Shown here: positions 1 to 64,000 of the stretch, one piece after another
How positions within the stretch are numbered: the first letter of the stretch is position 1
Layout of the letters: every line of letters begins with the position of its first letter
From: Strigamia acuminata
Taxonomy: Eukaryota
DNA length: 64,000 nt
Direction of reading: 5' to 3'
NCBI GenBank assembly: GCA_949358305.1
Contig: OX442314.1
Location: 1,364,001-1,428,000, forward strand
The notes under the pieces: generated by a model
Databases searched by the model: none
The model's input: the letters and a program-made list of their open reading frames with translations, nothing else
What the model was told of the DNA's origin: nothing
Position numbers and translations under genes: made by a program

Positions 1-3000
1 GCGCGCATTGTCTGTCGCGCGACCCACTCGGTCTATCGGTACGGAGGCATCGTCGTGGTTCGTATTTTGGAGCGGCCGTGTCTGGCCTCGAGAGGGAGAG
101 GAGGGGGAGGAGGAGGAGGGAGGGGAGACGGTGACAAATATTTATTTTGAAACAAATTACCGGGACTACCGGCGCTCGTTGGCGCCCGTTGTCCCGTGCG
201 GGCCGTTAACGGGCCGCCGACGATCCCGCAACGGCCCCGTAACGGCCCGTACGGGCCGTTAACGGGCCGCACGAGGTTGGCGAGGCCGCCGCACGGGCCG
301 CCGACGGTCCCGTAACGACCCCGTTAACGGCCCGTGCGGGCCGTTAACGGGCCGCCGACGGTCCCGTCACGATCCCGTAACGGCCCGTACAAGCCGTTAA
401 CGGGCCGCCGACGGTCCCGTCACGATCCCGTCACGGCCCGTGCGGGCCGTTAACGGGCCGCCAACGGTCCCGTCACGATCCCGTCACGGCTCGTGCGGGC
501 CGTTAACGGGCCGCCGACGGTCCCGTCACGATCCCGTCACGGCCCGTGCGGGCCGTTAACGGGCTGCCGACGGTCCCGTCACGATCCCGTCAACGGCCCG
601 CATGGAATCGTACGGGCCGTTAACGGGCCGCCGACGGTCCCGTCACGGTCCCGTCACGATCCCGTAACGGCCCGTACAAGCCGTTAACGGGCCGCCGACG
701 GTCCCGTCACGATCCCGTCACGGCCCGTGCGGGCCGTTAACGGGCCGCCGACGGTCCCGTCACGATCCCGTCACGGCCCGTGCGGGCCGTTAACGGGCCG
801 CCGACGGTCCCGTCACGATCCCGTCACGGCCCGTGCGGGCCGTTAACGGGCCGCCAACGGTCCCGTCACGATCCCGTCACGGCCCGTGCGGGCCGTTAAC
901 GGGCCGCCGACGGTCCCGTCACGATCCCGTCACGGCCTGTGCGGGCCGTTAACGGGCCGTTAACGGGCCGTTAACGGGCCGTTAACGGCCCGTTAACGGC
1001 GTAAAACCAAAAACAGGATTCGAGATTAATGTCTATGAATGTTGTACGCGTTTTCACGTACGTGTTGTCGGTTGTTGATTTTTTCGATTTACGCCGTAAC
1101 GGCCCGTTAACGGCCCGTTAACGGCCCGTCAACGGCCCGTCAACGGCCCGCATGGAGTCGTACGGGCCGTTAACGGGATCGTGACGGTCCCGTCACGATC
1201 CCGTCACGGCCCGTGCGGGCCGTTAACGGGCCGCCGACAGTCCCGTCACGATCCCGTCACGGCCTTCGTTCCCGGACTTCGGCTCGCCGACGGCCCGTAC
1301 GACCTCACGCGGGCCGTTAACGGGCCGTTAACGGGCCGTTAACGGCCCGTTAACGGCCCGTTAACGGCGTAAAACCAAAAACAGGATTCGAGATTAATGT
1401 CTATGAATGTTGTACGCGTTTTCACGTACGTGTTGTCGGTTGTTGATTTTTTCGATTTACGCCGTTAACGGCCCGTTAACGGCCCGTTAACGGCCCGTCA
1501 ACGGCCCGCATGGAGTCGTACGGGCCGTTAACGGGCCGCCGACGGTCCCGTCACGGTCCCGTCACGGCGCGTGCGGGCCGTTAACGGGCCGCCAACGGTC
1601 CCGTCACGATCCCGTCACGGCCCGTGCGGGCCGTTAACGGGCCGCCGACGGTCCCGTCACGATCCCGTCACGGCCCGTGCGGGCCGTTAACGGCCCGTTA
1701 ACGGCGTAAAACCAAAAACAGGATTCGAGATTAATGTCTATGAATGTTGTACGCGTTTTCACGTACGTGTTGTCGGTTGTTGATTTTTTCGATTTACGCC
1801 GTAACGGCCCGTTAACGGCCCGTCAACGGCCCGCATGGAGTCGTTCGGGCCGTTAACGGGCCGCCGACGGTCCCGTCACGATCCCGTAACGGCCCGTTAC
1901 GGCCAAGGGCCGTAACGGGATAACTGAGAGAGTCGGGTGCGAGACCACGTGACCCGGAGTGTGGTTTTTGGGGGCGAGGGCCGTCCTCCGACCGCGCCGT
2001 GACGCGCCCCGGGTCGGATCAAGAGGCGACCCGGTCGGAAACCGAACCTCGGGGTTCCTCGGGGCGTGGTTTTTTGGGGAGGGGGGGGGGGGGGGGGATT
2101 GGGTCGCGTGCTCCGACCGCGCCGCAACGCGCCGTGGGTCGGTCACCAACCTTTGTCAATATTTTATAAATTTCCACGGAATTTCAACAATGTTTTACAT
2201 AAGTCCGTCAAATCGGGCAGAAATATCCCGTACAATGTCGCTGCAATTCTGTGGAAATTTATCAGATATTGACAAAATTCGGTGACGGGCGGAAGGGCGA
2301 TTCCCGGGCGGAAGAGAGAGAGAGAGAGAGAAAGGGGGGACGGCCGGCGCCTACGCCGACGGGGCGCGGAGGGCGAGTGCACTGTTCACGCATGTGGGCG
2401 CGTGTGGACGCTCGATTTACTGGCGCGTTGGACAAGTCAAAAAAAATTTCCCAATGTCTGACAAAAATTCCATCGAATCACGGCAATATTTGACAACACT
2501 TGCACAGATTTTTAGCAACATTCACCGGCGAGGTCGTTGATGAACTCGCTTTACCCCGATGAATCTCGCGCGACAACAACCCTGCGAAAATACCAAATCT
2601 CGTACGAATAATAAACACGGCGCAAACCGCACAAAAATCCACGACATAAAATCGAATGTCGTCTATCGGCACTCTCAGCATTCCCCCGGACATTTTCCGG
2701 AAGAGTTTGGTCCGGCCGGAATCCGAGGAATAGTCACTCCCAAAGTGCGGATTTTGCGGGTGCACTCGCTTCCGAAGGATAGGCAAAGCAGGCGTGCGGA
2801 CGCGACGCCCGGACGCGGCCGGACGGGGACCAGTCGGCGCTTAACCTTGGGGTATGTGTGCGGATTTTGTCGGGGGCGAAAGGGTCCCGCTTTTTAACAT
2901 TACGGCGGCCTATACGTTGTTTCGTTGATCGCGACTGTGATGCGGAATTTGCGGATGTTGTTTTGGCCGAGTAGTTCGTGCGACCGAGCGCGTTTTGTTC

Positions 3001-6000
3001 GTTGCTTTTCGGTGTTCGGTGGGTTTTGTGACCGGTCAAGGGTTTCGCTAAAACGTGGTTTTTGTGACGGGAGGGAGGGGGGATCGGTTCATGTGCTCCG
3101 AACGCGCCGCGACGCGCCGTGACTTGGGCCAAAAACGACCCGGTCGGAAACCGGGTCCCGGGCTTCGTCGAGGCGTGGTTTTTGAGAACGGGGGGAGGGG
3201 GGGATCGGGTCGCGTGCTCCGAAAGCGCCGCGACGCGCCGTGACTTGGGCCAAAAACGACCCGGTCGGAAACCGGGTCCCGGGCTTCGTCGAGGCGTGGT
3301 CCCGATCGGGACAAACTCTTCCGGAAAATGTCCGGTGGAATGTTGAGAGTGTCGATGGACGACGTTCGAGTTTATATCGTAAGTAAGTAAGTATCTGACA
3401 AAACTTGCACAGAATTTTGTCAACATTTGATAAATTTCCACAGAATTTAACGTTGTTTTGCTAAAACCTGCGGAAACGTGTCTAGTCGGGCAGAAACGTC
3501 TCGTAAAATGTTGCTGAAATTCCGTGGAAATTTGTCAAAAATTGACAAAAGTTGGTGACCGACCCACATCGCGTTGCGGCGCGGTCGGAGCACGCGACCC
3601 GATCCCCCCCCCCCCCCCTCCCCCCGTCCCCAAAAAACCACGCCTCGAGGAACCCCGAGGTTCGGTTTCCGACCGGGTCGCCTCTTGATCCGACTCGGGG
3701 CGCGTCACGGCGCGGTCGGAGGACGGCCCTCGCCCCCAAAAACCACACTCCGGGTCACGTGGTCTCGCACCCGACTCTTTCAGTTTTCCCGTTTTCAGCC
3801 CGTTACGGGATCGTGACGGGACTGTCGGCGGCCCGTTAACGGCCCGCACGAGCCGTGACGGGATCGTGACGGGACCGTTGGCGGCCCGTTAACGGCCCGC
3901 ACGGGCCGTGACGGGATCGTGACGGGACCGTCGGCGGCCCGTTAACGGCCCGTACGACTCCATGCGGGCCGTTGACGGGCCGTTGACGGGCCGTTAACGG
4001 GCCGTTAACGGGCCGTTACGGCGTAAATCGAAAAAATCAACAACCGACAACACGTACGTGAAAACGCGTACAACATTCATAGACATTAATCTCGAATCCT
4101 GTTTTTGGTTTTACGCCGTTAACGGGCCGTTAACGGCCCGTTAACGGCCCGTTAACGGCCCGCGTGAGGTCGTACGGGCCGTCGGCGAGCCGAAGTCCGG
4201 GAACGAAGGCCGTGACGGGATCGTGACGGGACCGTCAGCGGCCCGTTAACGGCCCGTGCGGGCCGTTGCGGGATCGTGACGGGATCGTCGACGGCCCGTT
4301 AACGGCCCGTGCGGGCCGTTGCGGGCCGTTGACGGGCCGTTGACGGGCCGTTAACGGGCCGTTAACGGGCCGTTACGGCGTGAATCGAAAAAATCAACAA
4401 CCGACAACACGTACATGAAAACGCGTACAACATTCATAGACATTAATCTCGAATCCTGTTTTCGGTTTTGCCCCGTTAACGGGCCGTTAACGGGCCGTTA
4501 ACGGGCCGTTAACGGCCCGTGCGGGCCGTTGCGGGATCGTGACGGGACCGTCGACGGCCCGTTAACGGCCCGTGCGGGCCGTTGCGGGATCGTGACGGGA
4601 CCGTCAGCGGCCCGTTAACGGCCCGTGCGGGCCGTTGCGGGATCGTGACGGGATCGTCGACGGCCCGTTAACGGCCCGTGCGGGCCGTTGCGGGATCGTG
4701 ACGGGACCGTCAGCGGCCCGTTAACGGCCCGTGCGGGCCGTTGCGGGATCGTGACGGGATCGTCGACGGCCCGTTAACGGCCCGTGCGGGCCGTTGCGGG
4801 CCGTTGACGGGCCGTTGACGGGCCGTTAACGGGCCGTTAACGGGCCGTTACGGCGTGAATCGAAAAAATCAACAACCGACAACACGTACATGAAAACGCG
4901 TACAACATTCATAGACATTAATCTCGAATCCTGTTTTTGGTTTTACGCCGTTAACGGGCCGTTAACGGGCCGTTAACGGCCCGTCAACGGCCCGCGTGAG
5001 GTCGTACGGGCCGTCGGCGAGCCGAAGTCCGGGAACGAAGGCCGTGACGGGATCGTGACGGGACCGTCAGCGGCCCGTTAACGGCCCGTGCGGGCCGTTG
5101 CGGGATCGTGACGGGATCGTCGACGGCCCGTTAACGGCCCGTGCGGGCCGTTGCGGGCCGTTGACGGGCCGTTGACGGGCCGTTGACGGGCCGTTAACGG
5201 GCCGTTAACGGGCCGTTACGGCGTAAATCGAAAAAATCAACAACCGACAACACGTACGTGAAAACGCGTACAACATTCATAGACATTAATCTCGAATCCT
5301 GTTTTCGGTTTTGCCCCGTTAACGGGCCGTTAACGGGCCGTTAACGGGCCGTTAACGGCCCGTGCGGGCCGTTGCGGGATCGTGACGGGACCGTCGACGG
5401 CCCGTTAACGGCCCGTGCGGGCCGTTGCGGGATCGTGACGGGACCGTCAGCGGCCCGTTAACGGCCCGTGCGGGCCGTTGCGGGATCGTGACGGGATCGT
5501 CGACGGCCCGTTAACGGCCCGTGCGGGCCGTTGCGGGATCGTGACGGGACCGTCAGCGGCCCGTTAACGGCCCGTGCGGGCCGTTGCGGGATCGTGACGG
5601 GATCGTCGACGGCCCGTTAACGGCCCGTGCGGGCCGTTGCGGGCCGTTGACGGGCCGTTGACGGGCCGTTAACGGGCCGTTAACGGGCCGTTACGGCGTG
5701 AATCGAAAAAATCAACAACCGACAACACGTACATGAAAACGCGTACAACATTCATAGACATTAATCTCGAATCCTGTTTTTGGTTTTACGCCGTTAACGG
5801 GCCGTTAACGGGCCGTTAACGGCCCGTTAACGGCCCGCGTGAGGTCGTACGGGCCGTCGGCGAGCCGAAGTCCGGGAACGAAGGCCGTGACGGGATCGTG
5901 ACGGGACCGTCAGCGGCCCGTTAACGGCCCGTGCGGGCCGTTGCGGGATCGTGACGGGATCGTCGACGGCCCGTTAACGGCCCGTGCGGGCCGTTGCGGG

Positions 6001-9000
6001 CCGTTGACGGGCCGTTGACGGGCCGTTAACGGGCCGTTAACGGGCCGTTACGGCGTAAATCGAAAAAATCAACAACCGACAACACGTACGTGAAAACGCG
6101 TACAACATTCATAGACATTAATCTCGAATCCTGTTTTCGGTTTTGCCCCGTTAACGGGCCGTTAACGGGCCGTTAACGGGCCGTTAACGGCCCGTGCGGG
6201 CCGTTGCGGGATCGTGACGGGACCGTCGACGGCCCGTTAACGGCCCGTGCGGGCCGTTGCGGGATCGTGACGGGACCGTCAGCGGCCCGTTAACGGCCCG
6301 TGCGGGCCGTTGCGGGATCGTGACGGGATCGTCGACGGCCCGTTAACGGCCCGTGCGGGCCGTTGCGGGATCGTGACGGGACCGTCAGCGGCCCGTTAAC
6401 GGCCCGTGCGGGCCGTTGCGGGATCGTGACGGGATCGTCGACGGCCCGTTAACGGCCCGTGCGGGCCGTTGCGGGCCGTTGACGGGCCGTTGACGGGCCG
6501 TTAACGGGCCGTTAACGGGCCGTTACGGCGTGAATCGAAAAAATCAACAACCGACAACACGTACATGAAAACGCGTACAACATTCATAGACATTAATCTC
6601 GAATCCTGTTTTTGGTTTTACGCCGTTAACGGGCCGTTAACGGGCCGTTAACGGCCCGTTAACGGCCCGCGTGAGGTCGTACGGGCCGTCGGCGAGCCGA
6701 AGTCCGGGAACGAAGGCCGTGACGGGATCGTGACGGGACCGTCAGCGGCCCGTTAACGGCCCGTGCGGGCCGTTGCGGGATCGTGACGGGATCGTCGACG
6801 GCCCGTTAACGGCCCGTGCGGGCCGTTGCGGGCCGTTGACGGGCCGTTGACGGGCCGTTAACGGGCCGTTAACGGGCCGTTACGGCGTAAATCGAAAAAA
6901 TCAACAACCGACAACACGTACGTGAAAACGCGTACAACATTCATAGACATTAATCTCGAATCCTGTTTTCGGTTTTGCCCCGTTAACGGGCCGTTAACGG
7001 GCCGTTAACGGGCCGTTAACGGCCCGTGCGGGCCGTTGCGGGATCGTGACGGGACCGTCGACGGCCCGTTAACGGCCCGTGCGGGCCGTTGCGGGATCGT
7101 GACGGGACCGTCAGCGGCCCGTTAACGGCCCGTGCGGGCCGTTGCGGGATCGTGACGGGATCGTCGACGGCCCGTTAACGGCCCGTGCGGGCCGTTGCGG
7201 GATCGTGACGGGACCGTCAGCGGCCCGTTAACGGCCCGTGCGGGCCGTTGCGGGATCGTGACGGGATCGTCGACGGCCCGTTAACGGCCCGTGCGGGCCG
7301 TTGCGGGCCGTTGACGGGCCGTTGACGGGCCGTTAACGGGCCGTTAACGGGCCGTTACGGCGTGAATCGAAAAAATCAACAACCGACAACACGTACATGA
7401 AAACGCGTACAACATTCATAGACATTAATCTCGAATCCTGTTTTTGGTTTTACGCCGTTAACGGGCCGTTAACGGGCCGTTAACGGCCCGTTAACGGCCC
7501 GCGTGAGGTCGTACGGGCCGTCGGCGAGCCGAAGTCCGGGAACGAAGGCCGTGACGGGATCGTGACGGGACCGTCAGCGGCCCGTTAACGGCCCGTGCGG
7601 GCCGTTGCGGGATCGTGACGGGATCGTCGACGGCCCGTTAACGGCCCGTGCGGGCCGTTGCGGGCCGTTGACGGGCCGTTGACGGGCCGTTAACGGGCCG
7701 TTAACGGGCCGTTACGGCGTAAATCGAAAAAATCAACAACCGACAACACGTACGTGAAAACGCGTACAACATTCATAGACATTAATCTCGAATCCTGTTT
7801 TTGGTTTTACGCCGTTAACGGGCCGTTAACGGCCCGTTAACGGCCCGTTAACGGCCCGCACAGGCCGTGACGGGATCGTGACGGGACTGTCGGCGGCCCG
7901 TTAACGGCCCGCACGAGCCGTGACGGGATCGTGACGGGACCGTCGGCGGCCCGTTAACGGCCCGTACGGGCCGTTGCGGGATCGTGACGGGATCGTCGAC
8001 GGCCCGTTAACGGCCCGTGCGGGCCGTTGCGGGATCGTGACGGGACCGTCAGCGGCCCGTTAACGGCCCGTGCGGGCCGTTGCGGGATCGTGACGGGATC
8101 GTCGACGGCCCGTTAACGGCCCGTGCGGGCCGTTGCGGGCCGTTGACGGGCCGTTGACGGGCCGTTAACGGGCCGTTAACGGGCCGTTACGGCGTGAATC
8201 GAAAAAATCAACAACCGACAACACGTACATGAAAACGCGTACAACATTCATAGACATTAATCTCGAATCCTGTTTTTGGTTTTACGCCGTTAACGGGCCG
8301 TTAACGGGCCGTTAACGGCCCGTTAACGGCCCGCGTGAGGTCGTACGGGCCGTCGGCGAGCCGAAGTCCGGGAACGAAGGCCGTGACGGGATCGTGACGG
8401 GACCGTCAGCGGCCCGTTAACGGCCCGTGCGGGCCGTTGCGGGATCGTGACGGGATCGTCGACGGCCCGTTAACGGCCCGTGCGGGCCGTTGCGGGCCGT
8501 TGACGGGCCGTTGACGGGCCGTTAACGGGCCGTTAACGGGCCGTTACGGCGTAAATCGAAAAAATCAACAACCGACAACACGTACGTGAAAACGCGTACA
8601 ACATTCATAGACATTAATCTCGAATCCTGTTTTTGGTTTTACGCCGTTAACGGGCCGTTAACGGCCCGTTAACGGCCCGTTAACGGCCCGCACAGGCCGT
8701 GACGGGATCGTGACGGGACTGTCGGCGGCCCGTTAACGGCCCGCACGAGCCGTGACGGGATCGTGACGGGACCGTCGGCAGCCCGTTAACGGCCCGTACG
8801 GGCCGTTGCGGGATCGTGACGGGATCGTCGACGGCCCGTTAACGGCCCGTGCGGGCCGTTGCGGGATCGTGACGGGACCGTCAGCGGCCCGTTAACGGCC
8901 CGTGCGGGCCGTTGCGGGATCGTGACGGGATCGTCGACGGCCCGTTAACGGCCCGTGCGGGCCGTTGCGGGCCGTTGACGGGCCGTTGACGGGCCGTTAA

Positions 9001-12000
9001 CGGGCCGTTAACGGGCCGTTACGGCGTGAATCGAAAAAATCAACAACCGACAACACGTACATGAAAACGCGTACAACATTCATAGACATTAATCTCGAAT
9101 CCTGTTTTTGGTTTTACGCCGTTAACGGGCCGTTAACGGGCCGTTAACGGCCCGTTAACGGCCCGCGTGAGGTCGTACGGGCCGTCGGCGAGCCGAAGTC
9201 CGGGAACGAAGGCCGTGACGGGATCGTGACGGGACCGTCAGCGGCCCGTTAACGGCCCGTGCGGGCCGTTGCGGGATCGTGACGGGATCGTCGACGGCCC
9301 GTTAACGGCCCGTGCGGGCCGTTGCGGGCCGTTGACGGGCCGTTGACGGGCCGTTAACGGGCCGTTAACGGGCCGTTACGGCGTAAATCGAAAAAATCAA
9401 CAACCGACAACACGTACGTGAAAACGCGTACAACATTCATAGACATTAATCTCGAATCCTGTTTTTGGTTTTACGCCGTTAACGGGCCGTTAACGGCCCG
9501 TTAACGGCCCGTTAACGGCCCGCACAGGCCGTGACGGGATCGTGACGGGACTGTCGGCGGCCCGTTAACGGCCCGCACGAGCCGTGACGGGATCGTGACG
9601 GGACCGTCGGCAGCCCGTTAACGGCCCGTACGACTCCATGCGGGCCGTTGACGGGATCGTGACGGGACCGTCGGCAGCCCGTTAACGGCCCGCACGGGCC
9701 GTGACGGGATCGTGACGGGACCGTCGGCGGCCCGTTAACGGCCCGCACGAGCCGTGACGGGATCGTGACGGGACCGTCGGCAGCCCGTTAACGGCCCGCA
9801 CGGGCCGTGACGGGATCGTGACGGGACCGTCGGCGGCCCGTTAACGGCCCGCACGAGCCGTGACGGGATCGTGACGGGACCGTCGGCGGCCCGTTAACGG
9901 CTTGTACGGGCCGTTACGGGATCGTGACGGGACCGTCGGCGGCCCGTTAACGGCTCGCACGGGCCGTTAACGGGGTCGTTACGGGACCGTCGGCGGCCCG
10001 TGCGGCGGCCTCGCCAACCTCGTGCGGCCCGTTAACGGCCCGTACGGGCCGTTACGGGGCCGTTGCGGGATCGTCGGCGGCCCGTTAACGGCCCGCACGG
10101 GACAACGGGCGCCAACGAGCGCCGGTAGTCCCGGTAATTTGTTTCAAAATAAATATTTGTCACCGTCTCCCCTCCCTCCTCCTCCTCCCCCTCCTCTCCC
10201 TCTCGAGGCCAGACACGGCCGCTCCAAAATACGAACCACGACGATGCCTCCGTACCGATAGACCGAGTGGGTCGCGCGACAGACAATGCGCGCAAACTAC
10301 CGTCGGCGCACGGTGTGCACGGCGCAACACCACGGAAGTAACTACCGGTGCGCCCCTCGTGCGTGCGAGGCAACCCCGAGCTCGCTTAACCTTGGGGTAT
10401 GTGTGCGGATTTTGTCGGGGGCGAAAGGGTCCCGCTTTTTAACATTACGGCGGCCTATACGTTGTTTCGTTGATCGCGACTGCGATGCGGAATTTGCGGA
10501 TGTTGTTTTGGCCGAGTAGTTCGTGCGACCGAGCGCGTTTTGTTCGTTGCTTTTCGGTGTTCGGTGGGTTTTGTGACCGGTCAAGGGTTTCGCTAAAACG
10601 TGGTTTTTGAGTACGGGGGGGAGGGGGGGGATCGGGTCGCGTGCTCCGAAAGCGCCGCGACGCGCCGTGACTTGGGCCAAAAACGACCCGGTCGGAAACC
10701 GGGTCCCGGGCTTCGTCGAGGCGTGGTCCCGATCGGGACAAACTCTTCCGGAAAATGTCCGGTGGAATGTTGAGAGTGTCGATGGACGACGTTCGAGTTT
10801 ATATCGTAAGTAAGTAAGTATCTGACAAAACTTGCACAGAATTTTGTCAACATTTGATAAATTTCCACAGAATTTAACGTTGTTTTGCTAAAACCTGCGG
10901 AAACGTGTCTAGTCGGGCAGAAACGTCTCGTAAAATGTTGCTGAAATTCCGTGGAAATTTGTCAAAAATTGACAAAAGTTGGTGACCGACCCACATCGCG
11001 TTGCGGCGCGGTCGGAGCACGCGACCCGATCCCCCCCCCCCCCCCTCCCCCCGTCCCCAAAAAACCACGCCTCGAGGAACCCCGAGGTTCGGTTTCCGAC
11101 CGGGTCGCCTCTTGATCCGACTCGGGGCGCGTCACGGCGCGGTCGGAGGACGGCCCTCGCCCCCAAAAACCACACTCCGGGTCACGTGGTCTCGCACTCG
11201 ACTTTTTCAGTTTTCCCGTTTTCGGCCCGTTACGGCCAAGGACCGTAACGGGTCGAAAACGGGCCGCAACGGGTCGAAAACGGCCGCAACGGGTCGAAAA
11301 CGGCCCGCACGGGCCGTTAACGGGCCGCCGACGGTCCCGTCACAATCCCGTAACGGCTCGCACGGGCCGTTAACGGGCCGCCGACGGTCCCGTCACGATC
11401 CCGTAACGGCTCGCACGGGCCGTTAACGGGCCGCCGACGGTTCCGTAACTATCCCGTAACGGCCCGCACGGGCCGTTAACGGGCCGCCGACGATCCCGTC
11501 ACGACCCCGTAACGGCCCGTACGACCTCATGCGGGCCGTTAACGGGCCGTTAACGGGCCGTTAACGGCCCGTTAACGGCGTAAAACCAAAAACAGGATTC
11601 GAGATTAATGTCTATGAATGTTGTACGCGTTTTCATGTACGTGTTGTCGGTTGTTGATTTTTTCGATTTACACCGTCACGGCCCGTTAACGGCCCGTTAA
11701 CGGCCCGTTAACGGCCCGTTACGATCCCGTAACGGCCCGCACGGGCCGTTAACGGGCCGCCGACGGTCCCGTCACGATCCCGTAACGGCCCGCACGGGCC
11801 GTTAACGGGCCGCCGACGGTCCCGTCACGGTCCCGTAACGGCTCGCACGGGCCGTTAACGGGCCGCCGACGGTCCCGTCACGGTCCCGTAACGGCCTTCG
11901 TTCCCGGACTTCGGCTCGCCGACGGCCCGTGCGACCTCATGCGGGCCGCTAACGGGCCGTCAACGGGCCGTTAACGGCCCGTTTTCGACCCGCTACGGCC

Positions 12001-15000
12001 CGTCACGGCCTGTTGGCCGTGCGACCCGTGACTCGGAGTGTGGTTTTTGGGGACGAGGGCCGTCCTCCGGCCGCGCCGCGACGCGCCGCGGGTCGGACAA
12101 GAAACGACCCGGTCGGAAACCGAACCTCAGTGTCCAATCGGGCAGAAATTGTGCGAAAGTTTAACCAAAAATGGCCAAAAGTCGGTGCAAGTTTTGCACG
12201 CAACAAACGTCCGATGTGACAGTGCCCATGCGGGTTGGACGTGCATGTGGGCGCGTGTGGGCGCTCGATTTACCGGCCCGTTGGACGAGTTAAACCAAAA
12301 TTTCCCAATATCTTGCATAAATTTAAAGAAGATTTGACAGATTTCCAGATTTTAAGCGATGTTTTACATAAGTCCGTCCCATTGCTGAAATTCCGTGAAA
12401 ATTTGTCAAAAATTGACAAAAGTCTGTGCAAATTTAGTCAGAAATAGGAAACAAAAAATTTAAAATTCGTCCAACGCGCCAGTAAATCGAGCGCGCCCAT
12501 GGACAGTGCGCCGGCGGGAGCCCCGGCCGTCCTCTCTCTCTCTCTCTCTCGGCCGCCAAGGCTCGCCCCTCCGCCCGTCGGCGGGAGCCCCGACCGTCCC
12601 CCCTCTCTCTTTCGGCCGCCAAAGGATCGCCCCTCCGCTCGTCACAGATTTTTGTCAATATTTGATGAATTTCAACAGATTTTCAGCAATATTTTACAGG
12701 ACATTTCTGCTCTTTTGGATACATTTTCAAAGGTTTTATTGCTAAAATTCTGGGGAAATTTATCAAATATTGACAAAAAATCGATGCAAGTTTTGTCAGA
12801 AATTGATAAAATCTTCTTAAACTCGTCCAACGCGCCGGCGAGTGCACATGCGGGGACAGTGGGCACGTCCAGCCCGCGTGCACACTGTCAGATCGGGCGG
12901 TTTCGGGCACAGTTTGATCCGGGCAAATATCTAGCAAAACTTGCACCGATTTTTTGTCAATTTTAGACAAATTTCAGCGATATTTTACGAGACATTTCTG
13001 CTCGATTGGACACATTTCCAGGGGTTTTTTGTAAAACATTGATAAAATTCCGTGGAAATTTATCAAATATTGGCAAAATTCGGTGCTAATTTTGTCAAAA
13101 ATTAGGAAAAAAAAAATTTTCAAAACTTGTCCAACGTGCCGGTAAATCGAGCGCCCACATGCCTAGATAGTGCACGCCCAACCCGCCAAGGCTCGCCCCT
13201 CCGCCCGTCGGCGGGAGCCCCGGCCGTCCCCTCTCTCTCTCTTTCTCTCTCTCTCTCGGGCGCCCGGAGCTCGCCCCTCCGCCCGTCACCGACTTTTGAC
13301 ACAATTTTTGATGAAATTCAACGGAATTTTAGCAACGTTTTACAAAAAACCTGTGGAAATGTGTCCAACCGGGCAGAAATGTGTCGTAAAATGTTGCCGA
13401 AATTCTGTGAAAATTTGTCACAAATTGCCAAAAGTCGGTGCAAGTATTGCTAGATTTGGGCGCATCAAACTGTGCCGAGATCTGACAGTGTCCACGCGGT
13501 TTTGAAGCGCCCACTGTCGACGCACGTGGGCGCTCAATTTACCGGCGCGTTGGACGAGTTTTGAAAAAAGTTTTTTCCTAATTTCTGACAAAACTTGCAC
13601 CGAATTTTGTCAATATGTGATAAATTTCCATGGATTTTAAGCAATGTTTTACAGAAGTCCGTCCCATCGGGCAGAAATGTCTCGTAAAATGTCGCTGAAA
13701 TTCTGTGGAAATTTGTTAAAAAATTCCCACAAGTCGGTGCAACTTTTGCACGCATCAAACTGTGCCCCGAGAGTCCACGCGTGTGCCCGATCTGACAGTG
13801 TCCACGCGGGTTGGACGTGCGCATGTGGGCGCGCGATTTACTGGCCTCCAACTCATCAATTAAAGCTCTCATGCAGCGCAACGAATCATCTGAAGAGCGC
13901 TAGTGAATTCAAAAAATGGCGACAGAAAAATTAAAAACACGTCTAATTTATTCGACTCAAGAACACGAACTAAATTGTCCAGATACTAGTCTACAATAGA
14001 AAATGCGGGAGTGCAACAATTGAAATTGCACGCGCTCAAAACAATTAGCAAAATAAAATCATATAAAACATCGAGACTGACGTAACTAGAATCACACGAT
14101 CGTCGACGAGAGTCCACGCATGTGCGTGCGCGATGTACTCGTGTGGCCACGTGTTAAACGTGGGCACGACGCGCAAGAACCGTACACACCGAGTCAAGGA
14201 ACCACTAAAAAGACAAAACGAATTAAACACATGTCTAATGCAAAAACAATTAACAATAAAACTGTGCCCGAAACCGCCCGATCTGACAATGTCCACGCGG
14301 GTTGGACGTGTAAAACATCGCTTAAAATCTGTGGAAATCAGTCAAATGTTCTTAAAAATCGGTGCAAGTTATGCAAAATATTGGGAAAATTTTGTTTAAC
14401 TCGTCCAACGCGCCGGTAAATCGAGCGCCCACACGTGCCCACATGCGTGAACAGTGCACTCGCCCTCTCGCCCCGTCGGCGTAGGCGCCGGCCGTCCGCC
14501 CTCTCTCTCTCTCTCTCTCTTCCGCTCGGGAATCGCCCTTCCGCCCGTCACCGAATTTTGTCAATATCTGATAAATTTCTACAGAATTGCAGCAACATTA
14601 TACGGGATATTTCTGCCCTTTTGGATGGGGCTTCTGTAAAACATTGCTTAAAATCTGTGTAAATTTATTAAATGTCGTTAAAAATCGTTGCAAGTTTTGT
14701 CAGATTTTGGAGAATTTTTTTAGAACTCGTCCAACGCGCCAGTAAATCACGCGCCCACGTGCGTGGACAGTGCGCCCCGCGTGGACACTGTCAGGTCGGG
14801 CACACTCGTGGACTCTCGGGGCACACGGTTTGATGCGTCCAAAAAAATTGCACCGACTTTTGACAATTTGTGATAAATTTCCAAGTAATTTCAGCAATAT
14901 TTTGCGAGACATTTCTGCCCGATTGGATACATTTCCACAGGTTTTTGTAAAACATTGCTAAAATTCGGTGGAAATCTATCAAATGTTGCCACAATTCGGT

Positions 15001-15886
15001 GCAAGTTTTGCGAGATTTGCTCGCATCAAACTGTGCCCGAAAATGCCCGACTTGACAGTGTCCACGCGGGTTGGACGCGCCCAGCACTGTCCAAGCACGT
15101 GGGCGCGTGTGGGCGCTCGATTTATCGGCGCGTTGGACTAGTTTTAAAAAAATTTTCCCAATTTCTGACAAAATTCGCACCGAATTTTTGCAATTTTTGA
15201 TAAATTAACACAGAATTTCAGCAATGTTTTAAACAAGTCCGTCCAATCGGGCAGAAATGTCTCGTAAAATGTTGCTGAAATTCCGTGAAAATCTGTCAAA
15301 AATTGACAAAAGTTGGTGACCGACCCGCGGCGCGTCACGGCGCGGTCGGAGGACGGCCCTCGTCCCCAAAAACCACACTCCGGGTCACGTGGTCTCGCAC
15401 TCGACTTTTTCAGTTTTCCCGTTTTCGGCCCGTTACGGCCAAGGACCGTAACGGGTCGAAAACGGGCCGCAACGGGTCGAAAACGGCCGCAACGGGTCGA
15501 AAACGGCCCGCACGGGCCGTTAACGGGCCGCCGACGGTCCCGTCACGATCCCGTAACGGCTCGCACGGGCCGTTAACGGGCCGCCGACGGTCCCGTCACG
15601 ATCCCGTAACGGCTCGCACGGGCCGTTAACGGGCCGCCGACGGTCCCGTCACGATCCCGTAACGGCTCGCACGGGCCGTTAACGGGCCGCCGACGGTCCC
15701 GTCACGATCCCGTAACGGCCCGTACGACCTCATGCGGGCCGTTAACGGGCCGTTAACGGGCCGTTAACGGCCCGTTAACGGCGTAAAACCAAAAACAGGA
15801 TTCGAGATTAATGTCTATGAATGTTGTACGCGTTTTCACGTACGTGTTGTCGGTTGTTGATTTTTTCGATTTACACCGTCACGGCC
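1..15886. repeat. Complex GC/CpG-rich satellite-like block built from palindromic GTTAAC-centred 11-mers, ~53-bp monomers, a ~100-bp AT-rich core and shuffled 0.2-1 kb modules in both orientations
   Basis: Very many AACGGGCCGTT/AACGGCCCGTT and GTGACGGGA(T/C)C motifs. 1-290 is the reverse complement of ~10003-10293. ~2838-3790 recurs directly at ~10383-11220, and ~11120-11700 at ~15330-15886. No credible protein-coding ORF. Confidence 0.95.
3800..9520 (-). repeat. Higher-order tandem array: 832-bp unit of alternating 357-bp and 475-bp subunits, each with one AT-rich core
   Basis: Core motif AATCGAAAAAATCAACAACC starts at 4026, 4383, 4858, 5226, 5701, 6058, 6533, 6890, 7365, 7722, 8197, 8554, 9029 and 9386. 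Spacings are 357/475, with one 368 (one extra 11-mer). Confidence 0.93.
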
Positions 15887-16086
15887 NNNNNNNNNNNNNN
15901 NNNNNNNNNNNNNNNNNNNNNNNNNNNNNNNNNNNNNNNNNNNNNNNNNNNNNNNNNNNNNNNNNNNNNNNNNNNNNNNNNNNNNNNNNNNNNNNNNNNN
16001 NNNNNNNNNNNNNNNNNNNNNNNNNNNNNNNNNNNNNNNNNNNNNNNNNNNNNNNNNNNNNNNNNNNNNNNNNNNNNNNNNNNNNN
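15887..16086. other. Assembly gap (200 N)
   Basis: Run of N. The distance and adjacency across it are not established by the sequence. Confidence 1.
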
Positions 16087-18814
16087 TCTTGTTTTTGCCC
16101 AACAATAATTTCTTCTCTTGTAGGCGGCTCGCATTCTAATTTCTTCACTACATTAGCTGCAAAAGCATGCACCAGGACGTTTGATGATGGAAATCCGAAT
16201 TCTTGAGTCATCATGAGATGTATTTTCTCCTTAGATTCGGTTTCCGGAGGATCGTAAGCATGCGACCAGAAATTAATTATTCTTTCGTTTTCGACGATCT
16301 CAGACGTGGGAAGCTGATTAGGTCTCCCCAGCCTCCAATGTCGATAAGGCGAAGGACAGTACGCTAACAAGTCGTCATCTTCACCCTCAGTGTTGTCCTC
16401 TTCGGGCGTACAGACAGGAGCTCGGGACAACGCGTCAGCCAACACATTCAATGGTCCTTTAATATATTGGATTTCAAACGTATAAGCCATCAATTCGAGC
16501 TGCCACCGTGCCAAACGTCCTGCAGGCTCTTCTAGAGACATCAGCCACCTTAAGGCTTGGTGAACTTGGTAAATTCAATATAAGGTCGATATTTACGCAA
16601 TGCCCAAACAACGGCCAAACATTCTAGTTCAGTGGCCGTGTAGTTTACTTCAGCCGGCTGCAAGCTACGGCTCGAATAAACACAAGGTAATTCTTCTTGT
16701 CCACCTTTCTCAGGTTGGATTTGCATTAACGCGGCACCCAATCCTTGTCGACTGGTGTCCGTGTGAATTATAAACGGTTGATACAGATCTGGCATGGCCA
16801 TTGTTCCTGAATCGGTGAGAGCCTTTTTGATCTGCTCGAAGGCCTCTTGATGAATGGGTTGCCAATTAAAATCTGCATCTTTCTTCAGCAATGGTCTCAG
16901 TGGTTCCGCGATGACAGACAAATTTTTTAGTAATCGATGAAAAAAGTTAACCATTCCCAGAAAGCGTTGAAGTTCTTTTAAATTAGTTGGGGCTGGAAAT
17001 TTCGTGATTGCATCCATCTTTTTTGGATCAACGGCGAGTCCGCCGGTTCCTAATTTATACCCAAGGAAAATCAATTCCTTACGACAGAATTTTGATTTGC
17101 CGGGGTTGACACATAAATTAGCTTGCTCTAATTTTTCTAGAATTTTGTCGACATTGATCAAGTGTTCTTCATATGTTTTTGAGACGGTTATGATATCGTC
17201 CAGGTATGCCCATGCCTGTCTCCTATACATTTCGTCGAGGACCTTCTCGATTAAACGCTGGAAGCTGGTTGGCGCATTTTTTAGTCCAAATGCCATAACT
17301 AAAAACATTAAGCGACCTATAGGGCTCCAAAAAGCCGTTTTCGGCTGTGCAGATGGGGTTAAGCCTATCTGCCAGTAGCCTTTCGTCAAGTCGATTGTGG
17401 TGACCCACTCAAATGAACCAATTTCTCTCAAAATTTCCTCGATCGTCGGCATCTGAGGAGGATCATATTCTGTATGTTCGTTTAATGGCCGGTAATCTAC
17501 ACAGAGACGTGGTTCGGCCCCTGGTTTGACCACTAAAACAATTCGCATGGCATAATCTCCAGTCGCAGGCACGGCAATCCCCTTGTCGACCATGTCTTGG
17601 CAGATTTGCCTAATTATTTCCCTTTTTTGTGGGTTATAACTTTTAAATGGTACCCTTATCGGTTTATCAGTTGTCAGCTTGATATCATGCTGCACAATGT
17701 GGGTACGTCCTGGAACTCTCGATAGAATTCTTTGTCGTCGCTGCAATACTTCAGCTAGTGAGAGTCCTTGCTCTAAAGTCAAATTAGCATCGTTTACCAT
17801 CTTCGTAATGTCGTCTCCTATTTTTAGAGTAGCGGCTCCAGCTAGAATCTCATCATGACATATAAAACTAGCATTGTCAAGTGGTAATTCCTCGATTTTT
17901 GTCTTGTATCTATCCAAGACAGACTGTGGTATATATGGCAAAGTTTCAGTTATCGGAGTAATAAAATTCCAAGACATTGTCTTTGGATTCGGCTGTATGC
18001 TTAGCCGTTTCATAAAATCATTCCCTAACAATATCATCGGGAAGCGGTGTTCAATAACTATGAAAGGGTGTACCAGTACGCCATGTGTCCATCGAAACGA
18101 CAGTAACAGGGTACCAACTGGTCGAATGTCTTTACCAGCTGTCCCTATACAAAGACCTGGTGATATGTACTTAAGCTCTTTTTCCAGCTTCAAATTCTCC
18201 ATTACTGATGCTGCCATAAAGCTACGATTAGCTCCGGAATCTAACAGCCCAGTAATTGGTCCTTTCATGGTTTGTAGTTGTATCTTTGGAATTCCCGTAA
18301 AATCCTCCATATTCAAATTACAGGTGACTCTACGTATCCGATGCTCTAATGCAGGGTAATCAATCGGTAGTTCGTGCATTTCATCGTTATATGATAGGAC
18401 GACCTCTTCCATAGCTCTGGTCATCTCTTCAATTTCATCGACTTCTTTTGACCTGGGACGGAATTTTTCCCAAAGTTTATCCATCCAATTTTTACTTGGT
18501 TTGGGATAGCACTGTAGTGCTTTTCTAACGTGATATTGGAAGTATCGCTTGTCGGCCGTTTTTTCGGCCAAAACTTCGTTAAGTTTTGTAATATCCACTT
18601 TAGGAAATCTCAGGTCACATGGTTTAAACTGAGCTACTAACAAATGTTTTTTATCTACTATATCCCAGTAGTCTACATAATTTTTATCTAATGATTCTCG
18701 ATAATCCTGGGTTACTTCAATTTTAGGACAAACTTCAATTCCAACTTCCTTAATTGTTTCCGAGGCAACTGGCGCGAGTTTCAGCGTGTTCGCTGCCAAA
18801 CCCGCGCTCACAAG
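16087..18814 (-). pseudogene. pol: Gypsy A Pol (protease, RT, RNase H), frameshifted in RNase H and cut by the gap before the integrase
   Basis: LLDSGA protease motif; RLCVDYR, TIDLTKGYWQ, FGLKNAP and YLDDI RT motifs; RNase H TDTS and ELECLAVVWA. The expected TDH motif is missing at ~16555 and the frame shifts to WLMSLEEPAGRLARW...ADALSRAP. Confidence 0.92.
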
Positions 18815-18820
18815 TTTTTT
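18772..18820 (-). promoter_or_regulatory. -1 programmed ribosomal frameshift signal (A AAA AAC plus downstream stem-loop) at the gag-pol junction
   Basis: Gag codons CGA AAA AAC TTG TGA; pol lies in the -1 frame; hairpin GCGCGGGTTT-GG-CAGCG-AACA-CGCTG-AAACTCGCGC starts ~6 nt downstream. Confidence 0.85.
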
Positions 18821-21411
18821 CGAATCATTTCTCCCAACTTGCTGACAAGACTTTCTATCTCGGCAGCTGCTGGACTTCTATCAGGACACTGATTCGACCA
18901 ATGCCCCAACTTTCCACATCTATGGCACGGATCGGTTTCCGGCGACTTGCGCCTAGGACTGTCTCCTGAAGTGGGCGACTTTGAACGAGGTTCTACGGCC
19001 TTTTTATCTGTAGCCGATTCCTTGTCAGTATCCGGAATCGCTTCGGGCTTGACGGGCAGCGGCAAAGGTGATTTTGATCGAGCATCTGTATTAAGGTTTG
19101 CTGTATTAAAAGTAACGTTTTTTCCAACCATTTTTGGTCTGAATTTATTCTCAGTGACATGCTTCGCGAGTAACACAATAGCATTCTCAAATAAAGGATC
19201 CAGCCCTGCACTGTCTCCTTCCACCGTATCAGCGTTGTCTCCCGACACGGCAAGATTCGCGTAAGCTCGAGAGTTTTTGGGTAATTTGTGGGGATTTGGA
19301 GGTCCCGTATTTAAACTTTTATCCGTCTTCTCTGCAAAGTAATCCCCTCGATCTCGGGGTTGCATTAAAGGAGCTTGTCCAAGCCTAGCTTCTTTCACAT
19401 ATTCTTTAATGCGTAACTGCCGCTTCTTAATCGCCGCAGTCTCCTCCGGAGTCAGATATTCATTATATTTTTCTTCAATCCTTAGGTCATTATCCCTTAA
19501 AAATTGTGAGAGTTCCTTGAATGATCCAACTGGTGGCGCATCCACGTTTTGCAGAATACTTCGGGAATATGGTGTCATAGCTTTCCGAAATTTTCGGTCC
19601 ACATCATGGTCAGTAGACGGAGTCGGTAATGACGACAACAAATCTTCAGTTCGGCGCAGATAAGAACGAATGTCTTCTCCCGCTGATTGAGCTAAATTGT
19701 CCCATAACTGATAAATATCTTCAGTAGGTTCCGCGTACTCTCGCATGAATGCTTGTACGAATTGATTCCAGTGCACGAATTCACGTTCGACGAACCAATT
19801 TTCGGCGCGTGCCACCAATGATTTTGGGACTAACTTTTCCAGAGTATCTTGAGGTGTTATACCATTTAGTCGAGCCATCCTGGTAATTTCTTCCAAAAAT
19901 GTTGACCCCATTTGGAATTCTCCATTGAAACGATCAGGGACTAATCGATCCCATCGGATTGTTTTCACATCGGCAATTTTATGCCGCCACTTATCAGTGG
20001 TGTATTTTGCAATTTTGCGCTTCAAGTCGAATTTACGCAACTCTGCTAGCCGTGTGGTTCGACTTGCTGACTGCGCTTGCTTTTGAAACATTGCGTCAAT
20101 CTGTTCAGCGGTGTAATAACGTTCGTCGCTTGACTGAGATCTTCTCGATTTCGTCCTTGAACGACTCTTTCGCTCTTTCCGCGTCTCAGATCGAGTAGAT
20201 TTTTCGCCTTCCGAAAGGGATTCGTCCTTCGATCCCCCTGGCGGAGGCACGTAGTCATGGTTCTGACTATCATCCCCCTGATTATTATCTTCGGGATCTG
20301 GAGACGTATTTCGACTTTTATTTCGGTCATAATTATCGTTGGACCGATGTGAATCATTCTGTATTTTCATACGATTTCTCTCATCCATCATTGTCATGAG
20401 TTTGTCGCTATTTGTGAAAATCTCGGCATCTGAAGCGCCGTTCTTTTTTGATATAGGCCCCTCAGCATTGGAACATTTTCTTTTGCGCAACTGTCGCTCA
20501 TCTTCACTTGATGATTGAGATGATTCGTCACTTGCAGAGTCTCCTAGCCGCACGACTTTCTTTTTCACTTTTGCGGCAGGACCTTTCTGTTGTGAGGCGA
20601 ATTCAACAACACGTATTCGTTCTTGTTCCTCCTCAAATTCCTCCTGTTCTTTCAGCAAGTTGGCTCGCCGTAGCTCATCTTCAGTTTCTTGAGCTTTCTT
20701 GTCGGCGGCTGCCATTTGTCTACGAAGTTCTTCATTAGATGATTCCTGTCGTTTTATGGAATCCCAGGCAATCTTCTGCTCCCTATTAAAGACTTCAGTC
20801 TCTTTTTTGGACAAATGTTTCTTTCGAGCATCGAATTCCCTGCGCTGGCGCTCCAGCTCATCCGATTGTTTTTTCAGCTTTTCTTCACTGTGACGGTATT
20901 GAGCGTTTATCTCTCGCAGAGCTTGATTCGACTTTTCAGCAGCTTCCTTGGCCTGCGACTCTACATTCATTTTTCGAGTAACAGCGGCCATTTGCTCATT
21001 CATGTGATCGACTAGGCGTTTTCTTTCATGATTAGACATTGCTTCATAAATCTCCATAATCGTCATTTGATCGGTCACTTGTGCCCCCTGGAGAATTGCT
21101 CGATCCAGAAGTTCCTTGTAACCCACCGGTTGCGTATCAGGAATCTCGATGGTGTCCAAATCCATGGAAGAATCACCCCAGTTTGTTGGTCCAGCGGAAA
21201 TCGCTTCTTCGCGTTCTTCACTGCCTGTCCCAACTTCCTTAGTCGTGGCACCCTCGGCGGCAACCGCGTCAATAGTTTCGGCTAAATGTTGAGCCGTTAG
21301 ACTATTACGTGCCGTTCGAGGACGACCCGATCTACGGCGCTTCGCGCTCGTTTTCGTGCGAGTCTGAACTCCTTCATCGTCAATGGGAATTTCTCCTTCG
21401 CAGTTAGACAT
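18808..21411 (-). CDS. gag: Gypsy A Gag (867 aa; coiled-coil N-terminal region, capsid-like region, C-terminal zinc knuckle)
   Basis: Intact ORF downstream of the PBS; CHRCGKLGHWSNQC (CX2CX4HX4C); ends at an A AAA AAC slippery site overlapping pol. Confidence 0.9.
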   Translation of the reverse strand: MSNCEGEIPIDDEGVQTRTKTSAKRRRSGRPRTARNSLTAQHLAETIDAVAAEGATTKEVGTGSEEREEAISAGPTNWGDSSMDLDTIEIPDTQPVGYKELLDRAILQGAQVTDQMTIMEIYEAMSNHERKRLVDHMNEQMAAVTRKMNVESQAKEAAEKSNQALREINAQYRHSEEKLKKQSDELERQRREFDARKKHLSKKETEVFNREQKIAWDSIKRQESSNEELRRQMAAADKKAQETEDELRRANLLKEQEEFEEEQERIRVVEFASQQKGPAAKVKKKVVRLGDSASDESSQSSSEDERQLRKRKCSNAEGPISKKNGASDAEIFTNSDKLMTMMDERNRMKIQNDSHRSNDNYDRNKSRNTSPDPEDNNQGDDSQNHDYVPPPGGSKDESLSEGEKSTRSETRKERKSRSRTKSRRSQSSDERYYTAEQIDAMFQKQAQSASRTTRLAELRKFDLKRKIAKYTTDKWRHKIADVKTIRWDRLVPDRFNGEFQMGSTFLEEITRMARLNGITPQDTLEKLVPKSLVARAENWFVEREFVHWNQFVQAFMREYAEPTEDIYQLWDNLAQSAGEDIRSYLRRTEDLLSSLPTPSTDHDVDRKFRKAMTPYSRSILQNVDAPPVGSFKELSQFLRDNDLRIEEKYNEYLTPEETAAIKKRQLRIKEYVKEARLGQAPLMQPRDRGDYFAEKTDKSLNTGPPNPHKLPKNSRAYANLAVSGDNADTVEGDSAGLDPLFENAIVLLAKHVTENKFRPKMVGKNVTFNTANLNTDARSKSPLPLPVKPEAIPDTDKESATDKKAVEPRSKSPTSGDSPRRKSPETDPCHRCGKLGHWSNQCPDRSPAAAEIESLVSKLGEMIRKNL

Positions 21412-21480
21412 GTTGAATTAGACAGATAAAAGAGAAAGATGATAGGAAAGTAGGAATAAGTTCTAACTTTAAACAATTGA

Positions 21481-21500
21481 AAATCCCGGACGGGCCCCCA
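21481..21500 (-). promoter_or_regulatory. Primer-binding site, tRNA-Pro
   Basis: TGGGGGCCCGTCCGGGATTT, 2 nt after the LTR's terminal CA; matches the tRNA-Pro PBS TGGGGGCTCGTCCGGGAT with one mismatch. Confidence 0.9.
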
Positions 21501-21502
21501 AG

Positions 21503-22683
21503 TGTCGCGTTCCTGACGGTTCCAATTGAATTTTTACAACAACACTAAATTTATATTTAGTCACTATGGGATTTTCTAATTTGCAAGAGATCCCGGCGTT
21601 CACCTGTGGAAAGCAGTTGAATGCCGTTTATAGGTCTTCTATCGGGTGGGTTAGCCGTTAACTCGGTGTCTAGGGATTTGATCTTGAATAAAGGCTAGTT
21701 TAGTTATTTTAAATCAAACAGTTAATCAATTTATTGTGCGTTAATTACAGATTCGATTGATGAAATGGTTAATAAGATGGGTTCTATGAGGATAATATCG
21801 TCGGCGTAGAAGGCGACGTGCTCGAAACAGCGCGGGTCTCCTTCGGGCGGGAAAAAGCAATGCAGAAATGGCGACTCGACGCCGCGCAAACTCTGCGAAG
21901 TGGGAAAGGAAGCGTGAAGCCGAAAGACTTCACAAAGTGGTCCGGCTGTTAAGCCTGACAATACGGGAAATCTTAGGTTAAACCCTAGATTGCAACGGGA
22001 GATTTCCGTTGAAGACAAGTAGTCAAACGGCGGGTACCGCCGATCGTTAAAACCTGACTGGAGATCCGCTACAATCTGAATCGGAATCGTCGTCAACAGG
22101 TCGAGGAGCGGCGACGGTGGCTCTGCAATCCTCGGCGGCTGGCTGGCGTCGATCTTCAACGGCGTGGGCGCGTTGGTCTTCGGGCGGCGGCGGGAACGAC
22201 GGTGGTTTGGGCCGTCGTGCGTCGTCTTCGCGGCTCGGAAAGTGATTCGTTTGAACGTTGGTTCAAACAAATCGAGGTGAAACTTGGCAAGACTCACGGA
22301 TCACGGACAAAACAGTGTTTTTGGTTAGTGAACAAAGCTGTGTCGGTGTGAACAGTATGAGTGTGATGCAAAGAGTGAGTAATAATTCGAATTATTGCTC
22401 GGAATATGGCCGGAAAACGGCCAGTGCGCAGGCGTGGCGTGTGCCAAGGCACGCTTCAGCCCTAGCAACGGTGCAAAATTTGGGGATTGACTTAGCAACG
22501 CCCCAATCCAGGGCTCAAAATACCAGGGCAGCCGTTACAGCTTCTGGGCCAATTGCCCAAAAGCGCAACAGGTGCACGGCAAAAAACACAATTCTAATAA
22601 TTATGGTTAAAATATAAATAATATCTTAGCAACGTGGCAGAACAATTTCACCACAAATGAAGCGAACATTTGAGATCGCAACA
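21503..22683 (-). repeat. 5' LTR of Gypsy A (~1.18 kb)
   Basis: TG...CA termini; homologous at both ends and internally to the solo LTR at 50589-52202. Confidence 0.88.
21731..22297 (-). CDS. Candidate LTR-encoded ORF of unknown function (no ATG; start uncertain)
   Basis: 188 open codons in LTR sense; frame and stop position conserved in the diverged solo LTR (~50980-51486), with many synonymous differences; stop overlaps or abuts AATAAA. Confidence 0.45.
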   Translation of the reverse strand: MSLAKFHLDLFEPTFKRITFRAAKTTHDGPNHRRSRRRPKTNAPTPLKIDASQPPRIAEPPSPLLDLLTTIPIQIVADLQSGFNDRRYPPFDYLSSTEISRCNLGFNLRFPVLSGLTAGPLCEVFRLHASFPTSQSLRGVESPFLHCFFPPEGDPRCFEHVAFYADDIILIEPILLTISSIESVINAQ

Positions 22684-22924
22684 ACTTTCAGAATTTTTGC
22701 CAGAAAAATGCAACGAAATTTCTTACTTTTACTGCAACTTTCTGGATAGTTTTGATTTTCATGTAATATTAGTATAGAGTGGGTATCCAGTGCCATATAT
22801 AGCTAAATTTATTTTCAGTTTAACTGTTTTGTTATCTTGTCATGCACAAGCAATTTCAAATTTAACATTTACCAGTTTTAAATACCGGAAGAATAATTGT
22901 TATTGTTTGCTTTTTCGATCGTAG

Positions 22925-24498
22925 GGATCGGGTTTCCTGAAAAATGAATCAACCTTCGTGGATAGAGATATTTACATGCACTCAGGAACATGTTTGGAAA
23001 TTGAAATCAGTAGGTGCATTCAAAAAGTCTAAAACGTATGCAAAACGCGTTTCGTGTTTATACGTGATGTCATTCTCATTGAATAACATTGAATAACATT
23101 TCAATGGGAATGACGTCACGTATAAACACAAAACGCGTTTTGCATACGTTTTAGACTTTTTGAATGCACCTAGTATACCCAATCAGAATAATAGTTATGC
23201 TAGCAATCAACCAGTTTGAAGTTACGAATGCTTTGATTACAGAACGAATGAAATATGCCGGAACTACATCAACATTTTTCCTTATTCTTAAAAAACCTGT
23301 GCGCCTCAATTGCACCGATGGATTATTTCAGGTAACTCACTTCCTGTAATTCCTCATGCATGTGTTGTGTTTAAAAATCTTTTGTATGGGTTTTTTTTTA
23401 TAGCACGTTTGCACTTTGAGGCCTAAATCTTTGTCTTTGTCTTATCGTTATCCTAATTCATTTCATTTTCATTTTTTCTGTAGTTGTACGTTCGTCCGCC
23501 AGGAGCTGAAAAATATTCTATTCTTACGAGTAAACGAAACATTCTACAGACTGCTGTTTCAGTCCTCCGATTTTCATTTTTTGAAGTACAGTATACCCAA
23601 AATGCAAAAATTTGATATAAACCTGAATTTTACTTTTTGCCCATTTCAACCAGTGGCATGTTGTCACATGGGTACACTGGGCACTGACCCAATTTAGTTG
23701 ATCAGTTTCCTAAAGTTTAAAATAATATAAAGATTTTCAGATTTGCATGCCCATTAAGTGTCATCAGTGGCTTTACAACAACATTTGATTGACTTTAATA
23801 TTTCATGTATTTTTAAAAACAATTCACTGCAGAAAACATCATTGAAAACAAAATCAAATCCTTGTGTTGGAATGGAGGAGCACAAGCAATGCAAGGACAG
23901 TTGTTTCAAGAAGAAACTACTTGAATCAATCAAATGCAGGTATAACTTACAAGACCATTTATTTTCCACCTATATAGAAGAGATTCGTTAAACCACTTGC
24001 AAACTATTGTAGTTTTGGACTGCAGACAGAAGCAACAGTGGATTTTTAAACTGGAATTCTATGATAAGAGTTATATTTTTATTTCAACTTGTCTATTTTA
24101 GATTTTTTTTTACTACTAGTGTACCTCTTACTGATGACAATCTCACAAATCCATGCAAAACAGCCTCTGAAGCTAAACAAGTTGTGGCAACATTTATTAA
24201 CATTTCTATGAATATAAACAAAATGGAAGTCTGTCACTGCCAACCTTCATGCAAAGAAAGCGTTGTCACAACAGACGTTTATTTTCAAGAGCCTGGAACA
24301 TGGATAACCGAGATACTTGGTATTACCGGAATGAATAACATGGTAGAGAAGTTTGAAGAAATTTCATCGTACAGCCTTAATGCTCTTTTTTGTGATGTGG
24401 GAAATGGGTTTGGTTTGATGCTTGGGTTGTCTCTATTTGCAATACCCGAAATAATCCAAGTTCTTTACTTAAATCTAATTAATTGTTTCAAAAAATAA
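22925..24498 (+). CDS. DEG/ENaC-family gene A, 3' exons only (22925-23009, 23243-23331, 23484-23585, 23833-23939, 24120-24498); paralog of repeat 2 of gene B
   Basis: GT-AG exons with consistent phases; Cys-rich thumb (CKDSC...C, CHCQPSC) and TM2 EEISSYSLNALFCDVGNGFGLMLGLSLF. Same exon structure and near-identical protein as 34334-40264 (-). The upstream intron is interrupted by Gypsy A. Confidence 0.85.
23011..23172. mobile_element. Palindromic MITE (~73-bp arms) inserted at a splice donor of gene A
   Basis: TAGGTGCATTCAAAAAGTCTAAAACG...CGTTTTAGACTTTTTGAATGCACCTA; absent from the paralogous intron (40115-40173); related ends at ~49458 and ~56598. Confidence 0.85.
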
Positions 24499-24797
24499 TC
24501 TTACTCTTAAAGGTACTGCCCATTTAGAAGTAAGATAAATCACAGGACATTCGTGTAAGACCTGCAATTTGATTTTAGCGTTCAAATATTATAACTCTTT
24601 TAATTAACTAGTGTTTCCATGTAATAAACTGTCCCATTTTTTCCACCAGGAGTAGTGCTTTAGGTGGCTGATTAATCATGCATTAAACCTAATAGATTAT
24701 TAATTAGATTATTAAATAGATTACTGATTAGATTATTGAATAGATTATTGAATAGATTGTTAAATGGATAAATTTATTAAATTATTGTTTATTTATA

Positions 24798-24943
24798 AAT
24801 AGAATAGGAAATGCAATAACAAATAGAATAGGAAATGCAATAACAAATAGAATAGGAAATGCAATAATAAATAGAATAGGAAATGCAATAATAAATGTAA
24901 CAGGGAATTCAATAATAAATAGAATAGGAATTACAATAATAAA
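24798..24943 (+). repeat. Short array of the 24-bp minisatellite AATAGAATAGGAAATGCAATAA(C/T)A downstream of gene A
   Basis: About 6 partly degenerate copies; same unit as 33220-34117 on the opposite strand. Confidence 0.85.
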
Positions 24944-25394
24944 TACACTTAGAATAGAATTCTAAATGCAATATTTAATGGATTATTAAATGTGCTAATA
25001 AATTACATAATTAATAGATTAATAAAAATAAAATTAATTCAACATTCCATGATTACAATTGAGAAGTTTTATGCTTATGGTAATTGTAATTCTATTTGAA
25101 TTCTATTCATAAATTCACATTTACTTGCACTACCGGTATTTTAGTTTTATATCATACTTAAGATAATCATCATACTGTACTCTAATCCAATTTACTGGTA
25201 AGCATTAATTAGTATTTCCTTTTGGGCATTAATTATATCAATATTTAATGAATATGTGCTACAAAATCTATGTAAAATATAAAAATTGTAGGATAGAAAA
25301 TGTCCTCACAACCTTCACATAATGTACGAATATTACAACAAATAATAAAACAAATATTCAACCATATCGTATCAATGATACTAACTTTCTTTTT

Positions 25395-26076
25395 GGGTCC
25401 CATTTAAAACCCCACTAAATTTCTTTCGATTTCCACTTAAAAAAAACTACATCTTACACTGACTGATTTTTCCACTAACGGTACTTTTTTGTCCCACTAA
25501 TTTAGCTAAGCCAAAAAAAACTATTTTTTTCTACTAAAATTAAATTGGCAAGAAAAAACTGATTTTACCACTACTATTACTACTTTGGTAAGATAGTTTT
25601 GCGAACGCTTTGCACCTCAAGTCCGTCTCAGCGGGCAAAGAGGACGACCAACCATCCCCCCACATGGTCTACGAGCCCTCCAACAGTCGCCCGCTCCTGC
25701 AAGCGAGTCCCCGCCAAGTCCCCAGTTCTAGTCACGTGTCGGGACCCAACAAGACCTCGATGCCCCTCGCAACCGAGTCCCCGCTAAGTCCTCAGTCCTA
25801 GTCCCGTGTCGGGACCCAGTCCCAACAAGACCTCGGACTCCCCGTCGAGATGCCGGGCCTTCATTTCATCACAGGGGAAAAAGTGGGTGTAATAAGTTTT
25901 TTTAGTGGAAAAATAAGTCGGGTTTAAATAAATATTTTTAGTGGAAAAAATAGTTTTTTGGCTTAGTTGAATTAGTGGGACAAAAAAGTACCGATAGTGG
26001 AAAAACCAGTCAGTGTTAGATTTAGTTTTTTTTAGTGGGATTCCAAGGCACTTTAGTGGGGTTTTAATTTATGCCC
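25395..26076. mobile_element. Non-autonomous Mutator-like element with long TIRs and a GC-rich internal segment
   Basis: Ends GGGTCCCATTTAAAACCCCAC and GTGGGGTTTTAATTTATGCCC; imperfect TIRs of ~150-180 bp; 9-bp TSD TTTCTTTTT at 25386-25394 and 26077-26085. Confidence 0.8.
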
Positions 26077-27855
26077 TTTCTTTTTTAATTCATAAATTAT
26101 AAAATACAATGGATTCATGGTCTGTCGTCATTCCAGAGGAATTCATCTGCACGAAAATGATTTCCTCTGGTAAGAATATAGGAATATTTCTTAAGAGAGG
26201 AATATTTTTGCCTCATTATTTGTTGGGTTTTATATAAGTGTTCGATCATTGATTAATTCATACCGTTTTATTAGTTATAAGTGATCTAATGTTTAACGGT
26301 ATTAGTATGTTTACTAGTTGTTTAATGTGAACGTTCTCCTTAATATATTTTCTGTTTGTTTTATTTATTTATCGTTTATTTGGCCGAGATACTTATCTCG
26401 GCCAATTTCATTCCAAAAAAATCAGTTTGTTGGGGTTCAAAAATATTTCGACCACTCACAAAAATTGTGAAAACAAGATCTTTTCATTAAAAAAATGAAA
26501 ACCACAAATTATAAATCTTAATACCTGGTTGCAAAGCCATTTGTTTTCATATTAGCAGCACAGTGGTCCAGCCATTGAGTCTACAACCGCTGGCAAAAAG
26601 TATTCAGTCAGCCACCACATACGCTGATCTGATCTGAACCCAAAATCATTTTTTTTAGTCTAAGTAATAATTTATTCACAAAACATTTTATTCACTGAAA
26701 AGGCAAGCCAAACGCTACAATTTAGTGGCAATTTGAAATAACTTAAGCAAAATATAAAAAAGTTAGAGATATTTTTGTTGACACCCTGAGGAAAAAAGTA
26801 TTTGATCACGACAACGCCGAGAAAAAGTATAGGATGAGCACTTCCGAGTTTAGTAAAGAGCAGACAGTGTTGTCATTAATTATAAATTCAAAATTCCAAA
26901 ATTTTCTGTGCTTGATTGAATACTGAAACAAACTTTTGTTTGTTGTTGTTGAATTACATTATACCAATTTGTTGTACCGTTTATTCTTCTTGAATTTAAT
27001 CAAAATTGATTTGCTTATATATACGATACCGGTAGTTAATTATAAAAATTATATACGTGCGCATCCTGCACGTCTGTACTTGCAACAAAATTATATGGTT
27101 GTATGAGTTGCATTTTAAATTATTTTTTACGAAATTTACATTTTTAAAATATTTTTAGAAAATTTAATATACAGTATCGGATATTCCCTTCTCACTGACA
27201 ACTCAACTACGTTTCAAATGCTACCTAACACTTAAAATTGAATTGATAATTTCTTCCATAATCGATTTTTTATTTGGAAGATACACTCTTGCGCTGCATA
27301 CACTTACAAATACAGATACAAATACATGAATTTCATAAAAAAGGAACAGGTAATGACACTATTCAGTCAAGTGCATTTTAGGATGTTGAGTTTACGTGTG
27401 CAAAAATATAAATTCAGTGTTTGAATTTGGTATCAAGTTCAAGATATCGGGCGCAGACTTTATAAGACCAAGCATTCACATTCGGTTCTAGTAAGAATTA
27501 GATTGTGGTTGAATTACATTAATTTTGTAGTTAATTTTTTTTTTATAAATTATGTATAAGCACAATTGATTTGTTTGTGAAATGAGGTGCTGGAGTGTAA
27601 TTATTAAAATTACATATAATCAAATTTGAATTAGTTCGTTGAATAACATTAATTATGGTTGATAATCGTCGATATATACATATTCACACGCGTGTATATT
27701 ATCCATACACACCCACTAATTCACATACATACATACATACATGAATATTAATATCTATGCATCGTGCGTATAAAATATTAAAGATTAGAAAGTGTTGTCG
27801 CCACACGGCATTGCTCGCCAAGTGTTCTCTGGTGTTAGTTGTAAACTCCTACAAA

Positions 27856-28165
27856 ATGAAAATTTCTAAATCTCGCATCAGACGTTTGTGCCAAGCAGAA
27901 ATTGCAACGTCAACTGAGAATAGATCTTTACCGGTATTGGATAAGATATTAGTCAAACAGAAATCTCTTCCAATTCGTATACTGTGGTTGGTTGTTGTTC
28001 CGATTTGCTTTGCCATCTGCTGCTATCAAACATTTGAAAGAATACAATATTACTTATCTGGCCCGTACAAAGTCAACATTGAATTTAGACCGACGTCCGA
28101 AATAAACTCTCCCGCTCTTGGGATGTCTGGAATGGATAATAAGGCTTTGACTCCTTATTGGAAAC
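27856..28165 (+). CDS. DEG/ENaC gene B, 5' part of exon 1 (N-terminus, TM1 of repeat 1), interrupted by Copia copy 1
   Basis: MKISK...RILWLVVVPICFAICCYQTFERIQYYLSGPYKVNIEF...SPAL matches the DEG/ENaC TM1 and post-TM1 pattern. The frame continues at 52820 on the minus strand. Confidence 0.85.
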
Positions 28166-28371
28166 TGTTGGTTTTGAGTGCCCAGTCTTCACGCCAGGTG
28201 AACGTTTCACCTGCGCACCCACGACGTCCAGATGACGTACTTGGCGTAAACCAATCAGGGTTGAGCGCACCTGTATATAATGTGTTAGCAATTAGAATAA
28301 AGTTAGTCATTTGCTGTTAAACCTAACCACGCGTCTTATCATTGTCCCAACCTTCGACACTAAAAACTACA

Positions 28372-28400
28372 GGTTATGGGCCCAGCACGCTTCCACTGCG
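28372..28400 (+). promoter_or_regulatory. Copia-type PBS complementary to the 5' half of initiator tRNA-Met
   Basis: GGTTATGGGCCCAGCACGCTTCCACTGCG directly after the LTR; also present in copy 2 at 55141-55169 (-). Confidence 0.9.
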
Positions 28401-28485
28401 GATAATATCGAGATTTGGGACGAAACGATCGAAGAAGTCAAAACGTTTTTGATACGAACCGTTTCGAGAAACAAAATCAGAAACG

Positions 28486-30414
28486 ATGGCGAATGCAGGC
28501 GGAATTTCGGCTAGAATCGAACCACTGGGGAAAGAAAACTACGATGCCTGGAAAGTCCAAATGGAAGCAATTTTGGGGAAGAACGATCTCTTAAAGTACG
28601 CGGACGGAACATTGAAGCGACCAGAAGTTGATCCAAGCAACAATAACACCAAGAAAGCCGCCGAAAATTGGGACGTGAGAGACAGAAACACGAGATACGA
28701 TATTTTGCTACACGTAAAACAGTCGGAGATTCGATTGTTGAAAAACTGTAAAACCTCAAACGAATTATGGAGAAAATTGGACGAAATTTACGAAGCGAAA
28801 GGACCGGCAAATATGGGCATGTTGCTGAAACAAATTTGCGGAAACAAAATGGCTGAGAACGAAAACGTGCGTGACTATCTGAAGGGATTTTTTGAAGCGG
28901 TTGATAAGCTACTCGACATGGATATGGAAATCCATCCGACACTTACTGGGACGCTGCTGTTGCAAAGTTTGCCGAAATCATTCGATACGTTCAAGATCAC
29001 GATGGAATCGCGAGACACATTGCCGACGCTGGAAGCGCTAAAAGCTAAAATTATAGCCGCAGCAATTTCTCAAGAAAAAGATAAAGAAGAAGTATCCGAC
29101 GCAATGTTGGCCAAGAAATCGTTCCAAAAACGGAGGCAGCCGAAGAACGGCGACGATGAATCGGATTCTGATGAAAAGCCGACTTTCAAGTTCAAGTGCC
29201 ACGGTTGCGGAAAAATCGGCCACAAAATCGCCGATTGCCGAAGTAAAAGCAAGAAGGAAAGCGCATCGAGAGCCGAGAAGTCCAAGTACGAATTATTTTT
29301 CTGCGAACAAAACGAGACAGCATTGAAATGCGAGAAGTCACGGCCGAGAAATTGGTGTTTGGACAGCGGCGCAAGTTCCCACATGTGCTCGAGCAATTCA
29401 ACATTTTCAACGATCGAATTCCTGAAGAACCAGAAATTGAATTTGGCCAGTAAAGCGAGTACGAACATCGACGGAAAAGGAACCGCGAAAATCGTCGTCA
29501 AAACTGGAGACGGAAATATGAAGTTGGATTTGACGGAGACTCTCTTGGTACGGGATTTGCGAACGAATTTGATGTCAGTCGGAAAGATCACAGAGCGGGG
29601 ACACAAGGTGATTTTTGACAATAAATCAGCAGAAATAATAAGCCCGAAGGGAGAAATCGTATTCACCGCCGAAAAAAGAAACGGATTATATTACATCGTC
29701 GACAAGACCGAGGATGCTGCGACCGCAATGGAAATCGAAGTCAGAACCGGGAACATGAAGACCGAAAAAGCAAGTACGGAAGTCAAGAAGACAAGAACCG
29801 AGAACAAGAAAACAGCTGCGGAAGTCAAGAAGACGAGAACCGAGAACAAGAAAACAGCTGCGGAAGTCAAGAAGACGAGAGCCGAAAACAAGAAAACAGC
29901 TGCGGAAGTCAAGAAGACTAGAACCGAGAACGTAAAAATTCGCGAATGGCACGAGAAGCTCGAATACGAATCAATTTTGAAGAAACTGAAAAACGACTTT
30001 GCAGAACAGATAAGTCAAACATTAATGGAAATGGCGCAATATATGATTTTGCAGCCGAGTGAGGAATCAAGTGTGGAACTAGACAAGAACGAGAACGAAG
30101 TCAAAATTTCCGAGAACGAGAGCGAAGCCGAAATTTCCGAGAACGAGAGCGAAGCCGAAATTTCCGAGAACGAGAACGAAGTTGAAATTTCCGAGAACGA
30201 GAACGAAGTAGAAATTTTCGAGAACGAGACGGAACAAGGGGAAGTCGAAATCAAGATCAATGATGAAGTCGAGAACGAGACTGAACAAGGGGAAGTCGAA
30301 ACTCTCCAGATCAAAAACGTACGAGCGCCTCCGCGACAATCTTCGAGAACTCGGAGGCTGTATTCAAATCGAAATGGAAAACCACCAGGAAGAATTCGAT
30401 ATGAAGAGTATTAA
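28486..30414 (+). CDS. Copia Gag-protease polyprotein (642 aa) lacking integrase core, RT and RNase H
   Basis: NYDAWKVQMEAIL gag start, CHGCGKIGHKIADC knuckle, WCLDSGASSHM protease, KRNGLY...WH pre-integrase remnant, then 14-aa basic and 9-aa acidic repeats. Confidence 0.92.
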   Translation: MANAGGISARIEPLGKENYDAWKVQMEAILGKNDLLKYADGTLKRPEVDPSNNNTKKAAENWDVRDRNTRYDILLHVKQSEIRLLKNCKTSNELWRKLDEIYEAKGPANMGMLLKQICGNKMAENENVRDYLKGFFEAVDKLLDMDMEIHPTLTGTLLLQSLPKSFDTFKITMESRDTLPTLEALKAKIIAAAISQEKDKEEVSDAMLAKKSFQKRRQPKNGDDESDSDEKPTFKFKCHGCGKIGHKIADCRSKSKKESASRAEKSKYELFFCEQNETALKCEKSRPRNWCLDSGASSHMCSSNSTFSTIEFLKNQKLNLASKASTNIDGKGTAKIVVKTGDGNMKLDLTETLLVRDLRTNLMSVGKITERGHKVIFDNKSAEIISPKGEIVFTAEKRNGLYYIVDKTEDAATAMEIEVRTGNMKTEKASTEVKKTRTENKKTAAEVKKTRTENKKTAAEVKKTRAENKKTAAEVKKTRTENVKIREWHEKLEYESILKKLKNDFAEQISQTLMEMAQYMILQPSEESSVELDKNENEVKISENESEAEISENESEAEISENENEVEISENENEVEIFENETEQGEVEIKINDEVENETEQGEVETLQIKNVRAPPRQSSRTRRLYSNRNGKPPGRIRYEEY

Positions 30415-30757
30415 TTAGTAAAACAAAATATTTGAATTGTTTGAGAAAAATATGTTTAATATTTGAATTGTTTAAGAAAAGTGTTTTTAATTATTTTAAC
30501 TTTTGAGATGTAAAAATGTTGGAATATGTGGTGACTGGCACTCAGGGGAAGTGTTGGTTTTGAGTGCCCAGTCTTCACGCCAGGTGAACGTTTCACCTGC
30601 GCACCCACGACGTCCAGATGACGTACTTGGCGTAAACCAATCAGGGTTGAGCGCACCTGTATATAATGTGTTAGCAATTAGAATAAAGTTAATCATTTGC
30701 TGTTAAACCTAACCACGCGTCTTATCATTGTCCCAACCTTCGACACTAAAAACTACA

Positions 30758-31003
30758 AAGATATCAATTTTTAGGCTAAAAAGATATCAATTTTTAGGCT
30801 AAAAAGATATCAATTTTTAGGCTAAAAAGATATCAATTTTTAGGCTAAAAAGATATCAATTTTTAGGCTAAAAAGATATCAATTTTTAGGCTAAAAAGAT
30901 ATCAATTTTTAGGCTAAAAAGATATCAATTTTTAGGCTAAAAAGATATCAATTTTTAGGCTAAAAAGATATCAATTTTTAGGCTAAAAAGATATCAATTT
31001 TTA
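30758..31003 (+). repeat. 23-bp minisatellite (GATATCAATTTTTAGGCTAAAAA), one half of an array split by Copia insertion and inversion
   Basis: About 10 copies; the other half is at 55376-55556 in the opposite orientation. Confidence 0.92.
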
Positions 31004-32538
31004 GGTTAAAACATTGATTTTAGGACTAACAACATCGATTTTTGGTCTAAAATGATCGTTTTTTGGACTAAAATGATCGTTTTTATGGACTAAAATGATT
31101 GTTTTTTGGACTAAAATGATTATTTTTTGGACTAAAATGATCATTTTTTGAAATAAAATAATCAATTTTTTTCGCAAAAAATGCATGCTTTCTATACCTA
31201 AAAATGCATTTTCCTTTTGTCTGGAAATACTTTTTTTGGTCAGGAAATACATTTTTTCTTGGCCTGAAAATGTATCTTTTTTGTCTCAAAATGCAACACA
31301 AAAACTATTTATTTTTTATAAAAATACGTTTTTGGGAGAGGGTGTCGCTAGCATGACAAAGTCACACTGGTGCACGATACCCTAGGCATGTGCAGTATGA
31401 ATTTGGCATCAAGACACCGGAGCGAACTGTACAGTATAGGGTCGGGACACTACAAGTTCCTTTGATTTCGCCGTTTTCAATATTCAATTTTCAATTTTTG
31501 TTAGATCGATGATATGATTTGTGAGTTTGGACGGTATATTTTTCAAGATAACTTTCTTATCACACTGCATTTATTGTATTTTTTAAAATGCGCATTTTAA
31601 GAGTATGTTTTAATAGTCAAATAAACAGGCTTGGTTTGAAACAAAACGAATGAATATATTGAGCAAGGTGATTACATGAGCGCGATGCAGCGCAATATAT
31701 AAACGCAAAGTGAAAGTAAAGAGTACAAAGGATTACAAGTGTTACGGTGGTAACGGCAGGCAAGCACAAGGGATGTAGATAAAACCAAACTAACACAGCA
31801 TATTTAATGTAGTCATTTTTTTGTTTGAAACTGTTAATTCTATGTCAGAAATTACATTTAAGAAAATGAAAAGCAGAATAATTAAATACATTAAAGAAAA
31901 TAAATTACAGAATAAAAACATACACGAAATAAAATCATAATCCACAAAAGTGGGAAAAAACATAAAAATTAAAAATTGGGGATAAATTTCCCTGCATTGC
32001 CCTTTAATTAAATATAAATCAATCTATCGTGCATACGTAAATTAATTACTGCAGCTGAAGTAATTGCATGTACTGTACCTACAATTATGTCATGAACAAA
32101 ATAATCTCAAAGGAATTATGATTTATACAATAGTTCAATATTTGAAACTTTTATTATTTTTTATAATGTTTGTGCATTATATAAAGGTTTGTATAGATGT
32201 GTTCAAATTTTCTATCCTACAATATTTAAATTTGGTTATGCACATTCACCAAATATTGATAAAAAGGCCCAAAATTCAAGACTAATAAATTCTTAAATTG
32301 GATTAAAGTGTTATTATGTATGTAAAAAATTAAAATTGTGTACGTTAAGTATATCCTGAAGTTGAGAATACAATTCAATTAGAATTCAATTAGCATAAAA
32401 CTTGCCAATTGCATTAATTATCTAATGACAAAAGATATTTATAATTTTAGTAATTTTAGTCTATTTATTTTTTCATTTCCAATTTATTTATTATTGTATT
32501 TCCTATTCTATTTATTATTGTATTTCCTATTTTAGATA

Positions 32539-33217
32539 TAACTCCTTGCCAAAAAAATGGCATACTCTATTTTTTGGAACTTTTAATATTTGAAATTTTT
32601 CAGAAAATATTTCTCACAAGTAAAAATGGATTTAGGAGGATTTAAAGGATTGTTAGAGCTATCATTTCTTTAAAAGTTTTTTGAAAAAAATGAATAGTTA
32701 AAGAGAAAAATATTAAAAACTCCAAAAAGTGACTATTTAGAATATTTCTCATAACTTGTAAACAGAATGAGATAAAATTAAAAACTAAACAGATTTGAGA
32801 CCGTCTATATCTCAAGAAACTTTTCTAAATTAGATGTATGGATTTCCAAGGCCCTCAAAAAAAGGCGTAGAGCTATGTAAAGGGGTAGACAACCACTATT
32901 TTTCGAAAAATCGTGGCGAGCACAACTGTTGACGAATCAAGTCATAGCTATAACATGTTATAGTACGACACAATAATGCTTCAATGCTAAAGTTTCGTTT
33001 CGATTCGTCAACATAGTAAATAGTCACTTTTTGGAGTTTTTAATATTTTTCTCTTTAACTATTTATTTTTTTCAAAAAACATTTTACGAAATGATAGCTC
33101 TAACAATCCTTTAAGTCCTCCTAAAACCATTTTTACTTGTGAGAAATAGTTTCTGTGAAATTTCAAATATTTAAAGTTCCAAAAAATAGAGTATGCCATT
33201 TTTTTGGCAAGGAGTTG
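32539..33217. mobile_element. Non-autonomous TIR element (Tc1/mariner-like, TA flanks, ~200-bp TIRs)
   Basis: (T/C)AACTCCTTGCCAAAAAAATGGCATACTCTATTTTTTGGAAC at both ends in inverted orientation; inserted at the edge of the 24-bp satellite. Confidence 0.8.
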
Positions 33218-33219
33218 TA

Positions 33220-34117
33220 TTATTGCATTTCTTATTCTATTTATTATTGCATTTCCTTTATTATTGCATTTCCTATTCTATTTATTATTGCATTTCCTTT
33301 ATTATTGCATTTCCTATTCTATTTATTATTGCATTTCCTATTCTATTTATTATTGCATTTCCTATTCTATTTATTATTGCATTTCCTATTCTATTTATTA
33401 TTGCATTTCCTATTCTATTTATTATTGCATTTCCTATTCTATTTATTATTGCATTTCCTATTCTATTTATTATTGCATTTCCTATTCTATTTATTATTGC
33501 ATTTCCTATTCTATTTATTATTGCATTTCCTATTCTATTTATTATTGCATTTCCTATTCTATTTATTATTGCATTTCCTATTCTATTTATTATTGCATTT
33601 CCTATTCTATTTATTATTGCATTTCCTATTCTATTTATTATTGCATTTCCTATTCTATTTATTATTGCATTTCCTATTCTATTTATTATTGCATTTCCTA
33701 TTCTATTTATTATTGCATTTCCTATTCTATTTATTATTGCATTTCCTATTCTATTTATTATTGCATTTCCTATTCTATTTATTATTGCATTTCCTATTCT
33801 ATTTATTATTGCATTTCCTATTCTATTTATTATTGCATTTCCTATTCTATTTATTATTGCATTTCCTATTCTATTTATTATTGCATTTCCTATTCTATTT
33901 ATTATTGCATTTCCTATTCTATTTATTATTGCATTTCCTATTCTATTTATTATTGCATTTCCTATTCTATTTATTATTGCATTTCCTATTCTATTTATTA
34001 TTGCATTTCCTATTCTATTTATTATTGCATTTCCTATTCTATTTATTATTGCATTTCCTATTCTATTTATTATTGCATTTCCTATTCTATTTATTATTGC
34101 ATTTCCTATTCTATTTA
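33220..34117 (+). repeat. 24-bp minisatellite (CCTATTCTATTTATTATTGCATTT)n, ~37 copies
   Basis: Near-perfect tandem array; explains the three ~300-aa low-complexity ORFs here. Confidence 0.97.
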
Positions 34118-34333
34118 ATAATCTTTTTGGTTTTGTGCAAGGTTAATCACCCACCTAAACACTACTCATGGTGAACAAAATAGGATAGGATGCTTACTTA
34201 GTTTATTGCATTGAAACATTAGTTAATTAAAAGATTTATAGTGTTTTAACACTACAATCAAAGTGCAGGTCTTACACTAAATGTGCTGTGATTTTATCAT
34301 GATTTTAAATGGGCAGTACCTTTAAGAGTAAGA

Positions 34334-37300
34334 TTATTTTTTTAAACAATTACTTAGGTTTAAGTAAAGAATTTGCATTATTTCGGGTATTGCGAATAGA
34401 GACAAACCAAGCATCAACCCAAACCCATTTCCCACATCACAAAAAAGAGCATTAAGGCTGTATGATAAAATTTCTTCAAACTTCTCTATCATGTTATTCA
34501 TTGCGGTAATGCCAAGTATGTCAGCTATCCATGTTCCAGGCTCTTGAAAATAAAGTTCTGTTGTGACAACGCTTTCTTTGCATGAAGGTTGGCAATGGCA
34601 GACTTCTTTTTTGTTTATATTCATGGAAATGTTAATAAATGTTGCCACAACTTGTTTAGCTTCTGAGGCTGTTGTGCATGGATTGGTGAGATTGTCATCA
34701 GTAAGCGGAACACTAGGTGGAAACAAAAATTTAAAAACAGACAAGTTAAACTGTGAATATAATTCGTGACATGAACATAGAAGTGGAATTAGAAAATCCA
34801 GTTGCTTTTACTGTATCTGCAGTCCAAAAGTACAATTGCCTAAATTTACACTTACAAGTTAGTAAATAGTGTTTGTGATCTCACCTCCTTGGTGTGATGT
34901 AGGAGCGTTACGATTACCACACATACCGTATATCTTTGATTTGTAGGCGGGCCTTTAATAGCCCGCGGACCTTATTTAATACGCGGGGCCGAACTTTTTT
35001 TTACAAATAAGGCGCGGGCCTTGTTTAGCGCGTGGGGCCAATTGTTACGTTTCCGAAACGTACCATAATTGTTGTTACGTCTCGAAAAGTTCCAATTGTA
35101 GGCCGAAAATTTTTGAAATGTGCCGAAAAAGGATGATAAATGGAACGTTTTGCATATGTTTCAGTAGAAATTACCGAAACACATGCAAAACGTTTTATTT
35201 ATCACACTGTTTTGGTGATTTTTGTCGCAAATTGGCCGATGTTTTTTTCCAATTCGGAATAAACCGCGGGCCTTAAATAGCGCGCGGACCTCAAATACCA
35301 CGCGGGTCAAAATATTTTTTTGCAAATAGCGCACGGGTGCACTATTTGCAGATATACAGTAATGATGTAATGAATATAACGGGATTATATTATTTTGACA
35401 CTATTTTCCCTAATTTTGACACTAAAAATCCCTGACTTTTACACTCACTGAGTTTTACACTAAACTTCTGAATACCAACACTATTTTCCCTTATTTTTGC
35501 ACTAAAATTTCTGAAAACTAAGGTGACCAAAATTGACCAAAATTGACCAAAATTGACTAAAAATTGGCCGAAATAAACGAAAATTGGACGAATCGGACGT
35601 AAACCGTAAATCGGACGTATACCAGACGATTCGCGTCGCCAAGCGATTTGGACTTGAATCCAAAATGGCGTCAGGTCGCACCTGATTTGTTGCGATCAAA
35701 ATCGCCGACCAAAAAGTACATGCACCAATTACTTTTTGGTCGGCGATTTTGATTGCAACCAATCAGGTGCGACCTGACGCCATTTTGGATTCAGGTCCAA
35801 ATCTTTTGGCGACGCGTGTGTCACAAGCATCACATTACATTATGACTTCCCAATTTATGGTGCTTTCTTCGGAAGAGTCTGATACTGATCCGGATTTCAA
35901 AAGCCACAAACTGGCACCCAAACAGCGAAGGAAAGCAGGCCTCGCTTGGGAAAAGAAACAAAGTTTCGATTGTTACGAAGCTGCAGTTAAATCGCTTAAA
36001 GATGAGAAGTCTTGGAAAATGAGAAGAAAGTATTTGTCATCCGAAGGAGAAAAAATTTTTTTACGACTGCAGATTTTCGAATGAATGTTCCGCAAAAACG
36101 TACTTTTTAGTTACATCTCACAGTGCAAAATGTGATGTTTATATCACTACCAAAATTCATACACACGAAGGACTGGTTGGACCAGTTCAATGGGGTATTC
36201 CGGAAATGACAAAACAAAAACTTCGCGATTTGTATAAAAACGGAGTTACTAAACCAAAATCGATTCTTCGTAAACTTCGAGAGTTTGGAATAGCAGAACC
36301 CAAGACTAAACAGTTGGAAAATTTGTTGACGGTGATTCGTAAGGAAGAAGATGGAGAGACGCTTGTATCGCTAGGACAATTGCAGAAATGTGTTTCGGAT
36401 GATTTGATTGTTCCAGAAGACGATGATGAGCCGTTTGTTCTGAAATACGATGTTCATATAAGTGATAATGATAATGAAAGCTATTTCCGATTCTGTTATA
36501 CGACCAAGAGATTACAAACGATCAAGGAAAAAGGCAGGCTGTTCGGATTCCAATCGAACATTTCATCCGATTTGTGTCGGTGTTTTTCAATCGGAAACGG
36601 CAGAAGATTTTAAATTTTTTTTTCAAGCATTAGCTATAAAATCATACAAGCCCAAAGCACTCGTTGCTGATTGTGCTGAGGCAATCACAAATGCATGTTT
36701 GGATGTTTTCGTTAATGAGACATTAAGAATACACTGTTGGGCGCATGTAATCCGAAATGTTGATAAAAAGCTAACAAGTAAGTCTTATAACAAACAATGA
36801 TAGTCGTGCAGAAGTGCGTTCTGACATTGTAGCTTTACAATTAGCCCGCTCTGATTAAGAATTTAACGTTTCCAAGCAGTTATTCGTGAAGAAATGGAGA
36901 GCGGTTGAGTCGGTTTGCACTTTTTTAAATTATTTTGATAATGAATATTTAAATCGTTTTATTGGATGGCATGTTGGTCACTGTCCTGGCTCTCCGTGTA
37001 CAAACAATGGTTTGGGATCGATAAATAATACTGTTAAATCCCATTACACTTTTAGAAATCGGCTTCCTCTCCTTCGTTTTTTGGTAGTTTTAAAAGAAAT
37101 GGTTCGTAACTGGTCAATTAAGAAAGATCCTAATGCTGTAAACGCAAAATTGTTTGCAACAACATCCATGTTTTTGTTAAATCAAATATCAGCAGCGTAC
37201 CAGTGGAAAAGAGCAAAACCGACCGTAAAAACACGTACAGATGGTGGCAGAATTTTATATTTTATTCAACCACGTGAACAGGCTGTTTTAGGAGACGTAG

Positions 37301-40300
37301 ATATTAATAAGTATTTGCGGCGGAGTGAATTTAGGAATTGGAGGCGATTTGATACATATTGTCAATCGCTAAAATGCCTGTGGCTTGTAATAATAGAAAA
37401 TCAGGAGTGGGAAAAGGGTACTTGCACATGTCCTGTATTTGCTAAAACATACACTTGGGTATAGCGATCATTGAGAAATTATTTGTTGTACCGCCTGAAG
37501 CAAAGACGGTTCCCATTGGGGAAAAAAGAAAGCGGGGTCAACCATCTAAGGCTAAGAAAGCTCTCTTAGTGCAATAATTTAGTGCAATATGAATGTAAAC
37601 TGTATTAAAATCTAATGTAAAAATAATTTTTTAACTGTAAAAAATAAGAAAAATAGTGTGTGTTCTCAATGAAATAGTGTATCAAAAAGTGGTGTAAAAT
37701 TTAGTTTTTTTTAGTGTAAAAATAAGGGAAAATAGTGTCAAAATAAATGGAACCCGAATATAACGCCCTCTAGGGATAACCATTGTAAAACATTTAGTAT
37801 GTAACCTTGACATGACAAACTCATCACTCACTAACGTATGAAGTGTAACCTGCTTTCCCTCATCAGTAAAAGCTAGAAGCATTCAATCTGGACCCTTTAT
37901 TAAGCAAATACATAACACTGTGCAAATGGATTAACGAATCCCTTCTACGTAGGTGGAAAACACATGGTCTTGTAAGTTATACCTGCATTTGATTGATTCA
38001 AGTAGCTTCTTTTTGAAGCAACTGTCTTTGCATTGCTTGTGTTCTTCCATTCCAACACAAGGATTGGATTTTGTTTTCAATGATGTTTTCTGCATTGAAT
38101 ATTTTTTAATGCGCTAATATTATAGTGAAGCTAATTGTCGTGTTGAACAGGTGCACCAATGAATGGCAGCACACATATTGTAAACACCTGGCTAAGGTGT
38201 TAAGTCTGTTAAGACAACTGACTTAATAAACAGTTAATTAGGAATTTTTATCCTGTGCACTTCATTGGCTCTAGACACTACACTAATGTTGTCGTAAAGC
38301 CAAAGAATCATAATTTCAGTTGCAAGAATCATAGGCAAACTACATGCCTCAACTGCGTTTTCTTTAGCCTTAGTTCCTAGACCAGGGATGGGGAATCTTC
38401 GGCATCACATTAGAGGTGAGTTAATTAAATGTTTGATAATTTTTTGTGGCCGTCGATGATGTTATAACTACGTATACAAATGACCCCTGGCAGAAAAAAA
38501 TTTTCCCACCCCATCCCTGTCCTAAACAGTGGCAGTTTAGCTTTTGCAATGCCCTCGACAAAATGTTGAAATTATTATTATTCCAATGCATAAGAGCGGC
38601 GTCACGTTTACGCGTGCATGTAGCGTACACAGGCATGACATCGCGGTATTTGTTCACTTATACTCTGGTTCAACTCAAAAGGTTCTCCTCCTCCCATTGG
38701 CCAAGCCTCATTACTCTTAACTCTAGACCGTATTACTACCACTAGGAGTTTTTATTTTTATTTATTTTTGAGATTATTATGACCATTTAAATTGATATAA
38801 TTTTAATTGTATTTTATTATAAAATGCTATTTCCATTTGGGAAATAAAGTTTTCTGCACATATAAATGTAAAACTCATGTTTGTTCTGTTTTTGGTTGCT
38901 TTGTCTGGAAAGCAAACAATTTTGAAATTTTGGCTGTTACCTAGGCAATCGATTACAATGTCTGTACATTGTAATGCATTTCTGGTGTTTGGGTCTATTT
39001 TTTCGGATCACTACACCACTACACAATCGTTTTGTCAACATAACAATTTGCCTCCCCCAAATTGTTAGGTCATTTTGTTGACGAAATAGACCATTTGCTT
39101 TTATCGACGAACGTCTTGTCGACGTTTCACTTTGTTCACAAACGTCAAATTGTGTTTCTGGCATCTATTTACATGGGTGATAGTGTGGAACATGAATTTA
39201 CACATGTAGGGATGGTTAAAGTGTGTAAATGAATATTTGCATGGCAAAAACCTAACCCAATCTGACCTAAACCAAGTTAACATAATCTGACCTGAACCAA
39301 CCTAATCTAACCTGATTAGAACCAACTTACCCTGACTAAACGTTTACGGTTTTGTGCCAAATATTGCATTTTATGGTAAAAAATTATGCTTAGCTAAAAA
39401 CCTACCGTAGAAGATTAACGCAAATTTCTATATTGCGCGAACACATATTTTTTGTCGGCGTAACCGCGATGTCACGCGTACGCATTTAGTGTTTGGCGTG
39501 CATATGCGTAAGTGCGACGTACCAATGTCGCACTTACGAATGTTGGATCACCACTGGTTGAAGTGGGCAAAAAGATAAAATTCAAATTTCTGCAGTTTGT
39601 GAATAATACTGTACTTCAAGAAATGAAAATCTGAGGATTGAAACAGCAGTCTGTAGAATGTTTCGTTTACTCGTAAGAATAGAATATTTTTCAGCTCCTT
39701 CTGGACGAACGTATAACTATAAAAAAAATACAAAAGATGAATCGAACCGTATGCAATCCAAAAAGGTCAAATATACAACTGATCCCATAAAGAACTGGAT
39801 GGAAATAATTAGGGTAACGAGAAGTTTATATAATATTTGTATATGGTACTGATACAAAGATACCATATAGGTTTGGTTTGACTGTGAGCAAAGCACGACA
39901 GAGAAGAATAAGACTGAGCCACATCAACTGTAACTATGTTAAAACTCTTGTAGGATAACATGGAGATTTTGAACACACATTACACATAACAGGGAAATTT
40001 TGGAATACAGACGTTACTGAGTTACCTGAAATAACCCATCAGTGCAATTGATACACACAGGTCTTTTGATAACGAGGAAAAATGTAGATGTAGTTCCGGC
40101 ATATTTCATTTGGTCTGTAATAAAAGACATTTGAACGGATTACTGGCACAATTATTATTCTATTTGGGTATACTTATTTTTATATCCAAACATGTTCCTG
40201 TGTGCATGTAAATACTTTTATCCATGTAGCTTTTCTCACCTTCCAGGTTCAAGAAACCTGATCCCTACAATCGAAAAGCAAACAATCAAAATTGTTCTAT

Positions 40301-43300
40301 CGGAGTATTAAAACTGGTAAATGTTTAATTTGAAAGTTAAAACTAAAACAAATTTTGTCATATGTGGAATTGGATACTCTATATAGTAATAAGTTTAAAT
40401 TACTATAACTATATATTATATATATGGTAATTATAATTATAAATATATAACTATAATTATAAATATATAATTATAATTATAAATGTATAATTATAATTAT
40501 AAATATATAATTATAATTATAAATATATAATTATAATTATAAATATATAATTATAATTATAAATATACCGTATACCGTAAGTATAATTGTAAATAAATAA
40601 TTAATATAGTTATATAGGAGAGGAAATGATGTCATTTTTGTTTTAAAATTGAAGTAAAACACATTATTTTAATTTTTGAATGCTAGCTAGATTCAAGAAA
40701 ATCCAGTAAAATAAGAAATTTTTTTTATTTTTCTCACAAAAATATCAAATTCTTATTCAACACTAAAGCAACCAGAAAAGAATATTGTGGTTTTGAGGGG
40801 GTTAGACCACATGTGCGCAAATCAATTGCGGTTGACCACTTGTGAACACTTTCGAAAAAGATACGGTAATTATCTCTCTGCAGTCACACACCTCGGCAAA
40901 TTTATTCATTACGGATGTATCCACTTTTGGCTTCTGAGAGTCCCACAATTTTTTTAGCGTCAGTACAATCTTTGAAGTGTTCAATAAATCAATAAAATGA
41001 ATAGTGCAATGATCTCCGCCGATTTTGTTAGCAAGTTTTATTCTTAATGAAGTCATCATATGGCTATCTCCACAAGCAATTATATCGGGCAAGTACAGAG
41101 TGCTATTTTCCACAACTGTGACTACCATTTTTGTAGGTTCACTATAGTACAGTTGTACTTTCATCACTGCCAAAATAGTTGCAAGTACGGTGCTCACAAC
41201 TAACACAATTAAATGGGCAAAACGTTCAATGGTAAATTCGTTGCTTGCACTAGTGTTGGTGGTTTGGATTAATATTTTCTCATATACTTTCTGTATTCTA
41301 GTTGTAATTTTTTTGTTTGATTGAAAAGCACGACGAGAATTTGATGGTCTGATCGCTGCCCAAAGCCGACGAGTTAAAGTTTGTCCTATTGCCATTAAGG
41401 ATAACAAAGATAGTCCCAATGAAAATCCCAGATTTCCTCCGAAATCTATTAACAATGCAATTTTGTCATAAGTATACTCTTCAGTCAGAAGCAGATATGT
41501 TTCTTCTGTTTGTAACGCATATAATACGATTTTATTTTTGTCTTTTGGTGGTAATTTCTCTACAGCGATTCTTGTCATGTACATGTGCTTCGTGCAAGGT
41601 TTTAGGCACCCACAATCTAAAGTTGCCACGGTTGTTAGTTCACGTATGTATGCGTTGTTATGAATTTCAAAAACTTTGCTTTTGTTTTTAAAATCACTGC
41701 AATCTGGAATGCTGCTATTATATTCCATGTAGGGTAACCTAAAATTGAGAGTAAAGTCTGTATATTTTAGTCTCTGATTGGTGACCACACATGAATTTTT
41801 GCTCGTAATAAGTTAATGCTTTTCTTTCCTACAATGTCACAGAATTTGTTCCGACAGCTCATAGGTCTAGTTAAAAACAACCAGTAAGAGCAACGTTTCT
41901 GTTGTATGGTTTTCAGTCCAGAATACTGGTAAATGCCTAACTATGGATGTGTTAGATTATTTCGCTTTTGTGCCTGATGTACGACCCGCACCCATGTGTA
42001 TTAGGCCACTTGTATTTTTTTATGTTAAAAAAAATAAAATTGTAAAATTCGAACCCTAAAAAATGTTTCTAATCAAAATAAATAAATGAAACTTATAGAA
42101 CAAATATTGGGCTTTATTTTTTAAAAAAAATGAAATTTTAACTTAAATGGGACAAAAGTTATGACCATTTGATTTGAATTTGGGCTACTTGGCACAAGTG
42201 TATTTGGCCACCACGCTAATTGCCTCAAGTGAGTTGGGCCGGCAGAAAAAGCTTAGCACCACATTCAAAAAAATCACAAAAAAAAAGGTTTCTTCAGAAA
42301 ATCATTGATTATTTGAACAATACATTTCAATACTTTGTTGAATAACCAAAATTTTGTATGTGATTGTGCAGGCAAAGTCAAAACCTACATGTGATGGGTT
42401 TGGAACACTGAGCAATTGACTTGACTTAATGCTTAGAATCATTTTTTTGCTGAAAAATCCCTGTCAAAGGCAGTTTATCATCTGCAAATTGAAGCGTAAC
42501 AATCCTACAACACTTTTTTTATAAGTATATTGGTCCATGATATTCTTAATTTAATGTTGTGGACCGATACACGTACAGGAAACCATCCCCAAGCCATCCC
42601 AATAGTAAAATGGCTGTAAAAATAAAGCGTAAGTTGCATTTATTTATTTTGATTAGTAACATTTTTAAGGGTTTGAATTTTCGATTTTATTTCTTTTAAC
42701 ATAAAAAAATACAAGCGGCCCAATACACATGGGTGCGGGTAGTAATTTAATTTTTGGGTTTTAAGAAGAAATAGCATTTAAATTCATTTATTTTTATTCA
42801 ATCAACGAATTATGACCAATTTCTTATAACACAATCCTGTATTAACTCACATTTTTGAGGGCAGGGTTCAAATTTGCGCGAATCAAATTTGCGCGACCCG
42901 AATTTGCGCGACCCAGTAAAAAAAATCCCAAGTTCGCGCAAATCAAATTTGCGCGATTCAAATTTGCGCGATTCAAATTTGCGCCGACCCAAATTTGCGC
43001 CGATCCAAATTTGCGCCGACCCAAATTTGCGCCGATCCAAATTTGCGCCGACCCAAATTTGCGCCGATCCAAATTTGCGCCGACCTAAATTTGCGCCGAC
43101 CCAAATTTGCGCCAATCACTTCGTCACCCAATCTGAATTTTTTTGGGCATTTTTTCTGTCGTTTTTTTGCCGTTTTATGATGCAGTTTGGCCGTAGTTTT
43201 GAAAGTAGGAAATTGTGGCATTGAAAGTTGTTTGAAGCAGCGATTGAGTTTTTGCAATTGCTTCTTCGATGACAAAACAATTTCCATGCATAATAAGTTT

Positions 43301-46300
43301 AAATGAGCATTTCCATTGTTTCGAATTCGATGCACAAATATTGTATAACTGACGTTTAAAATAAATAAATTGATGGCAAAATTATTCAATTTGGGTTGAA
43401 TTCCTTCACCAAGAGATGTGAGTCGATGAAACTATTGCCGATGAACTGAGTGGCGATGAAATGATACGCCAAACAAAAAATGTAAAATTAGTCACTTTTT
43501 TTCTATATGGCGACGGAAAAATCGGCGACAAAATGATACGACTTCGTTTGTAAGAGTTGTTTTTGTATTTTAGTTTCTTATAAGTAATTTAATTAAGTGT
43601 TTGCAAGTGTGCCCAATTTTGTAATCTATCAAATGGGTGATATTAAATATTGAACCTTAAAAATTCAAATTTTTTATTTATAAATGTTGTTATACAAGTT
43701 AATGTTTAAATCAGGGGTCGGCAAGTAATTTTAAGTGGGATCTGGAAAAATTGAAAATTTTAATTGAGGTCCAGAAAAAGACAACAAAATAAAAGGAAAA
43801 GAACACAAAAAACACCAAAAAACACCAAAAACACCAAAAAATACCAAAAACACCAAAAAGAAACCAAAAAAAATCCAAAAACATCAAAAAAAAACCAAAA
43901 ACACCAAAAAACACCAAAAACACCAAAAAGAAACCAAAAAAAACCCAAAAACACCAAAAATACCAAAATAATATATGTATAATAAAAAATATCTGGCGGT
44001 CCAAGTTTCGACCTTCCGCAGTCCGTATCCGGACCACGGTCCGCCAGTTGCCGACTGCTGGTTTAAATAATGAAAAGCCTGGTCAAGTCTCTGCGCTCTG
44101 TCATCACAGCTCTGCACACATGACATTTTAGTTCCACCGAAAATTGCACACTGGTTCTAATGCAAGCAGCACAAGCCATGTGACCACACTTGTAAGCAAT
44201 GTTGCTTCGTGTGGTACTACACAGCAAACAGGTGAGTTCATTTTGCTCCTGTTGCACGACCAAGTTTTCGCTTGCTTCTGTAAGCAATTCCACCAATTCC
44301 GTTGCCAAGACGTGTACCTCAGCTGGTAACCGAGCTATATACTGCAGCCTTTGACGCTCACGCATGTCATCCCAGTCATCAGGTGTCACACCGTAATCCT
44401 CATCGTCGTCCAACTCCACCACAGCTTGAACGCGGGTGGCAAGCAAGGTGGCAATGTTCCTACGAGTGTGGCGTCGTTGAGGAGGGGGGAGTTGCTGATC
44501 AGCATCCGCATCTGGGGATCGGCGGTGGCGCAAACTTCGCCTGAAGGGTTGCGCTGGCTCTGTCACAGGTTCCAGCAATGGCTCGTCTGGCACAGGTTCC
44601 GGTAATGGTTCTTGTGGCAAAGGACATGTGCGCGGACGACCACGCGGCCGACGAGGCACATCCGGATCACGCACTGGTGCAGTGTGGATCATGCGGCGTC
44701 TTGCAACAGCAGGCTGGTTTCTGGACTGAGTGGCAGCTGCAATAGCATCATCCAGGTTGAAACTCGGAGGATCTACGGGAGGAGTAGGGGGCTGGTAGCG
44801 TCCTGTCGTATTAACTGTGGGAATCCGCGGGATGACCGTTGGTGCCGCCAGCAAGCCATTTGGTATAGCGACGCCATTGCAGTCCAAACTGATACCGCCG
44901 CCCATGTTGGATACGCGATACGCCACCGACTTCAAAAATTCAAACTCGTTGATGAGGTTGCTGCTGTAATTCGCCATAAAACGCCGTATGCATGAGTCAT
45001 TCATCAAGCAGTGCCTGTTGGGACACTGTTGCGTATCCAGGCCGCGCATCTCTTGTGCGAAGCTAACAGTTGCCGTGTGGTCCACCTGCGACAGTGCAAC
45101 AACAAAGTGGATAGGTAAAGTGTGCTTTCCAAGTGTTGCGGGCAATGAGGAGTGCCATGACTCCAAGCTGTTGTTTGTACGATGGGGCAGTTCAAATACA
45201 CTCATCCTGGCCGCAGTCACCTCCATCAGCCACTGTTCGCGAAAATACCGAAAAAACTCTGCCATTAGCTCAGCTACTTGTCCCTCACGTGATGCAGCAT
45301 GCCAGTATGTTTCAACAATCTGGAATCCATCTTGCACCTTAGACGCAGGTAAATACACCAGAGCCATCACAAGGTGTATGACTGCCCATGCGTACTCATC
45401 AGAACTATAGAATGGTTGCAGTCCCAATTGCATGGCTTTACGTCGAATTGCTTCGCAGAAATGAAAACTGCAATGTACTATGTTGCACGAAGGAAAAGCC
45501 TCTTCCAGAGATTTAAACATGGCCGTCTCATAGTCTGTCATGAAAGTCGTGCCCGTTTCGATAATGGTCAGAGTAGATGCCAAATGACTGAATACTTTGT
45601 CATATGCAATGCGTGACTTTCTTGTCATTAGGCAGTAGCAAAAAGGTATTAGTTTGCTACCAACCATGCCCTGAACAGTTAGAAATTGGTAAAACTGAGA
45701 GCCACCATCAGCAAACTTTGGCACAACCTTAAAAGTTGCATCGACATGGAACTCCCTGCTTTTACTTTGGAGCTCTGTGCACATTTCATGGTTGATGAAG
45801 AAAACAGAGACCGATCCATCCTCACCAATCAGGGTCGCGTCGTAAATGAATGAAAGGCGTTCGTTCTGGGCAACAGTATTTTTTTGCAATTCAAGAAAGG
45901 CATAAAAAGAGTTCAGGCTGTCCAGTTTAGGAATGTCTTTCTTGCATTGCCTGTTCAAAGTTGACTTAAAACTTATATAAGGACGTTGCAATGCCACATC
46001 CGGATACTTTATGCACAGTTTATTATATTCCGGTTTCTTGGGTGCTGATGGATTTAACTTGCGGCAATTGGCAACTAGCTCGTAAGCAAACAGCTTGCAA
46101 TTGACATTAAAAGAGGTAGTTCCATGCTCATGAGGGGTGCATAGTTGAAATGCATTCGTCAACATGTTCAATTTACCACGGCATCGGCAAGTCGCCACAA
46201 TGCACCGCATCCACATGGTGTCTGGATTTGCAGCGCATTGGCGATCTTCCCTGTAGATGTATTTCAGTTCATCGTACCACTGGCGTTTATCCAATTTCGA

Positions 46301-49300
46301 GTGACTGGGCAACTTGATCAGATTCGATTCCATTTCGATTCGGTTAGTATGAATTTTGAATTCGTTTGTTGCGAACGTGCGTGTGCAGGCGTGTTTCGTG
46401 CGTCGAACGTACGGGTGTCGGCGTCGAACGTGCGTGTGCGGGCGTCAACTTGCGTGTGCGGGTGTCGGCGTAGAACGAGCGTGTGCGGGCGGCAACTTGC
46501 GTGTGCGGGCGGCAACTTGCGTGTGCGGGCGTCAGCTTAGAACGTGCGGGCGTCGGCGTAGAACGAGCGTGTGCGGGCGGCAACTTGCGTGTGCGGGCGT
46601 CGGCTTAGAACGTGCGGGCGTCGACTTAGAATGTGCGGGCGCCGGCTTAGAACGTGCGGGCGTCGGCTTAGAACTTGCGTGTGCGGGCGTCGGCTTAGAA
46701 CTTGCGTGTGCGGGCGTCAGCTTAGAACTTGCGAGCGTCGGCGTCGAACTTGCGTGTGCGGGCGTCGGCTTAGAACTTGCGTGTGCGGGCGTGTTTCGTG
46801 CGCAGGCGAGCGTGTGGTGCTTGTGCGTGAATTTTTTAACTTCAACTAGTTATTTTTACAAAATTGAAGAAAACAATGGTAAGGAAGGACTCTCATTGGT
46901 GAGAGATAAGCAAATTCAAAGAACTCAGAATTTGTGGGTCACAACAGGTCAGGGCCCTGCCGACCTATGACGCGAAGAGGCGGCCGCCTCTTGGTTTCAT
47001 GGGTCGGCATGGTCCTGCAACAAGTGATGGCCAGATGTGACAAATTTGCGCAAATTTGGACCGGCGCAAATTTGGGTCGGCGCAAATTTGGACCGGCGCA
47101 AATTTGGGTCGGCGCAAATCTCGGTCGGCGCAAATTTGGTCCGGTGCAAATTTGCGCCGCGCAAATTTGGTCCACTTTGCGCCAATTCGGGTCGGCGCAA
47201 ATTTGAGCCAAAATAAACACGGCGCAAATTTGGGTCGCGCAAATTTGGTGCTGGCCGCATTTTTGATAGTAAATTGTATTAAATATTTTTGAAATACCGT
47301 ATGCCGATACTGGTACCACTGATAAAAAAAACCAAAAGGATAGTGTACCGAGTCGCGATACATTTTTTCGAGTACTGGCCCAACACTGGTTAATAATGAT
47401 AATATTGGATTTATTTTATTTACTTCACCACTTATATTCATCCAGTCTGACGTAGTTATAACTTCAGTGTACTCTATTACTATGTTTACATGCACGGAAT
47501 ATTTTGAGTGGTGAATAATTCGTGTGTTGAAATAATCAAATTGTTGTGTTTATATGCAGACAATAATTCATGATTACTTTCCGTTTTCGACCAATGGGGA
47601 AGTGCTGGAAGCGATGCGCGCATGCACAATAAAAATAATTGGAGTTCACTCGAATTAAGCAACCTTCTGCGAGGGATTATTCACTACTCGAATAATCCTC
47701 GAATAATCCGAATAATCCTGTTTAAACAACAGTTGTGCACACAGAATATTTCATCTCACTCGAAATATTCTGAGCACATAGTATTGGTAGACTAGACATT
47801 GGACGGGTCCCAGAAAGTTGTCCAGACCAACTGTCCCGATGACAGAGATGATTTATCATCGCCGGATATAAATCGGGACTGCCAAACCTGTCCGGACGGC
47901 GTTATGTCGGTCTACACAGAGTACACTGTAGACCTGTAACCTGGTGCTGAGTCAATTGCATAATATATTCAATTATGATTGGAAATAAATGATTACAAAC
48001 CGACATTCGCTCCTTTCCAATCTTGCTAAACATTCTTGGTAACACTTAATCTGAGTTTCTTTGTCTGATTCACAATGAAGTTCGTTTTTTGGTAAAAAAC
48101 GATACTGCAAATTTAAAAAGATAAAATAAAATGTTTTTTTTTTATAAAAAAAAATATAAATTACCTGTCGCAGAAAGAAAACAAATGAGGCCTTATTGCC
48201 TACTGTAACCGGTAATGCATATTGAAACGGCATTATAGGGTTGTCAGGTGCCATCTAGATGAAAAGAAAAAAACGTGGGATAACCATATTCATGAAGTCA
48301 TTTAAACTGGTTTATCTTTTGTAAACAACTCTAGATGTCAAATTTTACATTTAGATTTAGATTATGAGAACCTGCATTCCATAAGTCATTTAAACTGCTT
48401 AACTGGGGATTGTCCGAATACCGAATTTAACTTAAAAAATGGCGGCTGATTTTGTTTGCTTTCAGTCGCAGTGGGCGTGCTCACAGCATTTAAACAGCAA
48501 AACATGTTGATTCTAATTTTAAATTAACTTTTCAAATGCAGTTAGTGAATTGTACATCCTGCATTGTGGTGACTACACTCTTCTGATCATTATGCTGCCC
48601 TACCCAATCACAAGCTTTTGATTAAGAGAGCACTTCGTAGCTAAATAACAGTACTCTGAAATATTCCTCAAAGAATTTGTGCAAAACATAGATTTAATAG
48701 GAAGTGTATGTTGTAAACTTGACCTTGGTGTGGGGAGATAATAACGGTGATTAAGATAAATATTGTAATGGATAACAATGATGAAAATGCGTGAGACATA
48801 TATTATAGAAATTGAGATGTAACCAATAGTAACCGAATAAAAGAGCCAAGTAGTTTTGGATATCAATGTGAGTGAATGTGTTTATTTATCGCTGAGGCTG
48901 CATGAAATATAAAGACTATTTGAAAATAGTACAGTGAACCCACCAGTATGCCACTTTGATCGCAGTATCCATCTGTATGTAATCCAACATTCCATTCAGT
49001 TCCTTGGCTAAGGAAATAGGCTAAAAAAAAATACATTAATTTTGCGTGAATGTTAAAGATCGAGTGATCAGAAAACATTTCTCATTTTTCATTTGCTTCC
49101 CATTCTAATTTGGCTAAATTATTCCACTTTTCCATATTATTGTATGTATGGACATAAAATTAAAATACAAAGCAAGCAAATTACTGCAAAAGACCAAAGA
49201 GGCGGAAACTGCACACCTCATCAGTCTTTTGGTTGTCAAATATTACCTCCATCGACAACCAATGATGTTCCCATTACAGTTTTCTTTTCATAAATGTCAA

Positions 49301-52300
49301 ACATTGATGGATTTTTTGTGACGTATGTAAGATTGCCATCATTTCCAGTCATATTAAAGATTTTGTATTTGTACTATAAATACACAACAAACCTTTTTTT
49401 TAAAAAAGATTATTACATAATGTATTATGATATGAATTGTAAATTTTATTAAACAGTAGTAGGTGCATTCAAAAACTCTAAAACGAGTTGAATGCAGCTA
49501 TATTAGGATTGTTGAATTTTAATGAGTTTCTCAAGGTTTTTCTTTCCGTTTTAAGTTTCTTTGATTTTACGTATGTTAAAGTCGTCACGCGTCTTGTTCA
49601 AGTTGAATAAATGTGCTTATTCCTGTTCCCATTGTTTAAACTCCCTAAATCATTTGTTTTGTTTGTCATCCAATAAATCTAATCCTAATTTTTTTGAATT
49701 TCCTGTTTGTTTGTTTCACATCCTGAGTTTTGACTTTGTCCTAACTTTGATTTTGTCTATCTGTCACTCCAGTCTGGTTTTGGACTTGAGTGATTGATTT
49801 TGACAATTTCGACCGGTCTATCTGATGTTTTACTCTTGTTTCCCCCTCGTTTATTTTTTACTTTCTCCAATTTAATTTACATTTGGCTTGTGATGCATTG
49901 AATGACTCAGCTCATCATTATTCACCAACATGTCTCATTGGCTACTCTAACTGTCACTGATTGGTCCTTCCATCCTGACCCAAGTTGATTGCAACCTTCT
50001 ACAGGGTATATGGCACAGAATTAGTTTGCGCTTTGACTTGTTAAGGGCTCTCTTCTTGAGTAGCCAGAGTCTCACAAGCCTCTTTTCTCCCCTAGGTTTA
50101 CCTCTCACATCTTTGTCGATTCCTCCCATTGTGGACTTCTAATTAGCCCTCTGAGTTTTGTTATAATCATGCGTTTAGATACACAAGTTTTATTTTTTTG
50201 CATTCCTCTTTTTATTCCCTTTTTTGTATATTTTAATCACGCCATTGAGATGTATCTGGAGCCAAATTGGATTAATTGGCCATTAGTATATTTATTTGAT
50301 TGTCTCAGCACGTTTCATTGCGCTTAAGCTTGGTGTGGTCGCTCCTCCATTCTGGGGCCCAAGCCAGATTCTGCATCTTTTCTATACCTTCGAAGCATTG
50401 GAACGACGTCACGCGTATGCCAATAGCCTGTGTTGCTGCTTTTCATTTAGCTCTTTAATGTGCCAGTATTTTGAGATTCAAGGAGACCCGTGCTATTAAT
50501 TGTCTCATGTCGACCACTTGGAAATTGTGCCACCACCCTTTGGCATAATTTCGAAGACGGGCAGGTGCTCCGGACCAGCTCTGCGAGTTGTTGTGATCCC
50601 AAAGTGTTCACATAATTTGGGTGAAATTTCCGTATTTTTTGCCGTGCACCTGTTGCGCTTTTGGGCAATTGGCCCAGAAGCTGTAACGGCTGCCCTGGCA
50701 TTTTATGCCCTGGATTGGGGCGTTGCTTTGTCTATCCCGAATTTCTGCACCATTGCTAGGGCTGAAGCGTGCCTTGGCACACGCCACGCCTGCGCACTGG
50801 CCGTTTTCCGGCCCAATTCCGAGCAATAATTTGAGTTATTGCTCACTCTTTGCATCACACTCATACCGTTCACACCGACACAGCTTTGTTCAACCCAAAA
50901 ACACTGTTTTGTCAGTGATCCGTGAGGTTGCCAAGTTTCAACTTGATTTGTCTGAGCCATCGTTCAGACGAATCCGTTCCGGACGCCGAAGACGAAGCGC
51001 AACGGTCCGAACCAGCGTTGTTTCCGCCGCCGCCCGAAGACCAACGAGCGACAGCCGCCGAAGATCGATGCCAGCCAGCCGCCGAGGACAGCAGAGCTTC
51101 CGCCGCTGCTCCTCGACCTGTTGACGACGATACCGATACAGTTTGCAGTGGATCTCCAGTCAGGTTTTAACAATCGGCGGTACCCGCCGTTTGACTACTT
51201 GCCTTCGCCGGGAATCTCCCGCTGCAATCTAGGGTTTAACTCAAGATTTCCCGTTTGTTCAGGCTTAACCGCCGGACCCGTCCGTGAAGTTATTAGGCTT
51301 CACACTTCCTTTCCAACTTCGCAGAGTTTGCGCGGCATCGAGTCGCCATTTCTGCATTGTTTTTTCCCGCCCGCCGAAATCCCACGCTGTTTTGAACACG
51401 TCGCCTTCTACGTGGACGACATAGTACTGATAGAACCTATATTATTATCATTATCTTCAATTGAACCTTGTATTTCACTTAATTAATAAACTTGAACTTC
51501 GTTTTAATTGATTATAATTAGTTTAGCCTTTATTTCGAGAATATCTCTCCAGACACGTTTAACGGCTAAAATACCCCGATAGAAGACTTTTACGGCATTC
51601 AACTGCTTTCCGTAGATGAACGCCGGGATCTCTTGCTTAGGGGCCATCCATAAATTATGTAACGCCCGGAGGGAGGGAGGGGGTTTCAAATTTTATTACG
51701 GGTTGTTACGACGGGGGGGGGGGGAGAATTCTTAAAAATTTAACGTAACAAAAAGTAAAATTTTTACTTTTATTGTTTCAATTTATTATTATTGTGAATT
51801 TTAAATTTTTGTAAAAAAATTTAAATTTTTCAAAATTTTTTTTACATTTTTGAATTTTTTTTTACATTTTTGAAATTTTTTTTCGATTTTTTTCAATTTT
51901 TGAAATTTTGTTGAAATTTTTGTAAAAAATTTAAAATTTTGTTGAAATTTTTGTAAAAAATTTAAAATTTTTGTAAAATTTTGTATTATAAGCTTGTATT
52001 AAAAGTTTTTTTTTTTTGGGGGGGGGGGGGGATGGTAAGTTTTGTTACGTAATATTCTACCTTGTTACGGGAGAGGGGGTCTAAAAATCAAAAAATCAGC
52101 TTTACGTAATTTATGGACGGCCCCTTATAGAAAATCCCTTGTTTGACAAATATAAATTTAGTGTTGAGTAAAAATACCAATTGGATTCGCAGGAACGCAA
52201 CAGAGTGTACTCAAAACCGTGCAAAATTCAAAACGCGTTTAACTTACAACTAAAACAAGCGGTTTATTTATTATATATTTTCTTATTTTTCTCAAAAGTG

Positions 52301-52820
52301 CATTTCGAAAGTCTATTTTCATCTTCACAGAAATATATACCGTATTTTAACGATTAAGAGTCGCCCTTGAATTGTAGCCGTCCTCGAATAGTAGCCGCGG
52401 CTGAGTCACCAAGAATACCGTATGTTTGAAAAAGTACAGTATTGTTTCCGTATTAAACCTCACGAACGACGAACGTACGCTTCGTTCGTGACTTCAGACT
52501 TCGTTTGTTACATTAAACAAATGTAACAAACGAAAAATCGAAATTGTAATTGCTGACAAAAATGGCAGTTTTGAATTTGAGCCGCGGCTTTTAATCCATA
52601 AAATACGGTAATTCATGACTTAAAACAGCTAAAATTAAGTTAAATTAGATACTTGCCCTATTCACGTGCATAATGTCAAAATTTTTCATTAAGCTTGATT
52701 CCTCCCACAGTTGAGTGTAATTTGAAATATTAACTTTTAAATTGAAAAGTCCTTTCAGTGCCAATGCACAACATTGAAACTTAAATACAGCGTTTTCAAA
52801 ATTGTCAAGTTTTGGTTTTT
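34334..52820 (-). CDS. DEG/ENaC gene B, remainder: two-repeat channel protein (exons ~52820-52657, 49373-49247, one unresolved, 49007-48944, 48254-48165, 48104-48001, 41738-40892, 40264-40174, 40114-40026, 39716-39615, 38089-37983, 34712-34334)
   Basis: Splice sites and phases are consistent, except a GC donor at 52656 and an unresolved junction at 49246-49008. Two thumb domains (KCYQEC...CRLPYM...CGCLKPC; QCKDSC...CHCQPSC) and two TM2 motifs (DFGGNLGFSLGLS; DVGNGFGLMLGLS). Disrupted in this assembly by Copia insertion and inversion. Confidence 0.75.
34924..35361. mobile_element. MITE with TACCGTATATCT / AGATATACAGTA ends
   Basis: Short TIRs with TA termini and internal GCGGGCC subrepeats; similar ends at 52338-52610. 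Confidence 0.6.
35381..37755 (+). mobile_element. Mutator-like element (SWIM type), decayed
   Basis: TIRs GGG...TTATTTTGACACTATTTTCCCT; 9-bp TSD GAATATAAC at 35372-35380 and 37756-37764. Confidence 0.9.
35842..37577 (+). pseudogene. MULE transposase pseudogene (DDE fragments, SWIM remnant, AT-hook-like tail)
   Basis: Fragments in several frames: LVADCAEAI, CWAHV, TNNGLGS, CTCPVF, KRKRGQP; frameshifts and stops. Confidence 0.85.
38383..38519. mobile_element. Small hAT-type MITE
   Basis: TIR CAGGGATGGGG / CCCCATCCCTG; 8-bp TSD TCCTAGAC / TCCTAAAC. Confidence 0.7.
40428..40567. repeat. AT-only 20-bp minisatellite (TTATAATTATAAATATATAA)
   Basis: About 7 tandem copies in an intron of gene B. 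Confidence 0.85.
40892..41738 (-). CDS. Junction exon of gene B: thumb and TM2 of repeat 1, ~50-aa linker, TM1 and start of ectodomain of repeat 2
   Basis: One stop-free frame: EEYTYDKIALLIDFGGNLGFSLGLSLLSL...RFAHLIVLVVSTVLATILAVMKVQLYYSEPTKMVVTVVENSTLYLPDIIACG. Confidence 0.85.
41982..42742. mobile_element. Non-autonomous TIR element, TA flanks, ~110-bp TIRs (Tc1/mariner-like)
   Basis: CGACCCGCACCCATGTGTATT... and ...AATACACATGGGTGCGGGTAG inverted ends. Confidence 0.75.
44063..46333 (-). CDS. FLYWCH-MULE transposase with AT-hook and C-terminal C3HC4 RING finger (756 aa, intact)
   Basis: WMRC...C...HEH finger; DATF, TDYE, CSFH and TNNSLESWH (D, D, CxxH, E); RPRGRPR; CLLC...CGHMACAAC...CHVC. 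Confidence 0.92.
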   Translation of the reverse strand: MESNLIKLPSHSKLDKRQWYDELKYIYREDRQCAANPDTMWMRCIVATCRCRGKLNMLTNAFQLCTPHEHGTTSFNVNCKLFAYELVANCRKLNPSAPKKPEYNKLCIKYPDVALQRPYISFKSTLNRQCKKDIPKLDSLNSFYAFLELQKNTVAQNERLSFIYDATLIGEDGSVSVFFINHEMCTELQSKSREFHVDATFKVVPKFADGGSQFYQFLTVQGMVGSKLIPFCYCLMTRKSRIAYDKVFSHLASTLTIIETGTTFMTDYETAMFKSLEEAFPSCNIVHCSFHFCEAIRRKAMQLGLQPFYSSDEYAWAVIHLVMALVYLPASKVQDGFQIVETYWHAASREGQVAELMAEFFRYFREQWLMEVTAARMSVFELPHRTNNSLESWHSSLPATLGKHTLPIHFVVALSQVDHTATVSFAQEMRGLDTQQCPNRHCLMNDSCIRRFMANYSSNLINEFEFLKSVAYRVSNMGGGISLDCNGVAIPNGLLAAPTVIPRIPTVNTTGRYQPPTPPVDPPSFNLDDAIAAATQSRNQPAVARRRMIHTAPVRDPDVPRRPRGRPRTCPLPQEPLPEPVPDEPLLEPVTEPAQPFRRSLRHRRSPDADADQQLPPPQRRHTRRNIATLLATRVQAVVELDDDEDYGVTPDDWDDMRERQRLQYIARLPAEVHVLATELVELLTEASENLVVQQEQNELTCLLCSTTRSNIAYKCGHMACAACIRTSVQFSVELKCHVCRAVMTERRDLTRLFII
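46372..46805. repeat. GC-rich ~21-27-bp tandem repeats just upstream of the transposase start
   Basis: Degenerate GAACTTGCGTGTGCGGGCGTCGGCTTA units. Confidence 0.85.
50589..52202 (+). mobile_element. Solo LTR related to Gypsy A, carrying a MITE insertion
   Basis: TGTTGTG...CGCAACA ends; 4-bp TSD GAGT (50585-50588; 52203-52206); colinear with 21503-22683. Confidence 0.88.
51640..52124. mobile_element. PIF/Harbinger-type MITE nested in the solo LTR
   Basis: TIR GGGGCC(A/G)TCCATAAATTA(T/C)GTAA; 3-bp TSD TTA; absent from the paralogous LTR. Confidence 0.88.
52338..52610. mobile_element. MITE with TACCGTATTTT / AAAATACGGTA ends
   Basis: Short imperfect TIRs with TA termini. Confidence 0.6.
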
Positions 52821-52825
52821 GTTTC

Positions 52826-55375
52826 TGTAGTTTTTAGTGTCGAAGGTTGGGACAATGATAAGACGCGTGGTTAGGTTTAACAGCAAATGACTAACTTTAT
52901 TCTAATTGCTAACACATTATATACAGGTGCGCTCAACCCTGATTGGTTTACGCCAAGTACGTCATCTGGACGTCGTGGGTGCGCAGGTGAAACGTTCACC
53001 TGGCGTGAAGACTGGGCACTCAAAACCAACACTTCCCCTGAGTGCCAGTCACCACATATTCCAACATTTTTACATCTCAAAAGTTAAAATAATTAAAAAC
53101 ACTTTTCTTAAACAATTCAAATATTAAACATATTTTTCTCAAACAATTCAAATATTTTGTTTTACTAATTAATACTCTTCATATCGAATTCTTCCTGGTG
53201 GTTTTCCATTTCGATTTGAATACAGCCTCCGAGTTCTCGAAGATTGTCGCGGAGGCGCTCGTACGTTTTTGATCTGGAGAGTTTCGACTTCCCCTTGTTC
53301 AGTCTCGTTCTCGACTTCATCATTGATCTTGATTTCGACTTCCCCTTGTTCCGTCTCGTTCTCGAAAATTTCTACTTCGTTCTCGTTCTCGGAAATTTCA
53401 ACTTCGTTCTCGTTCTCGGAAATTTCGGCTTCGCTCTCGTTCTCGGAAATTTCGGCTTCGCTCTCGTTCTCGGAAATTTTGACTTCGTTCTCGTTCTTGT
53501 CTAGTTCCACACTTGATTCCTCACTCGGCTGCAAAATCATATATTGCGCCATTTCCATTAATGTTTGACTTATCTGTTCTGCAAAGTCGTTTTTCAGTTT
53601 CTTCAAAATTGATTCGTATTCGAGCTTCTCGTGCCATTCGCGAATTTTTACGTTCTCGGTTCTAGTCTTCTTGACTTCCGCAGCTGTTTTCTTGTTTTCG
53701 GCTCTCGTCTTCTTGACTTCCGCAGCTGTTTTCTTGTTCTCGGTTCTCGTCTTCTTGACTTCCGTACTTGCTTTTTCGGTCTTCATGTTCCCGGTTCTGA
53801 CTTCGATTTCCATTGCGGTCGCAGCATCCTCGGTCTTGTCGACGATGTAATATAATCCGTTTCTTTTTTCGGCGGTGAATACGATTTCTCCCTTCGGGCT
53901 TATTATTTCTGCTGATTTATTGTCAAAAATCACCTTGTGTCCCCGCTCTGTGATCTTTCCGACTGACATCAAATTCGTTCGCAAATCCCGTACCAAGAGA
54001 GTCTCCGTCAAATCCAACTTCATATTTCCGTCTCCAGTTTTGACGACGATTTTCGCGGTTCCTTTTCCGTCGATGTTCGTACTCGCTTTACTGGCCAAAT
54101 TCAATTTCTGGTTCTTCAGGAATTCGATCGTTGAAAATGTTGAATTGCTCGAGCACATGTGGGAACTTGCGCCGCTGTCCAAACACCAATTTCTCGGCCG
54201 TGACTTCTCGCATTTCAATGCTGTCTCGTTTTGTTCGCAGAAAAATAATTCGTACTTGGACTTCTCGGCTCTCGATGCGCTTTCCTTCTTGCTTTTACTT
54301 CGGCAATCGGCGATTTTGTGGCCGATTTTTCCGCAACCGTGGCACTTGAACTTGAAAGTCGGCTTTTCATCAGAATCCGATTCATCGTCGCCGTTCTTCG
54401 GCTGCCTCCGTTTTTGGAACGATTTCTTGGCCAACATTGCGTCGGATACTTCTTCTTTATCTTTTTCTTGAGAAATTGCTGCGGCTATAATTTTAGCTTT
54501 TAGCGCTTCCAGCGTCGGCAATGTGTCTCGCGATTCCATCGTGATCTTGAACGTATCGAATGATTTCGGCAAACTTTGCAACAGCAGCGTCCCAGTAAGT
54601 GTCGGATGGATTTCCATATCCATGTCGAGTAGCTTATCAACCGCTTCAAAAAATCCCTTCAGATAGTCACGCACGTTTTCGTTCTCAGCCATTTTGTTTC
54701 CGCAAATTTGTTTCAGCAACATGCCCATATTTGCCGGTCCTTTCGCTTCGTAAATTTCGTCCAATTTTCTCCATAATTCGTTTGAGGTTTTACAGTTTTT
54801 CAACAATCGAATCTCCGACTGTTTTACGTGTAGCAAAATATCGTATCTCGTGTTTCTGTCTCTCACGTCCCAATTTTCGGCGGCTTTCTTGGTGTTATTG
54901 TTGCTTGGATCAACTTCTGGTCGCTTCAATGTTCCGTCCGCGTACTTTAAGAGATCGTTCTTCCCCAAAATTGCTTCCATTTGGACTTTCCAGGCATCGT
55001 AGTTTTCTTTCCCCAGTGGTTCGATTCTAGCCGAAATTCCGCCTGCATTCGCCATCGTTTCTGATTTTGTTTCTCGAAACGGTTCGTATCAAAAACGTTT
55101 TGACTTCTTCGATCGTTTCGTCCCAAATCTCGATATTATCCGCAGTGGAAGCGTGCTGGGCCCATAACCTGTAGTTTTTAGTGTCGAAGGTTGGGACAAT
55201 GATAAGACGCGTGGTTAGGTTTAACAGCAAATGATTAACTTTATTCTAATTGCTAACACATTATATACAGGTGCGCTCAACCCTGATTGGTTTACGCCAA
55301 GTACGTCATCTGGACGTCGTGGGTGCGCAGGTGAAACGTTCACCTGGCGTGAAGACTGGGCACTCAAAACCAACA
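52826..55375 (-). mobile_element. Copia-derived non-autonomous LTR element, copy 2 (LTRs 52826-53031 and 55170-55375)
   Basis: Near-identical to copy 1 but 42 bp shorter; flanks in element orientation are AAGAT (5') and GAAAC (3'). Confidence 0.95.
53169..55055 (-). CDS. Copia Gag-protease polyprotein (628 aa)
   Basis: Same protein as 28486-30414 minus one 14-aa repeat unit. Confidence 0.92.
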   Translation of the reverse strand: MANAGGISARIEPLGKENYDAWKVQMEAILGKNDLLKYADGTLKRPEVDPSNNNTKKAAENWDVRDRNTRYDILLHVKQSEIRLLKNCKTSNELWRKLDEIYEAKGPANMGMLLKQICGNKMAENENVRDYLKGFFEAVDKLLDMDMEIHPTLTGTLLLQSLPKSFDTFKITMESRDTLPTLEALKAKIIAAAISQEKDKEEVSDAMLAKKSFQKRRQPKNGDDESDSDEKPTFKFKCHGCGKIGHKIADCRSKSKKESASRAEKSKYELFFCEQNETALKCEKSRPRNWCLDSGASSHMCSSNSTFSTIEFLKNQKLNLASKASTNIDGKGTAKIVVKTGDGNMKLDLTETLLVRDLRTNLMSVGKITERGHKVIFDNKSAEIISPKGEIVFTAEKRNGLYYIVDKTEDAATAMEIEVRTGNMKTEKASTEVKKTRTENKKTAAEVKKTRAENKKTAAEVKKTRTENVKIREWHEKLEYESILKKLKNDFAEQISQTLMEMAQYMILQPSEESSVELDKNENEVKISENESEAEISENESEAEISENENEVEISENENEVEIFENETEQGEVEIKINDEVENETEQGEVETLQIKNVRAPPRQSSRTRRLYSNRNGKPPGRIRYEEY

Positions 55376-55556
55376 ATCTTTTTAGCCTAAAAATTGATAT
55401 CTTTTTAGCCTAAAAATTGATATCTTTTTAGCCTAAAAATTGATATCTTTTTAGCCTAAAAATTGATATCTTTTTAGCCTAAAAATTGATATCTTTTTAG
55501 CCTAAAAATTGATATCTTTTTAGCCTAAAAATTGATATCTTTTTAGCCTAAAAATC
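55376..55556 (-). repeat. 23-bp minisatellite, second half of the split array
   Basis: ATCTTTTTAGCCTAAAAATTGAT, ~8 copies; reverse complement of the 30758-31003 unit. Confidence 0.92.
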
Positions 55557-56857
55557 GATGTTTTGTCCGCAGACCGGACTACCTTCGCCTTCAAATATGA
55601 TTTGGTTTGTAAAGTGAATAAATAATAATTAATAATTAAACTTTTTCAATTATTACCAAATTTTGTCATTGGGTGTGCTGGCGCTTTTGATTTTCAGCCG
55701 TTGTATGGAACCACGGATCAACGAAAGCATATTGAGTCCATCTATCCAAAACACTAAGGAAAATATTTTTTATAAATTATAAAATCATAGATCAATTCAA
55801 GAATCTGAACTGAAAACAACTTACCGAAATTTTGACACACAAACACCTACTTGTAAGATCGTAGACAGTGGACACGGTGATTACGTCAGAAATCACTACG
55901 TTCTTAAGTGGTTACCACAAATGATAAGGCGCTGCTCTCGAACTTTAGTTTCATATTTTGACAGTAGGGAAACATGGTTTCGGCGGATTCGCAACCGTTT
56001 TCCGTTGATGGTTTGCTTGCGCTGCTGACGAATAGAATTAAACACAAGTTAGTTTACCGATTACGTTCAAGTACTTGTATTTTCATAAATTGATGAATAA
56101 GTTTATATTTTTCTCACAAAGCCTCACCAATCTCGAGCGATGCCTATATCTTTCTATTTTACCATACCGAGGCCACAATCCTGTGTGTACTCAACTGTAC
56201 TCAACTTGTGTTAACGAACTGAATGACAAAGAAGTATTATTATTTGTGATTTAATGTTTAGTTCTGTCGTTACCAATAACTTATAAGTTTTTTATTCTCC
56301 GAAAGGTTCAACACCAAGCATGAATGAATGTCTGAGACACACGGCATTGGATGTCACCACGAACAACATGAATTGGCCAACGTCAAGTTCTAATCGCTGA
56401 AGTCCTTCATTTATCACGTAAATCACGAATTTTCTATTAATATTTTCCTTCATTGTCTAAATGCGGTGTGAGTAGCCTCCTGGTTGTTTACCTGTTATTT
56501 AGAATGTAAATATTGCCACTTACGATGCATCTATATTGAAATTAAGTTTGGTATAAGCATCAGACGACCGTGTAAATGGTGGGGTATGTACATTTTACAG
56601 TAGGCGCATTCGAAAAGTCATTAAAACGAGTGTAAACGTGTTTACACTCGTTTTCACACGACATTTACACGAATTAATTCGTGTAAATGTCGTGTAAACT
56701 GGTTAAACGGAAACGGCCTGTACGCCACGTTTCCGTTTAAAATCTCCGTGCAACGAGTTTTCTCCTTCAAATCGGGTCTTGCTGGCAGCCATCTTGGATT
56801 TTTGTTAGATCGGTTCCAACGATTTCAATGGTAAGAACAATTTTGTAGCAGTTATTA

Positions 56858-57172
56858 GCCGCATCTGTGAGGTCGAATGTGGCCATTGTTCGGCCTCATT
56901 TGTGCAATCGAATGCGGTCGATGTTCGGCCGCATTTGTGCGATCGAATGTGGCCGAACACCGACCGCATTCGATCGCACAAATGTGGCCAATGTTCGGCC
57001 GCATTTGTGCGAACATTGGCCACATTTGTGCGATCGAATGCGGCCGGTGTTGGGCCACATTTGTGCGATCAAATGCGGCCAGAATTCGGCCGCATTTATG
57101 CGATCGAATGCGGCCAGTATTCGGCCGCATTTGTGCGATCGAATGCGGCCGACGTTCGGCCGACGTTCGGCC
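56858..57172. repeat. Degenerate ~35-bp tandem repeat (GCATTTGTGCGATCGAATGCGGCC...TTCGGCC)
   Basis: About 8 units, at least one inverted; produces spurious ORFs. Confidence 0.8.
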
Positions 57173-59053
57173 AATTCCCCGTTCTTAAATAAGTAATAAT
57201 ACAAAAAATAATTTAAATAACATTACATTTATAATTATAACCAAGTTTTTATAATTTTACAAGTTGAAATTGAACGCGCCTGTTTTTTAAGAGTTGTGAT
57301 GATTACAAATCCGTATTTATCAATGTTCACAATAGATGGCGCTGTTTACCAAACGCGCGTAATTCAAACTCGATAAAACTAAAAAAGGTGTGATAAATAA
57401 TTATTTAGACACGGTGAATAAAAATATAACTATTTTATTCGACATAAATTAAGTATTATTTACTTGACAAGTTGATTCTATCGAATCAATATCCACGCTA
57501 CTTACCTGTCGAAGGGAACCAACTGGACCCTTCCGGACCCCAACTGGGCCCATCTGGACATAGTCATATATTAGGTCCGGACTAGTGACCCACGAATCCG
57601 CCGATTCGTACGCTGATTGGCTGTCGCCAATTTAGTAGTTCTACAGAACTATATAAGCTCCAGTTTCTCACCCACTAACCCCCCTGGCTTGATAACTGAA
57701 CTTGTATATTGTCTGTAGTTGAATTGTTATTGTTTGATTTCATTATTCTCTATCGACACATCAGGCCACCTCAGCTCTCCACAGTTAGTATTCATTACTA
57801 TTTGTTATTGCTGTTGTAGGGCTATTTCGGGAAGGCTAACTCCGGTAATAGACATGCATTCGCATGAAATGGCCCCGTAACGTTAGCCAGCTGTTCTACG
57901 GGACAGTAGGACTTCGTACGGTGGCTTAATATAACGGTCGTATACAGTACGACCTTGCTAAATGAAAGTAGGTCCCTCAGCTAACTGGCCACAGTCTGCT
58001 GCAGGATGGTTGTTGTAAACAGCCCACGCAGGTTCCCGTCTTTCTACGATTGGTCCTTCCGCTCGTTAAAAGTCGGTAAAGGCCTAATACACAGGTAACA
58101 CGCCGGGTTGGTAGCCCGTGAGTAATATCTAAAGATGTTGCGATAAATAACTACCTGGATAATGGTAATCCAACGGCAGTGGCCGATTAATATTTTACCC
58201 GGTGCTCGATCTGCTGATCCCGTCATCGTAAGGCATGCTGGCGGATGGAGGAGTCAAATCCTCCCGCGATGGTTCTCCCGACCGTCGTGACGGTCCCCGC
58301 CCCATCGTACCCTCCGGGTTAGTAACCCGTGAACAGGAGTTGAACAACACTGTGCTAAACAAATTACTCGGGCATTGGTAATCCTGTATTGGCAATATCT
58401 TTTAAACCCGGTAAGTCCATAGAAATGTTTACCTGGTGGTTGGTACCACCGATAGCGAACTAAAGCGTACAATTAAATACTCGGCGCCTGATCACGAGAT
58501 CTTGTCGTCGTAAGGCATGCTGGCGGATGGAGTCTCAACAACTCCCGCGACGTTCTCTCAATTGTCGTGACGGTCCCCGCCCAATTAATATTTATATAAC
58601 AATTCATTTGTTGTATTATTTTAATCACTTGACTTTTATTCATTTGAAACAATGGAATATTCTGCCGAATATTCCTGTTTATGCGTAGGACTCTTCGCAT
58701 ATTTAGATAAACGATGCTGCGGACCAAATACGTCTCCGTAGCGATATTTGTGACGATGCCGCAAGTCAGCCGTATCCCTCTGGCTTCGCCCGGATCCTCA
58801 ACCAGTTGATGCCGCCGTTTACACGCGTCAAGAACCCACCATTTTGTTATTGTTATCATTCAGTAATAAATATGTTATGTCACACTAAAAACTGTAAGTT
58901 ATTTCTGCTCAGCCATGAATTCCTATTTTTACACAGACTTCTGTAAGCTTATCTCGGTTAGGTTGTTGCTACTCCTAGCAACGTCTTGTTTAAACCGATT
59001 GTTTACCTATTTTAAATGGCTATTAAATCAGCCAAAAGTAGAATCGTCACAAG

Positions 59054-59071
59054 TGGAGGTTCTACTGAGAT
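59054..59071 (+). promoter_or_regulatory. Primer-binding site, probably tRNA-Gln
   Basis: TGGAGGTTCTACTGAGAT, 2 nt after CA; the tRNA-Gln complement TGGAGGTTCCACCGAGAT differs by two C/T (wobble-compatible) positions. Confidence 0.7.
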
Positions 59072-60194
59072 AAGGCTGCAAAAATTCAAATGAATTTTGA
59101 GTGTGTGTATTTATAAGAATTCAGAAATGTGCTTACGGTGATAAAATTTCAAATGAAATTTTTTCTGTGTGTAAAATAAATTTCGAACGAAATTTATATT
59201 TGTATTTAATATATTTTATTCTGTTTTAGAACTTCTCGCAAGAAAATAAGTGTAATTCCCTTTATTCCGATTCTCCGCCGTGGAAATTATACGTTTTAAC
59301 AAAAAAAAAATAATTTCTACCGCGTGGTCAGGCCTAAAGGCCCAACCCGAGAATGGGAGTCTTGCCCGAACTTGTTGAAGTTGGTTCCGTCCGGATAACG
59401 TCATTTTGTCATCGACAATCTGACAAAATCACGCGGTCGGGCCTAATTCTGAAAAGTTGACTTTTGATGGAATTCTTAAAGAATTCTATCAATTTAACAG
59501 TTGTTTTAATTTTAGAAATATTTTTTTTTCACATGTATTTTGCTTGAGACTTCAAGTTAAACCTAAATTTATTTGCCTAAATAAATTAGAAAGAAAATTG
59601 ACGTTTTTCAAAGGAATTAAAATTTATATTTTATTTCAAAGTGGGTTTTCCTTATTTTACAGACTTGATCTACATTAAAATGTTGGTTAAAAATCGTGAT
59701 CTCAAGTCATTGAAATCGAACTTGACGAATGGAATACCATTCGAATTTTAGCGAAGAAGAATTCTTGCTGTTGGGTTGCCTAGCAACCCGCGTTGTGCAG
59801 AAAAGCCGTCGATTCAAACGAATCGGCGCGACTTTTGAAATTACGAGTTTTAAAAACTTTAAAAATTCCATAAAGGTGATCATTCATTTATTAATAAATG
59901 CGGTGATATTTTAAAATACTTTGAAAAGTATCCATTTTGTTTAGTGACTACGTCATAACACTGGAATCTGACAAGATTACGGGTCCACGAACTTGATGAT
60001 TTCCACCAATCTCGGACGAGATTGGACTCTCGCGAGACTAGCGTTGATACTTGACCAATCAGAGAGGTGTATCGAAGTACCCTTACTTCCTTTCGAACTA
60101 GTGTGACCACTGCTTCGTTTGCGATCCTTCTGAACGTTTGCAACTTCACCGTTATCTCTCAGACTTAGGAAATTTTCTTAGTTTAAGTTTAGTT

Positions 60195-60757
60195 ATGACT
60201 AATAACCAACATCACATGAACACCCGTGGTAAGGAAAGAACTTGTTTGACCGGTGGAATGAATCTATCCGGGTTTATACCTGTTCCTAATGGAACTGAAG
60301 AAGTGGAAAACCACGCGGTCCATAATGGCGTTTCAAATGAAACAGCCGGACCATCTGGAGAGAATAGGGCTCCACGTGAACCTACTCCGCCTGGAGAAGA
60401 GGAATGCATTCCTGAAGGTTCTCATTTAGGCCGAGGCGGTCTATTATTTTGTCAGGATCACGGTTTGAACCCAAACCAATTTAGATCTTTGACCGAAGTA
60501 TTAGATTTTGTGCACGCGCGTCGTGCTACGTCGGAGCAACCTAATTCCCCAGCCAGCCAAAGATTAAATAATTTTAGTCCCACTCCTTCGACGCCTATTT
60601 CTAGATATAGAAATAAAAATGCACAACCTCCTCGTCAAGATCAGTCGAATTTGACACCAGGAGATTTCAATCGTGCTTTCCAACAACGATTACGAGCGAA
60701 TAACTTCGCTCGCAACCAACAAAGAGGATTTACAAATCCAGAGAACTTTGAGAATAC
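60195..60757 (+). pseudogene. gag: N-terminal gag stub of Gypsy B, joined out of frame to mid-RT
   Basis: Low-complexity P/N/Q-rich ORF start that switches abruptly to RT sequence (TPNGPYQFVRMPFGL) in another frame at ~60758. Confidence 0.6.
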
Positions 60758-63720
60758 GTTCAACGCCAAACGGCCCTTATCAATTTGTGCGAATGCCGTT
60801 CGGCCTTTGCAATGCGCCTTGTACTTTCCAGCGTCTGATGGAAGGCATTTTAGGCTCAGCTTTACAAGACTACGCGTTAGTTTATTTGGATGACGTAATT
60901 GTATATTCAGATAATTGGGATGATCATCTCAAACATGTTCGAGATGTTTTGGAAAGGCTTAACCAAGCCAACATGACAATAAATAAAGCGAAATCTCGTT
61001 TTGGGCGTACAGAATTAAAATTCTTGGGCCACTGGATTAAACCCGAAGGTCTCTTCGGTGATCCCGATAAAATATCGGCGATCATGAAATTTCCCACCCC
61101 CACGTGTGCTAAAGACATTCAGCGCTTTCACGGCATGACTAACTTCTTCAGGAAGTTTGTTCCAAATCACGGAACTATTGCCGCACCATACACACGTATG
61201 ATGAATGAGAAAACTCCATTAGAATGGGGAGATGAGCAGACAGAAGCTTTTAATAAAATTAAAGAGCTACTTTGTGGTGACAACTGTCTACACAAACCAG
61301 ATATGACTTTGCCATTTGTTGTCATGACTGACGCTTCTCATGAAGGCTTAGGAGCTGTCCTTTGCCAAGACGTCGATATATTCGATGAAAAGAAGCAGAA
61401 AAACATTTCTGTACCCAGACCTGTAGCTTATGCAAGCAGAGTTTTACGTGGAGCAGAGAAGCGTTATACAACGCCGGAACTCGAATGTCTCGCAGTCGTG
61501 TGGGCTATTGATCGATTTAAACCATATCTCGAATATGGTACGTTCACTTTAGAGTCAGATGCAGAAGCACTGAAATGGTTGATGCGAACGCCTGAACCAT
61601 CTGGGAAATTTGGCCGATGGGCCTTAAGAATCCAATGTGGAAATTTTAAAATTGTTTTTTGAAAAGGTGCTGCTAACCAAGTTGCAGATGCACTTTCTAG
61701 AGCCCCACTAACAGAGGAAGACATTCCTCTTCGTGATCATGTGGAACCTGTCGAAATTAAACAATATTGGCCTGAGTGGGACGGAAATCCTTCTGTTTCA
61801 TTAAATCGTGCCCCAGAAAAACGAGAATATTTGGCTAGTGCGCGTTCCTATTTTTCAGAAAATTCTAAAGAATGTTCTGAAGAAAAGGAGGGGGAGGAAG
61901 TACAAGAAACCTTGTACAGTGCGTTGACTGAAGTACTTAAAGAAGTCCCTCCTACAAGGAGAGAAATAATAGATGCTCAGTTACTAGATACTGAATGCAA
62001 ACGCATTCGGGAATATTTATTGAATGACAAGGTTGTTGGGATACCACAATCTGAAATAAAAGAATGGAAAAACAAAGTCAAGAACTATTGTTTGGACAAA
62101 AAAGAAGTTGATGGTGATCAAATGATCATCTATTTTAACCCTTCGTTCGAAGAGGAATTAAACGATTCGGGAAACGGCTTTAAAGCCGTTGTACCCAGTT
62201 CACTCGTAAAACGAGTACTCTTCGCTTGTCATGGCCACCCCCTAAGCGGTCACGCTGGGATGAGTAAGACGCTTGAAAAAACGCGTTTAATATATTTCTG
62301 GCCTGGTATGAGTAGAAGTGTCAGGAACTACGTCAAAAGCTGCACGCACTGTGCTCAGTACAAGCCTATTCAACAGAAAAGGCACGCAGCTCCTTACACA
62401 CCACACAACATGACCAATCCTTGGGAATGTATTAACATGGACTTGATGGGCCCGAAACCCGCGGGAAGGTCCCAAAACCAGTATATTTTTGTCATTATTG
62501 ACAATTGTACCAAGTTCGTTGAAATAAAGGCTTTGACCAAAGCCACGAGCGCTAACTGCGTTCAAGAATTAAGATCTGTTACAAACAGATGGGGACACCC
62601 CAAAAAGATTGTGAGCGATAACGGAAAACAATTTGTTTCCGATATTTACAATGAGTATTGCGAAATGTACAACATTCGCCCGTCCCATACAAGCACGTAT
62701 CATGCCCGGGCGAACCCGACAGAGCGAGCCAATAGAGATATAAAGACGATGCTGGCTTTGTACACAGATGTGCACACGCAATGGCCACGATATTTAGACG
62801 AATTCGCGTTCGCGATGAGAAATAATGTCTCAGCGGCAACGGGCTCAAGCCCGATGCTACTTAACACGGGGAGAATCGTAACATTACCCTTCGACCCAAG
62901 GATTATCAAACATGCCAATCCATTTGACAAAGAAAATCCAGAGAAATATGTCAGAGTACTATTGGATGTATTGCGCAGATCGCATCAAGAGATGCATCGC
63001 AGAATTCAATTGAATTTTGAACGGCATAGAAAAATACACGAACAAAAGTTCGTAATTACGGAGTTCGAAGTTGGAGATTTAGTTTGGAAACAAACTCACA
63101 TTCTCTCGTGCGCAGATAAAAATATTTCTGCTGGTTTCGCGGAGAAGAGAGATGGTCCGTGGGAAATTACTAAAGTACTTCCAGGCGGAGCGTATAAATT
63201 ACGCAAATTATCTGATGGTTCGATTGAAAAATCAGTAAATATTAAAGCGTTGTATCCCTATACTCCGTCGTACCCGATTGAGACTTGGAAAATAGGACAA
63301 AAGTCCGCCTCTTACTCGCCTCAAGAAAATCCTAAATGGATGGACGAAAGTAATCAACTTCCGGATGCTGAAGAAATGGAATTAATTCCTGAAACTTCTT
63401 CAGAAATTCCAATGGAATTATCCGACTCAACTTCGGTGCAAATTGACAAATCTGCGCCCATTAAGTCTAAACATAGACATAGACAACGATTAACTGCTAT
63501 AGAAAAGAAAGCGGCGTTGAAAAGAGGTGAAACTCCAAAGAAACCACCTCGAAAACCCCGCAAACCCCAACCGGTAGTTCCACGAACTAGCACTCGTCCA
63601 CGACGAGAACGAAAACCAAATCCTAAATATGCAGATGAAAATTTCGTGCGAAACATCACTGCAGTATTTAAAAAACCATACCAACAACGAGGAAAAGCCT
63701 CAAAGTTCTGTTGGAATTGA
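60758..63720 (+). pseudogene. pol: Gypsy B Pol remnant (C-terminal RT, RNase H, integrase) with one in-frame stop at 61660-61662
   Basis: MPFGLCNAP, YLDDV, TDASHEG, ELECLAV, VF*KGAANQVADALSR; integrase HGHPLSGH...CTHC, MDLMGP, SDNGKQF, TERANR and GPWEI. Confidence 0.92.
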
Positions 63721-64000
63721 TAAAGTTTTATCCAAAACTTGAAGACTGTAATTATTCACATGTCTGACAGGTGTAGTGATTTATAATCTCAACACCGGGG
63801 GACAAGATATTACGATATTTATGGAAATTTATATTAAAAATATGAATTTGTTGCGATGAATTAAATATTCGGTAGAATATTTTAATTTTTTGGTCGTATT
63901 TACATGTATTTTAACCAAAATACAGAGAATTACTTTGAAAAGTGATAATCTCGCGTAATTACGAAGGTACGAGACTTACGAGGTGTGATTAAACCTCGAA

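What the first reader, a model, noticed from the sequence alone, without database searches (positions are those of the whole stretch)
34334..52820. Natural head-to-tail concatemer: one gene encoding two DEG/ENaC channel subunits
Seen: exon 41738-40892 (-) reads without a stop from the thumb and TM2 of one DEG/ENaC subunit (CGCLKPC...EEYTY...DFGGNLGFSLGLS), through a ~50-aa basic linker, into a second TM1 and post-TM1 strand (YYSEPT...LYLPDIIAC). Upstream exons back to 27856 supply repeat 1. Downstream exons to 34334 complete repeat 2 with its own TM2. The total is roughly 850 aa with 4 TMs. Because the junction lies inside an exon, it cannot be a gene-prediction merge of neighbouring genes. 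The two repeats are very divergent, so the fusion looks old. Established: DEG/ENaC/ASIC subunits have 2 TMs and assemble as trimers. Inference: a covalent dimer would fix subunit order and force 2+1 assembly with a separate monomer, linked trimers, or linker cleavage. I do not know of a characterised natural example.
Basis: partly seen in the sequence, partly recalled or inferred. Interest (0 to 1): 0.88.

Follow-up and report, generated by a model that had tools for sequence, protein, structure and literature searches.

The report
Two-subunit ENaC channel gene family
One gene here encodes two sodium-channel (DEG/ENaC) subunits joined head to tail, an arrangement shared by at least 24 uncharacterised predicted proteins of a centipede, which likely forces a normally three-part channel to assemble from a fixed pair plus a third part, although this particular copy is broken by a transposon.

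Summary
The fusion is real. Exon 41738-40892(-) runs without a stop from the thumb and TM2 of one DEG/ENaC unit, through a basic linker of about 50 aa, into TM1 of a second unit. The spliced model has 825 aa, two ASC units 22% identical, and the same five intron phases in each. It is not a one-off. A search with the exon returned 24 named Strigamia maritima (centipede) gene models, all with the same junction. Window unit 1 matches their first units and unit 2 their second units, so the fusion is old and has been amplified as a family. Two more copies in this genome keep the linker open. Expression and assembly are untested (no RNA run was listed). The likely mechanism is a fixed-order pair plus a third subunit, giving an asymmetric pore. 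Three-unit proteins in a shrimp look like whole channels on one chain. Ten literature searches found no natural example.

The parts
27856..28165 (+). Exon 1, 5' part (unit 1 N-terminus, TM1, first strands); ends in target-site copy GAAAC
   Evidence: Pfam ASC 10-69, E 3.5e-7; boundaries
28166..30757 (+). Copia-type LTR element T1 (gag plus partial pol, 206-bp LTRs) that interrupts exon 1
52826..55375 (-). Inverted copy T2 of the same element; target-site duplications and the single LTR SNP are swapped between T1 and T2, marking an inversion of about 30758-52825
52666..52820 (-). Exon 1, 3' part (unit 1 finger), donor phase 0
49247..49373 (-). Unit 1 exon 2 (phase 0 to 1)
48944..49020 (-). Unit 1 exon 3 (phase 1 to 0)
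48165..48254 (-). Unit 1 exon 4 (phase 0 to 0)
48001..48104 (-). Unit 1 exon 5, thumb cysteines (phase 0 to 2)
40892..41738 (-). Junction exon: unit 1 thumb and TM2, basic linker (about 41385-41235), unit 2 TM1 and finger
40174..40264 (-). Unit 2 exon 2 (phase 0 to 1)
   Evidence: conserved in paralog A
40026..40114 (-). Unit 2 exon 3 (phase 1 to 0)
39615..39716 (-). Unit 2 exon 4 (phase 0 to 0)
37983..38089 (-). Unit 2 exon 5, thumb cysteines (phase 0 to 2)
34334..34712 (-). Last exon: unit 2 thumb, TM2, stop
   Evidence: Pfam ASC 335-453, E 1.9e-6; BRTNaC1 E 9e-8
22925..24498 (+). Paralog A: five exons matching unit 2 exons 2-6 (212 of 239 compared residues identical, dN/dS 0.21); its 5' part is not in the window

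Best explanation
This is a transposon-broken copy of an old, expanded gene family, likely of centipedes, in which two different DEG/ENaC subunits are encoded on one chain, and intact members would likely fill two neighbouring positions of the three-subunit channel with a third subunit supplied separately. Shown: the two-unit reading frame, matching intron phases, the family in Strigamia, position-matched units, and the break in exon 1. Inferred: origin by tandem duplication followed by loss of the stop and spacer (the junction exon equals the last exon of one unit plus the first exon of the next); translation as one four-TM chain with a cytoplasmic linker; 2+1 assembly; an asymmetric pore; and a sensory role like BRTNaC1 or PDPNaC1. 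The third subunit could be a single-unit relative or an exon-skipped product of the same gene.
For: Intron phases are 0,1,0,0,2 in both units. A profile built only from single-unit hits covers the model twice. 28 of 62 hits have a TM2-to-TM1 junction, including all 24 hits named as Strigamia; gaps are 25-59 aa, all net positive. Unit 1 scores best on first units (T1JD34 96 vs 42 bits; T1ITL7 89 vs 48) and unit 2 on second units (T1J963 111 vs 40; T1JD34 105 vs 56). Unit 1 groups with T1ITA9 at 99/96. A clade of the two window units is rejected for the N-part (p-AU 0.033). Unit 2 exons are under purifying selection (dN/dS 0.21, p 2e-8). Two further genomic copies span the linker with no gap and no stop among the listed changes. 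Each unit keeps eight thumb cysteines and GxS. An AlphaFold2 model of the Strigamia homolog T1JD34 has pLDDT 70 and pTM 0.64, with BRTNaC1 and PDPNaC1 as best fold matches. An engineered head-to-tail ASIC1a dimer gave currents in oocytes (PMC4529235, passages). All five unit-1-donor to unit-2-acceptor skips would give in-frame single units of 410-422 aa.
Against: No transcript was seen. The Strigamia proteins are gene predictions, many of them partial, and their exon structure was not seen. This copy is broken, one sister copy leaves homology inside unit 2 TM1, and paralog A lacks its 5' part in the window, so no intact copy was shown in this genome. The linker shows no amino-acid constraint (20 non-synonymous to 4 synonymous changes). 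The C-part test did not reject a clade of the window's own units (p-AU 0.13), deep tree support is modest, and position matching failed for 4 partial or recently duplicated models. No bona fide single-unit partner was identified. In PMC4529235 the engineered fusions also gave monomer-sized bands, so their currents need not come from intact chains.
Confidence: 0.58

Rival explanations
1. The two-unit chains assemble with no separate monomer: three chains build two linked trimers, two chains build one trimer with a unit left out, or two chains form a four-unit pore.
For: All 24 named Strigamia hits have a junction, though the query and my choice of hits to look up favour such proteins. Some models have three or more units (T1IZL2, T1IU28). 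Engineered two-unit ASIC1a worked when expressed alone, and that paper argues for tetramers (PMC4529235).
Against: Solved relatives are homotrimers (PDPNaC1, PMC12714832). A linker of 25-59 aa suits neighbours in one ring but constrains bridging of two rings (inference). Left-out units are often degraded (general knowledge).
Confidence: 0.22
2. The gene is a source of two separate subunits: the linker is cut after translation, or internal starts and exon skipping give mostly single units, so the fusion only co-regulates them.
For: The linker is basic, holds RR and KK pairs and drifts freely. Met403 lies in frame upstream of unit 2 TM1. Exon skips are in frame.
Against: The linker is predicted cytoplasmic and has no R-x-x-R site. 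Met403 reads as Val in more distant copies (loose end at 41397). Linker length stays within 25-59 aa across 26 Strigamia junctions.
Confidence: 0.13
3. The junction is an accident of a decaying tandem cluster or of gene prediction and is never made as one protein.
For: This copy is broken, the region is dense in transposons, and no RNA was seen.
Against: The junction lies inside one exon; it recurs in 24 Strigamia models at only 22-38% identity and in an open frame on a 1154-bp contig (P0016); an open, gap-free linker in two more copies has a chance of about 0.01-0.04 if unconstrained.
Confidence: 0.07

Closest known systems
PDPNaC1 (PDB 9jf7) and BRTNaC1 (PDB 8ymr), centipede antennal DEG/ENaCs
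   Same: Best sequence matches among solved structures and best fold matches of the homolog model; compact units of about 400-430 aa; no canonical pre-TM1 HG motif in PDPNaC1 (PMC12714832) or here.
   Different: They are single units of 421-431 aa and PDPNaC1 is a homotrimer; here two units only 22% identical share one chain.
Engineered ASIC and ENaC concatemers (PMC4529235, PMC10329638, PMC5449180)
   Same: Head-to-tail TM2-to-TM1 cytoplasmic link that fixes subunit order; reported as functional.
   Different: Laboratory constructs with artificial linkers; this is natural, old, made of two diverged units, and amplified as a family.
Uncharacterised Strigamia maritima UniProt models (T1ITL7, T1JD34, T1IPM9, T1J963, T1ITA9 and others)
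   Same: Same two-unit architecture, basic linker and position-matched units.
   Different: Named only 'uncharacterized protein'; 22-38% identical over the junction; no description found in the papers searched.
Natural multi-repeat channels such as K2P, TPC and Nav/Cav (recalled, not from a call)
   Same: Subunits fused on one chain, allowing an asymmetric pore.
   Different: Those have four-fold pores that two or four repeats fill exactly; two units do not fill a three-fold DEG/ENaC pore.

Membership tests
DEG/ENaC | Pfam ASC (PF00858) domain | tested here: met
   Both ends of both units hit ASC (the N-part of unit 2 is below the curated cut-off); a single-unit profile covers both units
DEG/ENaC | Two TM segments around a large extracellular loop per subunit | tested here: met
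   TM1 and TM2 regions at 38-88, 368-411, 457-510 and 774-817; hydropathy alone flagged three of four
DEG/ENaC | Cysteine-rich thumb | tested here: met
   Eight cysteines with similar spacing in each unit
DEG/ENaC | GxS motif in TM2 | tested here: met
   GLS in both units
DEG/ENaC | Pre-TM1 His-Gly motif | tested here: not met
   No HG in the model; PDPNaC1, a working member, also lacks it (PMC12714832), so it is not required for membership
DEG/ENaC | One subunit per polypeptide | tested here: not met
   Two units on one reading frame; this is the variant feature
DEG/ENaC | Trimeric assembly and cation conduction | not testable with these tools
   Needs expression; a 2+1 complex exceeds the 1000-residue limit of the complex tool
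BRTNaC1/PDPNaC1-like centipede channels | Closest sequence and fold relationship | tested here: inconclusive
   Best PDB hits, but those two proteins were not in my trees
BRTNaC1/PDPNaC1-like centipede channels | Antennal expression; heat or proton gating | not testable with these tools
   No RNA run listed
Strigamia-type two-unit family (defined here) | TM2-linker-TM1 junction of 25-59 aa, net positive, with position-matched units | tested here: met
   Gap 46 aa, net +7; unit 1 matches first units and unit 2 second units in most full models

The most novel reading that the evidence does not exclude
Arthropods have evolved multi-unit, single-chain DEG/ENaC channels more than once: an expanded two-unit family in centipedes that breaks the three-equal-chains rule (linked trimers or a four-unit pore), and three-unit chains in the shrimp Halocaridina that encode a whole asymmetric channel in one gene, the DEG/ENaC counterpart of four-repeat Nav/Cav channels.
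Probability: 0.35. Interest if true: 0.92.

Novelty: new variant of a known kind. Interest (0 to 1): 0.8.

Why it matters
DEG/ENaC/ASIC channels are described as trimers of separate two-TM subunits (PMC9822975, PMC10148893; passages). A natural family with two diverged subunits on one chain poses a stoichiometry puzzle. It also offers a ready-made, fixed-order tool for asking how each subunit position shapes the pore, a question so far studied with artificial concatemers. It points to an undescribed expansion of candidate sensory channels in centipedes, and suggests that 'fused' DEG/ENaC gene models should not be discarded as annotation errors.

Tried and rejected
No whole genome was held. The sequencing-run search listed no RNA holder; this says nothing about expression. 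Three word-index protein searches found nothing; only the HMMER search reached relatives. The ESM Atlas gave ASC clusters only. No earlier scan findings were returned. Single-sequence AlphaFold of the junction exon was unusable (pLDDT 35). The metagenome scan gave 3 loci from 186 pattern matches; none spans the junction, and the two I read (L002, L003) end in a stop after TM2. The second structural aligner was busy. No complex was folded, because a two-unit chain plus a full third unit exceeds the size limit. Assembly error at the junction was rejected. A merge by gene prediction was rejected for this locus because the junction lies within one exon. A deletion making paralog A a unit-1/unit-2 chimera was considered and rejected: the shared 1-kb segment is an LTR, solo with its own ACTC target duplication in intron 1 and part of a gypsy element upstream of A. 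The letters where one sister copy leaves homology were not found in the window. P0047 was first used as a single-unit protein but looks like the second half of a two-unit gene; the profile was rebuilt without it and still covered both units.
Full report
Observation. The minus-strand frame 41812-40805 is open for 336 codons. Within it the exon 41738-40892 has canonical ends and 847 nt. Scanned separately against Pfam, its first half matches the C-terminal part of ASC (333-450, E 4.5e-9) and its second half the N-terminal part (19-88, E 4e-4, 20 bits, below the 23.6 cut-off). Exon 1 matches ASC 10-69 and the last exon ASC 335-453; three small internal exons gave no hit. Against the PDB the exon aligns to PDPNaC1 and BRTNaC1 C-half first, then N-half. 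In two public runs that behave as DNA, contigs with no or one difference tile the junction, so it is not an assembly error, though the runs may be the assembly's source.

Gene model. Hand-placed AG/GT boundaries give 825 aa with no internal stop. Both units have five introns with phases 0,1,0,0,2 at matching places. The junction exon is the last exon of one unit plus the first exon of the next, which fits tandem duplication followed by loss of the stop and spacer (inference). The units are 22% identical (81 of 362 columns; local score 89 against a shuffled maximum of 59). A profile built from 11 single-unit hits covers residues 8-431 and 417-825; rebuilt without one suspect row it still covers both, with unit 1 in two pieces. 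Each unit keeps eight thumb cysteines and GLS in TM2, and neither has an HG motif. Unit 1 has Ser at two positions where unit 2 has Cys in the first strands and before the palm, a paired loss (the disulfide assignment is recalled). At position 18', which sets Na+ selectivity in ASIC1a (PMC5449180, passages), unit 1 has Ala and unit 2 Glu; this position varies widely across the family.

This copy is broken. Exon 1 begins at 27856 on the + strand and is cut at 28165 by a 2.6-kb copia-type element. The rest of the gene starts at 52820 on the - strand after an inverted copy. The target duplication GAAAC lies left of the first copy and right of the second, AAGAT the other way round. The one LTR polymorphism is shared crosswise, and the two LTRs that flank the exon-1 insertion are identical. 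So a very young element inserted in exon 1 and then recombined with a second, inverted copy. Whether the inversion is biological or an assembly join cannot be told here; the insertion breaks the gene either way, and read-through stops after 154 aa.

Sister copies. Paralog A (22925-24498, +) carries unit 2 exons 2-6, with dN/dS 0.21 over 239 codons (p 2e-8); a gypsy element and an assembly gap lie upstream of it. In both runs two further copies span the linker, each with 17 substitutions and no gap. Of these, 16 and 13 are listed, and none creates a stop (worked out by hand). At the 24 distinct places, 20 changes are non-synonymous and 4 synonymous, so the linker sequence drifts but stays open. 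With the local frameshift rate (20 per 212 substitutions) the chance of this is 0.014-0.029, or about 0.04 by hand if the five shared changes are set aside. One of the two copies leaves homology at 41198, inside TM1 of unit 2. Whether these copies are paralogs or divergent alleles is not known.

A family. HMMER search of 1.84 billion representatives with the junction exon gave 62 hits. I looked up 30 of them, chosen by rank or by junction: 24 are Strigamia maritima 'uncharacterized' UniProt models, 2 Halocaridina rubra, and one each Polypedilum, Callosobruchus, Chamberlinius and an unnamed 1154-bp contig. Small TM1 and TM2 profiles built from the hits find a TM2-to-TM1 junction in 28 of 62 proteins, including all 24 Strigamia ones; their 26 junction gaps are 25-59 aa (median 38) and all net positive. 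Complete or near-complete two-unit models include T1ITL7 (805 aa), T1JD34 (791) and T1IPM9 (907). Window unit 1 scores higher on first units in 5 of 8 long models and unit 2 on second units in 5 of 8; the exceptions are partial models, T1ITG7 (whose units are recent duplicates) and T1IT41. In trees, unit 1 groups with T1ITA9 (99/96) and unit 2 with Strigamia terminal units (92/86, below the starred threshold) (four proteins, including a non-ENaC hit and the window exon itself, and short fragments were left out). A clade of the two window units is rejected on the N-part (p-AU 0.033) but not on the C-part (0.13). TM2 position 3' is Gly in the first units, but Asn or Ser in 7 of 8 divergent second units, including this one. 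This recalls the alpha versus beta/gamma asymmetry of ENaC at that position (recalled). The organism is therefore likely a centipede or another myriapod (inference from these hits).

Structure and mechanism. AlphaFold2 on the Strigamia homolog T1JD34 with a 23-row alignment gave pLDDT 70 and pTM 0.64, with two full units and a low-confidence helical linker. A pTM this high for a two-unit chain suggests a consistent packing (inference; I could not inspect coordinates). Its best fold matches are BRTNaC1, PDPNaC1 and ASIC1. Engineered head-to-tail ASIC1a fusions of two, three and four units gave currents, with smaller bands also present (PMC4529235, passages), and three-unit ASIC concatemers work (PMC10329638, PMC5449180, passages). 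I judge 2+1 assembly most likely, since solved relatives are trimers (PMC12714832). Because intron phases match, skipping from any unit 1 donor to the matching unit 2 acceptor gives an in-frame single unit, one possible source of the third subunit. Monomer-free assembly and cleavage are the main rivals. A sensory role is inferred only from the antennal relatives.

Three-unit chains. Two Halocaridina proteins (1289 and 1244 aa) have three units each. Their units match by position (33-34% identity, against 20-26% across positions) and pair by position in the C-part tree at 100/93-98. That fits an old single-chain channel gene, or a conserved three-gene cluster merged by prediction; it was not resolved here. 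The Polypedilum three-unit model has units closer to each other (41%) and is more likely a recent or merged array.

Literature. Ten full-text searches listed no natural two-unit DEG/ENaC. Term look-ups in the insect PPK survey (PMC8438182; it notes 46 sequences with three to five predicted TMs but has no 'fused' or 'tandem'), the mite expansion papers (PMC5203786, PMC7738191), two family phylogenies (PMC10507113, PMC9822975), a review (PMC10148893) and the Strigamia genome paper (PMC4244043; no ENaC term in the main text) found no mention. I saw passages only. The supplements of PMC10507113 had no Strigamia entry in the files searched, with four files not searched; other supplements and subscription journals were not seen and could mention such models.

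Verdict. A real, old and apparently undescribed two-unit variant of the DEG/ENaC family, seen here in a broken copy. Expression and stoichiometry are open.

Noticed in passing
P0034 and P0048 (Halocaridina rubra KAK7013173.1, KAK7028032.1): Two predicted proteins with three DEG/ENaC units whose units match by position: candidate whole channels on one chain.
   Followed up: partly
P0005, P0003, P0021, P0019 (Strigamia T1IZL2, T1IU28, T1ITG7, T1IL99): A subfamily with closely similar units; T1IZL2 and T1IU28 have three or more units per model, which suggests recent internal repeat expansion.
   Followed up: partly
P0035 (Polypedilum vanderplanki KAG5672929.1): Three pickpocket-like units, 41% identical to each other, with short gaps; a recent fusion or a merged model.
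   Followed up: partly
window 28166-30757 and 52826-55375: Two inverted, nearly identical copia-type elements with swapped target duplications, marking an inversion of about 22 kb; the second insertion site is a 23-bp satellite.
   Followed up: yes
window about 50588-52203 and 15882-22684: A solo gypsy LTR in unit 1 intron 1 and a fuller element of the same family upstream of paralog A.
   Followed up: partly
window 44066-46444(-) and 36023-37461(+): A MULE transposase frame in the long intron before the junction exon, and a broken transposase-like frame (no Pfam hit) in the last intron.
   Followed up: partly
window 23010-23242: A small element with inverted ends sits at the start of the short intron of paralog A.
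   Followed up: no
window 41381-41450: Several more distant copies match only TM2 of unit 1 and diverge after it, so the family in this genome is larger than the three copies that span the linker.
   Followed up: no
window 1-15800 and 33218-34117: A GC-rich 53-bp satellite array before the assembly gap, and a 24-bp array downstream of both gene copies.
   Followed up: no
L003:3-1793: A metagenome DEG/ENaC with cysteine-rich repeats that look LDL-receptor-like and a CUB-like stretch in its loop (by eye; not scanned).
   Followed up: no
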